Origin: an uncultured Candidatus Saccharibacteria bacterium
Lineage (GTDB): Bacteria > Patescibacteriota > Minisyncoccia > Phycocordibacterales > UBA2100
Length of the DNA: 64,000 nucleotides
Assembly (NCBI GenBank): GCA_964545165.1
Contig: CAZJEQ010000005.1
Coordinates: 7,072-71,071, forward strand
Direction: 5' to 3'
Of this stretch, positions 1 through 64,000 are shown one piece after another. The position numbers were made by a program, and so were the translations under genes. Positions within the stretch are counted from its first letter, which is position 1. Every line of letters begins with the position of its first letter. The notes beneath the pieces were generated by a model, which was given only the letters and a program-made list of their open reading frames with translations, was not told the origin of the DNA and searched no databases.

Positions 1-741
1 CAAAAATTCTTTGTCGAAATACTCGGGCTCCTCGCCTTTGGCCATGCGCTCCTCATACGTAGCTGCCTGCCAGTAGCGAGAAGAATCCGGTGTGTGGATC
101 TCATCGATGAGCGTGAGATTGCCTTGCTCGTCCATGCCGAATTCGTATTTCGTATCCACGAGAATGAGCCCGCGCTCGGCAGCGATCTCGGCGCCGCGCT
201 GGTAGAGCGCGAGCGCGGTCTTCTCGACATGATCGATCATCTCGCGAGACATGATGCCTTCATTCACGATCTCCTGCGGAGAGAGCGTCCTGTCGTGCAG
301 ATCCTCCTTGGTCGATGGCGTAAAGACTGGGCGCAGGAGTCGCTGATTTTTCTTGATGCCGTCCTGCAATTTGAAATTCCCGAAGTCGCGCTTGCCACCC
401 TCGTAGAGCGTCCAGAGCGATGTACCCGTAACGCCCGTGATGTAGCCGCGTACGACGGCTTCTACCGGGACCATGGAACACTTCTTGGCGACCGTGACAT
501 TTGGATCCGGTATAGCGATGAGGTGATTGGGCACGATGTCTTTGACCGCATCCATCCAGAATTCGGTGATCTGATTGAGCACCTGCCCCTTCCACGGGAT
601 ATGCGCAATGATGCGATCAAATGATGAGTGACGATCGGTGGTGACGAGAATCAGCTTATTACCCTGATCATAAATATCGCGCACCTTGCCGGTCTTCTTC
701 GGCCCCAGATTTGTAAAATTTGTTTCTTTGAGTATTTCCAT
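1..741 (-). CDS. purC: SAICAR synthetase (phosphoribosylaminoimidazole-succinocarboxamide synthase), 5' part of window; C-terminus runs off left edge
   Basis: Reverse translation from ATG at 739-741 gives MEILKETNFTNLGPKKTGKVRDIYDQGNKLILVTTDRHSSFDRII...; typical PurC. Not in ORF track because there is no in-window stop. Last gene of minus-strand pur operon. Confidence 0.85.
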   Translation of the reverse strand, partial: MEILKETNFTNLGPKKTGKVRDIYDQGNKLILVTTDRHSSFDRIIAHIPWKGQVLNQITEFWMDAVKDIVPNHLIAIPDPNVTVAKKCSMVPVEAVVRGYITGVTGTSLWTLYEGGKRDFGNFKLQDGIKKNQRLLRPVFTPSTKEDLHDRTLSPQEIVNEGIMSREMIDHVEKTALALYQRGAEIAAERGLILVDTKYEFGMDEQGNLTLIDEIHTPDSSRYWQAATYEERMAKGEEPEYFDKEFL

Positions 742-779
742 ATGAATATACCTACATACTTGGGTATGTGAGATTGTCT

Positions 780-1904
780 TTATTCGCCAGGTGGTGGGAG
801 GGTGATGTTTTCCGGCTCAAATATCGTGCAGCGCTCGCCCGCTTCTACAACACCAACTTGCATCAATTCATAGCCGGCAGCTGAGCCGAGTGAGATGACC
901 TGGTCGACATCTGCTGGTGCAACGAAAATATAGTAGCCGACGCCCCAGTTAAAGGTCTTCAAGCAATCCTTGAGGCCGAGGCCGAGCTGCTCGCGGAAAT
1001 ACCGGAAGAGTGGCGGCACTTCTGGCCATGCACTCACACGATACGTCGCCGGGCGTCTATCAAACGCGAGCTTGCCCACGCCATCGCCCGTGCCAGGCAG
1101 GAGCGCATGAATATCGACTTGGTGATCGAGCAAGGTTTCGATGAGCTTTACGTATGAGCGCGTCGGGATCAACGCTTCGGCGCCCAGCGTGTTGCCGTTG
1201 GGCAATTTTGTGAGGAATTTATCAGGAAGCTGGAGCGCATATTTGATCACGAGCGAAATACCATTGGCATGCATGCCACTCGAAGTCACGCCGATAATAG
1301 CGTCGCCTACACCGAGCTTCTTGCCGGTGATGAGCCGATCCGTTGGCGCAATAATGCCCGTCACCGAGCCTGAGAGTGACGGCGCGATTGCGATGGGCGG
1401 CTCGGGCTTTACCAGATACTTGAGCGTTGCCGTCTCACCTGCCGGAAGCGCCATGCCCGCATCCTCACAGATCTGCAAAAATCCTGCGGCGAGATCGCGA
1501 CTGCGTTTCTCATCCATAAACCAATCGCTATTTCCGACATCGATGTGATCGGTGAAGACCACCGGCATCGCGCCTTGCGCGATGAGGTCGTTGACGATCA
1601 TGAGCGCAGTATCAATACCGATTGCGTCGTAGTACGTCTTCCCGGTGCCGTCGTTTTGATACATCCATTCGGCAATCCAGTTTTTATTGCCAAGACCTTC
1701 CTGCGTCTGCGCCCAGATGTGCTTCTCGGTGCCGCGATATTCAAAGACCGCGCCGTGGGAGTGCGTTACGTCCTCGCGAATATACACGCCGCGACGATTC
1801 GGAAACGAAAGTGTCTTTTTGCCCGTCTCGATCATCGCCATCTTAAATGGCTCCATGAGCGAATAGTCGACACCGGCTTTGGCGTATGCGCTTTTCTCAG
1901 TCAT
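780..1904 (-). CDS. purM: phosphoribosylformylglycinamidine cyclo-ligase (AIR synthetase)
   Basis: ORF 780..1940; start trimmed to internal ATG ([14 protein letters not shown]...), overlapping purE stop by 8 nt. AIRS/PurM N- and C-domains recognisable. Confidence 0.9.
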
Positions 1905-2412
1905 GACTGTTGAGATAATCCTCGTAACCCTGCGCTTCAAGCTTATCCGCCTTGGCGAGGACCGTTTCCTCCTGTGCCTCGCGATACGCCATCAATTTCT
2001 CGCGGACTGCCGTGTCTGAAAGCGCGAGGATTTGCGCCGCCAAAAGACCAGCATTTTTTGCGCCATTGATCGCGACGGTGGCGACGGGAATTCCTGGTGG
2101 CATCTGTGCTATGGAGAGGAGCGAGTCAATGCCTTTCATGATCTTCGTCATCACGGGTACGCCGATCACCGGGAGATGTGTGAATGCCGCAGTCATGCCC
2201 GGCAGATGCGCCGCGCCACCTGCACCAGCGATAATGACCTTGATTCCCTTCTCCTCGGCCGCCTTTGCATACTCGACCATTCGATCCGGCGTGCGATGCG
2301 CCGAGACGATCGTCACTTCACTCTCCACTCCGAGCTCTTTGAGCATCGTTTCAGCCTCCTGCATGACAGGAAGATCGCTATCTGATCCCATGATGATGCC
2401 GACAGTTGTCAT
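1897..2412 (-). CDS. purE: N5-carboxyaminoimidazole ribonucleotide mutase
   Basis: 171 aa, [17 protein letters not shown]...[15 protein letters not shown]; classic PurE. Confidence 0.9.
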
Positions 2413-3515
2413 ATTGAAATAAGTGCGCGGGCTTTTTCTGCATTCGCGTGAGCCTCTTCGAGCGTATCCGCAGTGGCAGTCAGGTGGCCCATTTTGCGCT
2501 CCTTGCGCGTCTCCATCTTACCGTAGAAATGTACTTTCACACCCGGGATCGTTTCGGCCGCTTCCATACCTTTCGGCTCGGCCGCGCCATCACGATCACC
2601 CAATATGTTGATCATCACAGCTGCGGGCACTTTCATCGATGGATCTCCCAGCGGCTCACCGGCGACCGCGCGGATATGCTGCTCAAATTGCGAAGCGTGG
2701 CATGCCTCGATCGTGTAGTGACCACTGTTGTGTACGCGAGGCGCGATTTCATTCACGAGGACTTCGCCATCGACGAGAAACATCTCGATCGCAAAAACGC
2801 CCGCACCTTCAAATGAGGCGAGTACTTTCTCGGCGAGGTCATGCGCCTTTTTCGCAACATCTTCGCTGACCGGCGCAGGCGCGAGCGTCATATGACAAAT
2901 GTGATTGCGGTGGATGGTCTCGACGAGCGGAAACACACGAATCTCTCCGGCTGTCGTACGCGCTGCGACGATGGCGAGCTCTTTGTCGAAATGCACGAAG
3001 CCTTCCGCGTATGCAGCAGCACCCTTAATTTTCTGCACGGCATCGTGGAGATCTTCGGATTTCTCGACGAGCGCATTGCCGCGACCATCGAAGCCGCCCG
3101 AGCGGGCCTTCAATATATAGGGATAGCCGAGACCTTCTGCTTCTTCGGGAAGTGCGTAGGGCGCGACGGGGATGCCGTGCGTCTGTAGAAATTGTTTCTG
3201 ATACCACTTGTCTTTGATGATGGAGAGCGTGCTCGGCGTGGGATGCACCGGATAGCCTTCTGCCGCGAGGGATTCGAGCGCACCAGCATTCACTGATTCA
3301 ATTTCAAATGTCAGCACATCGGATTTCTTCGCGAGCGCCGCGATCATCGCCGCGTCTTTGTAGTCACCCGCGATCTGCTCATCGGATACTTGCCCAGCGG
3401 GGCCCTTGGGATCGGGATCGAGCGTAATCACTTTCAACGAGAGCGCATGCGCAGCGTCAGCGAGCATTCTGCCGAGCTGCCCCCCGCCTGCGATGCCGAT
3501 CGTCTTCGCTGTCAT
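2409..3515 (-). CDS. purK: N5-CAIR synthetase (ATP-grasp)
   Basis: 368 aa, [18 protein letters not shown]..., ATP-grasp fold, 4-nt overlap with purE. Confidence 0.85.
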
Positions 3516-3517
3516 GT

Positions 3518-4102
3518 TTATAAACGCGCGAGAATGTAGTCTGCGCGATCAGACACTGGAATCACCGGGACTTTCACGACGTCGTGACCGAGATCGCGAT
3601 ACACCTGTTCGAGCATGTCTTGTACCGCTGCCGCTTCCTCGGGCGTCTCGGCGCGCACATCATCTGGCTCAAACCCGATGAGATCAAGCAAAAACACCTT
3701 ACGATACTTGGACTGCTCAGAAGCCGTACGCAGAAATTCATCTATGGGAGAGTTGAAGAGCTTGTAGTACGCGAGACTATCCGGGACGCCGCGATCAAAG
3801 AAAAAGAGCTCACTCGGTGGCACGGCACGCTCCATAGCCCATTTGCGCTCGACCACCTGTGGGAACCAGCTTTTGTCGATCTTGATATCCGCGAGCGTGC
3901 GGCCACTCGCGAGTAGCTCTTCGATCACAATGCGTGCCGCCTCGGGAAGTACGTTGTAGCCGCGCTTTTCAAATTCCGCGATGAGCGTGGTCTTGCCAGC
4001 GCAGGGGCCGCCCGTGAGCACATACCATGGGGGTGTCGTCTCAAGAGCGCGCGCGGCGGAGTCGGCATTTTCTGCCGGCACGTAGGCTCGTGAATAACTC
4101 AT
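3518..4102 (-). CDS. P-loop NTPase / AAA-domain protein (NadR/Ttd14-like) embedded in pur operon
   Basis: 194 aa with Walker A GGPCAGKTT; between purQ and purK, overlaps purQ stop by 4 nt. Confidence 0.55.
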   Translation of the reverse strand: MSYSRAYVPAENADSAARALETTPPWYVLTGGPCAGKTTLIAEFEKRGYNVLPEAARIVIEELLASGRTLADIKIDKSWFPQVVERKWAMERAVPPSELFFFDRGVPDSLAYYKLFNSPIDEFLRTASEQSKYRKVFLLDLIGFEPDDVRAETPEEAAAVQDMLEQVYRDLGHDVVKVPVIPVSDRADYILARL

Positions 4103-4935
4103 ACGAAGTACTGTACCGCATTTCTAAAGAGCTGGAGGCCAGGACCCTCGCTCGGCAGGTCTTTGCCCTCACGCACATACTGCTCGCGCATGAGCGTCCA
4201 GTGCGGGAGCTGCGTAAAGCGCGTCGCGCGCTCGGGATGCGGCATCAGTCCTAGCACGCGGCCGCCATAACCCGTGACACCGGCGATATCTTCCATCGCC
4301 CCATTGGGATTGGCCGCGAGCCCCAGCGCTTCACACACATCACCTTTTACATACTTCAGTGCGATCGCTCCGTCATCTTTAAGCTGCGCGAGGGTCGCCG
4401 CAGGTGCGTAGTATTTGCCTTCGCCGTGCGCAATCGGCACCGAGAAACGATCGAGACCGGCGAGCCACGGGCTCTCGCCCACCACCTTGAGATCCACCCA
4501 GCGGCAGAGGTAGCGCGCGCGATCATTGGCGACGAGCGCACCCGGGAGCACTTGCGCGGCGGTCACCACCTGGAAACCATTGCAGATCCCTGCCATGAGC
4601 GTGTCGCGGCTGAGGAATTTCTCGAGATGCTCTCCCAGAGAAGAACGCACGCGATTGCCATACGCCTTGCCTGAGCCGGTGTCATCGCCGTAGGAGAAGC
4701 CTCCCGGGAAAATCACGATCTGCGCCTCTTTGAGCACCGCTGGGCGCGCGATCACATCGTTGAGATGGATGATGTCGGCCGAGGCACCCACCTGCTCGAA
4801 AACAGCCTTGGTCTCATCCTCGGTATTGAATCCGTATCCGGAAAATATGATGACGTGTGGCTTTTTCACCCCGTTAGAAATTCGCGTAGATTTTTCAGTG
4901 TTCATATATTTTCGAGGTTTTCTAACGGGGTTCAT
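4099..4935 (-). CDS. purQ: phosphoribosylformylglycinamidine synthase I (glutaminase subunit)
   Basis: ORF 4099..4944 (first codon TTG); first ATG at 4933-4935. KKPHVIIFSGYGFN...GICNGFQ...LMPHPER; class I glutamine amidotransferase. Confidence 0.85.
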   Translation of the reverse strand: MNPVRKPRKYMNTEKSTRISNGVKKPHVIIFSGYGFNTEDETKAVFEQVGASADIIHLNDVIARPAVLKEAQIVIFPGGFSYGDDTGSGKAYGNRVRSSLGEHLEKFLSRDTLMAGICNGFQVVTAAQVLPGALVANDRARYLCRWVDLKVVGESPWLAGLDRFSVPIAHGEGKYYAPAATLAQLKDDGAIALKYVKGDVCEALGLAANPNGAMEDIAGVTGYGGRVLGLMPHPERATRFTQLPHWTLMREQYVREGKDLPSEGPGLQLFRNAVQYFV

Positions 4936-4937
4936 AG

Positions 4938-7880
4938 TTACCAATTTTTGAAAGTGGATCGATAGGACTCCGTAAGCTCATCGACCGGAATGCGAACGGT
5001 GCCGCCAGAGAGTGAGATCGAGAGATCGCCGCTGTCGGAGACGGTGCCGATCTTGGTCAGCGCAACGCCTGTGAAGTGCTTCTCAAACGACTGCGCGGCA
5101 TCCGGGCGCACGGAGACAATCACGCGGCCCTGGCTCTCCGAGAAAAGTACGCTGTCCGCTTGCTTCGCCTTGCCGGGAATCTTCTTGAGCGAGATATCGG
5201 CGCCAAGCTGGCCTGCGATCGCCGCCTTCGAGAGCGCTGCGGCAAGGCCGCCGCGACCCACGGGTGTGGCGGAGACGACGAGCCCTTTGCGCATGGCGCG
5301 CTCGAGCGCACGATATGCACGCGCATTTTTCTTGAGGTCTACCTGCGCAACCTTGTTGCCGACCGAGCCGAGCATCGAGAAATATTCGGATGCACCCAAT
5401 TCATCATGCGTCTCGCCGATCAGGTACACACTGTCGCCCGGCATTTTGAAATCGATGGTCTGTGCATTCGCAGCATCGTCAACGACACCAATGGCAGAGA
5501 TCAGCAGCGTCGGCGGCGCGGCGACGTGAATAGGCGCGCCTTTCGGGGTAAAGCCGCGGAAATCGTTGAACATGCTGTCTTTGCCGGAGATGTAAGGTGT
5601 CCCGTACGCGACCGCGACGTCGTACACTGCCTCGGCGCTCTTTTTTAATTCATACAAACGCTCCGGCGTATTCGACGACGACCAGCAAAAGTTGTCGAGA
5701 ATCGCGAGGTAGTCGAGCGAGGCGCCCGCGCACACTGCATTGCGCACGGCGGTATCGATCGATGCAGCGGCCATATCGTAGGTGTCGATATCCGAGTACC
5801 ACGGCAAGTAACCGTGCGAGAGGACGACGCCCTTCTCGGATGTCGGTACGGGCTGCAGGACGCCCGCATCCACCGTCACGCGCCCGCGACCCTGCAGCGG
5901 CTTCGTGACCGAGGTGCCCTGCACTTCGTGATCGTACTGCTGCGCAATAAAGCTCGTCGATGCGATCGAAGGGCGTGCGAGAAGCTTGAGGATGGATTGA
6001 TCCAACTTGCCTTTGCGCACTGTCGCTTTGGGCTCAGCGTGTTTGTGGGCGTGCCTTTTGCCCTTTTGCTGCTCCACCGGTCGGCCGTCGTGGAGAAAAT
6101 CCATCGAGAGCTCCATGATCTGCTTGCCCTTGTTGCGCACGACGCACTTCTTCGCCGCCGTGAATTCTCCAATCACGGTCGCTTCCACGTCGTGGCGATC
6201 GAAGAGCTTTTTCAATTCCTTCCAATTTTTCTTCGGCACCGCGAGCGTCATGCGCTCTTGTGACTCGGAGATCCAGATCTGCCACGGCGAGAGGCCCGGG
6301 TATTTGAGTGGGACTTTGTCGATGTCCACCACGCAGCCGCCGCACTCCTTGGCCATTTCCGCGACGGAGCAGGAAATACCGCCCGCGCCGTTGTCGGTGA
6401 TGGATGAGTAGAGTGCGCGATCTCGCGCCTCGCGCACGATGGCATCAGAGAGCTTCTTCTGGGTGATCGGGTCGCCGATCTGCACGGCCGTCGCGGGCGA
6501 GCCGGATGAGAGTGATTCGGATGAGAAGGTCGCACCATGGACTCCATCCATACCGACACGGCCGCCGATCACGACCACCAGATCCCCTGCCTTGGCTTTC
6601 TTCTGTGCCAGATTGCGGCCTTTGTTTTTACGCGGGATCAGGCCGACGGTGCCTGCGAAGACGAGCGGCTTGCCACGGTAGCGTGGATCCACCGCGACGA
6701 AGCCAAGTGGTGTCGGGATGCCGCTCTGATTGCCTCCGTGATTGATGCCCTTGACCACGCCCTCGAGAATGCGGCGCGCCGGAAGAAGCGGCTGCGTCAG
6801 CGCCTTGTCGCGGTAGAGCACCGATGTGTCTGCCGGGTCGCCCACGCAAAAGCCGTACACATTGGCAATCGGTCGTGCGCCCATACCGAAGCCGAGCGCA
6901 TCACGATTCACGCCGACGATGCCGGTGATCGAGCCACCGAAGGGATCAAGTGCCGAGGGAGAATTGTGCGTCTCGACCTTGTGGGTCACGAGATACTGAT
7001 CGTCGAAGACGATGCCGCCGGAATTGTCCTTAAATACAGAGACACAGAAATCCTTCTTGCCCTTCTGCTTGCGAATCTTTTCCGTCGCACCCTTGATGTA
7101 CCGCTTGTAGATACCCTCCTTCACCTCATCGAGCGGATCCGCAAAGATCGAGTGCTTGCAGTGCTCCGACCAGGTCTGCGCGAGCGACTCGAGCTCGATG
7201 TCGGTCGGATTTCTCTTGAGCTTCTTGAAATGATCGCGAATCACCTGCATCGAATGCAGCGAAAGTGCGAGCGGTCCACGGCGGGTGCCGTCGGCGTTTG
7301 CAATACCCTGCTTGCCGATCTTGATGAGCTCCTCGTCACTGACGTTGAGATCGACTTCGTCTGCTTTTGGACTCTCGTGCAGATGGACCTGCGGGACGAC
7401 GACTGGAATCGCCTTACCAGCGGCGATGATCGCGGCGCGCTCGATGAGCGGATTGTAGAGCTCGCCCGCGAATTGCTCCGCCTCCTTCCTGCTCACCTTG
7501 CCGTGGAGGAAAAGGACCGTCGAGGTGTACACGTGTGCGCCATCCTTCACCTTCTTGCCGATCGCGCTCTCGAGCATCTCTTTGGCGGTGCGGCCGACAT
7601 TGTCGGTGACGCCCGGGAGGAATCCGATCTCGATCGCATATGCATACCCCTTGGGCGTCGGCACCTTGCCAATCGCATGCTTCTCCATCACGGGATGCGT
7701 GAGACTCTCGGCAAATTTCTTGAGCTGCGGCGCGCTCAGATTGGCATCCGTCGTGTAGACCGAAACGACGGAGATATCGGTAAGACCCGATTTCGGAAAG
7801 CGCGCCTGGAGCGTGCGCAGATAGCTTTTCGCGCGCGCATCCTCGATGGTCGAAACGATCGAGATCCGCTGCGCTGCCAT
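4938..7880 (-). CDS. purL: phosphoribosylformylglycinamidine synthase II with N-terminal PurS-like extension
   Basis: ORF 4938..7907 begins TTG; ATG at 7878-7880 (MAAQRISIV...) has a TATTAT hexamer 6 nt upstream. 980 aa vs ~740 for short PurL; no separate purS in the operon. Confidence 0.85.
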   Translation of the reverse strand: MAAQRISIVSTIEDARAKSYLRTLQARFPKSGLTDISVVSVYTTDANLSAPQLKKFAESLTHPVMEKHAIGKVPTPKGYAYAIEIGFLPGVTDNVGRTAKEMLESAIGKKVKDGAHVYTSTVLFLHGKVSRKEAEQFAGELYNPLIERAAIIAAGKAIPVVVPQVHLHESPKADEVDLNVSDEELIKIGKQGIANADGTRRGPLALSLHSMQVIRDHFKKLKRNPTDIELESLAQTWSEHCKHSIFADPLDEVKEGIYKRYIKGATEKIRKQKGKKDFCVSVFKDNSGGIVFDDQYLVTHKVETHNSPSALDPFGGSITGIVGVNRDALGFGMGARPIANVYGFCVGDPADTSVLYRDKALTQPLLPARRILEGVVKGINHGGNQSGIPTPLGFVAVDPRYRGKPLVFAGTVGLIPRKNKGRNLAQKKAKAGDLVVVIGGRVGMDGVHGATFSSESLSSGSPATAVQIGDPITQKKLSDAIVREARDRALYSSITDNGAGGISCSVAEMAKECGGCVVDIDKVPLKYPGLSPWQIWISESQERMTLAVPKKNWKELKKLFDRHDVEATVIGEFTAAKKCVVRNKGKQIMELSMDFLHDGRPVEQQKGKRHAHKHAEPKATVRKGKLDQSILKLLARPSIASTSFIAQQYDHEVQGTSVTKPLQGRGRVTVDAGVLQPVPTSEKGVVLSHGYLPWYSDIDTYDMAAASIDTAVRNAVCAGASLDYLAILDNFCWSSSNTPERLYELKKSAEAVYDVAVAYGTPYISGKDSMFNDFRGFTPKGAPIHVAAPPTLLISAIGVVDDAANAQTIDFKMPGDSVYLIGETHDELGASEYFSMLGSVGNKVAQVDLKKNARAYRALERAMRKGLVVSATPVGRGGLAAALSKAAIAGQLGADISLKKIPGKAKQADSVLFSESQGRVIVSVRPDAAQSFEKHFTGVALTKIGTVSDSGDLSISLSGGTVRIPVDELTESYRSTFKNW

Positions 7881-7933
7881 GCGGGCATAATAGCGCATTC
7901 GCCCCAAGTGCCAACTCTGCGTATGATGCCCCC

Positions 7934-8938
7934 ATGCAGAAATCGGAAGGACTCATACTGGGCAGGCTCTTGCAAAAGCTGGGCCGCACAATGGGTGCCA
8001 CCGTCGTGATCGAGCCAGAATGGGGCGTGGTCGGGCAGATCACCTTCAAATCAGGCAAGCGCAGCTACTTCCGCTACAACACGCTCGATCTCAATCCCGT
8101 GGGCGCCTCCGACGTTGCCAAAGACAAAGACTACGCAGCATTTTTTATCCGCAAGCTCGGCTTCCCCGCAGTGGAGGGCAAGACATTCTTCCGCGCGGAT
8201 TGGGCGCAGACGCTTGGATCGAAACGTGATATCGATGCCGCCTATCGCTACGCGGCGAAGCTTGGATTCCCCGTGATCGTGAAGCCCAACAGCGGCAGCC
8301 AGGGCACGGGCGTCGCACTCGCACACAACAAGAAAGACTTCTACCGTGCGATGCGCGCGGTATTCAAGAGCGACAAGGTCGCGCTCGTGCAGAGGAAAGT
8401 CAGCGGCACGGATTACCGCATCGTCGTACTCGATAACGAAATTATCTCCGCCTATGAGCGCATTCCGCTCAGCGTGACCGGCGATGGCCGCTCGACCATC
8501 GCACAGCTGCTCAATAAGAAGGCGCGCGGCTTCGTGGCCTCCAGCCGCGATACACAGCTCAACCTCGCGGACCCCCGCATGGGTGAAAAGCTCAAGCAGC
8601 AAAAGCTCTCGATGAAATCGGTCGTGCCAATGGGCGTGCAGATATTCCTCCTCGACAATGCCAATCTCTCAACCGGGGGCGACGCGGTGGATGCGACAGA
8701 GCGCGTACATCCGGAATTCAAAACGATCGCCATTCGCCTCACCCGCGAGATGGGCCTGCGCATCTGCGGCGTCGACCTGATGATCGAAGGCGATATTTCA
8801 CAGAAGCCCGGGAAATACCACGTGCTAGAGATCAACGCCGCCCCCGGACTCGATCACTATGTAAAGGGTGGCAAGGCGCAGGAGAAAATCGTCGAAGATT
8901 TGTACCTCCGCGTACTCAAGAGTTTGGCGCGCCCTTGA
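7934..8938 (+). CDS. ATP-grasp ligase (RimK/cyanophycin-synthetase-like)
   Basis: 334 aa; ...GFPVIVKPNSGSQGTGV...YHVLEINAAPGLDHY; divergent from purL with only 53-nt intergenic. Confidence 0.6.
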   Translation: MQKSEGLILGRLLQKLGRTMGATVVIEPEWGVVGQITFKSGKRSYFRYNTLDLNPVGASDVAKDKDYAAFFIRKLGFPAVEGKTFFRADWAQTLGSKRDIDAAYRYAAKLGFPVIVKPNSGSQGTGVALAHNKKDFYRAMRAVFKSDKVALVQRKVSGTDYRIVVLDNEIISAYERIPLSVTGDGRSTIAQLLNKKARGFVASSRDTQLNLADPRMGEKLKQQKLSMKSVVPMGVQIFLLDNANLSTGGDAVDATERVHPEFKTIAIRLTREMGLRICGVDLMIEGDISQKPGKYHVLEINAAPGLDHYVKGGKAQEKIVEDLYLRVLKSLARP

Positions 8939-10100
8939 GCGCATACGTCACGAAAAGCAGTGAGCAGATACCAAGTGCAACGATGGCAAGTCCATGCACG
9001 ACTCCCAAAAAGAGGAATGCAAGCAGACCGACCATAACAGCAAATAAGCTTCCGAGCGTGCGCGCTATCTCGATGGCTACTGCGGATTCAAGTGGATTAC
9101 CGCGTGTCGCCACATCAGCACCCAAATGAGCATCGAAGCCGACACGAAGAACGCCCTGCGCAATGCCGATAACGAGCAAGAGCATCCCGATAAACGGTGT
9201 AAGCGCTACATACGGCACCGTAAGTAAACCGGCGATAAAGAGAACGCCGCATATATAAAAGACCCATCGGTGAGATTTCTTATCCCACAAAATCCCTGTC
9301 GCATAGAGCAATAATGCAGAGCCAATGAGCGCGATGCTCGTTACGGTGACTGGCGTATTCACGCCCGCATACTGTGCTATCAGAAAAAGCGGAATAACGG
9401 TCGCAAGCGTGTCTGCAACAATGCCGTGCCCGATATTGCCGAATACCGCACGGGTGTTCAGCCGAGAGAACAGACTTCTCAGGGATGGATTAAAGACGAT
9501 GCTTGGCACATTGAGTGCGGGGATGTGCCGGAGCGGCATCAGCGAAAGCAGGAGGAAGACTGTCCCGAATAGAAAGAGATAGGCGAGAGAATCTTCACGA
9601 TTGAGCAGAAGCGCTACGACTCCAGCGATGACGATAGAAACTGCGCGGGCAATTTCGAGAAACGAACTATACAAACCAGGCTTTGCAGTATCACCGATGA
9701 TGGAATACTTGAGCATGTTCGAAAACAGGAAATACATTCCGTTGGCTGAGAAGAAAACGCAGAGCAACGCAACGAAAGGAATCAAGTGCGTGGCAAATGA
9801 ATCTTGAAAGACGAAAAGTGTACAGTTCACTCCCGTAAGAAGCGCCAGTGTAAGTCCTACGACGACGACGCCATTCGTCCGTCGATGGAAAGGTAACAAA
9901 AACAAGAGACTGAGCCATCGCGCTAAAAAGCCGACTCCGTAAGCTAGCGCCAACGCAACAAGCACGATGAGGAAGGAATGTGTGAGTTCATAAAAAAGAT
10001 ACACGCCGAATATGTCGGTAACTCCGAGCCCTATGCGAAAGAGTAGCGAATGCCAAAAGTAGTTCTTCTGTGCGACGGGGAGTGAACGGAACGAATTCAT
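8916..10100 (-). CDS. MFS-type transporter (multi-TM)
   Basis: ORF 8916..10121; start trimmed to ATG 10098-10100 (MNSFRSLPVAQ...), which forms an ATGA overlap with folA stop. About 12 predicted TM helices. Confidence 0.55.
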   Translation of the reverse strand: MNSFRSLPVAQKNYFWHSLLFRIGLGVTDIFGVYLFYELTHSFLIVLVALALAYGVGFLARWLSLLFLLPFHRRTNGVVVVGLTLALLTGVNCTLFVFQDSFATHLIPFVALLCVFFSANGMYFLFSNMLKYSIIGDTAKPGLYSSFLEIARAVSIVIAGVVALLLNREDSLAYLFLFGTVFLLLSLMPLRHIPALNVPSIVFNPSLRSLFSRLNTRAVFGNIGHGIVADTLATVIPLFLIAQYAGVNTPVTVTSIALIGSALLLYATGILWDKKSHRWVFYICGVLFIAGLLTVPYVALTPFIGMLLLVIGIAQGVLRVGFDAHLGADVATRGNPLESAVAIEIARTLGSLFAVMVGLLAFLFLGVVHGLAIVALGICSLLFVTYALKGAPNS

Positions 10101-10597
10101 GCGCGTTCGAGGTCGACCCACGAATATTTCACGCCATCGGATTCGCGATCTTCGCGGAAGACTTCTCGTGTAAATTCGCTTTCAAATGCGGGGAAAAAGG
10201 TGTCGCCCTCCGCTTCAGCATCTATAAATGTCATGCAGAGGCGCGTCGTGAATGGCAGCGCCTGCTCGTAGATCTGCGCGCCGCCGCCGATCGTGATCCA
10301 CTCCTGATCGATCTCTTTTGCCTTCTCTATCGCTTCTTCTACCGATGCAGCGACGATGACACCCTCGTATTTCCAGTCCGCATCACGCGTGACGACAATA
10401 TTCGTACGATTACGCAGCGGCTTGCCTAAGTAGCCGACGATGGATTCAAAGGTCTTCCTACCAAGGATGATTGGGTGGCCTTCGCTCAATTGCTTAAAGC
10501 GTTTCAAATCCTCCGGGATGTGCCACAGGAGTTTGTTTTCTTTTCCCAAAACTCTGCCTTTTCCTATCGCGACTATGGCTGCAATCACCGGTTTCAT
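10097..10597 (-). CDS. folA: dihydrofolate reductase
   Basis: MKPVIAAIVAIGKGRVLGKENKLLWHIPEDLKRFKQLSEGHPIILGRKTFESI...; canonical DHFR. Confidence 0.85.
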   Translation of the reverse strand: MKPVIAAIVAIGKGRVLGKENKLLWHIPEDLKRFKQLSEGHPIILGRKTFESIVGYLGKPLRNRTNIVVTRDADWKYEGVIVAASVEEAIEKAKEIDQEWITIGGGAQIYEQALPFTTRLCMTFIDAEAEGDTFFPAFESEFTREVFREDRESDGVKYSWVDLERA

Positions 10598-10673
10598 GCC
10601 CGAACAATACCACACCCCATTTCCACTGGCCCTGCAATCCCCTCCTACTCTCTGCGGGCTATACTGTCAGTCC

Positions 10674-11348
10674 ATGCAATCCTACGAAGTCGAAATCAAG
10701 GCACTTCTAGGCACTCCCGAGCGAGCGGACGCACTGCGCGCCGCACTCAAAAAAGAAGATCCTGAGATGCAGCTCACCTCGCAGAATAAACAGCTCAATC
10801 ATTATTTCGAAGGCGGCACGATCGAAGTGCTTGCGAATAATCTCGCCCCCCATCTCGACGATGCAAAGCAAGCGCAGCTCGCGGACATCGCGGCGCGCGC
10901 CAAGGGATTCTCGGTGCGCACCCGCGACAAAGACGGCGCAGTACTGATCGTCGTCAAAGCATCAGTCGGCGATGACACGAGCGCGAACGGCGTGTCGCGC
11001 ATCGAATTCGAGGCAGAGATGCCGCTCTCCATCAATCAGCTTGACGAGATCGTGCTCCAGAGTGGCTTTTCCTACCAGGCCAAGTGGTCGCGCGAGCGCG
11101 AGGAGTATCTGGTGAATGGTGTAAATGTCTGCCTCGATAAAAATGCTGGCTATGGCTACCTCGCCGAATTCGAGCGGGTCGTCGATGATCAGGCCAAGGT
11201 CGCTGACGCCGAAAAGGAGCTGCGTGCCTTTATGACCACCGTCGGTGCGGAGGAGCTACCACAGGGTCGGCTCGAGCGGATGTTTGCCTTCTATAATGCC
11301 AATTGGCCGGAATATTACGGCACGGATAAAATATTTAATATCGACTAG
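10674..11348 (+). CDS. CYTH-domain protein (class IV adenylate cyclase / triphosphatase fold)
   Basis: ORF 10440..11348 trimmed to ATG 10674 (MQSYEVEIKALLG...; ExExK motif). GCTATACT hexamer 8 nt upstream of ATG. Confidence 0.6.
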   Translation: MQSYEVEIKALLGTPERADALRAALKKEDPEMQLTSQNKQLNHYFEGGTIEVLANNLAPHLDDAKQAQLADIAARAKGFSVRTRDKDGAVLIVVKASVGDDTSANGVSRIEFEAEMPLSINQLDEIVLQSGFSYQAKWSREREEYLVNGVNVCLDKNAGYGYLAEFERVVDDQAKVADAEKELRAFMTTVGAEELPQGRLERMFAFYNANWPEYYGTDKIFNID

Positions 11349-11350
11349 CT

Positions 11351-11911
11351 ATGTTTCTCTCTGACATCGACATCGAAAAGAATCTCGCCGAAGGGCGCCT
11401 CACGCTCAAGCCCTTTGATGTGAAGCGCCTCCAGCCCGCGAGCTACGACATCTGCCTCGGCAATAAATTCGTCGTCAACGACGAGCACTCGACGCATTTC
11501 ATCGATCCCGCCAAGAAAATCTACGCCAGGACCCGCGAGATCAACCTCAAAGATGGTGAGGAATTCGTGCTCCACCCGGGGATCTCGGTGCTCGGCACGT
11601 CCAAGGAATACTTCGGCTCCGATCACTTCCTCATCCAGGTCGGCGGCAAATCGAGCCTCGCGCGCATCGGCCTCATGATCCACAACACCGCTGGCATCAT
11701 TAATCCTGGCCACTTCCTCAACATCACCTTCGAGATCACGAATCAAAACAACATTCCGATCATTCTGCGCCCCGGTATGGAAATCGCGCAGATCACCTTC
11801 TCGATGATCTCGTCCCCGACCAAGCAGAACTACAAGAAGACCGGCCGCTTCGCCAAGGACAATTGGAAACACTTCGTGCAGGCGAAACCCAAGAAGACCG
11901 CCAAGAAATAA
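11351..11911 (+). CDS. dcd: dCTP deaminase
   Basis: 186 aa, MFLSDIDIEKNLAEGRLTLKPFD...; dUTPase-fold Dcd family. Confidence 0.85.
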   Translation: MFLSDIDIEKNLAEGRLTLKPFDVKRLQPASYDICLGNKFVVNDEHSTHFIDPAKKIYARTREINLKDGEEFVLHPGISVLGTSKEYFGSDHFLIQVGGKSSLARIGLMIHNTAGIINPGHFLNITFEITNQNNIPIILRPGMEIAQITFSMISSPTKQNYKKTGRFAKDNWKHFVQAKPKKTAKK

Positions 11912-11912
11912 T

Positions 11913-12884
11913 ATGGAAAAGCGCCACCCCGAGTATCAATATCTAGACTTACTGCGGGAGACGCTTGAGCGCGGCGATCAGCAGACAGACAAAGACCACG
12001 GCATCAAGACCTACAGCGCCTTTGGTGCACAGATGCGCTTCGATCTCTCTGAGGGCTTCCCGCTCCTCACCACCAAGCGCGTGTATTGGAAGGGCGTCCT
12101 CCATGAGCTGTATTGGTTTATGTCGGGCCAGTCCAACATCAAATACCTCGTCGACAACGATGTGCACATCTGGGATGACTATCCGTACAAGATTTACATG
12201 GAGCGAGCCGAGAAGGGTGAGGAGTCGAAGATGACCAAGGAAGAATTCATTGGCAAGATCAAAGACGATGCGGCATTTGCGGCAGCGCATGGTGAGTTGC
12301 CGCACATCTATGGCGAATCGTGGCGCCGCTGGCCCGCCAATGATGGCCGCGCAGTAGATCAATTGCAGTGGGTAGTGGATGAGCTGAAGCGCGATCCCGA
12401 TGCGCACAACACGCTCGTGACTTCCTGGAATCCCCCGTACCTGTACTCCATGGCACCAGCCAACAAAGGTGCACGCTTCCCGATCTGCCACAACATGTAC
12501 CAGGTCAACATCAAGCGCGACAAAGTCTGCCTCCAGCTCTATCAGCGAAGCGCTGATATGTTCCTCGGCGTCCCCTTCAACATCGCGAGCTATGCGCTAC
12601 TCACGCAGATCCTCGCGCACATTCTGAAGCGCGAGGCGGGAGAATTCATCCACACCTTCGGCGACTACCACATGTACGATACGCACCGCGAGCAGGTCAA
12701 AGAGCAGCTCGCGCGCGAACCGAAAGCATTTCCGAAGATCTCATTCACCCAAGACTTTGATTCGCTCGATGCCTTCCGCCCTGAATTCGTCTCGCTCGAA
12801 GGCTATGAGCCGCATCCGGGGATCAAGGCGGAGCTCGTAGTGGCGGGTGGATTTAGCAAAAACCTTCACGCGGTGAAAGAATAA
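11913..12884 (+). CDS. thyA: thymidylate synthase (ThyA type)
   Basis: 323 aa; ...FPLLTTKRV...LPPCH-like FPICHNMYQ...DMFLGVPFNIASYALL... Confidence 0.9.
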   Translation: MEKRHPEYQYLDLLRETLERGDQQTDKDHGIKTYSAFGAQMRFDLSEGFPLLTTKRVYWKGVLHELYWFMSGQSNIKYLVDNDVHIWDDYPYKIYMERAEKGEESKMTKEEFIGKIKDDAAFAAAHGELPHIYGESWRRWPANDGRAVDQLQWVVDELKRDPDAHNTLVTSWNPPYLYSMAPANKGARFPICHNMYQVNIKRDKVCLQLYQRSADMFLGVPFNIASYALLTQILAHILKREAGEFIHTFGDYHMYDTHREQVKEQLAREPKAFPKISFTQDFDSLDAFRPEFVSLEGYEPHPGIKAELVVAGGFSKNLHAVKE

Positions 12885-12904
12885 TTATTATTTACGGTAG
12901 CGAT

Positions 12905-14176
12905 ATGAAAAATCAGTACCCATTTATCAAAAAGCAGGATAAGCAAGTCTACGCCGCAATCGAGGGCGAGGAGCAGCGCGAGCGCGAAGGGCTCGAGCTC
13001 ATCCCTTCGGAGAATTACGTCTCGCGCGCAGTGCGTGAGGCCAACGCGTCGGTCTTCACCAACAAATATTCCGAAGGCTATCCGGGCCGTCGCTACTACG
13101 GCGGCCAGACCTACACCGACCACGTGGAGAACATCGCACGCGATCGTGCCAAGAAGCTCTTCAAGGCAGGCTTCGCCAACGTGCAGCCGCATGCCGGTGC
13201 ACCGGCGAATGTCGCGATGTACTTCGCGCTGCTTGAGCCGGGCGACACGGTGCTCGGCATGGATCTCTCGCACGGCGGGCACCTCACCCACGGACACCCG
13301 GTCACCTATCTCACCAAGATCTTCAATTTCGTCCGCTATAAGATGAAGAATGCGGACACCGGAGAAATCGACTACGACGAAAAGCGCAAGGTCGCCAAAA
13401 AAGAGCGTCCGAAGATTCTCCTCGGCGGCTACTCAGCGTATCCGCGCGAACTCGACTACAAGATCATGGCAGATATCGCGCACGAAGTCGGCGCGGTCGC
13501 CGTTATGGATGCGGCACACATCGCCGGCATGATAGCGGGCAAGGCAATGAAGAATCCTTTTGACTATGGATTCGATGTGATTACGACGACCACGCATAAG
13601 ACCTTGCGCGGTCCGCGTGGTGGCATGATCCTCACCCGCGAGAATGAGGAGATCGCCAAGAAAATCGACAAGGCCGTCTTCCCCGGCTTCCAGGGGGGAC
13701 CCCTCATGCACAACATCGCAGCGAAGGCAGTGTGCTTCGGCGAGGCACTCAATCCGAAATTCAAGGTCTACGCCAAACAGGTTCTCAAAAATGCGAAGGC
13801 CATGGAAAAGGTCTTTATCAAAAACGACATTCGTCTCTTGACGGGCGGCACCAGCTCACACCTCTTACTCGCTGATGTGTACGGTAGCTTGGGCATGGGT
13901 GGTCGCGAAGCAGAGACGCTCCTCGACGAGGTCGGCATGACACTCAACATGAATTCCATCGCCGATGACACGCGCAAACCCATGGACCCCTCGGGCATCC
14001 GCTTCGGTACCCCGGCGATCACGACCCGCGGCTTCAAGGAAAAGGATTGTGCACGCGTGGCGGAGCTCATGGTAGAGACACTGAAGAACAAGGACGACAA
14101 GAAGAAGCTCAAAGCCGTCCGCGAAGAAATCCGCAAGATGTGCAAGAAACTCCCCGTCCCTAACTCGTTCGTCTAG
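12905..14176 (+). CDS. glyA: serine hydroxymethyltransferase
   Basis: 423 aa; ELIPSENYVSRAV..., TTTTHKTLRGPRGG PLP-lysine region. Confidence 0.9.
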   Translation: MKNQYPFIKKQDKQVYAAIEGEEQREREGLELIPSENYVSRAVREANASVFTNKYSEGYPGRRYYGGQTYTDHVENIARDRAKKLFKAGFANVQPHAGAPANVAMYFALLEPGDTVLGMDLSHGGHLTHGHPVTYLTKIFNFVRYKMKNADTGEIDYDEKRKVAKKERPKILLGGYSAYPRELDYKIMADIAHEVGAVAVMDAAHIAGMIAGKAMKNPFDYGFDVITTTTHKTLRGPRGGMILTRENEEIAKKIDKAVFPGFQGGPLMHNIAAKAVCFGEALNPKFKVYAKQVLKNAKAMEKVFIKNDIRLLTGGTSSHLLLADVYGSLGMGGREAETLLDEVGMTLNMNSIADDTRKPMDPSGIRFGTPAITTRGFKEKDCARVAELMVETLKNKDDKKKLKAVREEIRKMCKKLPVPNSFV

Positions 14177-14226
14177 CTTGCAGCGCAGCAGACTCCTTGG
14201 CATGATTCCTCAAGCGGAAGGAGGAT

Positions 14227-14511
14227 TTGATGTGCGATATCCACTATCTACACGCGGCCAAAGGCCCGGAAGCGATCATTCGTGCATCGTGGCGGTCGCT
14301 TCCTCAGGAGAATGCTGAGTCGTGGGTCATCAACAGCGCACGTGCGGTCATCGAAGACGAGACGTACCGTGTGCCACCTGATGCTTGGCACAATTACATG
14401 GAGGCCAACGTGCGGACAGAGATGCAATTCGCACGCACGTTCGGCAATGGTCCCGACGGTTTCCTCGACCGCGTGCGGTCGATGGCAGCGGCACGCATCG
14501 AGCACGGATAG
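14227..14511 (+). CDS. hypothetical small protein (94 aa)
   Basis: Complete ORF followed by intrinsic terminator; no recognisable domain. Confidence 0.4.
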   Translation: MMCDIHYLHAAKGPEAIIRASWRSLPQENAESWVINSARAVIEDETYRVPPDAWHNYMEANVRTEMQFARTFGNGPDGFLDRVRSMAAARIEHG

Positions 14512-14524
14512 CACAACGAAAGGG

Positions 14525-14550
14525 AGCGGGCTCCTCGCCCGCTCTTTTCA
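14525..14550 (+). terminator. rho-independent terminator
   Basis: GAGCGGGC-tcct-GCCCGCTC hairpin followed by TTTTCA. Confidence 0.6.
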
Positions 14551-14565
14551 CGTTATACTGCCCCG

Positions 14566-15159
14566 ATGCATATTGATCTCGTCCCCATCGTCCAGATGAT
14601 CGGCTACCCGGGCATCTTCACGATCATCTTCTTAGAGAGCGGTGTCTTCTTTGGATTCTTCTTGCCGGGTGCATCGCTTCTCTTCACGGCAGGCATTCTC
14701 GCCTCGCAGGGCTATTTCAATCCCTGGATTCTCATTCCGCTCGTCACCGTGGCCGCAGCGCTTGGCGACAATGTCGGCTATTGGTTTGGAAAAAAATACG
14801 GCATCAAACTCTTCCTGCGCCCTGACTCACGTTTTTTTAAACACGAGCACCTCGAGCGCGCCAAGAATTTCTACGATAAGTACGGCTCGCGCACGGTCCT
14901 CTTCGCCCGATTTATCCCCATCGTCCGCACCTTCGTGCCCATCGTCGCGGGCGTCGTGCATATGAATTACCGCAAATTTGTCTTCTTCAACATCGTCGGA
15001 GCCGTGGCCTGGGCAGGCGGCGTGACCTCGATCGCCTATTTCCTGGGCACCAATGTGCCGGCGGTGCGAGACTATTTCGGCTACATCATCCTCGGCATCA
15101 TCCTTGTCACCTCGGTACCCGTCATGATCGATATCTGGCGCAATCGCCACAATCTTTAA
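14566..15159 (+). CDS. DedA/VTT-family membrane protein
   Basis: 197 aa; ...GYWFGKKYG...ARFIPIVRTFVP...; TATACT hexamer 6 nt upstream of ATG. Confidence 0.8.
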   Translation: MHIDLVPIVQMIGYPGIFTIIFLESGVFFGFFLPGASLLFTAGILASQGYFNPWILIPLVTVAAALGDNVGYWFGKKYGIKLFLRPDSRFFKHEHLERAKNFYDKYGSRTVLFARFIPIVRTFVPIVAGVVHMNYRKFVFFNIVGAVAWAGGVTSIAYFLGTNVPAVRDYFGYIILGIILVTSVPVMIDIWRNRHNL

Positions 15160-15971
15160 GCCCTTTGCTTGAGGAGCTCGAGACCACCATAGAGGCCACC
15201 GATATCTTCGAGCGAGGAGTGCACGATTTCCGGCAGGCGCGGATATTTTCTGTTGAGTTTCTCGATATAAAATGTGATGCGATCTACCGAGATTCCTACC
15301 TCATTCATCATCGAGCCACCGATCACGATGCGTTCGGGCGACCAATGCACGATGGAATTGTAGAGCCCGTACGCCGCGTATTCGGCGAGGGACTCCCACA
15401 CTTCATGATCCTTGCCCAGCTCGCGCGGGTGCACCCCATATTTCTGCTGCACCGCCTTGCCAGAGAGCACGTCGCCGAGATGCATCGCCTGGCCGTCGAT
15501 AAAAATGTACTGCTCGCCTATTTCGCTGCCGTAGACACTGCGCTCGAGCTGGCCGTCGACGATGCGTGCGGCATTCACGCCGGTGGAGATCGTCATGTAC
15601 ACCACGATCGATGCGCCCTTGCCCGCGCCATGCACCGCTTCGCCGAGACCGACAAGCGCGGTGTCATTGATCGCGTGGACCGTGGCATGGAGTGCACCCG
15701 AGAGATCGTCGACGATAGGTCGGCCGTCCCACTCGGGCATATTGGAATCATGGAGCGATTGCTTCTCCGGCACGATCACGCCGGGGAGCCCGAGCGAGAT
15801 GCCGCGTATTTCTTCGCCCCGCGCGAGATCCTTCGCGATCTGCACGATCTTCGCCATGCCGTCTGCGTAATTGACGGGCGTGTCGATCTTGACCGGCTCG
15901 CCAAAGGACTGCAGGTCGGTGCTTGCCGCGACGCGCGTCTTGGTACCACCAATGTCTGTGAGAATGTACAT
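15156..15971 (-). CDS. ROK-family sugar kinase (glucokinase-like)
   Basis: 271 aa, MYILTDIGGTKTRVA..., ROK fold. Confidence 0.75.
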   Translation of the reverse strand: MYILTDIGGTKTRVAASTDLQSFGEPVKIDTPVNYADGMAKIVQIAKDLARGEEIRGISLGLPGVIVPEKQSLHDSNMPEWDGRPIVDDLSGALHATVHAINDTALVGLGEAVHGAGKGASIVVYMTISTGVNAARIVDGQLERSVYGSEIGEQYIFIDGQAMHLGDVLSGKAVQQKYGVHPRELGKDHEVWESLAEYAAYGLYNSIVHWSPERIVIGGSMMNEVGISVDRITFYIEKLNRKYPRLPEIVHSSLEDIGGLYGGLELLKQRA

Positions 15972-15976
15972 ATCGA

Positions 15977-16945
15977 TTAGGCGATGCGGCGTTTGAAATC
16001 CTCGACAACCGGCACGTCCTCGTCGGGCACCCCGTAGTGAGCAGCGAGCGAGAGCGCCAACCAGTCAGCAATCGTGACGGCTCGGAGCGCCTTCTGGAGG
16101 CCCGCACCTTCGAGCTGCACGTGCTCGACGGGCATGCCCTTCTCCTCAAATACCTCGGATGCGGCCTGCATACGCTTTTGAATGCGCGGATGGTCGCTCG
16201 CATCGTGGAGCATGATCACATGCATATTGGCGGAATTGGCACGGGTCGCATCAACGATGTCGAAGCCGCAGAGCTCGTTGTGATTCATCTCAGGGAAAAC
16301 ATTATAGAAGGCAGGCGCTTTACCGGTCTCGTTGATCTTGATCTTCCACATCATCGTCACGATGGTATTCGCTGCGGAGCCGTAGATCACCGGGACTTTG
16401 CCGTAGAGGCGCTCAGCGAGACGCTTACCTTCTGCTTCGAGCGCGAGCGCATCGATGGCAGTGCCCGCCGCACGAATATCCGCAATGAGCTGCTCATCGC
16501 GCAAGAGCGCGGCGATCGAGAGCATGGAGAGGGCCGTCGCGACACGGGGCTGAAGATCGAGGTGCGGGAAAATGACGTGCGGCACCGCGTGCTCGCGAGC
16601 GAAGTCGGCGAGCTTGCCGCCGGTCGTCACCACTGCGACGGGGAGCGCGCGCGCGAGTGCCTCGCGGCCGCTATCGAGCACTTCTTCGGTGTTGCCCGAA
16701 TGAGAGCTCAAGATCACGAGTGCATTGTCGTACATGCTCTGCGGGAGCTTCGGCAGTCCGTAATCGCGATGAATGATGATTTCGGGGTGATTCCCATAAT
16801 CACGCACAATCGTGCCACCCATATGGGACCCGCCCATACCGCAGACGATCACGAATTGGTAGGACCGCAACGCTTCTGGATGTTCGATGGTGGGCTGCCA
16901 CGCGAATTGTTCTTGAAATCGCCCGATTGCATCTCGCATTGCCAT
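15977..16945 (-). CDS. bifunctional phosphoglucose/phosphomannose isomerase (SIS domain, archaeal type)
   Basis: 322 aa; ...VIVCGMGGSHMGG...SHSGNTEE... Confidence 0.75.
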   Translation of the reverse strand: MAMRDAIGRFQEQFAWQPTIEHPEALRSYQFVIVCGMGGSHMGGTIVRDYGNHPEIIIHRDYGLPKLPQSMYDNALVILSSHSGNTEEVLDSGREALARALPVAVVTTGGKLADFAREHAVPHVIFPHLDLQPRVATALSMLSIAALLRDEQLIADIRAAGTAIDALALEAEGKRLAERLYGKVPVIYGSAANTIVTMMWKIKINETGKAPAFYNVFPEMNHNELCGFDIVDATRANSANMHVIMLHDASDHPRIQKRMQAASEVFEEKGMPVEHVQLEGAGLQKALRAVTIADWLALSLAAHYGVPDEDVPVVEDFKRRIA

Positions 16946-16970
16946 ACTGTTGGTAAATTGGATTGTAGCA

Positions 16971-18920
16971 CTACCGGGACAGGGCGCGCACTTTGTCCAA
17001 ATACTTGAACACAGTCAAGACGTACGCGGCATGTGCCCAAGTAAGCGGGGTCGCACCCACCTGCTCGCCTGTCCGCGGATCGAGCTGCTCAGAAAGGGCT
17101 CCCGAGGGCTGGGCATGTTTTTCCACCCAGGTGAAAATGTCGCGGACCCGATCAAGGTCGTGCTCGTGCTCGGCGGTGTCGATGAGGTATTCCGCGTACC
17201 AGAGTGTCGTGATGACCCACGGATTACCCGGCGCACTCTCGGTGATGCGGTAGTAATCATCATTCTGGAAGCGCGCGAGGCCGCCGGACTGTATGCCGTG
17301 CGACAGCGCACGCACGCTTCCCTCCATCGCCCGTGCGATTTTTGGATCTTCTGCCGCGAGGACGTCAAACGAAAACACGCCGTACACGCTCGAAATATCA
17401 ATCGTACGATCATCCGCCGCATCGGTATTGACCATGTTGAGGAAGGCACCAGCTTTCTCATCCCAGAGATGTTCCATGATCGCGGCACGAATAGATTCTG
17501 AGGCCTCGGTGTATTTCGCGGCATGCTCGTCCTTGCCGAGGATTTTGGAGAGCGCCGCCGCAGCGACGAGCGCGCCGAAGACACTGGCACTCGTAAAGGT
17601 CGAAGAGCCGCGCTTACGCTCCCACAGGTCGTACGACGCCTCCGGCAGCCCTGTCGCTGCAACGCGATAGCGTACGAGAAAATTCGCTGCCTTCTCGATC
17701 AGTGGATTAAACATCGCTTCGAGAAATTCGACATTGCGATTGAGCTGGTAGTGGCGGTAAAAGGCCCACACAACGAGCGCCGTCTCGTCTTCCTGGATCG
17801 GGAGTTGGGGCTTGCCATCCTTGATCCAGGGATGCCAGGACGAGCCGAGCGACTGATCCGGCAGGTATTTGTGCATAAAGTAGCCCTCGCTCGTGATGGT
17901 GTCGCGACAGAACTCAAAGAAACGTTCCGCAGCATCGCGATCTCCTGCGCGATCGAGTGCGAGCACACAGTACGCGCCATCGCGCGGCCAGACATAGCTG
18001 TAGGTGTCGAGGCCATACTGGAGCATGTCGCTATCGAGCGACGCGATGATGCCGCCGCCGTGATCCACCGCTGCTTTCACATAGAGCAGGCTCTTTTTGA
18101 AGAGTGCGATCTGCGCAGGCGTGAGGCCCGTGAAATCGCGGTCTGTCGCATTCACCCATGCATTCCAGTAGCTGCGCGTCGTTTTGATCAAATGTTCCGG
18201 CGACTTTTTGACGACGTAGTCATTGAGCGCTTTGGCCTCGGCGATGGAGCTTCCGGCACAGAGCCAGTAGTACGCGACGCGTGATTGATTCGGTGCGTAA
18301 TTACCATAGAGCCCGAGCACTGAATCCGCCGGTCCGTGCTCAATGGGATTCTTACTGAGCATGCCATCGTCGGCATCGCGATGCGAGCCCTCCTTGCCCT
18401 GAAAATTCGCGCGCCCCGTCGCATAATCATCAAACGGTGTGTTGTCGAGCCGCGCACCGATGAGAAAGACGCGGTGCCCCTTGTAATGCATGAGTGCATG
18501 CGACTCGGGGTCGAAATACGCCGTGTCCGAGCCGTGGGATTTGTAGATCTCGAATTGATGCGCGAAATACAGCTTGATGACGCGATTCTGCGCGCGCTTG
18601 TTGGTGATGGACACACGACGCACCAAAACGGGCTTCTCGTTGTAGACGACGTCGGTAAAGCTGAGCTCGATACCGAGATCAGTATTCGACGCCGTGATCT
18701 TGCTTGCGAGCGCCGCATCTTCGCAGCCGACAACGATCTGCCATTTGGCATCTTCGTTGAGCCAGCTCATGACCCCATCGATCCAGACACCGACGCGGTG
18801 CACATAGTGCCCGCGCACATGATCTTCGAGCCCGACATGCGGGTAGTAGATATCACGCACCAGCGCCTTATCGTCCAGCGCGACACACAACTCTCCATTC
18901 GACAAGATGATCGAGCGCAT
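16971..18920 (-). CDS. glycoside hydrolase family 15 (glucoamylase/glucodextranase-like)
   Basis: 649 aa; ...YSYVWPRDGAY..., (alpha/alpha)6 GH15 signatures. Confidence 0.8.
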   Translation of the reverse strand: MRSIILSNGELCVALDDKALVRDIYYPHVGLEDHVRGHYVHRVGVWIDGVMSWLNEDAKWQIVVGCEDAALASKITASNTDLGIELSFTDVVYNEKPVLVRRVSITNKRAQNRVIKLYFAHQFEIYKSHGSDTAYFDPESHALMHYKGHRVFLIGARLDNTPFDDYATGRANFQGKEGSHRDADDGMLSKNPIEHGPADSVLGLYGNYAPNQSRVAYYWLCAGSSIAEAKALNDYVVKKSPEHLIKTTRSYWNAWVNATDRDFTGLTPAQIALFKKSLLYVKAAVDHGGGIIASLDSDMLQYGLDTYSYVWPRDGAYCVLALDRAGDRDAAERFFEFCRDTITSEGYFMHKYLPDQSLGSSWHPWIKDGKPQLPIQEDETALVVWAFYRHYQLNRNVEFLEAMFNPLIEKAANFLVRYRVAATGLPEASYDLWERKRGSSTFTSASVFGALVAAAALSKILGKDEHAAKYTEASESIRAAIMEHLWDEKAGAFLNMVNTDAADDRTIDISSVYGVFSFDVLAAEDPKIARAMEGSVRALSHGIQSGGLARFQNDDYYRITESAPGNPWVITTLWYAEYLIDTAEHEHDLDRVRDIFTWVEKHAQPSGALSEQLDPRTGEQVGATPLTWAHAAYVLTVFKYLDKVRALSR

Positions 18921-18923
18921 AAT

Positions 18924-20117
18924 TTAAGAGCGTTTCTCGAGGCGCAGGCGCAGGTCCGAGAGGGCGTTCATGTACGAGATGTACGCGTCGTACGGACTCT
19001 CGTAGGGCGAGAAGTAGGCGTGCACATCGCCATCTGCAAACCATTTGGTGCACATATAGTAGAAGTGGTCCGAGGTCTGGAGCTTACGCCAATCCTCCAT
19101 GAGCCGCCCATCGTTGACGCGCATAATCTTTTCTTCCAATCCATAGAGCGCTTCAATCGCCGCCTTCTGCATGGGGTTTCCCACCCACGCCGTGAGGTCG
19201 CGATCGGTATCAGCCCAGGTGACGATGTGCGGCATATCAATCTCATCCTTGGCCTCGTAGCTCTGCACAACCTCCGATGGCGTCTTGAAATCCATGCCGC
19301 CATGTTTGGCGAGCTCGTGCGGCAATTGATCGAGGAACGAAAAGATGCCGGTGTCTTCCCACTGGTGCTCACCAAAGGTCTCGTAATCCATAAAAAGATT
19401 CACCGTGTCACCCTCAGCATCTTTGAGCCAGCCACCATATTTCTCCGGCGTGAGCGGCCACTCGGCCCAATCTCGCGAGGAAAAGCGGAATGCCACATCG
19501 TCCGAGAGTCGATAATTTTTGAGGAGCAGCTTCGTGTGCTGCGTGCCGGTCGGCCGATATACGTAATTGGGCGAGCGCCAGCCGAGTACCGGGTCCCACC
19601 CTTCGGCGAGGATGCCGAGATAGCCCTGTCGATCAGCCCACTGTGCGAGATCATTTCGATACGAGAGCTCGGTATTGCGAAAGACATGCGGGCGCACCCC
19701 GAAGAGGCGGCGAATAATATCGCGATGCTTCGAGACCTGCTGATCGAATTCCGTTGGTGAGTAGAAAAATGAGAGCGAGTGGTAGTAGGTCTCACCGAGA
19801 ATCTCGACGCGCCCCGTGTCGACGAGGCGCTTGAAGAGCTCAATTGCCTCGGGCGCGTAGCGCTCCAGCTGCTCGAGTGCGATACCCGAGAATGAGAACG
19901 AGACTTTCATCTCGGGATGCCGCGCGAGCAGATCAAGGAGCAGTCGGGTCGCTGGCAGGTAGGATTTGCGTGCCACCTTTTCGAGAATGCGGCGGTTGTT
20001 GAGATCACTCTCGGAGCGGTCGTTGAAATATTCTGCGTCGGTGCCTATGTCGAATACGCGATACCTCTTTACCCGGTAAGGCTGATGTACTTGAAAATAA
20101 AAACACACCGATTTCAT
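18924..20117 (-). CDS. glycoside hydrolase family 57 (alpha-amylase/4-alpha-glucanotransferase-like)
   Basis: 397 aa, MKSVCFYFQVHQPYR... Confidence 0.8.
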   Translation of the reverse strand: MKSVCFYFQVHQPYRVKRYRVFDIGTDAEYFNDRSESDLNNRRILEKVARKSYLPATRLLLDLLARHPEMKVSFSFSGIALEQLERYAPEAIELFKRLVDTGRVEILGETYYHSLSFFYSPTEFDQQVSKHRDIIRRLFGVRPHVFRNTELSYRNDLAQWADRQGYLGILAEGWDPVLGWRSPNYVYRPTGTQHTKLLLKNYRLSDDVAFRFSSRDWAEWPLTPEKYGGWLKDAEGDTVNLFMDYETFGEHQWEDTGIFSFLDQLPHELAKHGGMDFKTPSEVVQSYEAKDEIDMPHIVTWADTDRDLTAWVGNPMQKAAIEALYGLEEKIMRVNDGRLMEDWRKLQTSDHFYYMCTKWFADGDVHAYFSPYESPYDAYISYMNALSDLRLRLEKRS

Positions 20118-20146
20118 GGCGTAAGAAGTCTCTGTATTTTATCACC

Positions 20147-21355
20147 CTACGCGAGCACTTCGTGCACGATATCGTCGACTTTGTGCGCGGCATCGGCCCA
20201 GGTGAGCTTGTCGGCTTCGGCGCGTGCGTAGCCGCGTATCGTCTCACCGAGCGCCGGATTGCCGACGACGCCGTATATCTTGTTGGCCATCTCGTCGACG
20301 TCCCAGAAGTCGACCTTGAGCGCGTGCTTGACCACTTCGGAGACGCCGGATTGCTTGGACATAATGACCGGCGTACCAAGCTTCATACTCTCGAGTGGTG
20401 TGATGCCAAACGGCTCCGAGACCGACGGCATCACGAAGAGATCCGCTGCCGTATACATATCGTGCCGATCTGCGCCCGTGAGAAACCCCGTAAATATGAC
20501 ATTGCTCGAAATCCCTAATTCTGCCGACATCTCCATCATCTCTCCTTCCATGTCGCCCGAGCCAGAGACAACGAAGAGCACTTTGGGATTTTTCTCGAGG
20601 ACACGCTGTGCAGCGCGGAGAAAGTAATCAGGGCCTTTTTGCAAGGTAAGTCGCCCGAGAAACAGCACGATTTTGTATCCGGCGTCTTTCAAATTGCGCA
20701 TGCGGCGAGAATCAGCACCGAAGGGCACGATGGACTCATCGACACCATTGTGCACGACGCGGATGCGATGCTCGGGGATGCCGTATTTTTCAATAATCAA
20801 CTGCTTGGTCATTTCGGACACCGCAATCACGCAATCAGCTTCTTCCATGCCTTTTTTCTCAATCATATAGACGTGTGGATTGGCATTCTGCGTGCCGCCC
20901 GCACGATCGAATTCTGTCGCGTGCACGTGCACAATGAGCGGCTTCCCACTCACCCGCTTGGCCTCGAGCCCTGCACCAAAGGAGAGCCAGTCGTGTGCAT
21001 AGATCACATCAAACTGCTCGTCGCGTGCGATCTGAGCACCGGCCGCACGATAGCGATCCACCTCTGCCATCAAATTCGGGCCATACACTTGATAGCCTTC
21101 GCGCGCTCGCACATACGCCTTACTCGAGAGGTAGGGCGAGAGCGCCGAATTAAATACAATCGTCTCGACGCCCTCCACACCGGCAAAAATCATACGCGCG
21201 TACGGCGTCGCGAGCGCAACTTTCTTGGGCATCACAAAGATGATCTCAGCGCCGCGCTCGGCGAGACCACGAGAGAGTCCCTGACAGGCTACCCCGAGGC
21301 CGCCAGAATGAAAGGGCGGAAACTCCCATCCGAACATGAGTATGCGGTTAGCCAC
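20147..21355 (-). CDS. GT4-family glycosyltransferase (glycogen synthase-like)
   Basis: 402 aa; ...EFPPFHSGGLGVA...HDW...E..FGITPLE...; heads the GT4-GH57-GH15-PGI-ROK operon. Confidence 0.7.
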   Translation of the reverse strand: MANRILMFGWEFPPFHSGGLGVACQGLSRGLAERGAEIIFVMPKKVALATPYARMIFAGVEGVETIVFNSALSPYLSSKAYVRAREGYQVYGPNLMAEVDRYRAAGAQIARDEQFDVIYAHDWLSFGAGLEAKRVSGKPLIVHVHATEFDRAGGTQNANPHVYMIEKKGMEEADCVIAVSEMTKQLIIEKYGIPEHRIRVVHNGVDESIVPFGADSRRMRNLKDAGYKIVLFLGRLTLQKGPDYFLRAAQRVLEKNPKVLFVVSGSGDMEGEMMEMSAELGISSNVIFTGFLTGADRHDMYTAADLFVMPSVSEPFGITPLESMKLGTPVIMSKQSGVSEVVKHALKVDFWDVDEMANKIYGVVGNPALGETIRGYARAEADKLTWADAAHKVDDIVHEVLA

Positions 21356-21396
21356 GTTGGTGCAATTTTATCACGCACTGTGCTACCCTTTCCTCC

Positions 21397-22152
21397 ATGC
21401 AGTGCCCGCGTGCCGCCATATTCGATCTCGATGACACGCTCGCGGAGAGCTTCCAGCCGCCGAGCGATGAGATGATCGCCCGCCTTCTTCGATTGCTCGA
21501 TCATATGCCGGTCGCCATCCTCTCCGCCGCTGGCTTTCCGCGCATCGAAGCGGATTTTCTTCACAAAATGGCCGTCTCGGCGCGGATTGATGAGTTTTAT
21601 ATTTTCCCGAATAGTTCCGCACAGTGCTTCATGCACGAACACGGCGCCTGGAAAAAAGCGTACGACTCCGTCCTCACCGAGGAAGAGCGCGCTGCGATCA
21701 AAGCAGCCATCACCGAGAGCGTCGCCGAGGTGCAGCTCGAGCTTGATCCGCGCCATGCGCCCATGATCATCGACCGCGATGTCGAGATCGCGTACGCAGC
21801 ACTCGGCCTCTCAGCACCGGAGGCAGACAAGCTCGCATGGGATCCCGACAAGACCAAACGCAAAATGCTCAAAGCCGCACTCGACAAACGACTCCCGAAT
21901 TTCGAAGTCCTGATTGGTGGGAAAACGACCATGGATATCACGCACAAGGGCATCACCAAGGCCTATGGCGTCGAATGGTTTAGCAAAAAGCTCGGCATCC
22001 CGACGAGCGACATGCTCTACGTGGGCGACGCGTTTTATGAGGGCGGCAACGACGCCGTCGTAATCCCCACCGGGGTTGTCACGCGACCGGTTTCAGGCCC
22101 AGAAGAGACTGCCGTGGTGTTGGATGAAGTCCTCGCAGCGTGCAGCGCATAA
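21397..22152 (+). CDS. HAD-superfamily hydrolase (Cof/IIB-like)
   Basis: 251 aa, ...AAIFDLDDTLAES... motif I; ...YVGDAFYEGGND... motif IV. Confidence 0.7.
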   Translation: MQCPRAAIFDLDDTLAESFQPPSDEMIARLLRLLDHMPVAILSAAGFPRIEADFLHKMAVSARIDEFYIFPNSSAQCFMHEHGAWKKAYDSVLTEEERAAIKAAITESVAEVQLELDPRHAPMIIDRDVEIAYAALGLSAPEADKLAWDPDKTKRKMLKAALDKRLPNFEVLIGGKTTMDITHKGITKAYGVEWFSKKLGIPTSDMLYVGDAFYEGGNDAVVIPTGVVTRPVSGPEETAVVLDEVLAACSA

Positions 22153-22157
22153 TGCGA

Positions 22158-23567
22158 CTACTTGGTAGCGGTCCAATACGTATTCCAGACAAATATGCCG
22201 GCTATCGCGAGTGCGAAGAGCCCTGCCAAAATCCACAGATAGTTAGAGGTCACCGACTCAGCAGCACTTGCTGATTGCGTCTCTGGTGCCGGCTGCAGTA
22301 CCGGTGCTTCTGCGATCGGCGCGATTGATGTCTCAGGAGTGGCCGATTTGGGCACCGACGCTTTCACCGGTGTCGGTTGTTCGCGCACAACAGGCTGAAT
22401 CGGAACAACGGTCTCGGGAATGCTCGACTCGACTGGTTCGACTGGAGGCACGACCGGTGCTGGAGCTGGTACGCTCACGCTCGTCATGACGGGCGCGATC
22501 ACGGGCGCGGAAAAATTCTGCACCGGCGGGCCATTGCTTACCGGTGCGCTTGGCGCGGGAGCAGGAGCATTCAAGGTCACATGCACGACAAACGATGTGC
22601 TGGTGGCGTTGAGTGCGGCGTCCTGAGCATTACACGTGACCGTCGTATTGCCGATAGCAAAATTCGTACCCGATAACGGTGAGCAAGAAACCGTCACGAG
22701 CGGATCGACGTTGTCGGTCGCGGTCGGCGTCGTGTATGTCACCGTCATGCCCCCAGCGCTTGTTGATGTCGCGAAAACATCCGCGACGACACTGATGGTC
22801 GGCGCAATGACATCTGCGCAAGTATTGATACAGAAGGTTACGGTGTCGGTGCGCGATTGATTGAAGAGGTCTGTCGCGGTCACGACGAGATTGTGCTGGC
22901 CGTCGGCAAGCGTCGAGGTCGCATACGCATAGCTGATACAGTCTTCTGCAGGTTTGCCATCGAGCACACAGCTGAGCGTGCTCAAGTAATCGTCGCCTGA
23001 GAGCGCGAAATCAAAGCTCGGTGAATCGGTACCGAAGGTATAGGCATGCGCATCTGTGCCAGTCCCGCCGACAAAGACACTGTCAATCGATGGCGCTGGA
23101 TGCGAGGCAAGCACGACCGTATTGAGTGTACCGAGTGCCACCATCGAAAGCGGTGTACCGCCGAATTCAAAGACGCGTTTCTTGAAGATAAACGACGCAC
23201 CATCGGGAAAGCTTGGTTGGCTGATGGCGGTGAGAATATCGGCGATCGCGATATCGGGGACATTAAATTTCGTGCCGATCTCTCCAGCAAGAATGATATG
23301 CGCAACTCCAATTTGGTAATCAGTGCCGCCAAAATTTACATAGGTACGCACCTCTCCGCCAATATTCGCAACATCGTTGCCCACGGCCACATTGAGGCGC
23401 ACGTGCGTGTTGGCATCGGTGATGTAGCCGGAAAACACGGTACCGCCGATGGCGACGGGAGCATCTGCTACTGGTGCGCCCGCATCGCTCGCGAAAACGG
23501 CTGCAGGAGAGCACAGGAGAACGAGTCCGAGGATGACGGCCGCGCCGTTTTTCCTTGTGACTGTCAT
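22158..23567 (-). CDS. secreted, C-terminally membrane-anchored surface protein with HYR domain and Pro-rich stalk
   Basis: ORF 22158..23633 trimmed to ATG 23567 (MTVTRKNGAAVILGLVLLCSPAAVFA signal peptide). HYR-like block TVTYTTPTATDNVDPLVTVSCSPLSGTNFAIGNTTVTCNAQD; PAPAPS linker; C-terminal TM. TATAAT 7 nt upstream of ATG. Confidence 0.65.
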   Translation of the reverse strand: MTVTRKNGAAVILGLVLLCSPAAVFASDAGAPVADAPVAIGGTVFSGYITDANTHVRLNVAVGNDVANIGGEVRTYVNFGGTDYQIGVAHIILAGEIGTKFNVPDIAIADILTAISQPSFPDGASFIFKKRVFEFGGTPLSMVALGTLNTVVLASHPAPSIDSVFVGGTGTDAHAYTFGTDSPSFDFALSGDDYLSTLSCVLDGKPAEDCISYAYATSTLADGQHNLVVTATDLFNQSRTDTVTFCINTCADVIAPTISVVADVFATSTSAGGMTVTYTTPTATDNVDPLVTVSCSPLSGTNFAIGNTTVTCNAQDAALNATSTSFVVHVTLNAPAPAPSAPVSNGPPVQNFSAPVIAPVMTSVSVPAPAPVVPPVEPVESSIPETVVPIQPVVREQPTPVKASVPKSATPETSIAPIAEAPVLQPAPETQSASAAESVTSNYLWILAGLFALAIAGIFVWNTYWTATK

Positions 23568-23674
23568 ATGTACAATTATACCACTCGTTTCTCCTTTGTC
23601 TACGGCCTGTTTCTCTCCCCCAAATCGTCTCAAAGGCCCGAATAGCGCTGCGTACAGCCGCTATACTTATGGCC

Positions 23675-25327
23675 ATGAGCACACTCGCCGAGCGCCTCGC
23701 ACGCGTCGTCAAAGGCGACGTATTGACCGACGCGGACACCCTCAAGAAATACAGCCGCGACACAAGCATTTTCGAGAAGACGCCCGAGGTGGTCGTCTTC
23801 CCCAAGGACACCGATGACGTCGTGGCCGTGGTAAAGCTCGCACACGAAGCGCGCGGTCGCGGAGAAAACACCTCCATCGCACCACGATCTGCCGGCACCG
23901 ATATGACCGGCGGGCCACTCACCGATTCCATCTCACTCGTCTTTACGAAATACATGAATCGCATTCTCAAGATGGAGGATGATGCGGTCACTGCCGAGCC
24001 CGGCATCTATTATCGTGATCTCGAAAAAGAAACACTTAAGCAAACAGGCAAGATATTCCCCTCGTACCCCGCGTCTCGCGAGCTGTGTGCATTTGGCGGC
24101 ATCGTGGCGAATAATTCTGGCGGCGAATTGACGCTCCGCTACGGGAAGACCGATAAGTATGTACGCGAGATGGAGGTGATCCTCTCCGATGGCTCCACGG
24201 CGCACATTCGACCACTCAATCCCGAAGAACTGGCAGACAAACAGCGTGAACAGACGCTCGAAGGACAGATTTATGCCGGCATTCACCGCCTCATCGACGC
24301 CCATGAAGCAGAGATACAAGCCGCAAAACCGAGTGTCACGAAAAATTCTGCCGGCTACGCGCTGTGGGATGTGATCGATCGCGAGAACAAGGTCTTCGAT
24401 CTCGGCAAGCTCATCGTCGGCTCGCAGGGCACGCTCGCCATCGTCACGAGTGCCACGGTCGGCCTGGAGAAATTAAAAGAGCATCGCGCGATGCTCGTGG
24501 TCTTCCTTTCAGATCTCACGATTTTACCGACCATTGTGCATCGGGTCCTCAAGCTGGAGCCAGAATCATTTGAATCGTACGATGATCAGACCTTTAAGCT
24601 CGCCGTGCGCTTCGCGCCACAAATCGTGCGGCATTTCGGTTTTGTACAAATGGTGAAGCTCGCCTTCGCGTTTCTGCCGGAAGCATGGCTCGTCTTGACC
24701 GGTGGCGTCCCGAAGCTCGTGCTTATGGCGGAATTCGCGGAAGACACACAAGAGGAGGCATTGGAAAAAGCGCGCCATGCGCAAGCGGCGCTCAGCGATC
24801 TCCATGTGCGTACAAAGATCGCACGATCTGAGACACAGGCTGCGAAATACTGGACTATTCGTCGCGAAAGTTTCGCGCTCTTGAGAAAAAATCTCAAAGG
24901 TCTCTACGCTGCACCGTTTATCGACGATCTCGTGGTGCATCCCGATGATTATCCGCACTTCCTCCCTGAGCTGGACGCGCTCCTCGCCCACCATCGTTTC
25001 ATCTATACCATTGCCGGACACATCGGCGACGGAAATTTCCACATCATTCCACTCGAGAATATGACCGATCCGAAGGCGCGCGAGGAGATTCTTGAGCTCG
25101 TGCCAAAGGTGTACGCGTTGGTCGCGAAATACAAGGGCTCAATTACGGGCGAGCACAACGACGGCATCATCCGCACTCCCTATCTCCCTATTATGTATGG
25201 CGATACGATGTGCCAGCTCTTTGCCGAGGTCAAACATATCTTCGATCCGCTCGGCGTCCTCAATCCCAGCAAGAAAACAGGCGGTACAATAGAAGACATT
25301 CGTGCGCACATGATTCACCATGTATAA
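23675..25327 (+). CDS. FAD-linked oxidase (PCMH-type FAD-binding; GlcD/D-lactate dehydrogenase-like)
   Basis: ORF from 23669; second ATG 23675 preferred because TATACT lies 7 nt upstream. Carries an FAD-binding PCMH domain. Confidence 0.75.
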   Translation: MSTLAERLARVVKGDVLTDADTLKKYSRDTSIFEKTPEVVVFPKDTDDVVAVVKLAHEARGRGENTSIAPRSAGTDMTGGPLTDSISLVFTKYMNRILKMEDDAVTAEPGIYYRDLEKETLKQTGKIFPSYPASRELCAFGGIVANNSGGELTLRYGKTDKYVREMEVILSDGSTAHIRPLNPEELADKQREQTLEGQIYAGIHRLIDAHEAEIQAAKPSVTKNSAGYALWDVIDRENKVFDLGKLIVGSQGTLAIVTSATVGLEKLKEHRAMLVVFLSDLTILPTIVHRVLKLEPESFESYDDQTFKLAVRFAPQIVRHFGFVQMVKLAFAFLPEAWLVLTGGVPKLVLMAEFAEDTQEEALEKARHAQAALSDLHVRTKIARSETQAAKYWTIRRESFALLRKNLKGLYAAPFIDDLVVHPDDYPHFLPELDALLAHHRFIYTIAGHIGDGNFHIIPLENMTDPKAREEILELVPKVYALVAKYKGSITGEHNDGIIRTPYLPIMYGDTMCQLFAEVKHIFDPLGVLNPSKKTGGTIEDIRAHMIHHV

Positions 25328-26345
25328 ACGCTTCCTCACGCTTGCACTCTCACTCTTGGCACTGCCGACACTCGCCTCGGCACACGAGGTCTACCTGCTC
25401 ACGCAAGAGACGATCGATCAGGCGGTACACACACCTTCACCGAATCCCGTACTTGCGTATTTCGGCAACGAAGGCCATTTCTACTTTTGGGGATTTGTCG
25501 CGATCATTCTCACGCTCACCGTCTTTTTCGCGTCGACCTTCCGCCGCATCGAAGCGTGGACGGTGCCCTTCTTCGCTCTCCTCAAACGTTTTGCGCACCC
25601 GCTCGTGCGCATCACGATCGGTGCGACCCTCGTCGGCTTTGGTGTCAACGCAATTCTTTACGGGCCGGAGGTGCCGCTGAACGCGATATTCGGCATCGCC
25701 GCGCCAATGATGCAGGTGCTCATGATCGCGATCGGTGCGGGCATCGTGATCGGATTCCAAACGCGTCTCTTGAGTGCGTTCGCGCTCGGCATCTATCTCT
25801 ATGCGACGACTGCTTTGGGCTTCTACGCGCTGACCTACCTCCAACACGCGGCTGGGTACCTGTTCCTCATTATTGTCGGCGGTGGACTGTGGACGATAGA
25901 TCACCGCTTTCACCTCGGGTGGCATATCAGGAAACAGCTCGAACATTTTGCACCCTATGCCTTTCCGCTCCTTAGAGTAGGACTCGGTGCAAGTATCATG
26001 TTTGCTGCGTTCTATGCAAAATTCCTGCATTCAAATCTCGCGCTCGATCTGATCTCGCACTATCATCTCGAAACAATCTTCCCGTTCGATCCACTCTTTA
26101 CGGTACTCGGTGCATTTATTATCGAATTTCTCGCGGGACTGATGTTGGTACTCGGCATCGAGATCCGCTGGACGGCACTCTTCTTGCTTGTCTGGCTCAC
26201 GCTCGCACACCTCTATTTCCCGGAGCCGTGGTGGGTGCACATCTCACTCTACGGTCTCGGGCTCGCCATCTTCTGTCACGGCTATGATCGCTTCGCGATT
26301 GAAGGTCGCTTTCTTAAGCACCGAAATATGGAGCCCGTGCTCTGA
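25320..26345 (+). CDS. signal-peptide polytopic membrane protein (DoxX-like, two internal halves)
   Basis: 341 aa, N-terminal MYKRFLTLALSLLALPTLASA, about 8 TM segments. Confidence 0.5.
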   Translation: MYKRFLTLALSLLALPTLASAHEVYLLTQETIDQAVHTPSPNPVLAYFGNEGHFYFWGFVAIILTLTVFFASTFRRIEAWTVPFFALLKRFAHPLVRITIGATLVGFGVNAILYGPEVPLNAIFGIAAPMMQVLMIAIGAGIVIGFQTRLLSAFALGIYLYATTALGFYALTYLQHAAGYLFLIIVGGGLWTIDHRFHLGWHIRKQLEHFAPYAFPLLRVGLGASIMFAAFYAKFLHSNLALDLISHYHLETIFPFDPLFTVLGAFIIEFLAGLMLVLGIEIRWTALFLLVWLTLAHLYFPEPWWVHISLYGLGLAIFCHGYDRFAIEGRFLKHRNMEPVL

Positions 26346-26354
26346 GTGAGCGTA

Positions 26355-26885
26355 TTACTTGCGGCGGACGTACAGCATCAGCGCAATAAGCGCCGCGAAT
26401 AGCGTGGCGGCAGCGAGCGGATACGTGATGTAGTTGAATTCAAAGAGGAATCGCTGAGCGCACGACACCGTGCCGGTAGCGGGGCACGGCAATCCTGAAC
26501 CCGGCAAGACCTGGAGGAGGTGCTGGTATATGGCGATGACGAATCCGATGACAGAGAGCGCGATCGAATAGCATGCGACCGTGCGCTCGCGCTTGATCAA
26601 GGCGACGGCGAAGATGACTACCTGCGGGTAGAGCATCGCCCGCTGCCACCAGCAGAGCGGGCAGGGATCAATACCGAGTATCGCCGAGTAATAGACGGTC
26701 AGTGCACTTCCTACGATAGCGAGTACGAGTCCTATGGCAATGCCATACGACTGTATGGCACGAGCACATTCCTCACCGCCCGCGAAGCGACGACGCAGGA
26801 AAAATGCAAAGAAGAGGCCGACTGTGATGAGCTGGAGCGCGAGCGTGCCAAGACCCACGAGCGTGTTGGCAGCCGCAAGCGTCAT
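26355..26885 (-). CDS. disulfide bond formation protein B (BdbC type)
   Basis: 176 aa with CPLCWWQR motif and four TM helices. Confidence 0.7.
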   Translation of the reverse strand: MTLAAANTLVGLGTLALQLITVGLFFAFFLRRRFAGGEECARAIQSYGIAIGLVLAIVGSALTVYYSAILGIDPCPLCWWQRAMLYPQVVIFAVALIKRERTVACYSIALSVIGFVIAIYQHLLQVLPGSGLPCPATGTVSCAQRFLFEFNYITYPLAAATLFAALIALMLYVRRK

Positions 26886-26888
26886 AGC

Positions 26889-27266
26889 TTATTGCGTGAG
26901 TGGGCACCCGCTTGCCGTGGCAAGCTGTGCGGCGGTCAACTCACCCGTGAGGCGCGAGCCATCCGCAAAGATCCAGGTCGGGTAGTTCGTGATTTGTTTG
27001 TCGATGCATACCTGCAGCTGACCCTTTCCGTCTGGGGTCGAACATTCCACATACGGCAACGCTGAGACGGCACTCCCGAACATGCGCTTGGTCGCCTGGC
27101 AGTGCGGGCACCAGAACGCGCCATAGAAAGTGGCGCCTTTATCCTTGAGGCACTGTGCGAGCGGAAGCAGATTGCTCGGCTTGGCAGCCATATACATGGC
27201 ACCGAACATGGCGATGGCAAAGATTGCCGCCGCAAGAATGAGCCATATTTTCCCTCCCATTTTCAT
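26889..27266 (-). CDS. membrane-anchored thioredoxin-like protein (DsbA/BdbD-like partner)
   Basis: 125 aa; N-terminal TM; WCPHC active site; second Cys pair. Confidence 0.65.
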   Translation of the reverse strand: MKMGGKIWLILAAAIFAIAMFGAMYMAAKPSNLLPLAQCLKDKGATFYGAFWCPHCQATKRMFGSAVSALPYVECSTPDGKGQLQVCIDKQITNYPTWIFADGSRLTGELTAAQLATASGCPLTQ

Positions 27267-27274
27267 GAGAGATA

Positions 27275-27781
27275 GTGTATCATCTCGGTATGTTCAGACG
27301 CAATGAAGACCCCATCGACCACAAATTTCTTCTCCAGGTGGTGCAGCCAGCACTGATCGGCCTTATCGACGGCTCAGTCTCCACGCTTGCACCCATCTTC
27401 GCAGCAGCATATGCCAGCGGCAATCCGCACGTCGTCTTCCTCGTAGGTGCCGCCGCATCCATCGGCGCTGGCATCTCCATGGCATTTGCAGAAGGCCTCT
27501 CTGACACCGGCGAGCATACGGGTCGCGGGCACCCATTTGTGCGTGGTGCAATCGTCGGCGTCGCGACGTTCTTCGGCGGTATTTTGCATAGCCTCCCGTT
27601 TCTCATTGCGGATATGCAGGTCGCGCTCTACCTTGCATACGCGATCGTCGCGGTCGAATTACTCTCGATCGGCTACATCCGCTATCACTACTTCCGCCTA
27701 AGCTTCTGGCTCTCGGTGGCACAGGTCGTCTTTGGCGGAGCACTCGTGCTCGCCGCAGGTATCCTGATAGGTAGCGCCTAA
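27275..27781 (+). CDS. VIT1/CCC1-family membrane protein
   Basis: 168 aa; VIT-family TM pattern. Confidence 0.6.
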   Translation: MYHLGMFRRNEDPIDHKFLLQVVQPALIGLIDGSVSTLAPIFAAAYASGNPHVVFLVGAAASIGAGISMAFAEGLSDTGEHTGRGHPFVRGAIVGVATFFGGILHSLPFLIADMQVALYLAYAIVAVELLSIGYIRYHYFRLSFWLSVAQVVFGGALVLAAGILIGSA

Positions 27782-28212
27782 GCCTTCTTCGGCTTCTTTT
27801 TGGATTGGCAATTGGCTGATCCGCACTGGCAACCGATCGGGCGAATGAATTCGTCGAAGTACTCCTCGTCGTAATCAATGTAGAGCTCCTCCCCCGCCTG
27901 TATGTCGCGGACCGCGTAGATATTTATGTGCTTTGAGCCATCGTCTTCCTCGTCAATTTCCGCCTCGACACTCGGGTCGCACGAGTGATTGATGTACTTG
28001 GCCGTATTGTCGTCGGTATCACCATTGAGGGTGACTTTCTCGTCGAGTTCAAATAGATAGCGGCCCGGGTGATCATCAGCTTCTTCTGCGGTGAGCGGCA
28101 CGCCGGTGTATTCCAAAATAAACGCCCCCTTTTTGATAGCGGTCTTCGCGAAGAGTCCCTTGCCGACACCTTTTTGCAAGGATTCTTTGATATCGAAATC
28201 TGTGCTTTCCAT
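27778..28212 (-). CDS. SET-domain protein (putative protein-lysine methyltransferase)
   Basis: ORF 27778..28248 trimmed to ATG 28212 (MESTDFDIK...). Motifs NHSCDPS, GEELYIDYDEEY and post-SET CQCGSANC. Confidence 0.7.
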   Translation of the reverse strand: MESTDFDIKESLQKGVGKGLFAKTAIKKGAFILEYTGVPLTAEEADDHPGRYLFELDEKVTLNGDTDDNTAKYINHSCDPSVEAEIDEEDDGSKHINIYAVRDIQAGEELYIDYDEEYFDEFIRPIGCQCGSANCQSKKKPKKA

Positions 28213-28240
28213 CGCGTCGCGAGTATAGCATAATACTGCC

Positions 28241-29500
28241 ATGTCCAAGGGTCAGAAAATCTCCACCGAGCCATACAAGGGTGTCCGCGACTTCTATCCA
28301 GAAGATCAATTCATTCAGCGCTACATGTTTGAGCACATGGAGCGTGTGTGCGAACTCTACGGCTACGAGGAATACAATGCCTCCGTCTTAGAGCCCGCAG
28401 AGATGTATCGTGCGAAGTCGTCCGAGGAGATCGTCAACGACCAGACCTACACCTTTACCGATCGAGGAGAGCGCGAAGTGACGCTGCGCCCTGAAATGAC
28501 ACCGACTTTTGCACGCCTTATCGCTGGCAAGGCACGCGAGATCCCGATGCCTGCTCGCTGGTACTCGATTCAGAATTTCTTCCGCTACGAGCGCCCACAG
28601 CGTGGCCGCGTGCGCGAATTCTGGCAGCTCAATGCCGACATCGTGGGCGCACCGGGCGTCGAAGCAGATGCCGAGGTGATCTCGATGGCACACGCGATTA
28701 TGCGCGCACTGGGCGCTGAGGAGCGTGACTTTGAAATCCGCGTCTCTGATCGTCGCATCCTCGATTCGCTGTTTGATGAGGCAGGTGTCGCCGCAGAGAG
28801 CCGCGCAGAGGTTATGCGCTTGCTTGATCGACGCGATAAGCTCGATAATTTCAAAGAGCAACTCGAGGGCCTCGTCGGCAACGACATCGCCGCGACCCTC
28901 ATCGATAAAATCGACACCGTGACCTCATCGGCGTATCTCGAAGAGCTGCGCATCATCCTCGAGCAGCTCGGCGTGCGCAACATGGTTGTGGACACCAAGA
29001 TCACCCGTGGTTTTGATTACTACACCGGCATGGTCTTTGAGGTCTTCGACACGACGCCAGAGAATCGACGCTCGATGTTTGGCGGCGGTCGCTACGACAA
29101 TCTCCTCGGACTCTTTGGTGGCGAGAAAATCCCCGCGGTCGGCTTTGCGATGGGCGACGTGACGGCACGCGATTTTCTCGAGAGCCACAATCTCATGCCG
29201 GAATACGCGCCGGCGACGGAGCTCATGATCTGCATTGTCGAAGAAAGCGCCACGAGCCACGCCATGCGCCTCGCACAGGATTTGCGCCGAGAAGACGTGA
29301 CAGTGGCGGTGAATTTCTCGGGCAAGAAAATCGGCGACCAGATTCGCCAGGCCGACAAAATGAAAGTGCCGTTTGTCATCGCCGTGGGTGCGCAGGAGCG
29401 CGACAGTGGCCGCTACACTATAAAAAATCTCTCCTCGGGACAGGAAATGACGTTGCCTGCAGATCGGATTTCAGAGCACCTTTTCTCCTCACTCGGCTAA
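28241..29500 (+). CDS. hisS: histidyl-tRNA synthetase
   Basis: 419 aa; ...RYERPQRGR...; class II aaRS motifs. CATAAT 6 nt upstream of ATG. Confidence 0.9.
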   Translation: MSKGQKISTEPYKGVRDFYPEDQFIQRYMFEHMERVCELYGYEEYNASVLEPAEMYRAKSSEEIVNDQTYTFTDRGEREVTLRPEMTPTFARLIAGKAREIPMPARWYSIQNFFRYERPQRGRVREFWQLNADIVGAPGVEADAEVISMAHAIMRALGAEERDFEIRVSDRRILDSLFDEAGVAAESRAEVMRLLDRRDKLDNFKEQLEGLVGNDIAATLIDKIDTVTSSAYLEELRIILEQLGVRNMVVDTKITRGFDYYTGMVFEVFDTTPENRRSMFGGGRYDNLLGLFGGEKIPAVGFAMGDVTARDFLESHNLMPEYAPATELMICIVEESATSHAMRLAQDLRREDVTVAVNFSGKKIGDQIRQADKMKVPFVIAVGAQERDSGRYTIKNLSSGQEMTLPADRISEHLFSSLG

Positions 29501-29516
29501 CAAGAGGTAAAAATAC

Positions 29517-30107
29517 GTGCGTGATATACTCGTCACGATGCGCATCGTGACGTTTGATATTGAAACGGCAAATTGGCTCTCCGAAGGCAATGGCATGCAG
29601 GATCTCAACATCGCGATTGCCTGTATTCACGATTCGGAAACGGATGAGTACTCGAGCTATCTCGAGAGCGAACTGCCCAAGCTCTGGCCGATTCTGGAGC
29701 GCACCGATATGCTCATCGGCTACAACTCCAATCACTTTGATATTCCCCTCCTCAACAAATACTACCCAGGTGATCTGACCAAAATAAAGAGCCTTGATCT
29801 GCTCGTTGAGATTAAAAATACCCTCGGCCGCTCGCTGCGTCTCGATGCGGTTGCCGATGGTACGCTCGGGGTGCGCAAAAGCGGCAGCGGCTCGCAATCG
29901 CTCCAGTGGTGGCGTGCCGGCGAAATCGACAAGGTGCGCCAGTACTGCCTTAAAGACGTGGAGATCACCAAGCGCGTCTACGAGCACGCACTGCAAAAAG
30001 GCTTTCTCAAATACAAGGAGCTCGGACGCTCACACGAGATCAAGATAGATACTTCGAAGTGGCTCACACCGGCGAATCAGCCGATGACCTTCTCGCTCGG
30101 TTTCTAA
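29517..30107 (+). CDS. DEDD-family 3'-5' exonuclease (RNase H-like)
   Basis: GTG start with AGAGGT SD 8 nt upstream; ...VTFDIETA... Exo I motif; YCLKDVE. Confidence 0.65.
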   Translation: MRDILVTMRIVTFDIETANWLSEGNGMQDLNIAIACIHDSETDEYSSYLESELPKLWPILERTDMLIGYNSNHFDIPLLNKYYPGDLTKIKSLDLLVEIKNTLGRSLRLDAVADGTLGVRKSGSGSQSLQWWRAGEIDKVRQYCLKDVEITKRVYEHALQKGFLKYKELGRSHEIKIDTSKWLTPANQPMTFSLGF

Positions 30108-30111
30108 CTAC

Positions 30112-30187
30112 TGGTGCCTGGGATCAGATTTGCACTGATGACCCTTCCCTCTTCAGGGGAATGCTCTACTAACTGAGCTACCCAGGC
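30112..30187 (-). tRNA. tRNA-Phe (GAA), CCA encoded
   Basis: Minus-strand sequence GCCTGGGTAGCTCAGTTAGTAGAGCATTCCCCTGAAGAGGGAAGGGTCATCAGTGCAAATCTGATCCCAGGCACCA. 7-bp acceptor, 4-bp D stem, 5-bp anticodon stem with loop CTGAAGA. T-loop reads TGCAAAT, which is non-canonical. Confidence 0.8.
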
Positions 30188-30279
30188 AAGTGAGGGAAAA
30201 TGGGAAGGCTCGCCTTCACATTTTACCCGAGTGCCGCCTAGACACGAATGTACCCAGGCGAACGTCGACAATATAACAC

Positions 30280-30582
30280 CTATTGTGCGGTCGTTGAAGT
30301 TCCGTTGCTGAAGCGCTGACGAAACTGCTCAAAGGCTGCCATCCACTCACCAAGCTGCCCTTCGAGCTCCACTTTCTTGCCGGTCGCGCTGGAGATCGTC
30401 GATTCCATCGACTTTACGATCGGCGAGAGATACACGAAGTACAGCCAGATCGGCACACCGAGCGCGAGCAAGTAGAGCGCGAGCCTGAAGAGCCCGCCCC
30501 AAAAGGCGCGGCGCTGCATCGAGTGCAGCATCTGGTTGTTTTCCTTGACCAAGCGATGAATCTCTCGCAGATCGGGTTCCAT
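30280..30582 (-). CDS. hypothetical small membrane protein (100 aa)
   Basis: One central TM (WGGLFRLALYLLALGVPIWLYFVYL); sits between two tRNAs. Confidence 0.4.
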   Translation of the reverse strand: MEPDLREIHRLVKENNQMLHSMQRRAFWGGLFRLALYLLALGVPIWLYFVYLSPIVKSMESTISSATGKKVELEGQLGEWMAAFEQFRQRFSNGTSTTAQ

Positions 30583-30608
30583 TCAGATCATTTTACCACT
30601 CAAATCAT

Positions 30609-30680
30609 TGCCCTCAGCAAGAATCGAACTCACATCGTTCCCTTAGGACGGGACTGCTCTATCCATTGAGCTATGAGGGC
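30609..30680 (-). tRNA. tRNA-Arg (CCT)
   Basis: GCCCTCATAGCTCAATGGATAGAGCAGTCCCGTCCTAAGGGAACGATGTGAGTTCGATTCTTGCTGAGGGCA. 7-bp acceptor, T-loop TTCGATT, anticodon loop GTCCTAA, one G.A at 27-43, no encoded CCA. Confidence 0.7.
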
Positions 30681-30735
30681 ACCGCAAAGGGCGCGTACGC
30701 ACAGCATACGCGCCCGTGAGGATTATTTCCAACGA

Positions 30736-30975
30736 TTAGAGATCGAGGAGCTGCTTGAGCTTTTCCTCGTCGAAGCCGACGATGAGCTCGTTGTCGACGG
30801 TGATGACCGGGACGCCCATCTGACCGCTCTTCTGGATCATTTCCTGGCGCTTGGCGAGATCAGTCCCGACATTGTGCTCCGTATAGGTCACGTGATTGTC
30901 GGTGAAGAAGTCCTTTGCCGCATGGCAGAAGTGACAGGTCGGCGTCGAATAAATAGTGACAGTGTGTGCAGCCAT
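30736..30975 (-). CDS. glutaredoxin (NrdH/Grx-like)
   Basis: 79 aa, TIYSTPTCHFCHAAK... Confidence 0.8.
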   Translation of the reverse strand: MAAHTVTIYSTPTCHFCHAAKDFFTDNHVTYTEHNVGTDLAKRQEMIQKSGQMGVPVITVDNELIVGFDEEKLKQLLDL

Positions 30976-31007
30976 AAATGGTTCGTTAAATAAGTACGTG
31001 GATTATA

Positions 31008-31595
31008 TCATTTCGCCTCGCGCGCTACTTTGAGCGCCTTTCCCCACCAGAGGAGCTGGTCGACCAGGCCGGTCGCGCGCTCCGCGTACGGGGCAAACAC
31101 CTCGCTCTCGGGAGTGCCCTGGCCGATAGCCATCACGACGTCATACGGCATATGAATGGCGTTTCTAATCGGTGCCATCTGGAGCTCGATCGCGACCTCA
31201 CGGAGCTGCTCCACCGAGCGCGCACCCATCGCGCTACCGTAGCTCACATAGGCAATCGGCTTGTTGTTCCACTCCTGATACACGTAGTCGAAGGCATTTT
31301 TCAAAACAGCTGGGTAGCCGTGATTGTATTCGGGTGCGATCACGATAAAGGCATCGCCATCTTTGATCTTGGCCGTCCAGGCGACGACGGCAGGGTCGGT
31401 GTACGGCTTTGTCTTGTAGCTCGGCGTCTCGACTTCGTCGAACAGCGGTAGTGTGTACTCGCGCAAATCGAGGAGCTCTGCCTCCACATCGGTGCGCTTC
31501 TGAAGCTCAGCGAGGAGCCAGGCACCGGGCTTTTCGCTAAAGCGACCCTCGCGCGTGGAGCCAAGAATAATTTTTACTTTAAAAAGATCAGACAT
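31008..31595 (-). CDS. NAD(P)H-dependent FMN reductase (flavodoxin-like)
   Basis: 195 aa, ...ILGSTREGRFSEK... Confidence 0.7.
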   Translation of the reverse strand: MSDLFKVKIILGSTREGRFSEKPGAWLLAELQKRTDVEAELLDLREYTLPLFDEVETPSYKTKPYTDPAVVAWTAKIKDGDAFIVIAPEYNHGYPAVLKNAFDYVYQEWNNKPIAYVSYGSAMGARSVEQLREVAIELQMAPIRNAIHMPYDVVMAIGQGTPESEVFAPYAERATGLVDQLLWWGKALKVAREAK

Positions 31596-31640
31596 ATTTC
31601 ATGGGGTGAGAAAATAATGCGTTCATGGTACTGCTTCACT

Positions 31641-31656
31641 TTACTTTGTAAAGTAA
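31641..31656. promoter_or_regulatory. candidate operator: 7-bp inverted repeat TTACTTT-gt-AAAGTAA in the divergent FMN-reductase/HxlR promoter region
   Basis: Perfect 7-bp inverted repeat arms 25 nt upstream of the hxlR-family gene start. Confidence 0.35.
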
Positions 31657-31680
31657 CAATCAGTATGATAACGTGTTGTA

Positions 31681-31986
31681 ATGCTACGCACCGCACAGCA
31701 ACGCAAAGAATTGTGCCGCTCCTGCCCTATTGCCAAGGCAGCGGATGTCATTGGCGACCCCTGCTCGCTGCTTGTCCTGCGCGACCTCATTGGCAATCCA
31801 CGCCGTTTCGGTGAGCTCGATGAGTCCCTCGGCATGTCGACCCGCACGCTCACCAAAACACTCCGCCGCCTCGAAGACGCCGGCCTCATCAAGCGCAAAG
31901 CGCTCCAGTATGCGGTCACGCCGAAAGGTGCCGCGCTTGCACCCGTCATCGACGCGATGCGTGCCTACGGAAAGAAGTATCTCTAG
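31681..31986 (+). CDS. HxlR-family winged-helix transcriptional regulator
   Basis: 101 aa, ...CPIAKAADVIGDPCSLLVLRDL... Confidence 0.75.
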   Translation: MLRTAQQRKELCRSCPIAKAADVIGDPCSLLVLRDLIGNPRRFGELDESLGMSTRTLTKTLRRLEDAGLIKRKALQYAVTPKGAALAPVIDAMRAYGKKYL

Positions 31987-31993
31987 AGACGTG

Positions 31994-33412
31994 CTACTTC
32001 CAGTGCACGTTCTTACCGCGAAGACTTTCAAGCAGCAGCTGCGTTACACCACGCGCTATTCGCGGCTTTTCAATATGAGCCGAGCTATGCACCTTCGTCC
32101 ACAGATCAGGTAATAACCTGGCTGCGTATTTCTCGCGCAGCGTCTGATACCACACATGGTCATACAATTCCCAAAACTGCGTACTGCCCCAGTAGGTTTG
32201 GGCATAAAGCATTTTCCGCTCGTGGGTCGATGCAATAAGCGACTCGAGCTTTCGTGTCGCGTCGATCGCATGGATGGCGCGTGGCTTCCCGTAGATCCCG
32301 ATGTTGAGCAGCATGGTCTCTTCTGGTCGATAATGCGATGAGAGCTTTTGAGGAGCTGGTGTGGAGCGTATCGGGCACAACCAGACGGGATAAATACCAA
32401 GCTCCTGCGCGTTGAGCGCGAGAACATCAGGCACATGTGCTCGTGACACGTAAAAATCTTGTATCACAAACTCCTTGCGAAGATTGAGCGCATGGAGGCC
32501 ATCGTAGAGTTTGCGCGTACGTAAAAATGGTGCGAAAAAAAATCTTGTTAGTGCATTGCTGCGCAGATGAAATATGGGAAACAGGTACTCCCCCATCCAA
32601 AACGCTCCTTTGTCATACCGAAATAGATAATCTCGAATCGGTATCACCGCGGTCGCGGACGATGCCATTGCACGCACACGAATGAAGCGATAGTACCAGG
32701 GATCGATGTTTCTCAGGAAGCGTGCGACTATCGCCTGCGGCTCTTCGACGAACGTGCCCGTGATCGTAACGGCCTCATGTGGCCCATAGATGATACCTTC
32801 AAGAAAATCAGCATGGCCTGTTTCTGCCTTCGCGAATAGTTCACTCGCTGCCTGCCCGCCCGACGCATGCACCTGCACTTGGATGCGTACATAGGGCTTC
32901 GCCTCAATGAGACGGAGGCGCATTCTCGTGATGAGCGCGAGTGATCCATAGGAAGTCGCAACACCCCAATACAGATCCGCATACTCATTATCGGGACGAG
33001 CAATGACGATGGTGCCGTCAGCAAGTAGGAGCTCGTATTCGAGCACGCGATCATTAAACTGTCCGTATCTAAATGAAGAGCTCTCAAGTGCGCCGCCCTG
33101 CGCGGCACCACCCGCCGTAATCCCGGGAAACTCGGGCACCACTTCCGGCATGCGCTGGAGAGCGAGTGTTGCATCAAGAAGCACGTCCATGCTCACGCCG
33201 GGTTCGACATCCACGTAATTGCGCTCGGTGTCGATATAGAGCACCTGCGTAAAAGCGGTGAAATCAAGCTTGAGAATTTCTTCTCCCACATCACCCTGCT
33301 CTCGCGTGCTGTTGGTAGCCGAGCGTTGTATGCGGATCGGTAGATTGCGCGCTCGATTCGCCTCAAGCTGCGCCTGCAGGCTCCGTACGCGTGCGACATG
33401 GTCGGTATACAT
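31994..33412 (-). CDS. FAD-binding oxidoreductase (PCMH-type, DIMINUTO/alkyl-DHAP-synthase-like)
   Basis: ORF 31994..33484 trimmed to ATG 33412 (MYTDHVARV...), because the upstream 24 codons overlap tRNA-Gly. Confidence 0.7.
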   Translation of the reverse strand: MYTDHVARVRSLQAQLEANRARNLPIRIQRSATNSTREQGDVGEEILKLDFTAFTQVLYIDTERNYVDVEPGVSMDVLLDATLALQRMPEVVPEFPGITAGGAAQGGALESSSFRYGQFNDRVLEYELLLADGTIVIARPDNEYADLYWGVATSYGSLALITRMRLRLIEAKPYVRIQVQVHASGGQAASELFAKAETGHADFLEGIIYGPHEAVTITGTFVEEPQAIVARFLRNIDPWYYRFIRVRAMASSATAVIPIRDYLFRYDKGAFWMGEYLFPIFHLRSNALTRFFFAPFLRTRKLYDGLHALNLRKEFVIQDFYVSRAHVPDVLALNAQELGIYPVWLCPIRSTPAPQKLSSHYRPEETMLLNIGIYGKPRAIHAIDATRKLESLIASTHERKMLYAQTYWGSTQFWELYDHVWYQTLREKYAARLLPDLWTKVHSSAHIEKPRIARGVTQLLLESLRGKNVHWK

Positions 33413-33424
33413 ACTCTGATCTGT

Positions 33425-33498
33425 TGGTGCGGGATGAGGGAATCGAACCCTCGACCTATGCTTGGGAAGCACATGTTTTACCACTAAACCAATCCCGC
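33425..33498 (-). tRNA. tRNA-Gly (CCC), CCA encoded
   Basis: GCGGGATTGGTTTAGTGGTAAAACATGTGCTTCCCAAGCATAGGTCGAGGGTTCGATTCCCTCATCCCGCACCA; canonical cloverleaf with T-loop TTCGATT. Confidence 0.85.
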
Positions 33499-33568
33499 GT
33501 ACGGCATTAATCTACCACGGCAACCAATAGCGAAGCGAGGCAGGTACATGTGCCTGCCGAGCGAGCCC

Positions 33569-33943
33569 CTACCACCAAATAAAGAGTTTTTTAACTTTCT
33601 GGAAGAAGGTTGAGGTCGCCTGCACAGGCTCCGGCGCCTTGGGCTCGACAATAATAATGAGTCCTTCGCCGTGCTTGCCGACGTCGTATTGCTCGCGGAG
33701 GGCCTCCTCCTGTCCGCGGTCCGTCTTGAGCTTCTCGGTATCAGCGCGCAGACGCTCAGCCTGCATCTCGAGCTCCTGTTGCTCTATTTCGGCATACTCG
33801 CGAAGGGTCTGGGATTCACGCTCCTTCATATAAACCTTCCACACACCCACTGCCGCGAGAATTACGAAGAGCGCGAGGGCAAGGGTGCCCACTCGCTTGA
33901 GGAACAGCCTCACGGGATCGTAGCGGCTGCGGAAATTTGCCAT
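33569..33943 (-). CDS. FtsB/DivIC-like septum-formation protein (TM plus coiled coil)
   Basis: 124 aa; N-terminal TM then a heptad-rich region. Confidence 0.45.
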   Translation of the reverse strand: MANFRSRYDPVRLFLKRVGTLALALFVILAAVGVWKVYMKERESQTLREYAEIEQQELEMQAERLRADTEKLKTDRGQEEALREQYDVGKHGEGLIIIVEPKAPEPVQATSTFFQKVKKLFIWW

Positions 33944-33962
33944 GCGCTTATCGTAGCATTAC

Positions 33963-34100
33963 AATGTGCCCATGAGCTTTCTCTTTCATAAACGCACCAA
34001 AAAGGTCCTCAACATTGTGGGGAGCGCCGTCGCGCTCGTGCTGATTCTCAGCATGGTGGTGTTCTTCGCCCCCGGCCTCGTCAATCTCTTGACCCAGTAG
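33963..34100 (+). CDS. possible 45-aa small membrane protein (below ORF-track size cut-off)
   Basis: MSFLFHKRTKKVLNIVGSAVALVLILSMVVFFAPGLVNLLTQ; single TM. Confidence 0.3.
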   Translation, partial: NVPMSFLFHKRTKKVLNIVGSAVALVLILSMVVFFAPGLVNLLTQ

Positions 34101-34130
34101 CGGGACAATCCCGCCTCCGGTGCGTGCAGA

Positions 34131-35915
34131 CTACGAGTCGCGTATAACCTTCAAAAAGACATCGCCTGGGATGTCGACTTTGCCACGTGCGAGCATCTTC
34201 TTCTTGCCTTTCTTCTGCTTATCGAGCAGCTTGTTTTTGCGAGAGACATCGCCACCGTAGAGGTACCCGGTGACATCTTTGCGCATAGCTGATTTACGGC
34301 GTGAGGCGATTATCTTGCCATCCGCCTTCGCCTGGATCTTGAGCTCAAAAAGCTGCCGCGGCAGGAGCTTCTCCAATTTCTCCACCATCGCTTCGGCCTC
34401 CGTATTCACGCGGCGTTTGGAGACGATGCGCGCAAACGCAGGCACGGGATCTTCCGCCACGAGCACGTCGAGTCGCATCACATCGGCATCTTTCATACCG
34501 GTAAGGGTGTATGAGAGCGAGGCAAAGCCACTCGAGATACTCTTGAGCTTATCGAAAAAGCCACGCATCAATTCTCGGAGCGGCATCTCTGCATGCACCG
34601 CGGTTTTGCCATCCGGCAAGGTCTCACTCTCGCCGACCACCGCTTCGTGATCGTAGAGAATCTGCGCGATACCGCCCAAATATGCAGGCGGCGACATCAC
34701 GACCACATCTGCCCACATCTCTTCGACGCGCTTGGCCTGCCCACTATCCGGGAATTTGGCGGGTGCATACACATCCTCGACCTCGCCATTATTGTGCGTA
34801 ATGCGATACACCGTCGTCGGCATAGTGACCACAAGCTCGAGATTGAATTCTCGCTTCAAGCGTTCAATGATGATCTCCAAGTGCAGCATGCCTAAGAAAC
34901 CGCAACGAAATCCCTTGCCCATAATGCCGGAGGACTCTTCTTCATAGGAAAGCGACGAATCCGAGAGACGCAGACGATCGAGCGACTGCCGCAGGACCGG
35001 CAAATCATCCTGGGATTCAGGATAGACGCTCGCCCAGATGACCGGCGTCGGCTGCTGATACCCGGGCAATTCTGGCGCCGACTGACGCGTGGAGATCACC
35101 GTGTCACCCACGCTCGCGATACCCGGGCGCTTCACGCCGGTGACAATGTAGCCGATTTCTCCTTCAGCGAGCTGCGGTGCAGGCGTCTCATCGGGCATCA
35201 TGAGCCCTACTTCAACCGCGATAAAATCTGCATTCGCGGCAGCGAAGCGGAGTGTATCGCCTTTTTTTATTGATCCTCCAAAGACGCGTGTATAGACGAT
35301 GACGCCGCGATGATCCGAGTAGCCGAAATCGAAGATCAGCGCCTGCGTCGAAGAGCCCGAAGAGACGGGCGGCGGGACGCGACGCACGATTTCATCGAGC
35401 ATGTGGGTGACGCCTTCACCGGTCTTCCCTGATACACGTAGCACATCCGACTCCGGACACCCAAGGAGGAGCGCGAGCTCACTCGTAATATCCGCAACGC
35501 GTGCGGCGGGCGCATCTATTTTAGAAACCGCAGGTACCACCACGAGTCCCAGCTCACGCGCGACGGCAAGCACTGACAGCGTCTGCGCCTCGATACCTTG
35601 TGTGGAATCAACGAGGAGGACTACGCCCTCGACGGCCTTGAGCGCGCGCGATACTTCGTATGAAAAGTCGACGTGGCCTGGCGTGTCGATGAGGTTGATC
35701 ACGTACTCCGTGCCGTCGGTCTTCCAGTGCATACGGACCGGCTGCATTTTGATGGTAATGCCACGCTCGCGCTCGAGATCCATGCGATCGAGCACCTGGT
35801 CCTGCATGTTGCGTTTCTCGATGGTATGCGTCAGCTCAAGCATGCGATCTGCCAACGTCGATTTGCCGTGATCGATGTGCGCGATGATGGAAAAATTCCG
35901 AATGTTTTGAGACAT
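34131..35915 (-). CDS. lepA: elongation factor 4
   Basis: 594 aa, ...NFSIIAHIDHGKSTLADR... Confidence 0.9.
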   Translation of the reverse strand: MSQNIRNFSIIAHIDHGKSTLADRMLELTHTIEKRNMQDQVLDRMDLERERGITIKMQPVRMHWKTDGTEYVINLIDTPGHVDFSYEVSRALKAVEGVVLLVDSTQGIEAQTLSVLAVARELGLVVVPAVSKIDAPAARVADITSELALLLGCPESDVLRVSGKTGEGVTHMLDEIVRRVPPPVSSGSSTQALIFDFGYSDHRGVIVYTRVFGGSIKKGDTLRFAAANADFIAVEVGLMMPDETPAPQLAEGEIGYIVTGVKRPGIASVGDTVISTRQSAPELPGYQQPTPVIWASVYPESQDDLPVLRQSLDRLRLSDSSLSYEEESSGIMGKGFRCGFLGMLHLEIIIERLKREFNLELVVTMPTTVYRITHNNGEVEDVYAPAKFPDSGQAKRVEEMWADVVVMSPPAYLGGIAQILYDHEAVVGESETLPDGKTAVHAEMPLRELMRGFFDKLKSISSGFASLSYTLTGMKDADVMRLDVLVAEDPVPAFARIVSKRRVNTEAEAMVEKLEKLLPRQLFELKIQAKADGKIIASRRKSAMRKDVTGYLYGGDVSRKNKLLDKQKKGKKKMLARGKVDIPGDVFLKVIRDS

Positions 35916-35942
35916 GAAAAGACACTATACCCTAGGCGAGGT

Positions 35943-37676
35943 TTATGCGCTTGTCGTGGTGCCCGGCCCTTCTGCCGAGGTCGTGACGGTGACCTCCGGT
36001 GAGGTTTTCTTGCTCCAGATACGCGCATGAAGCGAGGCGTACGACTCCGCGAATTCGCGACTCCCGAGCAGCCAGTAGGTGAAGCAGATAACCACGATGC
36101 CACAGACTCCTGCGGCAAACCCTTGTACAAAAATCGAGAGTACCGTCGAGAGTACCGTAAACGAGCTCGCAAGCCCCAGGAAAATATACGACGCGAGGCC
36201 GCCTGCTGCCGCGGCGAGTATGCCATCGAGGAGCGCCGAAGCAATTTGGCGCACGAGGCCGCCAAAGCGCCATTCGAAATGGAGCGCGAGGATGAGCGCG
36301 CCGACGATGGCACTCACGGCGTACGCAAATGCCAGCACCAATACATTGCTCCCCGGAATATCGTCGACGCGCAGGAAATGTTCCACCAGCGCGAGGAACT
36401 TTTGATCGCCCAGTGCGAAGAGACCCAGTGCGCAGATGCCGAGCGTCGAGAGCGTGACCGCCACCGAAACGACGAGTGGCACAAAGGTCTTCCCTGCCGC
36501 GTAATACCCACGCACCAAGAGGAGCGTGAGTCCCTGCGCCGCGAGCGCGAAAGCGATCAGCGCGAAGGCCGCAGCGGTGAGGCGCGTATCGTCCCAATTG
36601 AACGCGCCCGTACCGAGAATGACGCGCACGATATGCGCGCGTAAGACGAGGATGAGCGCCGATGCAGGCAGTGACCAGAAGAACACGTAGCGTGCAGCCG
36701 TCGCGACGTGGTGGACGAATTCCTTCGTCTCGCCACGCGCGAGCGCGAGCGCGAGCGTTGGGAACGCTGCCACCGAGTACGATGCGCCGATGACGGCCAG
36801 TGGCACCGCCGCGAGATTGAAGGCAAACATAAATACCGCAATCGATCCCGTCGCGAGGAGGCCCGCAAACGCCGTGAGCCCAAGGAACGTCAATTGATTC
36901 ATTGAGAGTGCAAGCGCACGCGGTACTGAGACACTGGCAGTATGGATAAGTGCACGCGGATCATAGAGGCGCGGTACGCGCCGGAAGAATCCGTCGCTGA
37001 CCAATGAGGGAAGCTGGATCGCGGCGTGAAAAAACGCACCGATGACCACGCCCCATGCAAGTCCCGTGATTCCCCACTGCGGATACAAAACCAGAATACC
37101 GAAAATGATGCCAAGGTTGTACAGAAGCGGCGAAATAGCGTACAGCGCATAACGCTCCCGCACCTGCGTCACACCGGCAAAGATATTCGAGAGGCCAAGC
37201 AAAATCGGCTGGAGCAGGAGCACGCGCGTAAGCGAGATCAGCGTCTCACTCTGCCCCCCGATCATGAGCTGCGGGAAGAGTTTCGCGAGGAGGTACGGCG
37301 CGCATACCGCTGCAATTACCGAGACAACAACCGCAAAAAGAGAGAACCCCACGACGATGGTGTCGATGTACTCTTTTTGTTCGGCACGTGAGCGCCGGGT
37401 AATTTCTGGAATCAGAATATAGACGGAGACGAGCGCTCCGGTCGCGACGAAAATCAGATCCGGTATGCGGAATCCCGCGTAGTAGATATCGAGTGTCGCC
37501 GAGGCGCCGAAGGCATGTGCAAAGAGACGATCGCGCACTAATGCCAGGAGCGATGAGAGGAGCGCCGCAAGCGCCAAAATGGAGGCCGCTGCTTGGAGGC
37601 CGCGCACCTCACTCGAGAGGTAGCGGAGCGCATCGCGTAAACGCAGGCGGGCAAATTCTGTGGTTCGCGTGATCAT
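35943..37676 (-). CDS. murJ: lipid II flippase MurJ/MviN
   Basis: ORF 35943..37886 trimmed to ATG 37676 (MITRTTEFARLRLRDAL...); about 14 TM helices. Confidence 0.8.
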   Translation of the reverse strand: MITRTTEFARLRLRDALRYLSSEVRGLQAAASILALAALLSSLLALVRDRLFAHAFGASATLDIYYAGFRIPDLIFVATGALVSVYILIPEITRRSRAEQKEYIDTIVVGFSLFAVVVSVIAAVCAPYLLAKLFPQLMIGGQSETLISLTRVLLLQPILLGLSNIFAGVTQVRERYALYAISPLLYNLGIIFGILVLYPQWGITGLAWGVVIGAFFHAAIQLPSLVSDGFFRRVPRLYDPRALIHTASVSVPRALALSMNQLTFLGLTAFAGLLATGSIAVFMFAFNLAAVPLAVIGASYSVAAFPTLALALARGETKEFVHHVATAARYVFFWSLPASALILVLRAHIVRVILGTGAFNWDDTRLTAAAFALIAFALAAQGLTLLLVRGYYAAGKTFVPLVVSVAVTLSTLGICALGLFALGDQKFLALVEHFLRVDDIPGSNVLVLAFAYAVSAIVGALILALHFEWRFGGLVRQIASALLDGILAAAAGGLASYIFLGLASSFTVLSTVLSIFVQGFAAGVCGIVVICFTYWLLGSREFAESYASLHARIWSKKTSPEVTVTTSAEGPGTTTSA

Positions 37677-37683
37677 AGACTCT

Positions 37684-39993
37684 TTATTGCGCCGAATGCG
37701 CTTGTGGCGCTTGTCCGTTGAGCACCTCCTGCGAAAGCGGCGTGTCCGCAGCGATGTCACCGATAATCTGATCGACGATGGTCGCACTCTGATCCAGCTG
37801 CTTGAGAGCCTGGAACACGAGGAGCGCATTCTCGTGTTGCCCTGCCTGATAGAGCGTGAGGCCGAGGACATATAGTGCATTAGCAAAACGCGGCTGAATC
37901 ACGAGTGCCTGCTGGAGCGCCGCGGCAGCGTCCGAGTATGTGGTCGCACCGTACGCGATGACACCGAGGTTGTACCAGGCCTCAGCATCTTCGGGCGCAT
38001 ATTTTGCAGCGTTGACGGCGCTCGAGAGCGCTGCATCGTACTTCCCTTGCATCGTATAGATGTGCGAGGCGAGATAGTGCGCCACGGCCAAATTCGGCTT
38101 GAGCTCCACGGCACGCGCGAGCGATTGCAGTGCTGCATCGGGATGCTGGCGGGCCATTTCAAGGCGCGCAAGATTTACATGCGTGATCGGTGACGTGGGA
38201 TTCTCTTTGAGCGCCTGCTCAAAAGCGAGGCGCGCGCTGTCGTATGCGCCGTCCACATCAGAGCCGGCGAGCTGCGTGTACAGCGTCGCGAGCAAGAGCC
38301 AATTCTGATAACTCCCACCATTGATGTTCACCGCGGCGAGTCCGTGCGCAATCGTCTCTTCGAGCGTCGCCTGTAGCAGGGCTCTTGCTCCCTGGTCGTC
38401 GGGATTGGCCGATGCGGCGAGCTGCTCCAGCTGTGCCATACCGAGCTGCACCGCCGAGGCGTGTGCACGATCGCTGTTGGGGTACAGACTGATGGCACGC
38501 TGCACATCTGCCGTCGCCCGCGCGATATCGCCTGACTGGTTGAACACCACGATGCCTTTGTTGACGAGTACCTCCGCCATCGTCACGCGCATGAGCGCGC
38601 CCGCCGAGACCACGAGGACCAGCGCACCAACAATCACTGTGGCAAACACGAGGTGGTGGCGCACGCCGTGAGCGAGCACGATGTGCCGCTCAGCAACGAA
38701 TGTCGGCGCCAAGAGTGCGATGGTGAGACCAGCGCAGATAAACAAGCAGCACGTCACGAGCACACCGGGCACAGAAATCACTTGGAACGCGAAGAAATAG
38801 AGTGTCGCAACTGAGAGCGGCAATGCGATGGCGGCAGCCGCCGTCTCTGTGGATGACACCCAGAGACGCACCGCCGCAATGAGGAACGCAAGCATCCATA
38901 ACAGCCACGCGATGAGGCCGAGTGCGCCCGCGGTGATAAAGGAGGTGGCGAGCGGTGCCACGCCGCCGGTGAATTCAGTATTCCAAAATTCCGTGCCATT
39001 TACATCGGCTGGCTTGTGCAGACCCCATTCACGCGCAAAGGTGTTCGGCCCCGTACCGAGGAGAAGCGGCAGTGGCTTCATGATCGATTGCTGGCTAATA
39101 GCGAAGGTGCCTTGGAGAGACGGTCGCACCTCACTCTGCACGACGCGCATACCTGCAGGTAGCAATGTCGCAAGCGTCACCCCGAAGAAGAGCACTGTCG
39201 CGACGATGAGTACCGAGACGCCGAGAGCGACATGGTGGCCCCACGGCTGCCGATGCCCCTCGCGCGTCCCCCGATAAAACTTCAGTGCCATCAAAAGTAT
39301 GAGTGCGGCGATGGTGAGCACGAGCACATCAAAATAATTACTGATGAGCAAAGATGCGCCAGCAAGCAGCCCGACAATCACCGCAACATACCGCCACAGA
39401 CCCGCCGTGACGGCAGTCTGCAGGAGTGCAATGCTCAGAAATCCGACAGCTCCCGCAAACATGGCGAATTCATGCCACGAACCAAGTAGATTGCCGGTCT
39501 GTCCCGCGAGTACACCACCGAGCGAGAGCGTCGGCACCGCAAAATGGAGGAGCTCCATCGCGAACAAGACGAGCGAGCCCCCCAAGAGCGCACGCAGCGC
39601 CAAGACGACCTTGCCCGGATGCATCGAGAAGACCGCAGCAGAGAGTGCAAAGAGCGAGAAGCCGATACACACAAAGGCGAGCGTATCAGTGTCCACGCCG
39701 CTACCCACCAGCGAGACACTTTTAAATCCAGCGCATGCAGCTGAGATGGCATAGGCGAGCGGCACCAGAATTGCCGCGATGAGTGCACTCGTCCACGGCA
39801 ATTTCACTCCCCCTTCGCGAAAGCGCGCGATGAACCACATGATGCCGGCGACCATGAGCACAAGCGATAGGAGCAATATCTTGGCCTGCACGAGCGTGAC
39901 CCACGAGAGCGGGATGAAGAAAAACGGGAAGAGGCCGATGAGCGTGATCAAGAGGGTGCGAACTTTGTTATCGAGTCCCTCTGACGCTTGCAT
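37684..39993 (-). CDS. O-antigen ligase/polymerase-like (Wzy_C) polytopic membrane protein with C-terminal TPR repeats
   Basis: 769 aa; about 12 TM N-terminal region; C-terminal roughly 250 aa of TPR repeats (AWYNLG...). Confidence 0.6.
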   Translation of the reverse strand: MQASEGLDNKVRTLLITLIGLFPFFFIPLSWVTLVQAKILLLSLVLMVAGIMWFIARFREGGVKLPWTSALIAAILVPLAYAISAACAGFKSVSLVGSGVDTDTLAFVCIGFSLFALSAAVFSMHPGKVVLALRALLGGSLVLFAMELLHFAVPTLSLGGVLAGQTGNLLGSWHEFAMFAGAVGFLSIALLQTAVTAGLWRYVAVIVGLLAGASLLISNYFDVLVLTIAALILLMALKFYRGTREGHRQPWGHHVALGVSVLIVATVLFFGVTLATLLPAGMRVVQSEVRPSLQGTFAISQQSIMKPLPLLLGTGPNTFAREWGLHKPADVNGTEFWNTEFTGGVAPLATSFITAGALGLIAWLLWMLAFLIAAVRLWVSSTETAAAAIALPLSVATLYFFAFQVISVPGVLVTCCLFICAGLTIALLAPTFVAERHIVLAHGVRHHLVFATVIVGALVLVVSAGALMRVTMAEVLVNKGIVVFNQSGDIARATADVQRAISLYPNSDRAHASAVQLGMAQLEQLAASANPDDQGARALLQATLEETIAHGLAAVNINGGSYQNWLLLATLYTQLAGSDVDGAYDSARLAFEQALKENPTSPITHVNLARLEMARQHPDAALQSLARAVELKPNLAVAHYLASHIYTMQGKYDAALSSAVNAAKYAPEDAEAWYNLGVIAYGATTYSDAAAALQQALVIQPRFANALYVLGLTLYQAGQHENALLVFQALKQLDQSATIVDQIIGDIAADTPLSQEVLNGQAPQAHSAQ

Positions 39994-40032
39994 GGGCCGA
40001 TAATATCACACCGCATCGGCGCAAATTATGTG

Positions 40033-40071
40033 ATTAAAAGCAGAAAAGCGAAGCATTTCTGCTTCGCTTTC
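40033..40071 (-). terminator. intrinsic terminator of rnpB
   Basis: On minus strand GCAGAAAGCGAAGCA-GAAA-UGCUUCGCUUUUCUGC followed by UUUUAAU. Confidence 0.7.
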
Positions 40072-40075
40072 TGCC

Positions 40076-40405
40076 TGCATCGATAAGCCGGATTCTGTCG
40101 TGAGCAGTCATGTATCTGGGATGTGTGTTGCCACACACCTCGAGCGACACTTTCGTCAGGTCCAATTGGTTCCCGACGAACACGGTCTTGCACGCGGGTA
40201 GGATTTTTGCCGTTGCACCCTCTGTGTTTCCACAAAGGCTGATCCATACCTTTCGATAGAGGATCCCCTCGCCTCTCGGCTTGGGCGTCTCTGTTCGCAT
40301 CCCTATGCTTGCGCACGACGGGCGTTACCCGCTACCTTGCTGCTTCTCGCGAAGCGCGTGTCCGGACTTTCCTCCCCTTGCGGGGCGACTGCTTAATGCA
40401 GAGAG
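40076..40405 (-). ncRNA. rnpB: RNase P RNA (bacterial type A)
   Basis: On the minus strand GGGGAGGAAAGUCCGGAC (P4 5' half, complement of 40362-40372) and ACAGAAUCCGGCUUAUCG (P4 3' half, complement of 40087-40101). P3 hairpin CCCC-GCAA-GGGG; P1 pairing CUGCAU/AUGCAG. ORF-track entries 40026..40316 and 40034..40300 overlap it and are spurious. Confidence 0.8.
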
Positions 40406-40480
40406 TCATGATACCGGCCCTTGACTAATAGGTCAAGGTATGTTACAATCGCATTTCAACGATCTTTGGAGGCCGGAAAG

Positions 40481-40651
40481 ATGCACATCATTGTTGTTCC
40501 CCTGTTCGGGATGCTGGGCTGCGCGTACCTCTCCCTCGTCGGCAAGATCTACATGACCGCCGATGCCTGGCAAACCATGGGCGTAGCGCTGGTTGGGTTG
40601 GGCTTCCTCGCTCTCGCGAGCGGAGCTACCTGGCTCGAGTACAAGCGCTAA
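40481..40651 (+). CDS. hypothetical small membrane protein (56 aa)
   Basis: ORF 40421..40651 trimmed to ATG 40481, preceded by GGAGG 8 nt upstream; two TM segments. Confidence 0.4.
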   Translation: MHIIVVPLFGMLGCAYLSLVGKIYMTADAWQTMGVALVGLGFLALASGATWLEYKR

Positions 40652-40682
40652 AGCCTGGTCCCGGCAAGGAACGAAAAACCCT

Positions 40683-40718
40683 GGTGGTCAGAGCACCAGG
40701 GTTTTTTCTTTCACCTTT
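40683..40718. terminator. bidirectional intrinsic terminator (A-tract, hairpin, T-tract)
   Basis: AAAAA-CCCTGGTG-gtcagag-CACCAGGG-TTTTTTC, between the small ORF (+) and nrdJ (-). Confidence 0.6.
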
Positions 40719-40722
40719 ACTG

Positions 40723-43089
40723 CTAGACGATCTCGCAGGTGCCGCCAGCGCAGGCGAGCTCTTTCTTGAGCTCAGTCTCGTCGGTGCGTTCGTAGATCAC
40801 CAGCTTCGAGTAGTCCATGGTCGGGAAATTCTCGGCAAGACGATCGTAGGTCTTCTTGTCGATGGTCTCGTATGGTGCCAAGCGATAGACGTGATTCTCG
40901 CGCGGGAGAAATGACAGACCGCCGACGATGTCCCAGTTTTCATACAACCAGGAGACCACCGCCACCCACTCTTCTTCGCCGACAGAGATCGTCGCGGATG
41001 GATTATGCTCCGTCCAATTGAGCTTCACCATTTTCCAGTATTCAAGCTGCTGGATCGCGCTCTGATCGTTCTTGTAGATCGATCCCTGCGGTGCTTTGAC
41101 CGGGAACTCCAAGACATAGGTATTCGCCTCGCCCATCGCTTGACCGACTTCCGGGTGGAGCGGAATGCCCTGATCCTTTACCATCTTGAAGAGCGAGTCG
41201 GTTGCGGAGATGCGAACGCGGCGGATGTAGTACTGCGCGTGGCGCGGGTGCAATCCCGATGAGCAGTCGAAAGTCTGGGAGACGGTGCCGGAAGGCTTCA
41301 CACAGGTGATCGAATTCGACATCGGTACACCGAAGCGCTTCGCGTATGTCTGGTTGGTCTTGATGGCAGCGTCGCGCATCTTGCGCATCACCTTGCCATC
41401 GCGCACCGTAGCGCAATCCCACTGACCCGTGATCGAGACACCAAGGAGGCGCTCCTGCTCGCAATTCTCCGTCCAATCCTTGGAAATGTAATTGAATTTG
41501 GTGAGCGTCGACTGGTAGGTGCCGAGGATGGTCGCGAGCTTGGTCTTCCTCAAGAGGCTCGCCTCGGTGTCATCAGCACGTGCGATGACTTCTGAGAGAT
41601 TGCAGAACTGCTTGGACTGCAAGATGATTTCACCGCACGGGTTGGTTCCTACCTGACCGATGTAGCCCTTGAGCTTCTTTCCGTGCTTTTTCTCGAGGAA
41701 TTTGAAGCGACGCTCGGGCATGGTCTTCTCAAGCGCACCGCGGTTGAAAATACCGCGCTCGCCCGAGCCTGATTTCATCAGTGCCACCCATTCATCCATG
41801 AGCTCGGCATTGGTCGGCTTGGTCTCGTAGACGGCGGAGTTGTTCGCCATCGCACGATGACCGTCGGTGAGGAAGAACTGCCCTTTCTTGGCATCGCGGA
41901 GCTCGAGGTCGTCGAGATCCGAGAGCGAGATCATGGCTGAGCGGCGTACGCCACCGGCGACGACGCATTCACCGATTTTGCAGATGATATCGTGTGCATC
42001 GATGTTGCGCAGGCGTCGGCCCTGGCGTCTCAAAATACGCTCGCGAGCAAACACGAGGAGCGAGCGAAGCGGCTCGGGACCCGAGGCTTTGCCGCCCATC
42101 GTTGCGAGGCGCGATCCTGCCGGACGGATGATCGAGTAGTCGAAATCAATATCCTTACCGGCGTACCAAGTCTTGAGCCCAAGCGTGAGCGCATCGCACC
42201 AGCCCTCCTTGGAATCCGCGATAACGTGCGTCGGCAACTTCTCGCCCATTTGCTTCTGAATCTGTGGGAGCTGTTCGATGTTTTGGCTCTCCACGGCGAA
42301 GCCGACGCCCGTCCCCTGCATCGAGAGGTACATGATCTCAGCGAAGTCTTCGAGCTTCACCGGTGCAGTAAATGAGCAGTTGTAGAAGCAGGTGTTGCAC
42401 TTACGAGCCGGTGCACCGGCAAATTGCATCGCGCGCATCGATGGCATGACCTCCTGCTTGAGGATTCCCTCACGCACTTCGGTGTACTCCTTCTTCGTGA
42501 GCTTGTCGCCGAGATTCTCTTTCATAAATTCGACATAGCGGTCGACTGTCTCTACCCAGGTCTCACGGCGCTGTTCGCTCTCGATCCATCGCGCGTAGGT
42601 GCGGAGGTAGATAAATTCACCGAGTGGATTGTTCTTGAAATATTTCTTGGACTCCTCGGCAAGCTTTTTGACGTGCTCGGGCACCTCGCCCTGCTCGACA
42701 CGGATCTTGGAGCGCTCTTCGCGGTACAAGATGAAGCTCTTGGCGGTGGTCACGTAGTCGGAGAGCATGAGCTGGCGCTCAATCTCGTCCTGGCATCCTT
42801 CAACGGTGGGGAGAAAATTCTTGTAGGTCTTGGCAATGCGCATCATCTCGCCGGCAACCTTGTGTCCGACGACGGTGGCCTCGTCGCGCGATCCTTCATT
42901 GGAAGCATTCATCGCTTTTTCGATGACATGCACGATTTTGTCGAATTCAAACGGGACAATACGGCCGTCACGCTTCTGAATATTCGACAAATACTTCTTA
43001 TAGATACGGTTTGAAGATGCTGATGAGCTTTCTGCCGGGGCTGCTAAAGAGCCCGCCTTTTTGGTGCGAGAACCGGTTGATTGTGCCAT
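40723..43089 (-). CDS. nrdJ: class II (adenosylcobalamin-dependent) ribonucleotide reductase with N-terminal ATP-cone
   Basis: ORF begins TTG at 43095; ATG at 43087-89 (MAQSTGS...). ATP-cone N-terminus; TNPCGEI active-site motif. Confidence 0.9.
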   Translation of the reverse strand: MAQSTGSRTKKAGSLAAPAESSSASSNRIYKKYLSNIQKRDGRIVPFEFDKIVHVIEKAMNASNEGSRDEATVVGHKVAGEMMRIAKTYKNFLPTVEGCQDEIERQLMLSDYVTTAKSFILYREERSKIRVEQGEVPEHVKKLAEESKKYFKNNPLGEFIYLRTYARWIESEQRRETWVETVDRYVEFMKENLGDKLTKKEYTEVREGILKQEVMPSMRAMQFAGAPARKCNTCFYNCSFTAPVKLEDFAEIMYLSMQGTGVGFAVESQNIEQLPQIQKQMGEKLPTHVIADSKEGWCDALTLGLKTWYAGKDIDFDYSIIRPAGSRLATMGGKASGPEPLRSLLVFARERILRRQGRRLRNIDAHDIICKIGECVVAGGVRRSAMISLSDLDDLELRDAKKGQFFLTDGHRAMANNSAVYETKPTNAELMDEWVALMKSGSGERGIFNRGALEKTMPERRFKFLEKKHGKKLKGYIGQVGTNPCGEIILQSKQFCNLSEVIARADDTEASLLRKTKLATILGTYQSTLTKFNYISKDWTENCEQERLLGVSITGQWDCATVRDGKVMRKMRDAAIKTNQTYAKRFGVPMSNSITCVKPSGTVSQTFDCSSGLHPRHAQYYIRRVRISATDSLFKMVKDQGIPLHPEVGQAMGEANTYVLEFPVKAPQGSIYKNDQSAIQQLEYWKMVKLNWTEHNPSATISVGEEEWVAVVSWLYENWDIVGGLSFLPRENHVYRLAPYETIDKKTYDRLAENFPTMDYSKLVIYERTDETELKKELACAGGTCEIV

Positions 43090-43160
43090 GCGCAAGAACT
43101 CTAATTTCTAATGGGAGATTCATTGTACTCCTCCTCGTTCTCGGCGAGGCGAGATGAAAA

Positions 43161-43294
43161 GTGGATAAGTCTTCGTTCGGCGGTACCTCTTTTGCCGTCG
43201 CTGTCTGCGGCTGCTGCCGCAGCGCTCAGTCTCGGCCCCGTCGGGCCTGCGAAGACGGCAAAAGAGGTACCGACCTCACTCCGTTGTGGATAAG
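43161..43294. promoter_or_regulatory. symmetrical structured element upstream of nrdJ: 9-bp direct repeats GTGGATAAG flanking a 19-bp perfect inverted repeat that encloses two nested hairpins
   Basis: GTGGATAAG 43161-69 and 43286-94. Inverted-repeat arms CGGTACCTCTTTTGCCGTC 43181-99 and GACGGCAAAAGAGGTACCG 43255-73. Inner palindromes CTGCGGC-tgct-GCCGCAG and GGCCC-cgtc-GGGCC. Confidence 0.45.
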
Positions 43295-43350
43295 AGGGAT
43301 TCCGACGGCAGATAGCGACGGTAAAACACACATACCGCCGAGCGACGCCT

Positions 43351-43878
43351 CTATAAACTTACCTTCTCACCCGTGGAGAGCGCATGAGCACGTACCCAAT
43401 CAGCAGGAAGCTCCAGTACGTAGCGCGCAGCGCGTGGCGGCACATATGCAAGCGGGTAGCTCTCGGGCGTGGCGCTCTCAACGACGTACACGACAGTGCC
43501 ATCGCTCGCGATCCAGACAATATCTATGGGAAACAACATGTCTTTCATCCAAAAGCCGTACTGCCCTTCTTCATCAAAGACAAAGAGCATGCCTTCATTT
43601 TTGCCGAGACCCGTGCGGCCACTGAGGCCCTGCTCGCGCTCTGCGGGAGTATCGACGATATCTACCCGGATACGCTCGCCTTTGATCAAGACCGTGTGCC
43701 CTGCGGGCGCCTGCTGTTCTGCAGAAGTGGCTGCGGGAGGCGCGACGACGATCGGTCGCGAGATGGGAGAGACTGGCGCATGCGTCGGCGTAACGGCGCT
43801 TATCGCCGCAGCGTAGATGCCACCACCTGCCAACGCAACGATGCCGGCAGCACCAAGGTAGATGAAAATGCGTCGCAT
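43351..43878 (-). CDS. DUF192-like secreted/membrane-anchored protein
   Basis: ORF 43351..43959 trimmed to ATG 43878 (MRRIFIYLGAAGIVALAGG...). Confidence 0.55.
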   Translation of the reverse strand: MRRIFIYLGAAGIVALAGGGIYAAAISAVTPTHAPVSPISRPIVVAPPAATSAEQQAPAGHTVLIKGERIRVDIVDTPAEREQGLSGRTGLGKNEGMLFVFDEEGQYGFWMKDMLFPIDIVWIASDGTVVYVVESATPESYPLAYVPPRAARYVLELPADWVRAHALSTGEKVSL

Positions 43879-43927
43879 TTCGGACTGGCCGAAAAAGTCG
43901 TCGAGCATCAGAGAAGTATACCCTTGA

Positions 43928-44022
43928 GATTCCCAGCAGGGAATCAGGCTACACCCCACGTCGCACTCCTGCAGGAGTGCGACCGGGTGTAACTCTTCAA
44001 ATTCTCTGCTGAGAATTTGAAG
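43928..44022. repeat. composite palindromic repeat cluster (A-like hairpin, inverted B-unit, inverted A-unit), left flank of 3-gene islet
   Basis: GATTCCC-agca-GGGAATC (43928-45). ACACCCCACG-[TCGCACTCCTGCAGGAGTGCGA]-CCGGGTGTAAC (43951-93) is an inverted B unit. TTCAAATTCTC-tgct-GAGAATTTGAA (43997-44022) is an inverted A unit abutting the DUF1761 stop. Confidence 0.65.
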
Positions 44023-44023
44023 G

Positions 44024-44428
44024 TTAAATAAAGAGCAAGATCGCAGCTATCATGAGCGCAACAAACCAGTAGCCCCCGTTGATCGCATAGAGCGTGGCTG
44101 ATCGCCCCTCCCACAACACCTGGCTGAGCAGCACCGGTGCGAAAAAGCCCGCCCACACAAACGCGCCGAAGAAGAGCGCATGCACAACACCGTGTATGTG
44201 CATCAGATCGCCGACATGCCGCATGGCGGCTGCGAGTACCAGCGCTGCGACAAGACTCACCAGTGCAAAGAAAAAGCTCTGTCGCACACCGCGCTCCGCC
44301 ATCTCGGGCGTGATATTGGTGAGGCGCATCCACACGCGGCCAAATACCTTGGCGTGATACCACAGATGGCCGAAGAGAAAAATCGCGAGACCCGCCGCGA
44401 GGGTGGGCATGAACGCGAAGAGAGACAT
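44024..44428 (-). CDS. DUF1761-like small membrane protein
   Basis: ORF 44024..44851 trimmed to ATG 44428 (MSLFAFMPTLAAGLAIFLFGHLWYHAKVFG...); the upstream ORF-track portion overlaps the ATP-grasp gene. Confidence 0.5.
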   Translation of the reverse strand: MSLFAFMPTLAAGLAIFLFGHLWYHAKVFGRVWMRLTNITPEMAERGVRQSFFFALVSLVAALVLAAAMRHVGDLMHIHGVVHALFFGAFVWAGFFAPVLLSQVLWEGRSATLYAINGGYWFVALMIAAILLFI

Positions 44429-44447
44429 GCCAATAATGATAGCACTG

Positions 44448-45644
44448 CTACGCTTCCCGCTTCCACAAATCCCACACGGCCCCAGCGACGTTTGAAGGCT
44501 CACCTTCGAGCGGGGCGTGATGCAGATCGATGTACGGCAGCGAATTCGCTTCGAGTATGCCCCAGCGCTGACCATCGGGATCCTGCTCGGGATGCGGAAT
44601 GATGACATCGAAGCCGACGACGGGAGTCTGGAGGAGTGTGGCAGCGCGCTCAATGTGGGCACGCAGTTTTGGATGGATCGCCTCGGGTATCTCGCGCGTC
44701 CTGCCGCCTTCGAAGCGTCCCGTGCGACGTGAGAGCTCGACGATCGTACCCAACGGGACCACCGAGCTACTCGTATAGCCAGATCGGGCGAGGTAGGCAC
44801 GGTGCTCGTCGTCGAGTACGATTTCAGCCACGCGCGCGGGGCGCGAAGCATTCTTCTGCGCGATGAGCGCTTCTATAGAATGTACGCCATCGCCCTCGAG
44901 ACCCACCTGGAACATCTGCAAGAACCCTGCAAGTCGGCCGTCTACGACGGTCGCGCGCGAGACCGCGCCTTCGAGATGCTCTTCGATGAGCACATCTCGA
45001 CAGAGCTGCTTGGCGAGGTCAAACGCCGGCGTCAGGTGCTCAAGCGAGCGAATATTGGTGGTGGTGTGCCGCGCACGCGAGCCAATACGCGGCTTCACGA
45101 CCAACGGCGCAGCGAGCGTCGCGAATGCGCGCGCTGCATCCTGACGCGTGCGTGCCAGCTCGGCGCGCGAGACCGGAATGCCATGCGACGCAAGGAATTG
45201 TTTGAGGCGGTACTTATCATCAATCCCCGCGTACATATCCGCTGCAAGCGATGCAGGAATGGGGAGGCTCTGAAAATATTCCCATCTCCCATTGATGCGC
45301 GCTCGATAAAATTCGCTCGGGTACGAGAGCATCACGAGCTGTTCCATCTCGATACCGCGTCGCTCAGCCTCCTCCCAAATGACCTGCGAGCGATACGAGC
45401 AGGCCTTTTCCGGGTCATGCGAGGAACGTGCGATGCGCAGGAAATGGGCAGCACCCGCGACACGATTGAGCATCTGATCGACGAGCGCATTCGTCTGTCG
45501 CATCCCTGGCATGTTGCCAAACGAGTGGTCGGCCATAAATGCCTCGAGCGATTGCACCAAGTGTGTGGAGAAATGTGGCACCGGCGTATCGCCACAGGCG
45601 GCGCACGCGCCACGCTTCCCCTTGCTCGGTGCCGTAATTTCCAT
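44448..45644 (-). CDS. ATP-grasp ligase (paralogue of 7934..8938)
   Basis: ORF to 45653; second ATG 45644 preferred because TATAAT lies 7 nt upstream. C-terminal ...WGILEANSLPYIDLHHAPLEGEPSNVAGAVWDLW parallels the ...VLEINAAPGLDHY... region of the other copy. Confidence 0.6.
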   Translation of the reverse strand: MEITAPSKGKRGACAACGDTPVPHFSTHLVQSLEAFMADHSFGNMPGMRQTNALVDQMLNRVAGAAHFLRIARSSHDPEKACSYRSQVIWEEAERRGIEMEQLVMLSYPSEFYRARINGRWEYFQSLPIPASLAADMYAGIDDKYRLKQFLASHGIPVSRAELARTRQDAARAFATLAAPLVVKPRIGSRARHTTTNIRSLEHLTPAFDLAKQLCRDVLIEEHLEGAVSRATVVDGRLAGFLQMFQVGLEGDGVHSIEALIAQKNASRPARVAEIVLDDEHRAYLARSGYTSSSVVPLGTIVELSRRTGRFEGGRTREIPEAIHPKLRAHIERAATLLQTPVVGFDVIIPHPEQDPDGQRWGILEANSLPYIDLHHAPLEGEPSNVAGAVWDLWKREA

Positions 45645-45780
45645 AGGACGCATTATAGAAGAAAGCTCCTCTTTCGAGGAGCCTCCTTTTAGTGACCGCC
45701 GCCCATCATATTGGTTGGGTAGTTAGCAACTATGTATTCAGTATCGCATAGGCCAAGCCCCGCGCGATCACGCATGGGGA

Positions 45781-47154
45781 TTACGCATCGGAGCGCGGAG
45801 GGACGTCGAACATAGACGCAGAGACGTCTTCGCCCACGAGATGGCGGGCAATTTTCCTTCCCCCATAGACCGACGGCAAGATACCGACGCCATTGCAGCC
45901 CAGATTGTAGAGCAAGACGGGATTCTGCGGTTCGGGGCCAATGAGACGCATGCGATTCTTGGTGTAGCCCATAAGCCCATGCCAGGTGAACGCGTAATCG
46001 ATCTTGTGATTGGGCTGCAAGCTATAGACGTGGTGGACGAAGGTGTCGATCTTCTCTGCCATTTCATCGGGATATTCATTCTCGAATGAGTACGGTGTGA
46101 TCTCATCAATATCGACATCGGGGCCACCGATTGAGATCAGATTATGCTCGGTTCCTTTTTCGTATTCATACGGACGGCGCGTCAGATACACGTACGGACT
46201 CTCCCCGCCCGGCGTCGGATCGTTGTAGTAGCTGATCGCAATGGGCAACTTATTCATCTTCTCCAAATATCCCGACATATAGCCCACTTTGCCGGTGATG
46301 AGATGGTGATACTTGGCGTCAATATCGAGCCCACTCTCATTGATAATGTGGATGCTCTCGAAGCCGTTGGTGCACAAGACGACGCGACCTGCCGTGATGA
46401 CATGCGTGTCCGCGTCGAGCAGCGCATGATCTGATTTGAGCACGAGCTTATTGACTGGTGTGTGCTCGTAGAGTGCGAAACGATTCGGATTTTTCTTGAG
46501 AAGAAATGTGACGACTTCTTGGCAAAAAAGCGCACTATTCACACAGCCCTTCTGCGACGAGACGACGGCGATATATTCTTCAGCGCTGGTCTCGAGCATG
46601 CCGAGTAGATCCGCACGCGGGATCACATCATAGAGACCGGCGTACTCTTCGGGGATTTCTTTGGCGATCTGCGACTGGTCGGATATATGGAGCATGGCGA
46701 AGCGGACCCCTGCCTGCCGTTTCGCCTGATTGTTCTCGAGATTCCAGAGAACCTGCTCGAGACTCGTGAGTCCGCCGTGTCCTATAAAACGAGAGAACGG
46801 GATGTCGAGCTCTGCATCGGAATACATCTCATCAAGCAGCTCCCACGCATCATCAACCGCCTTTTGGCCAGCTGCTGCTTTCTCTGCTCCGAATTCCTCC
46901 ACCATGCTCGCGAATCCTCGCTCAAAGTAGCTCACTACCTGCCCCGCGTTGTGCCCGGTCGCGCCATGCGCGAGCCGATGCCGCTCCACGAGCGCCACAC
47001 TCTTATCGGTGTATTTGAGCGTGAAATACGCTGTCGCTACCCCGGCAATACCCGCGCCGATAATCGCCACATCCACTGCGGTGTCTGTCGTGAGGCGCTT
47101 GATTTCGCGCTCCTGATCGAGCTGATGGAGCCAGGGAGAATGATTCTTCCGCAT
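45781..47154 (-). CDS. FAD-dependent oxidoreductase (DAO family; glycine/D-amino-acid-oxidase-like)
   Basis: 457 aa, ...VDVAIIGAGIAGVATAY... dinucleotide-binding motif. Confidence 0.75.
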   Translation of the reverse strand: MRKNHSPWLHQLDQEREIKRLTTDTAVDVAIIGAGIAGVATAYFTLKYTDKSVALVERHRLAHGATGHNAGQVVSYFERGFASMVEEFGAEKAAAGQKAVDDAWELLDEMYSDAELDIPFSRFIGHGGLTSLEQVLWNLENNQAKRQAGVRFAMLHISDQSQIAKEIPEEYAGLYDVIPRADLLGMLETSAEEYIAVVSSQKGCVNSALFCQEVVTFLLKKNPNRFALYEHTPVNKLVLKSDHALLDADTHVITAGRVVLCTNGFESIHIINESGLDIDAKYHHLITGKVGYMSGYLEKMNKLPIAISYYNDPTPGGESPYVYLTRRPYEYEKGTEHNLISIGGPDVDIDEITPYSFENEYPDEMAEKIDTFVHHVYSLQPNHKIDYAFTWHGLMGYTKNRMRLIGPEPQNPVLLYNLGCNGVGILPSVYGGRKIARHLVGEDVSASMFDVPPRSDA

Positions 47155-47161
47155 CGCACAA

Positions 47162-47370
47162 GTATAACCTTCAAATTCTCAGCAGAGAATTTGAAGAGTT
47201 ACACCCGGACATATCTCTGCAGAGATATGACGTGGGGCGTCACCTGAAGATTCTCAGCAGAGAATCTCAAGAGTTATGCCCGGACACATCTCTGGAGGGA
47301 TGTGACGTGGGGTATAACCGAAGAGTTACACCCGGACATATCTCTGCGGAGATATGACGTTGGGCATACC
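47162..47370. repeat. composite palindromic repeat cluster (units A1-B1-A2-B2-B3), right flank of islet
   Basis: A is TTCAAATTCTC-agca-GAGAATTTGAA. B is GTTACACCCGG-[22-nt palindrome centred on CTGCAG, CTGGAG or CTGCGG]-CGTGGGG.... Three B copies have cores ACATATCTCTGCAGAGATATGA, ACACATCTCTGGAGGGATGTGA and ACATATCTCTGCGGAGATATGA. Confidence 0.7.
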
Positions 47371-47413
47371 GCAGTATAGAGCCACGTGAGAAAACGTGAT
47401 TTCACGTCGGCAC

Positions 47414-49471
47414 CTATCGCTGTTTCGGCCCAACACGAACAATTTGCGACTTTTCGGAGTAATTCCCAGCAGAATCATAGACCCGCAGCACCAATTTCTG
47501 ATCGCCCGATTCAAGAAACGGGACGAAGAGCTCGGAACCTATGGGAAGAAATAATCGATTACCGAGGTCAACATAGTAATTTTGCTGAATGCCGCTTCCC
47601 GCATCTTGCGCTTCAAATGCGAAGCGCACCACATCACCTTCCGCGATATGTTCCGAGCTCAAGTGTATTGAAACGATCGCGGGCGGGCTCTGATCTGCCT
47701 GCAAACGATAGTGCGCGACAGGTCCTCCTCCTGCGAGCTGGAGATGAAAGTAGAAAATACCGTCTCCCGGGATAGGCACCGTGACCGCCGGATCCTGCGT
47801 CGTGTGCTCCTTGGAAGGGATGGTCTGCGGCAAGGTGTCGAAGGCGTATGCATACACTGCTCCAGGCTTACCCCGCCACACGAACCGTGCTTTCGATGCA
47901 TTGTACCAACGGCTCTGATTCGGATGGGTCGGAGAGAAAAGTATAAACGACCGGTTGCTTTCAGTGGTCGTAGCCGTAGCCATAAGTAAGGTGGGATCAA
48001 AATTGTCTACTCGATAACTTCCTGCTTGCGCCATACGCAACACATTCGTGCCCAAACCGTCGCTGGCGAGCACGTGTGTATTTTCGTTGTCAAAAGAAAG
48101 CGTAAATGTACCGGTGCGTCGTGGCAAAACGACAACGTCGGCGATCTTATGTGATCCTCGCTCTCCTCCCGATTTGAAGAAAGCGCAGGTCAACTTCGCC
48201 TGGCCGAGAGACGCATCGATCCTACTCTCGATCACATACGAGCAGGTGGAACTCGCCACTTCGAGCGCCTTGACTTCGATCGCTTCCGGGTCAAACGCGA
48301 GCTGCACCTCAACAACATTAATCGGCTCATCCCCCGTATCAACAACGATCGCGAAGCGCTGCTCGAAGCCCATCTCGTAGATCCCGAATTCTGGCTGCAA
48401 TCGGAGGGTGGAATTATAGAGGGGGTAAGGAATTCGATTGAGTTTGAGGTACCCGACATTCTGCAGGTGCAGCGCAAAGAGCGCGAGCACCAGAACGAGG
48501 GAAGATGCAAGCGTGAGTAGCAGGTAGTAGCGCCATGCGCGCTCCTCGCCTCGCATACGCACATGGAATCGAAGGGCGAAGAAAATAAACGTGCATACGG
48601 TCAAGAGTGCTGTCGCGAGATGCAGAATATCCGAAAAATCCGTACGCGGAATAAACACGAGCGCTCCGCCAGGGCTCTGTTCAAGGCCAGGAAAAACAAT
48701 ATTGGTAACAAGGTAGAAGCGACCGTCACTGAACGAGATGGTTTTTCCGGAATTGCCCTCCTGGACCCAATCGGAATGCGAGTGGAAATAAGAATTCACC
48801 AGCGTGCGCGTCTCAGGATCGGAAAAGCTGTCGCCATAGACACCGAATTCACGTGTGTAAAACACGACTTCAACGCCGCGCGGCAGAAAGCTATCTCGGA
48901 AACGAGTAGCGTACGCATCGTCCATCAGGTGATTCGCGAACACCATCCCGATCATCTGATCCTCGTGCATGACACGCCTGCCGGTCGTCATGATGAGCTG
49001 CGTCGGATCAAACCCGGAGATTTCAATACTCTCAACAGTGCCGTGGATATCACCGGCACGGCCGTGCGGCGTTGTGATAAAAGCGTTATTGCCGAGATTA
49101 CCGACGCTCATCGTACGGCTCAAAAGCGTGCCCTCCTTATTGGTGATACCCATAAGCCCGATCTTCCGCACTGCTATTTCGGCCTTGCTGATCTCGATCA
49201 GTTTTTCCGAATCTTGTGCAATGAGATATTTCTGCAGCAGATCGTTTTGGGCAACGGCATCACCTTGCTCCTTGAGGTACGCCATGTCTTCGGCAATTCC
49301 TGCATGAAAAGCATCGGATGATTTGGTCTCGATAGAAGAAACGTACAGTGCCCCACCGATATGGAACGTTACGAAGAGAAACAGGAAAACCCCAAGCGTA
49401 ATGTAGAGCGCCTTCAGGAGGGATTTCCCTCGACGAATGAGATCCGGATCATACCAGGAATGTCGGCTCAT
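47414..49471 (-). CDS. hypothetical membrane protein with large extracytoplasmic domains (685 aa)
   Basis: N-terminal TM, roughly 250-aa domain, TM pair near residues 300-345, C-terminal roughly 340-aa domain; no confident family. Confidence 0.5.
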   Translation of the reverse strand: MSRHSWYDPDLIRRGKSLLKALYITLGVFLFLFVTFHIGGALYVSSIETKSSDAFHAGIAEDMAYLKEQGDAVAQNDLLQKYLIAQDSEKLIEISKAEIAVRKIGLMGITNKEGTLLSRTMSVGNLGNNAFITTPHGRAGDIHGTVESIEISGFDPTQLIMTTGRRVMHEDQMIGMVFANHLMDDAYATRFRDSFLPRGVEVVFYTREFGVYGDSFSDPETRTLVNSYFHSHSDWVQEGNSGKTISFSDGRFYLVTNIVFPGLEQSPGGALVFIPRTDFSDILHLATALLTVCTFIFFALRFHVRMRGEERAWRYYLLLTLASSLVLVLALFALHLQNVGYLKLNRIPYPLYNSTLRLQPEFGIYEMGFEQRFAIVVDTGDEPINVVEVQLAFDPEAIEVKALEVASSTCSYVIESRIDASLGQAKLTCAFFKSGGERGSHKIADVVVLPRRTGTFTLSFDNENTHVLASDGLGTNVLRMAQAGSYRVDNFDPTLLMATATTTESNRSFILFSPTHPNQSRWYNASKARFVWRGKPGAVYAYAFDTLPQTIPSKEHTTQDPAVTVPIPGDGIFYFHLQLAGGGPVAHYRLQADQSPPAIVSIHLSSEHIAEGDVVRFAFEAQDAGSGIQQNYYVDLGNRLFLPIGSELFVPFLESGDQKLVLRVYDSAGNYSEKSQIVRVGPKQR

Positions 49472-50143
49472 AATTTCTTTCGTGCAAGATGCGCATCAGC
49501 ATAAAGAAATGGAGTGCCGACCAAAACCACCAGCGATTTCAAAAGCCACCCCGTCAGAATAGCTTGTACAAGGAGCGGTCCCGGCAGATCAATAAAAGCA
49601 ATGGAAAAGAAAAGGAGACTGTCGATCAGCTGGCTTATGATGTTCGCGCCGTTCGTCCTCAACCACAAGGATTTTCCGTTCGTCTTTTCACGAATCCACA
49701 AGAAAAGGACAATGTTGGCATACTGCGCGAATGCGTAGGCGAGAATGCTCGCAATAATAATGCGCGGTGAGAACGAAAAGAATGTCGTGCCTGCAATATT
49801 TATCGTCTCACTGAGTGCGGAGCCACTGAAATTGACGGCGATCTGAGACATGAGCGTAAAGAAAACGACGAAACTAGCCCCCAATGAAATCGACTGCCAT
49901 GCCGCATTTTTTCCGTAACGCTCAATCAGGAAATGTGTAGCTAGAAATACGCACGCATAAAATATATTTCCGACATTGGTGACGAGTCCAAAAACGGGAA
50001 TGAGCTTCGCGCCAAATATCCCGATAAGTATGAGATTGACGGCAATCGTGCCGAGAAGCCATTCACGCCCCAGCCGAGCAGCGATAAACACAGCGGTGAC
50101 TCCGATGAGTGCCGCGAGTAGAAAAAGTGCTTCGTTGGAAGCC
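49468..50143 (-). CDS. YhhQ/VUT-family (DUF165) queuosine-precursor transporter
   Basis: ORF trimmed to MASNEALFL...; LWLRTNGANIISQLIDSLLFF signature. Confidence 0.65.
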
Positions 50144-50228
50144 ATATACCTCCATGGTAGCAAATCCTGAACGCTTCAATACGTGGTAGCTGTGCAGACC
50201 CCGCTTAGAGGCAAGGCATTATGCGACA

Positions 50229-50819
50229 CTACAATACTCCGCCCGATTCCTTGCACATTTTTCCTCGCTCGCTCGCTTTGAGACCCTCTGGCATTGCGTG
50301 TATCTCAAACACCGCGCTTTCAGCTTTCAGCTCGATGTCGTTGATCTTCGCTATTGAAATAACATATTCGCCGGGCCATACCGATCCCACTTTCCACGCG
50401 AGCTCCTGCGTCTTCAGTTCAATTTTGTTTTCCTTTGCGAGACCGCTTGCGATCGGCCCCACGGCCTCTCTTGTCCCAGCGTCCACAAGGACACTTTCCA
50501 GGGACTGGATCGTTGATGATGATTGTAGAGATATCTGATACGTGCAGCCCCCGTACAAGTCATCGTTTTTCTTGGGATACGCGAACATTACACGCAGGTC
50601 AGTTGATGTGGCTGCGGCTATGCTCTCAGGAGTCGTGGTCGCACCGTCCTCGCCATGTGTTTTGTCGACATGAATTGATGGGGTGTTTGCGATCGCGATA
50701 TACGAGGCGGCAACGTTATCAAGCGCGTCATTGAATTGACTGAGTGAATGGTATCCGAAAAACGCCGTGCCACCCACGAGCAGTAAGACCACCGAAGTAA
50801 TGCGCATCCAACTTTTCAT
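50229..50819 (-). CDS. hypothetical secreted protein (N-terminal signal/anchor)
   Basis: Trimmed to MKSWMRITSVVLLLVGGTAFFG... Confidence 0.45.
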   Translation of the reverse strand: MKSWMRITSVVLLLVGGTAFFGYHSLSQFNDALDNVAASYIAIANTPSIHVDKTHGEDGATTTPESIAAATSTDLRVMFAYPKKNDDLYGGCTYQISLQSSSTIQSLESVLVDAGTREAVGPIASGLAKENKIELKTQELAWKVGSVWPGEYVISIAKINDIELKAESAVFEIHAMPEGLKASERGKMCKESGGVL

Positions 50820-50862
50820 AATCTCAGCCATCACTGGCTATGCGATCGTATCTATTGCTACC

Positions 50863-51015
50863 CTAATCCTTCTTTTCTGCATCCGAGAATACGCCTCTGA
50901 TGCTTTTGATAGCGTCGCCTATGCCGCGAGCAAGTTCTGGGATCTTCTTAGGACCAAAGATCAACAGAAGAATAGCGGTCAGAATAATGATTTCAGTGGC
51001 TCCAAGTCCAAACAT
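50863..51015 (-). CDS. tatA: twin-arginine translocase subunit TatA/E (copy 1, divergent)
   Basis: Not in ORF track (50 aa): MFGLGATEIIILTAILLLIFGPKKIPELARGIGDAIKSIRGVFSDAEKKD. Its start overlaps tatC 3' end by about 23 nt in another frame. Confidence 0.7.
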   Translation of the reverse strand: MFGLGATEIIILTAILLLIFGPKKIPELARGIGDAIKSIRGVFSDAEKKD

Positions 51016-51724
51016 AAGATCTGCTGCTATTGAATAATATTGTCACTTCATACAACAACACAAGCGGGACTGTCATCGCCGCTAATGATAGGACGTCGGT
51101 TGGTGGAAGTAAAGCTGCCAGCAAGGCGAACACGAAATAGGCTATACGCCTCTTATCCCGGAGCGTCTGGGGTGTCATTATCCCCAGGCGCATGAGGAGC
51201 GTGAGCAGCAATGGGAACTCAAAAACAAACCCCAAGAGCGCTGCTGTGACAAATATTTCAGAGAGAAACTGACTGATATTCCAAATGTTGGCGATTCCGA
51301 GACTCACGTTGATGGCAGCAAAGAGCCCGAGCGCATAGTAAAGAATAAAAAATCCATACACAAAGCCGGCGATGAAGAGTGCGATGCTGACCGGAATTGA
51401 CTTCAATAGCCTGACCTTCTCACTGCTCGTGAGTGCCGGCGCAATAAAGACGTAAAAGCTGTAGATGACATACGGCGCCGAGGCGACGATGGCGAGGAAG
51501 AATCCGACATCCATGGCGACGGTCGCAAACTGGAATGGTGAGGTGGTGGCGATAACCACATCTTCAAAATGGACGAAGCTCAGTGCCTTTTTTAAAATGA
51601 TTCCTGCCGAGAGAAACCCGGTGACGAAAACAGAAATAAACAGAACAACGCCCCAATACAGACGATTGCGCAGATCTTCCAAATAGGGAAGAAATTTTTC
51701 CATGTCCATAGAGAAAGATTCCAA
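50993..51724 (-). CDS. tatC: twin-arginine translocase subunit TatC
   Basis: 243 aa, six TM helices, typical TatC topology. Confidence 0.8.
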   Translation of the reverse strand: MESFSMDMEKFLPYLEDLRNRLYWGVVLFISVFVTGFLSAGIILKKALSFVHFEDVVIATTSPFQFATVAMDVGFFLAIVASAPYVIYSFYVFIAPALTSSEKVRLLKSIPVSIALFIAGFVYGFFILYYALGLFAAINVSLGIANIWNISQFLSEIFVTAALLGFVFEFPLLLTLLMRLGIMTPQTLRDKRRIAYFVFALLAALLPPTDVLSLAAMTVPLVLLYEVTILFNSSRSYVWTWSH

Positions 51725-51849
51725 TCGTGTTGCGGATTGGACGAGCGGGTGAGAGACGGTAGCGCTGCGAGGATTCGATACGCGGGAGTCTATTTCCGGT
51801 CGCGCATCACCTGCTCAGCACGTCCGCTCACGAGCGGTGCCTCAATTAT

Positions 51850-52014
51850 TTATTGTGTCCCCGTCTCCTTCTTGTCACCATCTGAAAACCCACTTCTGAT
51901 GTACTTGAGAGAATCGCCAATGGCTCGTGCAAGTTCTGGAATCTTCTTTGCACCGAAGAGCAGAACGAGGATGCCGGCCAAAATGATGAGCTCTCGAGCT
52001 CCTAATCCAAACAT
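51850..52014 (-). CDS. tatA: TatA/E (copy 2)
   Basis: ORF 51850..52056 trimmed to MFGLGARELIILAGILVLLFGAKKIPELARAIGDSLKYIRSGFSDGDKKETGTQ. Confidence 0.75.
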   Translation of the reverse strand: MFGLGARELIILAGILVLLFGAKKIPELARAIGDSLKYIRSGFSDGDKKETGTQ

Positions 52015-52246
52015 ACTTTTGTATTGCGTCCTAAATTTTATAATGACCAACCTCACACCTATACGAGGTTCGTCTTAATTACTGTGTCCCCGTCTCCTTC
52101 TTGTCACCATCTGAAAACCCACTTCTGATGTACTTGAGAGAATCGCCAATGGCTCGTGCAAGTTCTGGAATCTTCTTTGCACCGAAGAGCAGAACGAGGA
52201 TGCCGGCCAAAATGATGAGCTCTCGAGCTCCTAATCCAAACATACG
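51853..52246. repeat. tandem direct duplication (229-nt unit, 164 nt at 100% identity) carrying tatA
   Basis: 51853-52017 and 52082-52246 match base for base; the spacers differ. Confidence 0.85.
52079..52243 (-). CDS. tatA: TatA/E (copy 3, identical protein to copy 2; not in ORF track)
   Basis: Sequence 52083-52246 is identical to 51854-52017 and encodes the same 54-aa TatA; the only coding difference is a synonymous CAA-to-CAG. Confidence 0.7.
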   Translation of the reverse strand: MFGLGARELIILAGILVLLFGAKKIPELARAIGDSLKYIRSGFSDGDKKETGTQ

Positions 52247-52298
52247 ATGTATTGCTTACTGATAAGGTCCTTCATCTATAGTAGCACGGGCAAAATCG

Positions 52299-53183
52299 CT
52301 ACCCTGCCACTCCCGCTGGCTCGGGCTCGGGAGCTATGACGGGCGTTGATGTCGAGGTTGGCTGCGTTTCTGGCTCTGGTTCTGGTTCGGCCTCAGCCTC
52401 TGGCTCTGCTTCTGCTTCCACTACCGGCTCGGGCTCCGGGTCTGGTTCTGGCTCTGCTTCCACTACCGGCTCCGGGTCTGGTTCGGGCTGCGGCTCTACT
52501 TCTGGCTCCGGTTGTGGCTCAGGTTCAGGTTCAGGATCCGGCTCGGGTTCGGGTTCGGGGTCCGGTGTCGGATTTACTACCGTAATACGATGGCGATTGA
52601 GCCATTCTGCCACCGCGGTCACGCCCGCCTGCCACGAGTCATACGTGCGCGTGTTGCCATCGTCATCATTACCCACGTTGCCGGGATTAGTGGTACTTAC
52701 CGCGAGTCCAACCGTACCGATGCGCGAATCTTGTTCCATGATCGCCACCATGAGTCTCGCATCTACGCTATAGGCGAGCGCAGCACTCATCACCATCTCC
52801 CCTGTTACCGGAGAGGTCGGATATTTGCCCCGAATATACGCTTCGGCTTGCTCTGCAGTATCCATCACCCCCATGGCGGCCAATATATTCATTATCTTCT
52901 CCTCATGCAGGGGGTCGGTCGCATACGAAGTAATGTCGTACTGGCCCAGCACAGCGACCGAGCCGTCGGTGATGACCTCGGCAAGCGACGCATCTTTGAC
53001 CGCCGCTGATGCTGACGCGTCAACCAGGAGACTCAGCTTAAAAAGCGTATCTTCCAGGGAGAGAATTTCTTTCTCAGCCGCGACAACGCGCTCCAAATCG
53101 CCACTCATGGTGGCATAATTTTGAGAAAGTTTGAATTCTCTCAACCTGTTATTGAGAAGTTGCACGAGATCTTCTACTCTCAC
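52299..53183 (-). CDS. peptidoglycan hydrolase (glucosaminidase-family domain) with N-terminal coiled coil and C-terminal (Pro-Glu)n low-complexity tail
   Basis: 294 aa. ...[13 protein letters not shown]...NPGNVG...[18 protein letters not shown] parallels the FlgJ/glucosaminidase motif AQAALESGWG...NLFGIK.... C-terminal roughly 100 aa is [13 protein letters not shown]... Confidence 0.55.
52336..52570. repeat. hexanucleotide-periodic (GGNTCN)n microsatellite-like tract encoding the (PE)n tail
   Basis: ggctctggttctggttcggcctcagcctctggctctgcttc... with period 6 over about 230 nt. Confidence 0.6.
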
Positions 53184-53205
53184 GCAAATATTATATCACG
53201 CGCAT

Positions 53206-53661
53206 TTATTTCAAACCCAAAAACTTCGCGACGGTGAGCGTGCGCATGAGCTGATCATGCTCCTCTTCAGACAAACCACTTCCGCTATTCGAAGTCGTTA
53301 CAATCATGCCTGCGGAGTTGTTTGAGCGTACCGATACTTGATTCAGGTTGACTCTATCAGCGATGTTGTTGTTGGCACCGACCAGGTTTACCGCGTACTG
53401 GCCATCCTCAAAGGTGATGGTGTACGGGGGGATGATTGCAACCACACGTGCGAGCGTCAGCCCTCCGAGTGTCACTTCGGTATTGTGAGTGTGAGTATCT
53501 GAAAAGGGCACCCCTTCAACGTTGTCCTCAAGGTCCTTCAACGTCATGCGAAAAGCGTCTACGTCGAGCTCCCTAATTTCAGAGGGACTCGACTGAACAA
53601 GCGTCATGTCCGCCTTCGGGACGCTAATTACTTTGGTCGCCCAATTGATAGTGATGGCCAT
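53206..53661 (-). CDS. hypothetical protein (151 aa) in fibre-protein operon
   Basis: Complete ORF; 1-nt gap to the upstream gene. Confidence 0.45.
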   Translation of the reverse strand: MAITINWATKVISVPKADMTLVQSSPSEIRELDVDAFRMTLKDLEDNVEGVPFSDTHTHNTEVTLGGLTLARVVAIIPPYTITFEDGQYAVNLVGANNNIADRVNLNQVSVRSNNSAGMIVTTSNSGSGLSEEEHDQLMRTLTVAKFLGLK

Positions 53662-53662
53662 A

Positions 53663-56600
53663 CTATTGATCTGCGATCATGAGGACCGTCGTGTCGAGTC
53701 CGGTAGCGGTGATCGTGCCCACGATGGTGCTCGTTTTGTAGTAGGTCGCGGCAGAGCCCTTCCTGATCTTTCCTGTCACTGGTTGCGAGGCAGAATATTC
53801 AAAACTACTGGTTGTCACCTTGCCGTTTGAACCCGTTAAGCCAGACAATATGACTGCAGTGGATGTAACCGTGCCTGTTGCTGGCGTTGCCGGGGACCCA
53901 CTTACGGTGTAATCGTACGCATTTGTCGTGACGTTGGAGATAATATAGGTGCCGTTGTATTCGTCTTGGTTGGCCCCTCGGATAATAATTGTCTGTCCTT
54001 CTGACATGCCGTGCGACGAATGGGCAACGGACGCGGTAGCACCGGAGCGCGTGATCGTTACTGTCGCATTCGCGGGGAGTGGCCCGCCCGTATCTGCTTC
54101 CATCAAGACCCGCGCCCCTTCGATAGCAGCGAGGGTATCGGCATCCTTTGCGGTCACCGTGACGCTGACCGTATCGAGCGGGTACGTCGCTGCTCTATGG
54201 GTGGACGTGGCATTAGTGAGCATATACAGCGAGGTAATGGCCGTGGCGTTCGTCGTCGAGGTCGAGATCTTCACCTTGAGCGGTGTGCCACTTGATGCGG
54301 AAATCGTTTCGTTTGGCAGCTGGTTGAATCGCAATGTGCCGGAGACCGTACCGATGTTCGCGATGGTCACGACGATCGTCGTGCCATTGGTGATGCTTTG
54401 CACCTGTGCGAGCGGTGCAATGTTTGTGCCAAACACATAGTCATTTTGTGCTACCCCCGTGGTACTCGTCATCGTCACGTTCGTCTGACCACTGGTGCCT
54501 CCCCCACCCGCTCGGGGATATGACAAATTCTTAAACGTGGAGCCCCCGTTTACCGAGTAGGTGACGTCGTAGTTGGTAAGTGTACCTCCCGCCATGACCG
54601 CTTCTGCGGCGATAAAGCTGCCGTGCCCTTTGAGATTATAGGGATAGGTAAATGTGACATTGTCATTGACGACCGGCATGTAGAGTCCTCCCGCTGAGGT
54701 AAAGGCTGCGGTGCCGCCCAGTGCGACCTGTGAAGAGGTGTCTGAGGTCGACTCATTCATCTGCAGTGCCACGCGACCATTGATAGGCACAAAGGTGAGC
54801 GTGCCCGACGTCGAGCCGGCATTGAGACAGGTGAATTGAAACGTATTGGCGGTATTCACAGGCGAGGCGACCGCCGTGATCTGGGTGAGCGTCTTGACGC
54901 CAAGGACAATAGCCGCAGCCGAGCTTGTCACGGTCACTAAAATGGTATCGCCGACTCGGAGGCCATGAGCAGTACTGGTGACAGTCGCGACGGTTGTCGC
55001 GCGGGACCAGGAAACACCGGAGATGTTGGCTGGTTGATTTGTCGTATAGGTGTCTAGAAAGTGCGTACCATACGTGGATGTTTGGGCGGTCAGCGCTGGC
55101 GTCGACTGCAAGCCCTTGATCTGCGTATTAAGCATCGGCACCAATTGCACGCCCCACTCCGTGCCCCACACGTCCTCGAGGAGGAGATTCTTCACCGAGT
55201 TGTCACCCGTGGTCATGATGCCCGTGCGAAGATGCGGGGTGTAGCACCGCTGGATCTTGACCGTGTTGGCGGCGCCTCCCGCGACGAAGTTGACCAAGGC
55301 GCCGGCCATGCAGGGATAATAAGAAAGGTTCTGCCCCGTCGTCTGTCCCGCGTTGGTCACCGTCACGGTAAAGGTGTCCGCCGTCGGTGCGGACGCCAGT
55401 GTCCACAAGGTAGCGGTGGTCGTGGTAACGACTTTTGGCGCCACATCAGAGCACATGTTGACGGCGATGATATCGCCGGTCTTGAGGCCGTGGGCAGTTT
55501 TGGTGACCGTTGTAGTTGTCGTTGACCTGGTCCAGGTGGCATCGACGTAGGCACCGCCCATATCCAAGGGAGACGCTGCCGTGCCGAGATTGCGCAGAAT
55601 GATATTGCTGCATCCGGCGATACCAATGTTGAGTACTCCCGAATAGGGCTGACACAGTGTGAGCCCCCCAAAGCTCAGCCCGTCAAATTTCAATGCGTAC
55701 GAAGCGGCAGTTCCTAAATCCCATACATACATGGGCAGTGCCGTACCGGTCGTCGTCGCGGGATTGTCAAAATAGGTGGTGTTGGTGAATGTCATAGTAT
55801 TACACCCCACTATCAGTGCGCGACCGCCGCCCAGAATGGGCGTGACGTACGTGGTCGTCACCACACGCACCAAGCTATAGCTTCCCGTTGTTGCGTTGCC
55901 GGCTTTGACCAGCGACATCGCAAAATCGTTGGTGACCGTCAGCCCCGACACGTCAGTCAGCGATACGACATACGCGCCAGAGCCGGCCTGCGCTGCTCGA
56001 AACCATTTGCAGCCGGAGATGGTGCCGCCGGCGAAACAAAGGCTCATCGTCAGTGCTATTTGGGTGTTGGCTGCTTCTTGACCGACGTTCACATTGCTCC
56101 AGGCAATGGGAGACGCGATTTCAGTGGCAACAAGTGCCGTGAGAATACCCACGTTGGTGAGCGCCAGCGAATACGGCTGGTTAATGTTCATGTACCACCC
56201 GATGCTTGCTTTATCGATATCGATCGCTCCGCCGCCGGTCGTCGCAAACTCGAACCGCGTGGCGAGCGTGGCATTGGGGAGCACATTTGCTGTTCTCGCG
56301 GCCGTCGTGCAATTCGCAAAGAAAATATTCGGTATGCGGATCTTTCTACCGCTTGGGACGATGTACCCACCAGTGGAATTCGTTCCATCATGCCCGAATC
56401 TCAGTACTCCGGCAGTGGAGATCCAACACACCTTACCGCGCACTGCGTCAGTTGCGATACTTGCCGCGAGCGCGGTAAGTGAGCCTGCACAGGGGTAAAA
56501 TTCATAGACGCCGCTCGACGTTGCCGTTTCCACTTCTACACCGGCATGATACTGGAGCATGCCGCTACTCGGTATCTGATAGGTCGTTGCACGATTACCA

Positions 56601-57148
56601 TCCGTCGTTCCGATTTCGAAATAATCCCCGCGCACTTTAAATAAATTGAGGCGGTTGACCGTGCAGGTACCGGCTTCGTCTCCCACTATTTCGAGCCAGC
56701 CAGCCACATCTGCTCCCGTGGCTGAGGCACTGATACCGGTCAGCGCTCCCGAGCTGTACGCCACCGAATTCCACTGTTTGATCTTGATATACCCCGATGC
56801 GGGCATTGATGCGCCGGTCGCGGTGGAGGCAGCGGTCAGCGCAGAATACACCCCGATCAATTTACCGGACGCACTGCCTTTGGTAATGGTCGTATTCCAC
56901 GCGGGCACGGTACCCGATCCGGTGTTATACGGGATCAGTCGCACGAGTGTGGAATTGACTTCCACCGTACCGCCGAGCGTTGCGGAGAGTGTGACCGTCC
57001 CCCACGAGGCGGAGGTGGTCTGGTTCAGACCGACGCGGGTATCTTGGTCTACCGTCAGGTAGCCACCGTTCACATTGTAGGTATCTCCTCCTCCTTTTGA
57101 GGTCAGCTCGTCTATGTTTTGTGCGGTCGTGACCGTAAACGTCGCCAT
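53663..57148 (-). CDS. very large Thr/Ser/Gly/Ala-rich fibre-like (tail-fibre/adhesin-like) protein, 1161 aa
   Basis: No signal peptide. About 20% Thr. C-terminal triplicated roughly 60-aa module around HGLKTGDIIAV, HGLRVGDTILV and HGMSEGQTIIIRGANQDEYNGTYII. TATAAT 6 nt upstream of ATG. Confidence 0.55.
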   Translation of the reverse strand: MATFTVTTAQNIDELTSKGGGDTYNVNGGYLTVDQDTRVGLNQTTSASWGTVTLSATLGGTVEVNSTLVRLIPYNTGSGTVPAWNTTITKGSASGKLIGVYSALTAASTATGASMPASGYIKIKQWNSVAYSSGALTGISASATGADVAGWLEIVGDEAGTCTVNRLNLFKVRGDYFEIGTTDGNRATTYQIPSSGMLQYHAGVEVETATSSGVYEFYPCAGSLTALAASIATDAVRGKVCWISTAGVLRFGHDGTNSTGGYIVPSGRKIRIPNIFFANCTTAARTANVLPNATLATRFEFATTGGGAIDIDKASIGWYMNINQPYSLALTNVGILTALVATEIASPIAWSNVNVGQEAANTQIALTMSLCFAGGTISGCKWFRAAQAGSGAYVVSLTDVSGLTVTNDFAMSLVKAGNATTGSYSLVRVVTTTYVTPILGGGRALIVGCNTMTFTNTTYFDNPATTTGTALPMYVWDLGTAASYALKFDGLSFGGLTLCQPYSGVLNIGIAGCSNIILRNLGTAASPLDMGGAYVDATWTRSTTTTTVTKTAHGLKTGDIIAVNMCSDVAPKVVTTTTATLWTLASAPTADTFTVTVTNAGQTTGQNLSYYPCMAGALVNFVAGGAANTVKIQRCYTPHLRTGIMTTGDNSVKNLLLEDVWGTEWGVQLVPMLNTQIKGLQSTPALTAQTSTYGTHFLDTYTTNQPANISGVSWSRATTVATVTSTAHGLRVGDTILVTVTSSAAAIVLGVKTLTQITAVASPVNTANTFQFTCLNAGSTSGTLTFVPINGRVALQMNESTSDTSSQVALGGTAAFTSAGGLYMPVVNDNVTFTYPYNLKGHGSFIAAEAVMAGGTLTNYDVTYSVNGGSTFKNLSYPRAGGGGTSGQTNVTMTSTTGVAQNDYVFGTNIAPLAQVQSITNGTTIVVTIANIGTVSGTLRFNQLPNETISASSGTPLKVKISTSTTNATAITSLYMLTNATSTHRAATYPLDTVSVTVTAKDADTLAAIEGARVLMEADTGGPLPANATVTITRSGATASVAHSSHGMSEGQTIIIRGANQDEYNGTYIISNVTTNAYDYTVSGSPATPATGTVTSTAVILSGLTGSNGKVTTSSFEYSASQPVTGKIRKGSAATYYKTSTIVGTITATGLDTTVLMIADQ

Positions 57149-57161
57149 GTCACCATTATAA

Positions 57162-57317
57162 TCATTTTATAATGATAATGCGTCCGTCTTGTGTGTCCTG
57201 GCACGTGAGCGAGCCCGCGACCTCTTGATTGCCGTGGACATTGACGTACACAGTACTATCGCCTGGCATCGTGGCCAGCATATTGGAGAGGCTGTTGACG
57301 AGTGCTTGGAGTTTCAT
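57162..57317 (-). CDS. possible 51-aa protein between zinc-ribbon gene and giant fibre gene (not in ORF track)
   Basis: MKLQALVNSLSNMLATMPGDSTVYVNVHGNQEVAGSLTCQDTQDGRIIIIK; starts 8 nt after the zinc-ribbon gene stop. Confidence 0.3.
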   Translation of the reverse strand: MKLQALVNSLSNMLATMPGDSTVYVNVHGNQEVAGSLTCQDTQDGRIIIIK

Positions 57318-57325
57318 TCGTCATT

Positions 57326-57520
57326 TTATTGCTCGCTCGAGCTCTCCTTCCACATTTTGAATGATTCTTTCTGATGCTTCACCGGCACTTTCCGCTCCTT
57401 AGGACTCTCTACCACCACTTCCACATATGGCGTATGACAAAAGGGACATGCGGTGTCCGTCTCGGTGTGCATAAAGTGTTGCCCACACTGCTCATTCGTA
57501 CATTTGACGACCTTATCCAT
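57326..57520 (-). CDS. small zinc-ribbon protein (64 aa)
   Basis: CTNEQC...CPFCH (two CxxC pairs). Confidence 0.5.
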   Translation of the reverse strand: MDKVVKCTNEQCGQHFMHTETDTACPFCHTPYVEVVVESPKERKVPVKHQKESFKMWKESSSEQ

Positions 57521-57540
57521 GGTATTGCATGTTTGAGATA

Positions 57541-59655
57541 CTAAGCATCTGACGTTCTGATGGCGGTCGTCGAACCACCCGATATGCCGAGCGTACCCGT
57601 CGTCTCGAAGGTCTTGATAGGTGACCCCGCGCCGCCGTCGCGAACACGGATGAAAAGGTTTCTGTCTGCGGCGTAGACACCGGTGAATGTAGCAGTCGTC
57701 GCATCGGCAAGCTTGTCTATGTAGCTCAAGAAGACATTGGCGCCATTGGAGGCGTTATTTCCCGAGAAGTCTGTTGAGCTGATGGTAAAGGTCGACGATG
57801 CCCATGCGGAATAGGCATGGCGTGTGTATTGGCCGTCAGCGCGCTTGATTCGGATCGTCCCCGTGTTTGGCGTGTCTGTCGGAATCGAGCCATTGACCAC
57901 CACCGACGTGACCGTGCCCCCCGTGAGCGCACCATTGAGGTTCATCTGTCTCAGATCAATATCTGCTGACACCGAGCCATTGACGGCAGCTGTGGCAGAT
58001 GAGGTGCCGCCCGTGATGGTGGAGTTGTCGGTCGGCACCGAGCCCGTCAACATCTGACCGATAGACATAAAGCCCGTGGTGCCATTGTCGTACAGCTCAG
58101 CGAGGCGCGCGGTGCCGGAGGGCGAGGTAAAGGTAAGCGTTTCGCCAATAGTGAAGGGGCCTCCGGATTCCGCATCATATTGAAAACGGTAGCCCTGGGG
58201 AGCGACGAGCACGCGATCCTCGCCTGAAACGATACCGGAAACCGTAAAGGTGACGAAGTTTGGCGCCTGGTATTGCGTGTTGGTAAGGTCGAAGACCTTG
58301 TCATTTTGACTCAAGTCAGCAGACTCGATGCCCACACCGTACGCACCGATGATAGCTGAACCAGTCGAAGCACCGATAAATGGTGTCGAAACGGTTCTCT
58401 CGGTTACCGTGACGTTTACGAGACAAGTGGCACCGGATGTGCCTCCCGTGATCGTCTGGTTGTCTGTCGGCGCAACCCCGGTGAGGAGCTGGATCCACAT
58501 ACTCGTTGCCGCGTTGACATCGTTTACCGCAAGCATCTGCCCCGTACCGCCTGACCACGAGACTGCTTCATACGCTGAGAAATCAGTCCCACCCTGGCCA
58601 TCGGTAGTGATCTGATGCGTGATACCGCGGAAGAGCTCGCCATTCAATCCGTAGAGGGTGGTCCCCGAGCCATCTCGAGAGATGTACTTCATCCGCTCGT
58701 AGAACTGGTTGATGGTGTAGGTGTCTTTGTTCCACTCTGAGTAGTAGTACTCGTCAGTGGCATCGTTGTTGACGTCGATGCCGTTGTAGCCAGAGGTGGT
58801 GTTGGTGATCGACGTATACGTCGCGATCGTCGTCGCCGAGGTGGTGTTGTTGAGATCCGATGCGGCCGCGAGCGCCACCACGTTGATACCGCGCGTTGTA
58901 CCGTTGACCTTAAATTCGAGGTACGTCCTCCCCCATTCACGAGTGGTGGCGATAAGGCGGCGACCGTCGGTATCAGCGCCACCGGTGCGCACCTTCATCA
59001 TAAAGTTGTGCGAAATACCGTTGGCAGAATCACTGTTGAGCCCGTCTACGATGAAATACGCATCCGAAGCATCCCAATCGTTGTCAGTGCCCCCTTGGAG
59101 GGTCCCCGTGATGGTCGTACCGGTGTTTCCGGTAATCGTGGCGAACGAACCGTCTGTGGTATTCCTGATTCGGTAACCAATCCATTGGTTCGTTGTCCAC
59201 GATTTCGTGCTATCCGTGAGGACCGCGGCATTCGCTGACCCCGTGTGCGTCCCTCCTTCTGAATAGTTCCACCAATCATCTGAGAGCACCGCACCAGCTT
59301 GAATGAATTGCACCGCGGTGCCGATGGGCGCGAGGATCTTGATACCGTCGTAGATAACAGCTCCCGATGACTGGATAATGGAGCCATCGTAAATGTGTTC
59401 GGCTGCGGTGTCGTCAATATTCCATCCGTTTATAAGAGTGACGATGTTATCAGTTGAGCGCTCAGAGGGAGTGGTATCAGTGATGTCGAGCTCATCATTG
59501 CCGGAATATCCCGCATCGTCCGCGAAGTCTTGGATGGCGCGGTGAAATTCGATGACCGTAGCATACGAGGGTGACGCTCCCGTGTGATCATGACCGGTAT
59601 AGCGAATGTTCCCTGTTTGCCTATCGAGTGACCAGTCTGCTGCTACGAATGCCAT
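57541..59655 (-). CDS. large Thr/Gly/Ser/Asn-rich fibre-like protein, 704 aa
   Basis: MAFVAADWSLDRQTGNIRYTGH...; no signal peptide; composition and size resemble phage tail fibres or cell-surface fibres. Confidence 0.55.
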   Translation of the reverse strand: MAFVAADWSLDRQTGNIRYTGHDHTGASPSYATVIEFHRAIQDFADDAGYSGNDELDITDTTPSERSTDNIVTLINGWNIDDTAAEHIYDGSIIQSSGAVIYDGIKILAPIGTAVQFIQAGAVLSDDWWNYSEGGTHTGSANAAVLTDSTKSWTTNQWIGYRIRNTTDGSFATITGNTGTTITGTLQGGTDNDWDASDAYFIVDGLNSDSANGISHNFMMKVRTGGADTDGRRLIATTREWGRTYLEFKVNGTTRGINVVALAAASDLNNTTSATTIATYTSITNTTSGYNGIDVNNDATDEYYYSEWNKDTYTINQFYERMKYISRDGSGTTLYGLNGELFRGITHQITTDGQGGTDFSAYEAVSWSGGTGQMLAVNDVNAATSMWIQLLTGVAPTDNQTITGGTSGATCLVNVTVTERTVSTPFIGASTGSAIIGAYGVGIESADLSQNDKVFDLTNTQYQAPNFVTFTVSGIVSGEDRVLVAPQGYRFQYDAESGGPFTIGETLTFTSPSGTARLAELYDNGTTGFMSIGQMLTGSVPTDNSTITGGTSSATAAVNGSVSADIDLRQMNLNGALTGGTVTSVVVNGSIPTDTPNTGTIRIKRADGQYTRHAYSAWASSTFTISSTDFSGNNASNGANVFLSYIDKLADATTATFTGVYAADRNLFIRVRDGGAGSPIKTFETTGTLGISGGSTTAIRTSDA

Positions 59656-59746
59656 GGAAGTATTTTTGAGAGGATCTTAGAGCTATAGTATACCGAGTAA
59701 ATCTTCATCTTTGCTCTCATGATGTTGATAGTCTATGCACGTACCA

Positions 59747-60658
59747 TCACGAATAGCTCAAAGAGGCGCGATTATCCCAGATCTGATCAAACACTCCCGT
59801 ACCTGCCCATTGGATAACGATGCCAGAGGTGGAGTCGACTTTTTTGATACGCCATGACGCGGCAGATGTAGCTGATCCGATCGCCGCTTCGCCGACATAA
59901 TCGACTGAGCCTACCGTTGCCAGCCGAAGCGAGAATTTGAATCCTCCAAAAGAAATCGTTTGCAGCGTTGTCTCGGTAGACGCTGATGCAGGGAGAGCTG
60001 AGCTCAACACGTCGACCTGCACATGGCGGTCGGCATCGACGAGGCCGCTTTTGGCAACATCTCCCGAGTCACTAAAGCTGCTGGATCCCGCGCCCGGAAG
60101 CGAGGTGACCTTGACTGCCAACGACCCCGAATCAAACGTGAGGTCTGAGGTCTTCAGCAAGGTCGAGAGCGTTTCTTGGGTGGCCGGATTTATTCGGGCA
60201 TTGGAAGCATTTTTGACCCCCACGACACCGGTCGTCGGTGAACTGCCCATGATTAAAGCATCCGCTCCTTTTGGCATGAGCTGTGAGGCAACGAGTCCGG
60301 CACCAGCAATGCCCGCGGCTTTGATAAAGGTCCTTCTATGCGTATCTCCGACCGTTGTTTTGGCGGAGAGGTCCAGCGGTATCGTAGGTTTCTGCTCCTG
60401 CGAAACTGCTGCTACCTGTTCTGTCGTCGACGAGAAATCTGATCCGGCACGCCGTCTTCTCACCAAAGAAAAAGAGTGCGTATTGGGCAAAAACGCGCTT
60501 GCATCATATGCGAGCCCCGCACCAGCGAGTGCGGAAGACACCACTGGAGATTCATCATCAGAAATTGTTGCTGTCGCTGACGCTGTCGCAAACGAAAAAT
60601 CTGACCCGACATGCCGTCTTCGCACCAACGAAAAAGAATGTGTGTTTGGTAACAACAT
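59747..60658 (-). CDS. hypothetical exported protein with duplicated N-terminal leader and an internal twin-arginine-like motif (RRTFIKAAGIAGAG)
   Basis: 303 aa. Residues 1-22 (MLLPNTHSFSLVRRRHVGSDFS) are repeated at residues 55-77. GGAG 15 nt upstream of ATG. Confidence 0.45.
   Translation of the reverse strand: MLLPNTHSFSLVRRRHVGSDFSFATASATATISDDESPVVSSALAGAGLAYDASAFLPNTHSFSLVRRRRAGSDFSSTTEQVAAVSQEQKPTIPLDLSAKTTVGDTHRRTFIKAAGIAGAGLVASQLMPKGADALIMGSSPTTGVVGVKNASNARINPATQETLSTLLKTSDLTFDSGSLAVKVTSLPGAGSSSFSDSGDVAKSGLVDADRHVQVDVLSSALPASASTETTLQTISFGGFKFSLRLATVGSVDYVGEAAIGSATSAASWRIKKVDSTSGIVIQWAGTGVFDQIWDNRASLSYS
60432..60657. repeat. 66-nt direct repeat x2 (about 80% identity, 160-nt spacing) spanning the 5' end of gene 59747..60658
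   Basis: 60432-60497 vs 60592-60657. Confidence 0.6.
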
Positions 60659-60783
60659 TTTTCTATATTTTCACTCCAGTATAGCAAGCGCTTCACTGCA
60701 ACATCACGCATGCTTTCGCGTGAGCGTGGATTGTATGTGCTACACTTTTGTCAATCGGAAATGGCTCACGCAAAGCGTTTTTA

Positions 60784-63700
60784 TGGATAATCGCGCCATC
60801 AAAATCTCAAGCTATTTTTTCTTGGCGCTTTTTGTTTTTTGTTTTTGCGCGACCGATATTGCATATGCCAGTTATCAAAAGATCGCTCCGGGCGATACGG
60901 TCACGTTGGGTGAATTTGTCTTTGACGATAATTTTGTCCCGACCACAACGCCGTGCACTATCGGTATAACCAGCCCTGCGAATGTCGAGGTGGTGCCTTC
61001 GACCACGCCCATGACTGCCAACAGTGACGGCTGGCACTACTATTCCTACACGACCGCCTCCAATGCAGCTTCCGGTGTCTGGCCATCGGTGATGATCTGC
61101 GGATCAACGGCAGCCGGTGACAGGGTTTTGGTGGACAAAAGCTTTATCGTTGATTGGTCGGTGGTCTCGACGAGCACTATTAAAGGAGTGGTGGACGGCA
61201 GCCTGACGGTGGCGACGACATCGCTCTCGGCAGTCATCAACGCCAACACCAACGCCGCCGTACTATCCGCTTCATCAAGCTTGTACGCGACCCTTCCCGC
61301 TACGATCTGGTCGTTCAGCGGTAGGACGCTCACTTCTTTTGGATCGCTCGTGGCTGATACTGCCGCTGCCGTGTGGGCATCCGGCACGCGCTCCCTCACC
61401 ACCTTCGGCTCGCTCGCAACTGAGATCTGGGCAAGCGCGACCCGCACACTTACAGGCGCGGGCTTGGATACCGGCTCACTTGCCACCCTGTCCGACGTGC
61501 AGACAGCCACGAGTAGCTTGGCTTCTGCAATTACGGCAGGTACGAGTGCCGTCAATAGCAATACGAATACACAGGTCTTGAGCGCCTCATCATCACTCGC
61601 TGCAGCGATTACAGCTGGTACAAGTGCTGTTAACAGCAACACGAATGCGCAGCTGCTCGCCGCGTCCACGTCACTCGCGAATTTCATCAACAGCAATAGC
61701 AATGCGACGATTCTTGCGGCATCGACATCACTTGCAGCCTACCTTAGTGCACACACCGACGCGGCGTCAACATCGATTGCCACCTTCGTGAACGCAAACA
61801 CCAACAACACGGTATTAGCCGCCTCGACATCGATCGCTGCGTTTGTGAATGCGAATACCAATGCGCAACTCCTTGCAGCCTCTACGTCGCTTGCCACCTT
61901 CGTGAATGCGAATACCAACAACGCCGTATTCATGGCGTCGACATCCCTGGCTTCTGCCATTACTGCGGGTACGAGTGCGGTGAATACGAATACCAACAGC
62001 ACGGTATTGGCTGCTTCCACATCTCTCGCCACCTTCGTAAATGCGAATACCAATAGCGCGGTGTTGGCAGCATCCACCTCACTCGCCACATCGATTCCGA
62101 TCAATGTATGGAATGCCACGAGCCGCTCGCTCACCACCTTCGGCACACTCGTGAGCGATGTTGCCTCAGCTGTGTGGTCCTCGGGCACGCGCTCCCTCAC
62201 CACCTTCGGATCGCTCGCAACTGAGATCTGGGCAAGCGCGACACGTACGCTCACCGGCGCAGGACTCGATACAGGTTCACTTGCCACTGTCTCTGATGTA
62301 CAAACGGCCACGAGTAGCTTGGCTTCTGCGATTACGGCAGGTACGAGTGCCGTCAATAGCAATACGAATAGCACCGTATTGGCGGCATCCACTTCACTCG
62401 CGAATTTCATCAACAGCAACAGCAATGCGACCATCCTTGCGGCATCTACCTCACTCGCCGCGTACCTCAGCGCTCACACCGACGCGGCGTCCAGCTCGAT
62501 CGCTTCGTTTGTAAATGCAAACACCAACAGCACCGTGTTAGCCGCGTCGACATCGATCGCATCGTTCGTGAACGCTAATACCAATGCGCAAGTCCTGAGC
62601 GCTTCCTCATCTCTCGCTGCAGCTATTACGGCAAGCACGGGCGCGGTGAATACGAATACCAACAGCGCGGTGTTGGCAGCATCTACCTCGCTCGCCACCT
62701 TCGTAAATGCGAATACGAACAATGCAGTGTTGGTGGCTTCCACATCACTCGCTTCAGCGATTACAGCAGGCACGAATGCCGTGAATACGAATACAAATGC
62801 TGCCGTATTGTCGGCTTCATCAAGCTTGTACGCGACCCTTCCCGCTACGATCTGGTCGTTCAGCGGTAGGACGCTCACCTCGTTCGGTACGCTTGTGAGC
62901 GACGTGACTGCTGCAGTGTGGGCCTCGGGCACGCGATCCCTCACCACCTTCGGCTCGCTCGCCACTGAGATCTGGACCAGCGCGACCCGCACACTTACAG
63001 GCGCGGGACTGGATACCGGCTCGCTCGCGACCGTCTCTGATGTGCAAACGGCGACGAGCTCGCTCGCTTCTGCCATCGTGGCCGGAACGAGCGCAGTGAA
63101 CAGCAACACGAATGCGCAGTTGCTCGCCGCGTCCACGTCGCTCGCGACCTTCATCAACAACAATAGCAATGCGACCATCCTTGCAGCATCGTCATCGCTC
63201 GCGGCGTATCTCAGCGCTCACACCGATGCGGCGTCAACATCGATTGCCACCTTCGTGAACGCAAACACCAACAACACGGTATTGGCAGCCTCAACATCGA
63301 TCGCTGCGTTTGTGAATGCGAATACCAACAACACTGTGTTGGCAGCGTCTACGTCACTGGCCTCTGCAATTACCGCCGGAACGAGCGCGGTGAATAGCAA
63401 TACCAATAGCACCGTATTAGCCGCGTCCACATCGCTCGCTTCAGCAGTTGCGGCAGGTACGATTGCAGTGAACAACAATACCAACAGCGCCGTGTTGGCA
63501 GCATCTACGTCGCTTGCCACATCGATCCCGCTCAACGTCTGGAGTGCGACGAGTCGCTCGCTCACCAGCTTCGGCACACTTGTGAACGATGTGGCCACCG
63601 CAGTGTGGTCCTCGGGCACCCGCTCCCTCACCACCTTCGGATCGCTCGCCACTGAGATCTGGACGAGCGCGACACGTACGCTGACGGGTGCAGGGCTCGA

Positions 63701-64000
63701 TACCGGATCGCTCGCCACCTTCTCTGACGTCCAGACCGCCACGAGCTCACTCGCATCAGCCATTACTGCTGGTACGAGCGCGGTGAATACCAACACGAAT
63801 GCACAGGTCTTGAACGCTTCCTCATCTCTCGCTGCAGCAATTACGGCAGGTACGAGTGCCGTCAATAGCAATACGAATGCACAGGTCTTGAGCGCGTCTT
63901 CGTCTCTCGCTTCTGCAATTACCGCCGGAACCAGCGCGGTGAATGCGAATACGGATGCGCAGGTGCTTGCGGCGTCCAGCTCACTCGCCTTTTCGATCCC
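60784..64000 (+). CDS. giant secreted repeat protein (>1072 aa, 3' end beyond window) built from nested 18-aa repeats
   Basis: Uninterrupted plus-strand reading frame from ATG 60784 to the window edge, so absent from the ORF track. Signal peptide MDNRAIKISSYFFLALFVFCFCATDIAYA. 54-nt units of type LAASTSLATFVNANTNNxV. The four minus-strand ORFs at 61046..63871 are its antisense shadows. Confidence 0.7.
61271..64000. repeat. nested coding repeats: 54-nt (18-aa) units inside roughly 0.7-0.8 kb super-repeats (four copies)
   Basis: 63-nt identical blocks at 61271-61333 and 62815-62877. TIWSFSGRTLTSFG / NVWNATSRSLTTFG motif recurs at about 61291, 62093, 62839 and 63531. Confidence 0.8.

Follow-up and report, generated by a model that had tools for sequence, protein, structure and literature searches.

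Start-proximal hexamers at the purL/ATP-grasp locus and elsewhere

The genes for purL and a RimK-like ATP-grasp protein diverge from a 53-nt intergenic region (7881-7933) of the window, by which is meant the whole 64-kb stretch (64,000 nt) analysed here. On the minus strand, a -10 hexamer at 7887..7892 lies 6 nt before ATG 7880 of purL (TATTAT-gcccgc-ATG; start codon and predicted +1, 7878..7880), and a -35-like TTGGCA at 7909..7914 on the same strand is separated from it by a 16-nt spacer, the two together matching the sigma-70 consensus at 10/12 positions. On the plus strand, TATGAT at 7922..7927 lies 6 nt before ATG 7934 of the ATP-grasp gene (TATGAT-gccccc-ATG; start codon and predicted +1, 7934..7936). 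The TTGGCA-16-TATTAT-6-ATG arrangement would direct leftward transcription of the purL-purQ-AAA_28-purK-purE-purM(-purC) operon into a leaderless mRNA, while TATGAT-6-ATG would serve the rightward ATP-grasp gene. An earlier note on this DNA had placed two promoters in these 53 nt, and each gene indeed has its own box there, both being putative promoters. Close relatives keep the two boxes and their spacing despite differing intergenic sequence: TTGAyy stands at the place of the purL -35 in relatives L005-L012, and TATGAT or CATGAT is found at equal spacing upstream of the ATP-grasp gene in L004, L006 and L009.

Similar hexamers recur along the window. On the plus strand, CYTH is preceded by gcTATACT-gtcagtcc-ATG (10660..10665, 8 nt before ATG 10674), DedA by TATACT-gccccg-ATG (14554..14559, 6 nt before ATG 14566), immediately after a terminator hairpin at 14524-14544, the FAD oxidase gene by gcTATACT-tatggcc-ATG (23662..23667, 7 nt before ATG 23675), and an RNase H-like gene by TATACT with TGa (29525..29530, 7 nt before ATG 29538). 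VIT1 has TATCAT (27278..27283, plus, 6 nt before ATG 27290), which shares 2 nt with the minus-strand box TACACT, with TGa, of the thioredoxin-like gene across a 23-nt divergent intergenic region (27274..27279, 7 nt before ATG 27266). For hisS, CATAAT-actgcc-ATG (28229..28234, plus, 6 nt before ATG 28241) has an alternative in TAGCAT (28226-28231, 9 nt), and the SET gene on the minus strand carries TATACT-cgcgacgcg-ATG with TGc (28222..28227, 9 nt before ATG 28212). Where the ATGs of divergent genes are 23, 28 and 53 nt apart, each gene of the pair has its own box.

The other minus-strand boxes include TATAAT-tgtacat-ATG of the HYR protein gene (23575..23580, TGg extension, 7 nt before ATG 23567), which with its -35 TAGACA at 23597-23602 on the same strand makes an 11/12 sigma-70 match. 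TAAAAT with TGg precedes a 100-aa ORF (30590..30595, 7 nt before ATG 30582), TACGAT with TGc a 124-aa ORF (33950..33955, 6 nt before ATG 33943), TATAGT lepA (35924..35929, 8 nt before ATG 35915) and TATTAT with TGa a TPR protein gene (40000..40005, 6 nt before ATG 39993). DUF192 and a DAO oxidoreductase gene both have TATACT 6 nt before the ATG (43915..43920 before ATG 43908; 47161..47166 before ATG 47154), with a palindrome 8 nt upstream in either case, ATTCCCTGCTGGGAAT and ATTCTCTGCTGAGAAT, respectively. TATCAT with TGc lies before DUF1761 (44436..44441, 7 nt before ATG 44428), in the mere 19 nt that follow the upstream stop, and TATAAT-gcgtcct-ATG before a second ATP-grasp gene (45652..45657, 7 nt before ATG 45644), right after a terminator-like hairpin. 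The -10-like TACCAT with TGc belongs to a Vut_1 transporter gene (50154..50159, 8 nt before ATG 50145), and TATAAT-ggtgac-ATG to a gene of 1161 aa (57155..57160, 6 nt before ATG 57148).

Some boxes are weaker. They comprise the -10-like TACGGT of glyA (12893..12898, plus, 6 nt before ATG 12905) and TAGAGT of the ribonucleotide reductase (RNR) gene (43098..43103, minus, 8 nt before ATG 43089), both uncertain, TACCCT with TGc of a HAD hydrolase gene (21384..21389, plus, 7 nt before ATG 21397), and the -10-like TAACGT with TGa of an HxlR regulator gene (31669..31674, plus, 6 nt before ATG 31681), for which TATGAT 11 nt upstream is a candidate substitute. Two further hexamers are operon-internal and weak, TACAGT before AAA_28 (4110..4115, minus, 7 nt before ATG 4102) and TAATAT before dcd (11336..11341, plus, 9 nt before ATG 11351); each is probably a chance occurrence, or else a weak internal promoter.

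The ten hexamer/ATG pairs listed in the earlier note were all read back from the sequence with the spacings it gave, and every gene name it used was confirmed by Pfam. Its proposal that the motif helps in choosing start codons also held up. The CYTH start is backed by Pfam profile coordinates, and a DHFR gene (folA, ATG 10597) absent from the ORF calls was predicted from its box, TATTGT with TGg (10604..10609, minus, 6 nt before the ATG), and then matched by a Pfam profile. Pfam domains begin close to the proposed ATGs (residue 4 for CYTH and the lepA GTPase, 5 for DHFR and ROK, 6 for FMN_red), and alignments of purL orthologues, whose N-termini align to ATG 7880, begin at residues 1-5. ATG is the start codon at 28 of the 29 motif-bearing starts. 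The sole exception, of uncertain start, is GTG 53183, 6 nt from TATAAT with TGa (53190..53195, minus). GTG is a poor leaderless start codon, non-AUG codons being poorly tolerated on leaderless mRNA.

Enrichment at gene starts and promoter character

Enrichment was assayed with a motif-blind rule in which the start is the first ATG of each coding ORF (53 genes, 64-kb window). TANNNT occurs at spacers 5-9 in 21/53 genes, compared with 7/329 internal in-frame ATGs (odds ratio 30, p=1e-14); the recurrence noted earlier exceeds chance. Counts at spacers 6, 7, 8 and 9 are 11, 6, 3 and 2, compared with some 0.3 at any other position; the maximum at 6-7 nt is sharp, and neither 0-5 nor 10-15 nt shows an excess. 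When all 64 XYNNNZ patterns were compared, TANNNT was a clear outlier, with 26/40 uncoupled genes (those without tight coupling to an upstream gene) and 8 for the next best pattern, and the signal persisted when hexamers starting in a stop codon were left out. When every ATG in the window is counted, TANNNT-N6/7-ATG shows only a mild excess (45 versus 34 +/- 6 in shuffles); it is at gene starts specifically that the motif is enriched.

In the curated set, 29 genes bear the hexamer, 27/40 uncoupled and 2/15 tightly coupled, operon-internal ones (p=6e-4), at spacers of 6 (13 genes), 7 (9), 8 (4) and 9 (3). About 7 of these starts were picked knowing the motif, which makes the curated counts partly circular; the motif-blind test is already decisive. 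The earlier wording 'most first genes' stands under the permissive TANNNT (68% of uncoupled genes); hexamers matching TATAAT at 5/6 positions or better are found at 19/40, about half. Eight of the 27 uncoupled-gene sites, glyA, HAD, RNR and HxlR among them, match at just 3-4/6 positions, and some of these may be fortuitous, about 2 being expected.

The hexamer consensus is TATAaT/TATAcT. The TGn extension characteristic of extended -10 elements accompanies 12/28 start-proximal hexamers but 54/768 (7%) of all TANNNT (p=5.5e-8), and G occupies -14 in 20/28 sites, or 21/29 once folA is included, which also adds one TGn. No -35 consensus was found across the start-proximal sites, and good -35 boxes are confined to purL and HYR. 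A consensus scanner applied to 7000-26999 returned two-hexamer sigma-70 matches no more often than in shuffles (9 versus 10.2); the two best full matches coincide exactly with the purL and HYR sites. In the window, 10/16 occurrences of TGNTATNNT are followed within 40 nt by the start of a protein-coding gene or are close to a tRNA gene. Mapped transcription start sites of 49 bacteria are located 7 bp downstream of the -10 element (PMC12641261); with the commonest spacer, 6, the A of the ATG is at the same distance, 7 bp, from the hexamer.

The best purL matches (64-70% identity) come from metagenome-assembled genomes labelled Kaiserbacteria, Paceibacterota, Parcubacteria or Patescibacteria, of 52-57% G+C, which identifies the source, as judged from these matches, as a Kaiserbacteria-like Parcubacterium, an uncultured ultra-small member of the CPR/Patescibacteria. 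TANNNT is found at spacers 5-9 in 43/76 purL orthologues. The 73 Patescibacteria purL loci peak at the same spacers as the window, in all GC classes, and no peak at 6-8 nt was found in archaeon-labelled loci or in an E. coli control. A TATAAT-like box is present at 6-8 nt in each of the CYTH orthologues (5/5), and orthologues keep an in-frame ATG 6-7 nt from the box.

Translation signals and the leaderless reading

The absence of Shine-Dalgarno (SD) sequences, reported earlier for the ten listed genes, was confirmed there (0/10) and extends further. SD 4-mers occur at 6% versus a 12% background in the window and at 11% versus 12% in the relatives, compared with 44% versus 8% for E. coli in the same pipeline; SD 5-mers rise marginally at positions 5-13 in the relatives, and the E. 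coli control gives a clear peak. Downstream cistrons, whose start codons lie -8 to +7 nt from the preceding stop, also lack SD. The sole strong SD in the window, AAGGAGG 5 nt before ATG 14230, suggests that the ribosome is still able to use such a signal, and the anti-SD may have been retained in the source organism. No rRNA genes were found in the 64-kb window, and none of the retrieved loci contained a 16S 3' end.

A -10 box 6-9 nt before the ATG, combined with the near absence of ribosome-binding sites, means that the messages concerned are very probably leaderless, as far as this geometry can tell. I therefore favor, with a probability of roughly 0.8, a reading in which the hexamers are -10 elements of the housekeeping sigma factor, transcription begins at the ATG, and leaderless first cistrons are followed by SD-less coupled ones. 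The restriction to uncoupled genes, the TGn and G at -14, the sigma-70 matches, the conservation and the missing SD all support the -10-like character that the earlier note had proposed. Most of the promoters would be extended -10 promoters (TGnTAnnnT) whose -35 is weak or missing. The first transcribed base would be the A of the ATG, or one lying 1-3 nt before it at spacers of 8-9, and the mRNA, having neither 5' untranslated region nor SD, would have its first cistron initiated on a 5'-terminal AUG, downstream cistrons presumably being reached by coupled termination-reinitiation. Spacers of 8-9 would imply leaders of 1-3 nt and not strictly of zero. About two thirds of the window's transcription units would be of the leaderless type. 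In a minority, extended -10 promoters 16-36 nt upstream would yield short SD-less leaders, and one gene has the canonical SD.

Alternatively, the mRNAs could have leaders on which the hexamer serves translation, for instance as an A/U-rich enhancer or as the partner of an altered 16S tail, comparable to the 'group B' motif discussed below. Its RBS-like distance from the start codon, the missing SD motifs and the report of some Parcubacteria without the anti-SD motif (PMC9297842) fit such a signal. Yet a ribosome-binding site would be expected at operon-internal genes too, where the motif is found in only 2/15; TATAAT with TGn is typical of promoters, -35 boxes stand at a 16-nt spacing in purL and HYR, and divergent pairs 23-28 nt apart would force the promoter into the neighbouring gene. 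This explanation is accordingly improbable.

Equally improbable is the reading that the promoters are genuine but the true start codons lie further downstream, the leaders being sequence annotated as coding. GTG 53183, with its next ATG 75 nt downstream, could be such a case; elsewhere, the closeness of the Pfam domain starts to the proposed ATGs, the purL alignments and the constant distance (6-7 nt) at which orthologues keep an in-frame ATG from the box speak against it. Least credible of all is a chance or compositional artefact, an apparent motif produced by start-codon choice together with the A+T richness of intergenic DNA. The mild excess over all ATGs and the weakness of some hexamers are what such an artefact would give, but the sharp peak, the conserved orthologue boxes and the flat E. 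coli control are not, and the motif-blind test, the 64-pattern comparison and the exclusion of stop-codon hexamers refute it.

Comparison with known systems

Leaderless architecture as such is already known; what is new is the lineage, and no prior account of it for the CPR/Patescibacteria was found in the literature. Whether the leaderless reading extends to the CPR as a whole, with essentially SD-free initiation, leaderless first cistrons from extended -10 promoters and stop-start reinitiation downstream, is put forward tentatively, at somewhat less than even odds. If so, the CPR would become the third large lineage of bacteria in which leaderless expression predominates, and there would be a functional rationale for what has been reported of Parcubacteria, namely loss of the anti-SD motif, a shortened bS1 and reduced ribosomes. 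S1 is dispensable for leaderless translation. The source organism shares with the anti-SD-lacking Parcubacteria its lineage and a presumed disuse of SD pairing. Tsurumaki et al. 2022 described the missing 16S anti-SD motif in part of the Parcubacteria and the shortened bS1 of the CPR; the subject of that paper is rRNA and the proteins of the ribosome; it does not describe mRNA architecture, and the word 'leaderless' is absent from it (PMC9297842).

As in extended -10 (TGn) sigma-70 promoters, TG or G stands one base upstream of TAnnnT and the -35 is weak or absent; the promoter itself is ordinary, and its fixed position relative to the start codon is distinctive. In Bacteroidota-type 'group B' genomes, mRNAs have leaders and one and the same non-SD motif precedes first genes and internal genes alike (PMC6028130). 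The window resembles them in lacking SD, which in group B is genome-wide, and differs in that its motif is promoter-like and confined to uncoupled genes. Archaea of 'group D' (e.g. Haloferax, Sulfolobus) have mostly leaderless transcripts and a small role for SD (PMC6028130), as would the window; however, archaea have as promoter a TATA box some 26 nt upstream, and the archaeon-labelled loci lack the 6-8 nt peak.

In 'group C' of GeneMarkS-2 (Actinobacteria and Deinococcus-Thermus, e.g. M. tuberculosis and Deinococcus deserti), operon-first genes have a Pribnow box 6-8 nt before the start and internal genes have none, with 25-50% of operons predicted to be leaderless; in D. deserti, 167/262 were measured to be so (PMC6028130). 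The window likewise has its -10 motif at 6-7 nt from uncoupled genes and largely lacks it at internal ones (2/15), and its predicted leaderless fraction of about two thirds would reach or exceed the upper end of the range for bacteria. By contrast, the remaining genes of group C carry SD, while in the window SD does not rise above background and internal genes show tight stop-start coupling, and the lineage is the Patescibacteria, which PMC6028130 does not discuss.

The hexamer at gene starts

An earlier note had listed ten -10-like hexamers lying close to an ATG with no Shine-Dalgarno (SD) sequence, and had proposed a leaderless architecture. When these were read back from the sequence, all ten hexamer/ATG pairs were present, with hexamers and spacers (the number of nt from hexamer to start codon) exactly as given; none of the ten carried an SD-like motif upstream, and the names CYTH, DedA/VTT, HYR, FAD oxidase, hisS, SET and ATP-grasp were borne out by Pfam. 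The start codons of the divergent genes purL (ATG 7880, minus strand; 980 aa, Pfam AIRS, AIRS_C and FGAR-AT linker) and RimK-like ATP-grasp (ATG 7934, plus strand), both of which fall in 7875-7936, are 53 nt apart (7881-7933). As had been claimed, this gap holds a box for each gene: TTGGCA-16 nt-TATTAT-gcccgc-ATG for purL and TATGAT-gccccc-ATG for the ATP-grasp gene. Many of the 6-nt discriminators that separate the -10 box from the ATG have a very high G+C content (gcccgc, gccccc, gccccg and cggccc, at 7881-7886, 7928-7933, 14560-14565 and 39994-39999).

Enrichment was assayed using a motif-blind rule, the first ATG of every coding ORF being taken as the start. TANNNT was found at spacers of 5-9 nt in 21 of 53 genes, with counts of 11, 6, 3 and 2 at spacers 6, 7, 8 and 9 and about 0.3 at each other position, as against 7 of 329 internal in-frame ATGs submitted to the same test (odds ratio 30, p=1e-14). 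When the 64 XYNNNZ patterns were compared over the 40 uncoupled genes (all those not starting within -8 to +7 nt of a preceding stop), TANNNT was found at 26 and the runner-up at 8. The identical pipeline applied to 50 kb of E. coli K-12 gave the hexamer at 1 of 39 genes. An artefact due to stop codons, TAA or TAG opening the hexamer, was ruled out, since TAYNNT keeps the peak (8, 5 and 2 versus a background of 0.5). Over all ATGs, TANNNT-N6/7-ATG occurs 45 times versus 34 ± 6 in shuffles, a mild excess, which indicates that the signal belongs to gene starts. Plasmid MP1 of Deinococcus radiodurans (63% G+C, IS-rich, first-ATG rule), taken as a positive control for leaderless genes, displayed no visible SD or -10 peak and was set aside as uninformative.

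The gene map was established with a self-trained codon-usage score; candidate starts were listed, all products annotated by Pfam and four calls corrected. The window contains 55 protein genes, three tRNAs and the RNase P RNA. The starts of murJ and DUF1761 were moved on the basis of Pfam coordinates and upstream stop codons, and a 1366-codon plus-strand ORF at 59901 was rejected in favor of a minus-strand gene (60658..59747) and a plus-strand gene starting at 60783, which encodes a secreted repetitive protein. After curation, 29 genes bear a hexamer, at spacers of 6 (13 cases), 7 (9), 8 (4) and 9 (3), about seven of the curated starts having been picked with the motif in view; the start codon is ATG in 28 of the 29. 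The motif also acted as a predictor: TGgTATTGT-6-ATG at 10597 pointed to a DHFR gene (10597..10097, minus strand; Pfam DHFR_1, 2e-47, residues 5-163) overlooked by the gene caller and now added to the map. Counted from the proposed ATGs, Pfam domains start early (residue 4 for CYTH, the LepA GTPase and AIR carboxylase, 5 for DHFR and ROK, 6 for FMN reductase), which rules out longer starts, among them one that would extend the CYTH ORF by 78 codons upstream. The suggestion that the motif would help choose start codons thus held good, since several starts were fixed and a missed gene was revealed.

Several features of the map deserve mention in their own right. The DHFR gene fills an apparent 573-nt gap (10097-10597, minus strand), and the neighboring gene downstream (394 aa, ATG 10100) is stop-start coupled to it, overlapping its stop by 4 nt; with dcd-thyA-glyA on the opposite strand, the two form a thymidylate/folate cluster. 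In 53663-63998, a block of large genes without Pfam match (1161, 704 and 303 aa) is followed by the gene starting at 60783, whose secreted product (>1072 aa) has long Ala/Ser/Thr/Asn-rich repeats and whose antisense strand carries several long shadow ORFs. A possible gene for a 42-aa hydrophobic peptide (MSFLFHKRTKKVLNIVGSAVALVLILSMVVFFAPGLVNLLTQ; 33972-34100, plus strand), divergent from the 124-aa ORF at 33943, is preceded by TACAAT at a spacer of 6 nt.

Promoter or ribosome-binding signal

Four observations identify the hexamer as a promoter element. Its presence depends on operon position: of the 40 genes that either diverge from their neighbor or follow it by 12 nt or more, 27 have it (eight of these hexamers being weak), versus 2 of the 15 that start -8 to +7 nt from the preceding stop, both weak (p=6e-4). 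Its consensus, TATAaT/TATAcT, comes with an extended -10, G being found at -14 in 20 of 28 cases and TGn before 12 of 28 start-proximal hexamers versus 54 of 768 TANNNT in the window as a whole (p=5.5e-8). The two best full sigma-70 matches returned by a consensus scanner in 7000-26999 are the purL and HYR sites. Finally, divergent pairs are crowded: the ATGs of Trx and VIT1 are separated by 23 nt with overlapping boxes (AGTGTATCAT, 27274-27283), and those of SET and hisS by 28 nt, a single base lying between their boxes (AGTATAgCATAAT, 28222-28234). At 23, 28 and 53 nt no space is left for other elements, and two polymerases could hardly occupy overlapping or abutting boxes simultaneously.

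A promoter dependent on a -35 element was also considered. No general -35 was found upstream of the hexamers, and a two-hexamer sigma-70 scan gave 9 matches versus 10.2 in shuffles, that is, no overall enrichment; the extended -10 is therefore preferred. TGNTATNNT sites are not enriched in the whole window (16 versus 17.7 in shuffles), and nine of the 16 are found no more than 40 nt upstream of the start of a protein-coding gene, a tenth being ~80 nt upstream of tRNA-Phe. The whole-window counts of TGNTATNNT and of TANNNT-N6/7-ATG are not, or only slightly, above those of shuffles; only position relative to genes is informative. No more than about 5-6 of the 16 TGNTATNNT sites fall inside coding sequence, and spurious extended -10 sites may thus be avoided within genes.

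Other elements were seen near some boxes. Hairpins that resemble intrinsic terminators, with T-runs, directly abut the -10 box of DedA (14524-14559) and of a second ATP-grasp gene (~45652-45690), so that a terminator sits in the usual -35 position. An extended -10 site, TGTTATATT (30270-30278, minus strand), lies just past the stop of a 100-aa ORF and ~80 nt upstream of tRNA-Phe, and is a possible promoter of that tRNA. A 16-bp palindrome, ATTCyCTGCTGrGAAT, occurs in four perfect copies, versus 0.54 expected even with two mismatches allowed. The copies form pairs 72-75 bp apart upstream of DUF192 (ATG 43908; 43929-43944 and 44001-44016) and of a DAO oxidoreductase gene (ATG 47154; 47175-47190 and 47250-47265), the proximal copy ending 8 nt before the -10 box. 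This arrangement looks like a paired operator through which one regulator would control both putative leaderless promoters.

Shine-Dalgarno usage and conservation in relatives

Absence of SD sequences is near-total in the window. SD 4-mers at -16 to -4 are found in 6% of its genes versus 12% at a control position, and in 6-11% versus 10-12% in relatives, while the identical procedure gives 44% versus 8% in E. coli. For SD 5-mers, the rise at positions 5-13 is marginal at best in more than 1,100 genes of Patescibacteria (CPR), where E. coli shows a clear peak. The sole convincing SD of the 64 kb, a strong one in 14216-14232, is AAGGAGG, 5 nt before ATG 14230 of a 93-aa ORF without Pfam match that is co-directional with glyA; it suggests that the ribosome may still carry an anti-SD. 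The 16S 3' end was searched for in the window and in 80 loci, and none was present.

Thirteen uncoupled genes have no proximal box. For six of them (PGI, GH57, GT4, Grx, the 303-aa gene and the repetitive protein), a TGnTAnnnT site lies 16-36 nt upstream of the start and would give short SD-less leaders; one is the gene with AAGGAGG, one starts 12 nt after tRNA-Gly, and the remaining five fit none of these classes. Between tRNA-Gly(CCC) (33412-33498, minus strand) and the start codon of the FAD-binding gene that follows it there is no promoter, and the mRNA of this gene may be processed from a tRNA-mRNA co-transcript; its 5' end would then be near-leaderless for a different reason.

The top purL relatives (64-70% identity) belong to MAGs of 52-57% G+C that bear the labels Kaiserbacteria, Paceibacterota, Parcubacteria or Patescibacteria, which places the window in a Kaiserbacteria-like CPR member. 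A search for contigs encoding the ATP-grasp protein returned a single 1.4-kb Logan contig (SRR14271331) without further context. In relatives, where a crude gene caller was applied, TANNNT lies 5-9 nt from the purL start in 43 of 76 loci. In the closest ones with a divergent ATP-grasp gene (loci L004, L006, L007 and L009), both boxes are kept at spacings of 5-8 nt, while the remaining intergenic sequence and its length vary. A clear TTGAyy -35 precedes purL in the close relatives L005-L007, L009, L010 and L012. In each of the five CYTH orthologues the ATG aligns exactly, and TATAAT, TATGAT or TATACT precedes it by 6-8 nt. Every G+C class of the 73 bacterial loci shows the positional peak (25, 16 and 22 at spacers 6, 7 and 8 versus a background of 3.8 at ≥50% G+C; 85, 36 and 39 versus 17.6 below 42%), which survives restriction to TAYNNT, giving the feature an apparent generality across Patescibacteria. 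The peak was not seen in the seven archaeon-labelled loci.

Proposed mechanism and comparison with known systems

In a survey of mapped starts in 49 bacteria, the -10 element lies 7 bp upstream of the transcription start (PMC12641261); with a spacer of 6, the predicted start is the A of the ATG. From the motif, its position and context dependence, its conservation and the lack of SD sequences, I infer a scheme in which RNA polymerase carrying the primary sigma factor would recognize the extended -10 element and start at this A, the 5'-terminal AUG would serve directly for initiation, and downstream cistrons would be reached via termination-reinitiation, operon-internal genes starting -8 to +7 nt from the preceding stop and no tandem pair lying at 8-11 nt. 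The observation made in the earlier note is thereby confirmed, and its leaderless promoter interpretation supported.

Gene finders trained on SD sequences would make wrong start calls in CPR wherever a longer TTG, GTG or ATG extension exists, and the -10 box offers a simple corrector. The architecture suggests a route to translation start for organisms with reduced ribosomes, some without anti-SD, and predicts that CPR mRNAs require no 5' UTR, which would be of direct use in designing expression constructs for those few Patescibacteria that can be cultivated. It also bears on the debate over a possible ancestral origin of leaderless initiation, to which it contributes a deep-branching lineage.

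According to Tsurumaki et al. (PMC9297842), whose study does not treat mRNA architecture, the anti-SD motif is missing in about half of Parcubacteria and CPR bS1 is shortened. A full-text literature search for leaderless architecture in CPR, Patescibacteria, Parcubacteria or Saccharibacteria returned incidental mentions and reference-list matches only; no earlier description was found, and one may exist in unsearched literature or annotation pipelines. At the level of the lineage, the feature is a new case of an architecture already known. In group C, the GeneMarkS-2 class of bacterial genomes with leaderless first genes, first genes have a Pribnow box at a distance of 6-8 nt from their starts, and 25-50% of operons are leaderless, chiefly in Actinobacteria and Deinococcus-Thermus (PMC6028130). 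The window shares with group C a Pribnow-like box close to first-gene starts, but differs from it in that its other genes are without SD sites and in that its lineage is new to the group C description.

Follow-up and report, generated by a model that had tools for sequence, protein, structure and literature searches.

A structured hairpin upstream of nrdJ belongs to an uncatalogued family of palindromic repeats scattered in Kaiserbacteria-type (CPR) genomes

Results

A symmetrical hairpin lies between the DUF192 gene and nrdJ

The window, that is, the whole stretch of 64,000 nucleotides analysed here, carries a gene for a class II ribonucleotide reductase, nrdJ, preceded by a DUF192 gene on the same minus strand. 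A preliminary description had drawn attention to an arrangement of direct repeats, inverted repeats and nested hairpins between the DUF192 stop and the nrdJ start, and this location is borne out. The locus comprises the following features:

40723–43089, minus strand: nrdJ, class II (B12-dependent) ribonucleotide reductase, with N-terminal ATP-cone, RNR alpha and RNR-II insertion domains
43122–43127, minus strand: TACAAT, putative −10 box for nrdJ, with constant spacing to the proximal box
43160–43168, minus strand: proximal DnaA-box-type 9-mer TTATCCACT, one mismatch to TTATCCACA, overlapping the direct repeat at 43161–43169
43175–43279, minus strand: complete element copy, from basal motif GUGAG (43279–43275) to basal motif CGAAC (43179–43175)
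43181–43199, minus strand: 3' arm of long stem P1, GACGGCAAAAGAGGUACCG, complement of 43254–43272
43205–43222, minus strand: cap hairpin P3, CUGCGGC-AGCA-GCCGCAG, with a family-typical AGCA loop
43223–43233, minus strand: unpaired P2–P3 linker GAGACUGAGCG, near-invariant alignment columns (main family type GAGAGNCAGCG)
43234–43247, minus strand: cap hairpin P2, GGCCC-GACG-GGGCC, with a family-typical GACG loop
43254–43272, minus strand: 5' arm of long stem P1, CGGUACCUCUUUUGCCGUC, perfect 19-bp complement of 43181–43199
43285–43293, minus strand: distal DnaA-box 9-mer TTATCCACA, perfect consensus, overlapping the direct repeat at 43286–43294
43302–43344, plus strand: truncated, degenerate second copy in inverted orientation (CCGACGG + CAGATAGCGAC + GGTAAAACACACATACCGC + CGAGCG)
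43351–43959, minus strand: DUF192 gene (Pfam, 4e-31), with the element in its 3' flank

The element is located 72 nt past the DUF192 stop codon, on the DUF192 sense strand; nrdJ is a neighbour gene and lies outside it. The perfect 19-bp inverted repeat reported previously is real, but its right arm spans 43254–43272 rather than 43255–73, leaving a loop of 54 instead of 55 nt between it and the left arm at 43181–43199. The 9-bp direct repeat GTGGATAAG is present twice as described (43161–43169 and 43286–43294), separated from the inverted repeat by the 11 nt given earlier on one side and by 13, not 12, nt on the other. Both nested perfect hairpins were likewise found, CTGCGGC-tgct-GCCGCAG at 43205–43222 and GGCCC-cgtc-GGGCC at 43234–43247. 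That such an architecture is not expected by chance agrees with our counts: with up to three mismatches allowed, the two arms are the sole matches to the 19-mer in the 64 kb (0.02 expected), and the 146-nt minus-strand RNA folds with −71.9 kcal/mol (z = −7.0), a stability reached by none of 200 shuffled sequences. The 19-bp repeat is also the longest perfect inverted repeat with a spacer of up to 120 nt in the window.

Rfam holds no matching family. Searches of positions 42900–43500 against Rfam 15 at the gathering threshold, and up to E = 10, returned noise alone, none of the self-cleaving ribozyme classes in Rfam matched up to the latter value, and 14 related loci gave no family match either. 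The remark that NrdR boxes look different also held, the 16-bp palindromic NrdR box (acaCwAtATaTwGtgt) having no match with up to three mismatches in the whole window. Integron attC sites, SECIS-like elements, SRP, 6S and Y RNAs and a group II intron domain were rejected as identities, their defining motifs and Rfam matches being absent.

The hairpin is one copy of a covarying repeat family

This hairpin represents an uncatalogued family of structured palindromic repeats scattered in Kaiserbacteria/Paceibacterota (CPR) genomes. Homologues of the window element were found in other loci by nhmmer and BLAST, and a covariance model (R1) built from seven other loci, with the window left out, recovered it at 43184–43269 on the minus strand (77.1 bits, E = 3e-17). 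With filters off, this remained the sole full copy within the 64 kb. The functional strand of this copy is the minus strand, that is, the sense strand of nrdJ.

The family unit measures ~100–130 nt, with a median hairpin of 96 nt plus flanks. At its base is a helix with tandem G.A pairs (GCGAG/CGAGC), followed by a stem that varies in sequence and length from copy to copy with pairing always kept, a small bulge and a 4-bp helix (UCGC/GCGA). The cap is a three-way junction with two hairpins (loops GACG and AGCA) and an invariant linker of 11–12 nt, comprising ~30 near-invariant nucleotides in all, many of them unpaired. In the window, the basal motif pairs as G:C, U:A, G.A, A.G and G:C; since the family has GCGAG/CGAGC at this place, the U:A pair represents a compensatory change from C:G. 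Copies were gathered by a strict core pattern, so that conservation of the core is overstated and decayed copies are invisible. The conserved unpaired nucleotides of the cap resemble a functional RNA or recognition module more than junk.

Compensatory changes were seen at 16 of 22 pairs among the first 10 copies. Over 104 distinct copies, pairing is kept in 95.6% of pair cells, and double (compensatory) changes occur at 26 of 29 pairs; none of 500 shuffles reached this level, and slid controls gave 30–45%. All helices contribute: P1 is paired in 91.8% of cells, with double changes at 13 of 14 pairs, P2 covaries at 4/4 pairs across the family, and P3 at 7/7 with 99.4% of cells paired. G-U/U-G pairs outnumber A-C/C-A combinations by 105:22, an asymmetry present in every context class (inside ORFs, 13:6 for copies in sense and 9:2 in antisense orientation), from which we infer that one particular strand folds.

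The window also holds the remains of a second, inverted copy. Its 3' half alone survives, recognizable from the CAGAUAGCGAC end of the family core, the remnant of a stem arm and a CGAGCG flank. Locus L008 has a full, homologous inverted copy in the corresponding place (about 3650–3745). This stump explains the further inverted repeats of the window, I2, I3 and I4. An attenuator formed by pairing of 43190–208 with 43308–326 was rejected, as this pairing is the truncated inverted copy itself. Taken together, the element and the stump of its inverted neighbour fill the spacer between the DUF192 gene and the predicted nrdJ promoter.

Copies are dispersed between and within unrelated genes

The loci collected contain at least 137 copies, and the element occurs at more than 130 places besides the window. 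A set of 15 nrdJ-linked copies had suggested an nrdJ-specific element, an idea overturned by a pattern scan of metagenomes: at least 120 metagenome loci carry the element, with nrdJ present in only 5 of 120, and more than 95% of the copies elsewhere have no nrdJ nearby. Groundwater sites (Hainich, Rifle-type) contributed many of the copies. One contig of 588 kb harbours at least four copies. Stems differ even among copies of one genome, a pattern better explained by old copies under structural constraint than by recent copy-and-paste.

Intergenic copies occupy tiny spacers, tight against the stop codons of unrelated housekeeping genes, and in most contexts the flanking genes run antisense to the strand that folds. 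The 66 proteins neighbouring intergenic copies represent 64 Pfam families of diverse housekeeping genes, with no transposase among them, and no RAYT, IS or TnpA gene was seen near any copy; a linked transposase or partner gene was rejected on the diversity of these neighbours. No conserved promoter, −10-like enrichment or terminator accompanies the element on either strand, and family 3' flanks show no U-enrichment. An independent sRNA gene was discarded for want of such a promoter upstream, and a replication-strand-specific single-stranded DNA element for the weak orientation bias relative to GC skew (41:62). The core pattern had no match in viral contigs, and a literature search for such elements in CPR bacteria yielded nothing useful.

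A considerable share of copies, 38 of 132 (~29%), resides within frames that stay open for 200 nt or more to either side. These in-gene copies occur in both orientations at similar frequency, and 35 of 39 in-gene frames fall in two of the six possible, with one fixed frame per orientation. Their hosts, in which Pfam places the insert inside domains, include TsaD, UvrD, TGT, RecG, UvrB, a class I tRNA synthetase and SAH hydrolase. Orthologous copies are kept across genomes in TsaD (9), UvrD (6) and TGT (5), and at UvrD site 1 an insert of +99 nt is present in L175 and missing from L113, L115 and L092. The window's own copy is intergenic.

The longest direct repeats flanking 101 copies are distributed as in a control of mismatched flanks; no target-site duplication of 7 bp or more was found among these copies, and no conserved terminal inverted repeats in the family. 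In this comparison the 9-mer of the window is an outlier, since ~0.6% of the mismatched pairs formed from flanks of this family contain a direct repeat of 9 nt or more. Because the flanking repeats match the control, GTGGATAAG is not a family-typical target-site duplication. An outer repeat, TAGNGCWTGTTTGAAA, is common to the copies of one genome, and a ..CCAAC.. motif recurs 5' of the element in a subset of copies.

The proximal direct repeat is part of a conserved, predicted nrdJ promoter

On the nrdJ strand, the direct repeats read CTTATCCAC, which is of the DnaA-box consensus type. Across 38 nrdJ loci, a 9-mer that deviates from TTATCCACA at exactly one position is located 32–34 nt upstream of TACAAT, which itself precedes the nrdJ start by ~36–120 nt in ~40 loci; a G four bases before it is invariant, and a GAAC.TCC after it is conserved. 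Only the proximal box of the window has this conserved position relative to the promoter, and its counterpart in L007 directly adjoins the upstream gene's stop codon. Judging from this conservation, the proximal repeat is a DnaA-box-type part of the predicted nrdJ promoter. A scan for a consensus −35/−10 pair found none at this promoter, and no −35 is recognizable. A Shine-Dalgarno sequence with an out-of-frame uORF (GAGGAGG...ATG, 43136–43121) was rejected, because what the loci conserve is a TACAAT core with constant spacing to the box, which points to a −10 box.

The distal box is the sole perfect match to TTATCCACA in the 64-kb window. A second box on the same strand is confined to the window genome and is not seen in the other promoters of the 38. 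Its origin is ambiguous, because it overlaps the place of the ..CCAAC.. motif found on the 5' side of other copies: the distal box may have arisen in the rearrangements that truncated the neighbouring copy, or may have been recruited as a second DnaA site.

Most nrdJ promoters lack the element

The site upstream of nrdJ, where the element can lie in sense orientation, is filled in 5 of 38 loci and empty in 33 otherwise conserved orthologous promoters. Downstream of nrdJ, the element is present in at least 11 of 80 loci, in at least nine of them in antisense orientation, and at several loci this antisense copy stands between the stop codon and the terminator. The nrdJ intergenic flanks of close relatives are too diverged for a clean empty-site comparison. 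Because the window copy lies upstream of the conserved TACAAT box, it is probably outside the nrdJ mRNA. It is most likely a passenger rather than a regulator of nrdJ. All 15 copies detected in the 80 nrdJ-centred loci adjoin nrdJ or its upstream neighbour gene, and this hot spot counts against the passenger reading.

Discussion

The likely explanation, in our judgement, is that the hairpin belongs to an insertion-element family resembling Rickettsia palindromic elements (RPE), and that this intergenic copy sits as a passenger beside a DnaA-box-type promoter of nrdJ. Since no transposase, conserved terminal repeats or target-site duplication were found, the case for mobility rests on distribution, empty sites and remnants. 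Because of the wobble-pair asymmetry, the element probably spreads or is maintained via a single-stranded intermediate of one defined strand, which would have to fold. Copies inside genes would be read through in a fixed frame, thereby adding a hydrophilic loop to the protein. The earlier interpretation is partly supported: a dispersed palindromic insertion element stands, and its MITE-like form with GTGGATAAG as a family-typical target-site duplication does not. A cis-regulatory RNA or operator for nrdJ is not supported, since the same element recurs at over 130 sites elsewhere, nearly all of them unconnected with nrdJ, and orthologous leaders mostly lack it and otherwise keep promoter and leader; the preliminary description had itself named this last outcome as one that would speak for an insertion and against regulation.

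It is unlikely, though worth weighing, that the family is primarily a functional strand-specific structured RNA rather than selfish DNA, with the nrdJ copy acting on local transcripts. Such an RNA might be an uncharacterized small ribozyme, a module for protein recognition or a signal in processing or stability, whose copies are kept for their benefit to the cell or for their own propagation. The near-invariant nucleotides of the three-way junction cap, many of them unpaired, would fit this, as would the strong covariation in all helices, with stems diverging by compensatory change, the excess of G-U over A-C on one strand whatever the orientation of the neighbouring genes, and the retention of orthologous copies in TsaD, UvrD and TGT. 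However, a functional RNA would not readily account for a folding strand that is mostly antisense to the flanking genes, for in-gene copies that occur about equally in both orientations, or for a truncated remnant and empty sites; moreover, a conserved promoter or terminator is lacking on both strands, and Rfam, ribozyme classes included, gave no match even at E up to 10.

A bolder proposal, to which we give a rather low chance, is that the cap is an active nucleic-acid module that drives spread of the element, also into essential genes, and that insertion at the nrdJ site rewired the coupling of dNTP supply and replication. The cap may in this case be a new small ribozyme, self-cleaving or self-ligating, or the fold that a single-strand enzyme (HUH-type or other) recognizes. 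If true, the family would be the first tractable model for the movement of RPE-type in-frame palindromic elements, and the insertion together with an extra perfect DnaA box would have rewired dNTP supply and replication coupling in this lineage. The strand-specific wobble bias and the lack of a duplication would fit IS200/IS605-type (PATE) elements; the ..CCAAC.. motif is at the 5' side in a subset of copies only, the bias relative to GC skew is weak, and no TnpA gene was seen near copies.

That the hairpin forms the 3' end of the DUF192 transcript, as a terminator or exonuclease stabilizer that shields the nrdJ promoter from read-through, is distinctly unlikely. Its position past the DUF192 stop on the sense strand, its very stable fold (−72 kcal/mol) and the preference of the family for sites just past stop codons would suit this role, in which ERIC and REP elements act in enterobacteria (PMC10969869). 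Yet the stem is not followed by a U-tract, and scanning for terminators gave no call at the element. Ordinary terminators of the A-tract/stem/T-tract type are in use in these genomes, one of them downstream of nrdJ (40674–40706), and in several loci the element stands between the stop codon and such a terminator without replacing it. In addition, most relatives lack the element at this site.

A classical MITE would comprise a mobile unit of 116 bp (43170–43285) that, upon insertion, duplicated the 9-bp DnaA box CTTATCCAC of the nrdJ promoter. Duplications of 9 bp are common in IS-type transposition, and an exact 9-bp repeat is indeed present on both sides. Both repeats carry a minority C ahead of TTATCCAC, a position at which G is found in 30 of 38 relatives. 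Furthermore, AACGGAGUGAG, just inside the distal repeat, resembles the 5' flank of other copies, e.g. in L103. We nevertheless hold this origin to be very improbable: the 101 copies compared above show no family duplication, the inverted repeat stops short of the direct repeats with 11 and 13 non-complementary nucleotides in between, and L004, L005, L027 and L008, the four further loci in which the element occupies this spot, have one box each. Moreover, two DnaA boxes are by definition identical at 8 of 9 positions, which leaves a single extra base to explain.

A cis-regulator specific to nrdJ, be it a long-leader riboswitch or attenuator using the alternative helix 43190–43208/43308–43326 or an operator or cruciform joining the two GTGGATAAG sites, is close to refuted and has a negligible chance of being correct: its position directly upstream of nrdJ, the second pairing partner for part of the stem (I2), the two DnaA-type boxes symmetrically flanking the element and the adjacency of every copy in the 80 nrdJ loci to nrdJ or its neighbour are outweighed by the vacant orthologous promoters, the downstream antisense copies, the overwhelming majority of copies far from any nrdJ, the placement upstream of the −10 box, the lack of Rfam and NrdR box matches and the restriction of the distal box to one genome.

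The closest counterparts of the present family are the Rickettsia palindromic elements, which occur in-frame inside unrelated housekeeping genes, adding a peptide segment, as well as between genes (PMC10969869). Both are short (~100–150 bp) dispersed palindromic repeats in the small genome of a host-dependent bacterium, are found in intergenic regions and unusually often in-frame in unrelated housekeeping genes, vary in presence at orthologous sites and lack a known associated transposase. The likeness proposed is one of kind and not of common descent; the phylum is a different one (CPR). The family described here differs in its hypervariable stem, with conservation restricted to the cap, in its covariation and one-strand wobble bias, in its tandem-G.A basal motif, and in entering genes in both orientations, each with a fixed frame of its own. 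With Correia, ERIC, REP/BIME/REPIN elements and MITEs it shares its non-coding, hairpin-forming and multi-copy character, clustering at gene 3' ends and between convergent genes, and adjacent inverted and truncated copies such as the pair in the window; ERIC/REP-type intergenic repeats can alter the expression of neighbouring genes (PMC10969869). However, bacterial MITEs have the conserved terminal inverted repeat and target-site duplication that are missing here, and in REPINs the arms (5' GTAG-type motif) are conserved and the tip is variable, which is the reverse of the present arrangement. RNR riboswitches, leaders and NrdR operators are similar in their location beside an RNR gene and in having a stable conserved structure with conserved junction nucleotides, whereas the present element matches no Rfam family, cobalamin included, and is tied neither to a 5' UTR nor to nrdJ.

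Separate from the passenger element, the proximal box, which covers about −54 to −46 of a promoter lacking a −35 (box, 32–34 nt, TACAAT), would be a real regulatory feature, with promoter function and DnaA binding predicted from its conserved sequence. Upstream 9-mers of this kind serve DnaA in E. coli to activate or repress nrdAB (PMC8203912), and by analogy the box–TACAAT module suggests DnaA-dependent control of nrdJ. Both systems have 9-mers matching TTATCCACA upstream of the core promoter of a ribonucleotide reductase; here, in contrast, the gene is a class II nrdJ of a CPR bacterium, a −35 element is lacking, the DnaA site is a predicted one, and all genomes except that of the window have a single box. 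The module points to a predicted DnaA control of a class II reductase in CPR bacteria, which would be a simple link from replication initiation to dNTP supply.

The family is new to Rfam, and RPE-type behaviour is already known from Rickettsia. In-frame palindromic elements have so far been treated as largely a Rickettsia peculiarity; an analogous, architecturally distinct family in CPR bacteria suggests that they recur in the reduced genomes of host-dependent bacteria. The hypervariable stem, the conserved structured cap and the one-strand folding signature provide handles on the mechanism. The elements also matter for the annotation of CPR metagenome-assembled genomes, since they inflate or interrupt protein predictions, yield spurious small ORFs and can be mistaken for riboswitches or operators, as in the present case. 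An example of an insert-encoded peptide is GVSQADGPRGSAPRARGDSDP, and searches of large protein databases with element-encoded peptides returned one and three matches.

Structured repeat between the DUF192 gene and nrdJ

The preliminary description placed a symmetrical structured element between the DUF192 stop and the start of nrdJ, the gene of the B12-dependent (class II) ribonucleotide reductase, and domain searches confirmed the identity of both flanking genes. Judging by the relatives of its nrdJ, the window belongs to Kaiserbacteria-like CPR bacteria. The region comprises the following features:

43959-43351, minus strand: DUF192 gene, upstream of nrdJ
43344-43302, plus strand: stump of an inverted copy, with core end CAGATAGCGAC, stem-arm remnant and CGAGCG flank
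43279-43175, minus strand: full element, in nrdJ-strand reading
43089 to 40723, minus strand: nrdJ, with ATP-cone, RNR alpha domain and class II insertion domain
40674-40706: bidirectional terminator of ordinary type after nrdJ
40421-40651, plus strand: small hydrophobic ORF without Pfam match, flanked by the nrdJ terminator and the RNase P RNA gene
40068-40404, minus strand: RNase P RNA (129 bits only, bacterial class A model)
30115-33498, minus strand: three tRNA genes, beyond the RNase P RNA

On the nrdJ strand, the DUF192 stop is followed by the stump, a distal perfect DnaA-type box, AACGGA, the full element, GAAGA, a proximal box, 32 nt, TACAAT, a 32-nt leader and the ATG. The 9-bp direct repeats described initially (GTGGATAAG at 43161-69 and 43286-94) are present, and both nested hairpins are perfect (43205-22 and 43234-47). 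The 19-bp inverted repeat is likewise perfect and one spacer measures 11 nt as described; its right arm had been placed one base off (43181-99 / 43254-72 is correct), so that the loop comprises 54 nt and the other spacer 13 nt. The 19-mer occurs in the 64 kb only at its two arms (0.02 expected), forming the longest perfect inverted repeat of the window with a short spacer (<=120 nt), and the minus-strand fold reaches z = -7.0, in line with the initial claim of a structure beyond chance. A scan with R1, a covariance model of the element, revealed no further copy in 64 kb with filters off. Rfam, suggested as a check, gave no match in the element region even at E up to 10, and the NrdR box, already doubted, is absent.

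The element belongs to a family with a conserved fold

The hairpin recurs at exactly the window's site in four nrdJ-centred comparison loci (L004, L005, L027 and L008), its 3' flank lying 6 nt from the box; the stems of these copies are wholly different in sequence, their interiors alike. Searches with nhmmer yielded further copies, several of them immediately 3' of nrdJ and on the opposite strand. In the RNAalifold consensus of ten copies, a long outer stem and a 4-bp helix (UCGC/GCGA) are accompanied by two hairpins, whose loops read GACG and AGCA and which the conserved linker CGAGAGNCAGCG connects; 16 of 22 pairs are compensatory. R1, trained on seven loci that did not include the window, recovered the window copy with 77.1 bits (E=3e-17).

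Scanning metagenome contigs by core pattern retrieved at least 120 loci; this strict pattern leaves decayed copies unseen and overstates core conservation, and the stems lie outside it. Across 104 distinct metagenome copies, 95.6% of pair cells hold standard pairs and double changes affect 26 of 29 pairs; none of 500 shuffles was as good, and slid controls gave 30-45%. G-U/U-G pairs outnumber A-C/C-A pairs 105 to 22, which marks the window's minus strand as the one in which selection acts on the single-stranded fold. In about 30% of copies the stem is immediately flanked by GCGAG on its 5' side and CGAGC on its 3' side, and these motifs can pair into a helix containing tandem sheared G.A pairs; the window's basal motif, GUGAG/CGAAC, represents a compensatory C:G to U:A change.

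A sister subfamily, B, shows the same architecture with a different cap (..CCGCAG..GAAGA..CGAGGAUUAAGG..). Its copies (L001:6360-6470, L008:3650-3745, L093:8745-8880, and L025 just downstream of nrdJ) are missed by R1; they reside in the same genomes as subfamily A and have genome-specific outer flanks in common with it. The stump at 43302-43344 (plus strand) is orthologous to the full inverted subfamily-B copy in L008 (~3650-3745), and this truncated copy accounts for the extra inverted repeats of the window.

Copies are dispersed between and within genes

The decisive observation came from a metagenome locus (L175), in which a UvrD/PcrA gene harbours two copies, its reading frame continuing through both. 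Among the matches listed, 38 of 132 copies are embedded in reading frames that stay open for 200 nt or more to either side, and 35 of 39 such open frames are two of the six possible ones, yielding the peptides ..GVSQADGPRGSAPRARGDSDP.. (sense) and ..GSLSPRARGALPLGPSACETP.. (antisense). Pfam confirmed the host genes, with the insert within domains: TsaD at 9 loci, UvrD at 6 and TGT at 5 among the matches listed, in addition to RecG, class I tRNA synthetase, UvrB and SAH hydrolase. Other host proteins match the peptide deformylase, formyl transferase and pseudouridine synthase families. At UvrD site 1, the insert adds 99 nt (33 codons) in L175; the site stands empty in three orthologues 77-80% identical to L175, and a fourth, L152:4275-6479 (minus strand), carries an unrelated palindromic in-frame insert there (AATTTCGTTGGTAATGCTTTT...AAAAGCATTACCAACGAAATT, +75 nt). 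The wobble-pair ratio is 83:14 in intergenic, 13:6 in in-gene sense and 9:2 in in-gene antisense copies; having the same sign in all contexts, the bias is not set by the host mRNA.

The peptides FSQVLG and FSSLRP recur just before UvrD site 2 in L175, L152 and L092; their recurrence suggests further insert families in CPR proteins.

Copies sit tight against stop codons. Among the matches listed, 69 of 127 copies have the end of an opposite-strand gene 17-79 nt (mode 27-34) past the core, 46 have that of a same-strand gene 34-130 nt ahead of it, and both arrangements apply to 32. Neighbouring genes, again among the matches listed, are all housekeeping (64 Pfam families among 66 proteins), and only 5 of the loci listed contain nrdJ. 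The flanks examined revealed no conserved promoter, U-tract or other signal. At least four copies lie on one 588-kb contig, and several loci hold two. In L097 and L099 (contig Ga0082335_1000019, 588 kb), an additional inverted repeat, TAGNGCWTGTTTGAAA...TTTCAAACWGCNCTA, encloses the elements, and its TAG/CTA ends are the stops of flanking convergent genes (e.g. EF-P), so that the element extends exactly from stop to stop.

Within the 750 kb of the 80 nrdJ loci, every copy detected adjoins nrdJ or DUF192. The spot right after the nrdJ stop is occupied, in antisense, in at least 11 of these loci, often between the stop and the canonical terminator.

A probable insertion element resembling Rickettsia palindromic elements

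These data support, in modified form, a dispersed insertion element akin to Rickettsia palindromic elements (RPE). RPE, the closest known kind, are short palindromic repeats that occur between genes and, with the reading frame preserved, within metabolic genes unrelated to one another (PMC10969869). Compared with RPE, Correia, ERIC and REP/REPIN sequences, however, the family combines a hypervariable stem and a conserved three-way-junction cap with a basal tandem-G.A motif and a clear strand signature, and has neither terminal repeats nor duplications. A description of such elements in CPR was not found in the searchable literature. The element probably spreads or is maintained via a single-stranded intermediate in which the modelled strand is folded, and is most likely a passenger at the nrdJ locus.

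The initial suggestion of a MITE-like insertion thus holds for the insertion, not for the target-site duplication: in 101 copies, the longest flanking direct repeats are distributed like those of mismatched flank pairs, the window being an outlier, so the family makes no such duplications. Several features speak against a purely selfish element, namely unpaired cap nucleotides that do not vary, stems that are paired although their sequences diverge within one genome, and a preference for the flanks of nrdJ, seen at no fewer than 18 of 80 loci; on their account we grant a functional RNA a small chance. A cis-regulatory RNA for nrdJ, as first proposed, is not supported, since most orthologous nrdJ promoters lack the hairpin. 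A riboswitch, NrdR operator, canonical terminator or attC site was rejected.

A conserved DnaA-box-type module precedes nrdJ

A separate by-product, ordinary but useful, is a conserved, putative DnaA-box-type nrdJ promoter. Among the upstream regions of 80 nrdJ loci, 38 (43 under looser criteria) share a compact module: AG, a 9-mer with exactly one mismatch to TTATCCACA (variants TTATCCAC[T/C], TTATCAACA, TTTTCCACA and TTGTCCACA), 32-34 nt, TACAAT with an invariant G before it and GAAC.TCC after it, a short leader and ATG. TACAAT probably represents the -10 box of a promoter without -35; read in this way, it puts the 9-mer at about -54 to -46, the expected position of an activator. In L007, the DUF192 stop codon directly abuts the box, and hence nothing farther upstream is needed. 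In E. coli, DnaA is an established regulator of the nrdAB ribonucleotide reductase promoter, acting through such boxes, and the same has been proposed for Bacillus and Caulobacter (PMC8203912). From sequence, we infer both DnaA binding to the proximal box and the position of the nrdJ transcription start.

On the nrdJ strand, the direct repeats read CTTATCCAC. The distal box (43293-43285) is TTATCCACA, the sole perfect DnaA-box consensus in the window, and the proximal one TTATCCACT; among the nrdJ promoters compared, a second box on the same strand is peculiar to the window. DnaA boxes are by definition alike in 8 of 9 positions, leaving only the shared preceding C to be explained: C precedes both window boxes, G the box in 30 of 38 relatives. 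The distal box overlaps the place of a ..CCAAC.. motif in other element copies. The rearrangement that cut the neighbouring copy short may have left this box as a by-product, or it may have been recruited as a second DnaA site.

All 38 proximal boxes deviate from TTATCCACA by exactly one base and none is perfect, in contrast to the window's distal box; this pattern may reflect selection for intermediate DnaA affinity. At 43087-43136 (minus strand), GAGGAGG and an ATG (43123-43121) precede a 44-codon frame that overlaps the start of nrdJ in another reading frame; it shares sequence with the conserved TACAAT and is unlikely to be a genuine uORF. The ribosome-binding site of nrdJ, TTAGAG, is weak. 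Elsewhere in the window, a 20-bp palindrome occurs twice in intergenic DNA, 127 bp apart (47210-47229 and 47337-47356, CATATCTCTGCAGAGATATG / CATATCTCTGCGGAGATATG), and looks like an operator pair for a dimeric regulator.

Follow-up and report, generated by a model that had tools for sequence, protein, structure and literature searches.

Two clusters of palindromic repeats lie in inverted orientation on either side of three genes in the 64-kb stretch of DNA analysed here (the window), which raises the question of whether they bound a mobile gene islet or are elements in their own right. The repeat unit is about 75 nt long and has the order ACC, hairpin A, GA, and hairpin B. Hairpin A has the consensus TTSARATTCTC-AGCA-GAGAATYTSAA, within which the palindrome ATTCTC-ARCA-GAGAAT is invariant. 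Hairpin B consists of GTTAYRCCCGG, a 22-nt palindromic core, and then CGTKGGGYRTAAC. The unit alignment revealed no similarity between the two hairpins, and the termini of the unit (ACCTTSARATT... and ...CGTGGGGYRTAAC) do not match as inverted copies, so the unit lacks terminal inverted repeats. The B flank pattern matched four times in the window, against 0.01 matches expected by chance, and a covariance model trained on nine units and run with filters off found no further copy elsewhere in the window.

The features of both clusters are listed in Table 1. The initial annotation had described an inverted repeat A with an AGCA spacer, a unit B with pairing flanks and a variable core, the order A-B-A-B-B on the right flank (47162-47370), and on the left a reverse-complemented B-A module (loop TGCT) by the DUF1761 stop codon together with an extra A-like hairpin (43928-44022 in that annotation, 43923-44021 as delimited here). 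All these sequence statements hold, including the compensatory change between B1 and B2 (ATATC/GATAT versus ACATC/GATGT) and the distinct core of the left B. In the right array, R3 lacks hairpin A and is preceded by GAAGA, the final 5 nt of an A arm plus linker, and its 3' flank is degenerate (CGTTGGGCATACC). The AGTATA at the distal edge of this array is possibly a target duplication or the original -10. In the left cluster, A' is oriented to its -10 as all other arrays are to theirs. The inverted full unit, the only one of its kind found, has its hairpin A 2 nt from the DUF1761 stop codon (44024-44026), and its A end lies directly against TTAAAT (44024-44029). This -10-like hexamer overlaps the same stop codon and serves no gene.

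Table 1. Repeat units, promoter anchors and genes around the two clusters, in window coordinates.
Feature	Position	Strand	Description	Score or basis
DUF192 gene	43351-43908	-		Pfam
Anchor of left cluster	43906-43920	-	DUF192 start ATG 43906-43908, spacer TCTCTG, -10 hexamer TATACT 43915-43920	
A', promoter-proximal hairpin	43923-43945	+	CTTGAGATTCCC-AGCA-GGGAATC, right arm truncated	
Inverted full unit	43947-44023	-	forward on - strand	103.6 bits
Inverted B	43947-43993	-	core TCGCACTCC-TGCA-GGAGTGCGA	
Inverted A	43996-44021	-	loop TGCT on + strand	
DUF1761 gene	44024-44428	-		Pfam
ATP-grasp gene	44448-45644	-		Pfam
DAO-type FAD oxidoreductase gene	45781-47154	-		Pfam
Anchor of right array	47152-47166	-	FAD-oxidoreductase start ATG 47152-47154, 6-nt spacer TGTGCG, -10 hexamer TATACT 47161-47166	
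Unit R1	47167-47243	+	ACC, A1, GA, B1	104 bits (covariance model)
A1	47170-47195	+	TTCAAATTCTC-AGCA-GAGAATTTGAA, perfect 11-bp arms	
B1	47198-47243	+	core ACATATCTC-TGCA-GAGATATGA	
Unit R2	47244-47318	+	A2 and B2	80.7 bits
A2	47245-47270	+	TGAAGATTCTC-AGCA-GAGAATCTCAA	
B2	47273-47318	+	5' flank GTTATGCCC, core ACACATCTC-TGGA-GGGATGTGA	
Unit R3	47319-47372	+	B only (B3 47325-47370)	40.8 bits
AGTATA	47373-47378	+	second copy of the -10 hexamer (TATACT on - strand), distal array edge	
Short hairpin	47387-47407	-	ACGTGA-AA-TCACGT then TTTTCTC, host sequence outside the array	read from sequence

Five further CPR assemblies contained 15 B and 12 full A-B units. Exact-pattern scans found those of L001-L003 (one MAG, four arrays) and L004 (Hainich groundwater), and the covariance-model search found two copies in L013, one in L014, and a truncated one at the very start of contig L012; the latter search found no copy in L005-L011 and L015. 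At least six assemblies, all of a single CPR clade (Parcubacteria/Kaiserbacteria-like), carry the family at dispersed, unrelated loci, with 12 arrays at unrelated intergenic sites in the six. Adjoining units come from different core/flank subfamilies (R1 versus R2, L003a versus L003b, and L001a versus L001b), which argues against simple tandem duplication, and identical subfamilies recur across different genomes. The element had no match in Rfam, E. coli, plasmids or phages and corresponds to no named family, and a literature search found no dispersed repeat family reported for this clade. The proposal in the initial annotation of a repeat family of the general REP/BIME/MITE kind is supported by this dispersal and by the compensatory variation among the copies.

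The arrays share a promoter junction. In 11 of 11 element-bearing gene promoters, the A end abuts GG-N-TATAMT-N6-7-ATG (the junction reads ...GAAGG-N-TATAMT-N6-7-ATG), lying 3 nt from the TATAMT hexamer, and a further 6-7 nt separate this hexamer from the ATG of a gene encoded on the strand opposite to the element; the search patterns for copies left out the ATG. The twelfth junction (44022-44029) is the gene-less TTAAAT, and all 12 junctions have KTAWAM followed by ACC-A of the element, in a single orientation. Judged by its sequence, GG-N-TATAMT-N6-7-ATG would hold the -10 box of a leaderless-type gene. The anchored genes, namely FAD oxidoreductase (twice), DUF192, HIT, MsrB, holB, HPF (twice, plus one nearby), PBP2, and MBL hydrolase, have no functional relation. 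The right array and L003a/b each have TATA or AGTATA at their two ends, but a consistent target duplication is not seen. Most distal ends read CATA, a motif explained by its pairing with TATG in the 5' flank of B.

At orthologous promoters of relatives the element is present in some (filled) and missing from others (empty), indicating that it has been gained and lost. The FAD-oxidoreductase promoter carries it in the window and L012 and lacks it in L005, L006, L007/8 and L011, and the MBL promoter is filled in L014 and empty in L013. The holB/DUF948 site is filled in L003 (AGTATA/ACC..array../TATACT) and empty in L014 (CATggcgtcAGTATACTactcgtATG), and the HPF promoter is filled in L003, L004 and L013 and without element in L014 and L015. 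The type of -10 is specific to the gene, filled or empty (TATAAT for HPF, TATACT for MBL), and the FAD-oxidoreductase orthologues of L005, L006, L007 and L011 keep the same TATAMT-N6-7-ATG. HPF of L014 has neither element nor -10, so the element might supply a -10 rather than target one. The three HPF-locus copies are 86-89% identical, compared with about 47% for HPF third codon positions. Their A, linker and B 5' flank are nearly unchanged despite saturated synonymous divergence, and their B-core changes are uncompensated. This suggests that, at this locus, a copying process alone maintains B-core palindromy, and that selection acting on the copies preserves A and the 5' flank of B.

The clusters fold much more strongly than shuffled sequences (z = -7.6 to -10.4), and 91% of cells are paired, compared with 84% in shuffles and 32-53% in slid controls. 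In the larger alignment, 11 of the 28 stem pairs, among them 7 of the 8 B-core pairs, have double, compensatory changes, and Watson-Crick pairing in the stems persists across these substitutions. Helices A and B-core contain 202 Watson-Crick cells, 2 G.T and 5 A.C; the B outer stem has 8 G.T versus 3 A.C on the + strand of the element, one invariant G/T column excluded. Furthermore, arrays lie between divergent promoters in L001, L003, L004 and L014. That G.T is almost missing from the two solid helices, together with this divergent setting, argues for DNA, not RNA. The initial annotation had suggested selection on DNA or RNA structure; the structure-preserving variation stands, with the DNA side favoured.

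There is, in our judgement, about an even chance that the clusters are a lineage-specific, non-autonomous, REP/BIME-like hairpin element that either inserts at -10 boxes in one direction or brings a -10 box with it, acts at the DNA level, and behaves like REP/BIME/REPIN or hairpin-ended IS200/IS605 derivatives. A putative enzyme would insert the element directionally, immediately upstream of -10 boxes, and may recognise a (K)TATA motif similar to the 3' end of the B module of the element (GGGGYRTAAC). The hosts would use -10-only promoters for leaderless mRNAs, so that the slot just upstream of the -10 could tolerate insertion. Repeated insertion at one slot would generate arrays of unlike units, of which the older distal ones would lose A and then decay. 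If the hairpins are read by a mobilising or binding protein, palindromy would be kept while the core drifts, and the conserved A stem-loop and B 5' flank would be the putative contact sites. No transposase, RAYT or recombinase was found among about 57 ORFs of the window or in about 100 kb of relatives. This result and the lack of terminal inverted repeats and of a consistent target duplication speak against this reading, as do the uncompensated B-core changes at the HPF locus, the state of HPF in L014 and the small number of arrays known (12). In addition, the identity of the HPF copies relative to their gene is more in line with a selected host function or concerted evolution than with passive junk.

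Among known systems, REP/BIME/REPIN sequences, mobilised by RAYT in Enterobacteria and Pseudomonas (PMC3116915, PMC3337134, bioRxiv 10.1101/2022.05.22.493013), are likewise short extragenic imperfect palindromes dispersed in modular arrays. They are also lineage-specific, persist over long divergence, differ in occupancy between orthologous sites, have compensatory changes in their stems, and presumably are recognised as DNA hairpins. The REP 5' GT(A/G)G head is absent here (A starts ACC-TTSAR and B starts GTTAYRC in the unit alignment). Instead of the REPIN doublet, in which the same REP is inverted, two unlike hairpins follow in direct orientation, B being one long palindrome rather than two inverted REPs; an inverted unit occurs only in the left window cluster. 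Further, the elements are located upstream of genes, next to the -10, whereas REPs are found mainly at 3' ends, and no RAYT (Y1 HUH), in REPIN systems a cognate single-copy gene flanked by the repeats, was found in the window or the loci of relatives covered. Correia elements (CREE/NEMIS) of Neisseria are also non-autonomous intergenic elements of about 100 nt whose presence differs between related genomes, and their ends with the TA-rich target form or touch -10 boxes, hence their location at promoters of unrelated genes; they have terminal inverted repeats of about 26 bp, a TA duplication and either orientation (PMC2649163). In contrast, these repeats, which mark MITEs including CREE, are missing from the unit alignment, and the unit has no demonstrable duplication and one orientation to the -10.

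PATEs derived from IS200/IS605 (cf. IS608/ISDra2) move by single-strand HUH transposition, and one TnpA normally reads similar hairpins at both IS200/IS605 ends. The element resembles them in having subterminal hairpins at both ends, no terminal inverted repeats, no consistent target duplication, and a short specific motif in fixed orientation (12 of 12 junctions), with the target-like KTATA resembling its own 3' end. The match is only partial: hairpins A and B are dissimilar, a guide-sequence arrangement is not evident, and neither tnpA nor tnpB turned up at the loci examined. BOX elements of Streptococcus pneumoniae have the order A-B(n)-C and are thought to act as RNA; to our knowledge, -10 anchoring has not been described for them. 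They are similarly modular with a variable number of modules, intergenic near promoters, and of strong secondary-structure potential, but have no sequence similarity to our element. The attC sites of integrons share conserved flanks, a variable palindromic centre, conservation of structure rather than sequence, and arrays that may grow at the promoter-proximal end, and GTTAYRC and GYRTAAC agree with attC GTTRRRY and RYYYAAC at 6 of 7 positions. The attC boxes run 5'-RYYYAAC...GTTRRRY-3', with GTT innermost, in a single array next to intI/attI and with cassette ORFs between sites. Here the order is 5'-GTTAYRC...GYRTAAC-3' (GTT outermost), the units are scattered at many promoters without cassettes, and no integrase occurs among the window ORFs. 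The element thus lacks defining features examined for REPIN, MITE and attC.

It is possible, if somewhat doubtful, that the element is instead a cis-regulatory promoter module of the host that was copied to several promoters and kept there by selection. The A palindrome, centred near -28, and B, near -66, would then be sites for a transcription factor or nucleoid protein, or cruciform DNA that modulates how readily the neighbouring -10-only promoter melts or shields it from read-through from upstream. The fixed position relative to the -10 in all arrays and the near constancy of A, linker and B 5' flank at the HPF locus are consistent with this, as is the strictly Watson-Crick, strand-symmetric pairing expected of a dimer site or cruciform. 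Terminator hairpins in this genome normally run straight into the next -10, and A1 plus TTATACTTGT scored terminator-like in the scan. On the other hand, the downstream genes have no common functional theme, extra A-B units lie far upstream in arrays, one inverted unit sits beside the gene-less TTAAAT, and in close relatives these promoters function with no element present. A sequence-specific operator would not be expected to have variable B cores with compensatory changes, and the uncompensated B-core decay at the HPF locus argues against selection for a cruciform in resident copies.

Rather unlikely, in our view, is a mobile element of hairpin type, probably a single-strand-DNA one, that homes in one direction to the -10 region of CPR leaderless promoters and rewires transcription units, with a vertically inherited putative enzyme. 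Such homing would have turned a common bidirectional -10 into two separate ones (L014 versus L003), given a formerly co-transcribed gene its own promoter (HPF), and deleted a gene between copies (MBL gene loss in L004).

That the element works as RNA seems improbable, whether as a 3'-UTR stabiliser or terminator for the upstream gene, a role proposed for REPs, or as a small RNA divergent from the quasi-palindromic -10. Either strand gives a very strong RNA fold, five arrays (window right, window left, L003c, L013a and L013b) have the end of a co-directional gene just upstream, and the G.T excess of the B outer stem points the same way. Yet Rfam gave no match in the region at gathering score or E <= 10, besides one chance snoRNA hit elsewhere in the interval, and the two well-supported helices have essentially no G.U pairs. 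In the terminator scan, only A1 on the - strand scored, with the -10 region as its T-rich tail; no T run otherwise follows the hairpins, those of B included. Further, no mRNA crosses the arrays between divergent gene starts (L001, L003a/b, L004 and L014), TATAAC on the + strand is missing the conserved T that ends a -10, and orientation is fixed to the downstream promoter, not to the upstream transcript.

The three genes between the clusters are not part of the element, and their bracketing is probably incidental. Each has its own TATMAT-N6-7-ATG, and the GC content of the segment (44024-47154) is not distinct from its surroundings. As each cluster is better explained by its own anchor -10, the two probably mark the FAD-oxidoreductase and DUF192 promoters, with the islet not mobilised by repeats. 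The claim of the initial annotation that the inverted modules define or mobilise a 3.3-kb islet, as its ends or recombination sites, is very improbable and largely refuted: arms 43944-44026 and 47165-47247 do form an 83-nt inverted repeat (83% complementary), the two A hairpins are identical except for loop orientation, and the FAD-oxidoreductase neighbourhood varies among relatives, but L005 and L007/8 carry FAD oxidoreductase and ATP-grasp (L005 also DUF1761) and L009 has FAD oxidoreductase directly followed by DUF1761, all without an upstream element, L012 has one upstream of FAD oxidoreductase only, no inverted islet was seen among the relatives compared, other elements (L003, L013) are direct, lie 4-10 kb apart around ordinary housekeeping genes and flank nothing comparable, and no recombinase occurs nearby among the window ORFs.

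A short hairpin repeat adjoining a -10 box in a single orientation is new, has so far been seen only in a narrow CPR/Parcubacteria-like group, and adds to the dispersed repeat families rarely described in the tiny, compact genomes of CPR/Patescibacteria. If it always lies against a -10 in one orientation, the element would be a compact natural example of promoter-targeted insertion and would mark -10-only leaderless promoters in organisms as yet beyond genetic study. It would also offer a handle on the mobilising enzyme, on strain-level variation, and on whether palindromy is kept by selection or by a copying process, and would explain assembly breaks in these MAGs, as contig L012 starts inside hairpin A. 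Beyond the right array, the short hairpin of the host sequence is likely, from its letters, the terminator of the upstream 685-aa gene.

The initial annotation described two hairpin types, A and B, in a right cluster ordered A-B-A-B-B and a left cluster with an A-like hairpin (A') and an inverted B-A. Reading of 43700-44300 and 47000-47600, with re-checked coordinates, bore out all of its statements on the sequence. A followed by B forms one repeat unit of about 75 nt, and a run of units is called an array. A repeat search of the window returned a 75-nt direct repeat family and an 83-nt inverted pair, and the B flank pattern matched four times in the window where 0.01 matches are expected by chance. 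Both clusters folded much more strongly than shuffled sequences on either strand (z -7.6 to -10.4). As single-stranded DNA, A1 (z -7.9), left B (z -4.4) and A' (z -4.6) were clearly better than shuffles, and the three B units of the right cluster gained marginally (z about -2 to -3). Searched with a covariance model of nine units, the 64-kb window showed no further copies, with filters off as well. According to Pfam, the genes here encode DUF192, DUF1761, ATP-grasp and DAO-type FAD oxidoreductase (FAD-ox) proteins, all on the minus strand.

Coordinates of repeat units, promoters and other features in the window and in contigs of relatives (L001-L015)
Feature	Sequence	Coordinates	Strand	Remark
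A1 hairpin	window	47170-47195	+	right cluster; TTCAAATTCTC-AGCA-GAGAATTTGAA
B1 hairpin	window	47198-47243	+	right cluster
A2 hairpin	window	47245-47270	+	right cluster
B2 hairpin	window	47273-47318	+	right cluster
B3 hairpin	window	47325-47370	+	right cluster
A'	window	43923-43945	+	left cluster; A-like, truncated
B of full unit	window	43947-43993		left cluster; reverse complement
A of full unit	window	43996-44021		left cluster; reverse complement
TTAAAT	window	44024-44029		adjoins inverted unit
TATAMT-N6-7-ATG examples	window	10660-10676, 14550-14568, 23660-23677, 29523-29540, 45642-45657, 53183-53200, 57148-57165		
Terminator hairpin, then TATAAT	window	45665-45682, 45652-45657		
Anchored promoters	window			FAD-ox, DUF192
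Anchored promoter	L012			FAD-ox
Anchored promoter	L001			HIT
Anchored promoter	L002			MsrB
Anchored promoter	L003			holB
Anchored promoter	L003, L004, L013			HPF
Anchored promoter	L013			PBP2
Anchored promoter	L014			MBL hydrolase
AGTATACT	L014	7706-7732		apparently -10 for divergent leaderless DUF948-like and holB, ATGs just 20 bp apart
ACAGAGTGCAAAGGGTATAAT	L015	4060-4085		upstream of HPF; like a decayed loop plus right arm of A, joined to -10
GGGCATACC	L004			additional flank remnant kept beside element
GAATCTTGAAT-N9-ATTCAAGATTC	L013	4722-4770		unrelated perfect palindrome
ATAACACTCTAAA-N11-TTTAGAGTGTTAT	L005	1652-1689		unrelated perfect palindrome
CTCAATCTCATGTCCAGCTGGACATGAGATTGGG	L007	3893-3926		unrelated perfect palindrome
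GIY-YIG protein	L003	4726-5007	-	
tatA-like genes	window	50863-51015, 51850-52015, 52079-52243	-	
tatC	window	50993-51724		
Four paralogous ORFs	window	61046-63871	-	
SET-domain protein	window	27781-28248	-	
Nucleotide-synthesis genes	window	783-7907, 11351-14173, 40723-43095		
RNase P RNA (class A), ordinary	window	40068-40404	-	
tRNA-Phe	window	30112-30187		ordinary
tRNA-Arg(CCT)	window	30608-30681		ordinary
tRNA-Gly(CCC)	window	33425-33498	-	ordinary

The repeats belong to a dispersed family, as had been supposed, with copies in other genomes at L001-L004, L012, L013 and L014. Scanning with exact patterns across 185,579 species, each represented by one genome, identified only three loci (L001-L003), all in a single MAG labelled 'uncultured Candidatus Saccharibacteria', and L003 holds one more copy beyond its exact-pattern match. 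A scan of JGI metagenomes added one Hainich groundwater contig (L004). Contigs L005-L015 were fetched because they encode homologues of element-adjacent proteins; among them, L012 has one truncated copy at its extreme start, L013 two and L014 one, and L005-L011 and L015 have none. Besides the window's own assembly, the family is present in CAYGFN01, GCA_034680565.1, SRR33270626, SRR29054612 and Hainich H43. No Rfam match was obtained at the gathering score or at a permissive E-value, and the right array had no blastn match in E. coli genomes (hosts of REP, BIME and ERIC), PLSDB plasmids or phages. Two viral-contig matches, from two scans, were dismissed as chance: they lay within coding sequence and their covariance model scores were noise. 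As the named homologues of neighbouring proteins come from Kaiserbacteria, Paceibacterota or Parcubacteria, the host clade is taken to be CPR/Patescibacteria, regardless of the label of one MAG. Literature searches on such repeats or on leaderless transcription in Saccharibacteria, CPR or Patescibacteria returned nothing relevant.

Anchoring to -10 boxes is a feature that the initial annotation did not notice. Many window genes start with TATAMT-N6-7-ATG and have neither a Shine-Dalgarno sequence nor a -35 consensus, and a sigma-70 promoter scan of 43.3-47.6 kb returned 0 promoters; judged by sequence, such starts appear to reflect a leaderless, -10-only promoter architecture. The A end of every array lies 3 nt from a TATAMT-type hexamer whose gene is on the strand opposite to the element, and the junction ...GAAGG-N-TATAMT-N6-7-ATG recurs at 11 promoters. 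The inverted unit of the left cluster adjoins a -10-like hexamer serving no gene. On the far side, an array is bordered either by a divergent promoter or by a co-directional gene that ends there. Because the genes downstream of elements are functionally unrelated, the idea of a regulon was rejected. Terminator hairpins in the window also lead directly into the next -10.

Across the 12 full units aligned, the 28 proposed pairs had 91% of their cells paired, compared with 84% in column shuffles and 32-53% with a slid partner. The covariation expected of the stems was recovered in this larger alignment: 11 of the 28 pairs had changed on both sides, including seven of the eight in the B core, and RNAalifold on nine units agreed. 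Little or no variation is seen in GAGTTA..CCCG, in G..T.GGG or in the inner stem-loop of A (ATTCTC-ARCA-GAGAAT). Covariation involves the entire B core, the outer arms of A (TTCAA/TTGAA, TTGAG/CTCAA, TTCAT/ATGAA) and, in the flanks of B, the YR dinucleotides. One subfamily shared between genomes has the core/flank CGCACTCC or CATATCTC with GTTACACCC, and a second has CACATCTC or CACGCCGC with GTTATGCCC. Adjacent units of one array belong to different subfamilies, a pattern that speaks for insertions one after another and against tandem duplication in place. Two units are B-only, both distal in their arrays. That the proximal unit is always the most intact was true for the right array of the window and L001 but false for L003, and the idea was dropped as a firm rule.

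Orthologous promoters were found both filled (with an element) and empty. The FAD-ox promoter is filled in the window and L012, and empty, with its own TATAMT-N6-7-ATG kept, in L005 (87% amino acid identity), L006, L007/8 and L011; the MBL promoter is filled in L014 and empty in L013. Between holB and DUF948, L003 has a two-unit array flanked by AGTATA and TATACT, and in L014 one palindromic AGTATACT appears to serve both divergent genes. The HPF promoter is filled in L003, L004 and L013, and close homologues of HPF are encoded on many short contigs. In L014, HPF directly follows the MBL stop codon (TGAccATG), and in L015 its -10 is present with no element and a possible decayed A arm ahead, where ACAGAGTGCAAAGGGTATAAT may be an element relic. 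Gene order is tRNA-element-HPF in L004 (780-845) versus tRNA-MBL-element-HPF in L013 (95-940), and an element is present upstream of MBL in L014; the arrangement suggests that L004 may have lost the MBL gene via recombination between two direct elements.

We favour, with moderate confidence, a hairpin element that would be non-autonomous, act at the DNA level, behave like REP/BIME sequences and insert in one direction immediately upstream of -10 boxes. Since these promoters are without a -35, the slot upstream of the -10 would tolerate insertion. The element may target an existing -10 box, given that each gene has its own hexamer type whether its site is filled or empty, and that boxes are present at empty sites. 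On the other hand, it may carry the box, as indicated by the same TTATAC at internal unit junctions and by HPF in L014, which has neither element nor -10. No transposase, RAYT or integrase was found in a search of about 57 ORFs from the window and 10 from L003, nor any mobilising enzyme in the window or about 100 kb of relatives.

The three copies at the HPF locus (L003, L004, L013) are probably orthologous, sharing a private core type, and are 86-89% identical, compared with about 75% for HPF coding DNA and about 47% at third codon positions. Their differences are uncompensated and clustered in the B core and 3' flank, with almost no change in A, in the linker or in the 5' flank of B. This distribution indicates that resident copies are sequence-constrained in one half and that core palindromy decays after fixation. 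The pattern would fit hairpins needed for copying together with a retained, putative protein-binding half. It also offers the strongest argument that the element serves the host; a selected promoter, operator or cruciform module is a possible but rather unlikely alternative.

We regard a role at the RNA level as improbable. Helices A and B-core contain 202 Watson-Crick cells, 2 G.T and 5 A.C, and such near-pure Watson-Crick pairing has the look of a DNA palindrome, not of a typical structured RNA. G.T versus A.C strand asymmetry is absent in these helices and weak in the B outer stem.

The initial annotation's view that inverted A-B modules bracket an islet of FAD-ox, ATP-grasp and DUF1761 genes is very hard to sustain, as FAD-ox and ATP-grasp, and in L005 DUF1761 too, occur in L005 and L007/8 without an upstream element, FAD-ox in L009 is followed directly by DUF1761 without ATP-grasp or any element, the L012 element is upstream of FAD-ox only, islet GC content is unremarkable, all three genes possess a -10 of their own, and elements at other loci are in direct orientation. 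From these observations, the likeliest reading of the bracketing is that two promoters close to each other have each gained elements.

Similar behaviour is known from REP/BIME/REPIN sequences (PMC3116915, PMC3337134) and from Correia elements, at whose ends promoters are formed (PMC2649163). However, the present element has no GTAG head as in REP/REPIN, no inverted doublet as in REPIN and no terminal inverted repeats as in Correia elements, and it shows no clear target duplication; unlike in IS200/IS605 derivatives, its end hairpins differ from each other. An integron attC reading was rejected because the box order is opposite. The element is a lineage-specific modular hairpin repeat. What sets it apart is that, in a CPR clade, it is anchored strictly and in one orientation to the -10 boxes of putatively leaderless genes.

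In L013, L005 and L007, perfect palindromes that are unrelated to this family lie between genes, and related genomes may contain additional hairpin repeat families. In L003, the stretch that separates the two element loci encodes a stand-alone 94-aa GIY-YIG nuclease-domain protein, with no link to the repeats seen. The window also carries three tatA-like genes around tatC, the last two being a 229-nt tandem duplication (99% identical). Four paralogous ORFs in tandem, about 220-230 aa long and with internal periodic repeats of 57, 78 and 102 nt, had no Pfam match. A SET-domain (lysine methyltransferase-like) protein is encoded in this bacterial genome. Nucleotide biosynthesis is often missing in CPR-type organisms; the window contains the purine-synthesis genes purM-like, purE, purK, purQ and purL, and, in the same ranges, genes for dCTP deaminase, thyA, glyA and class II ribonucleotide reductase.
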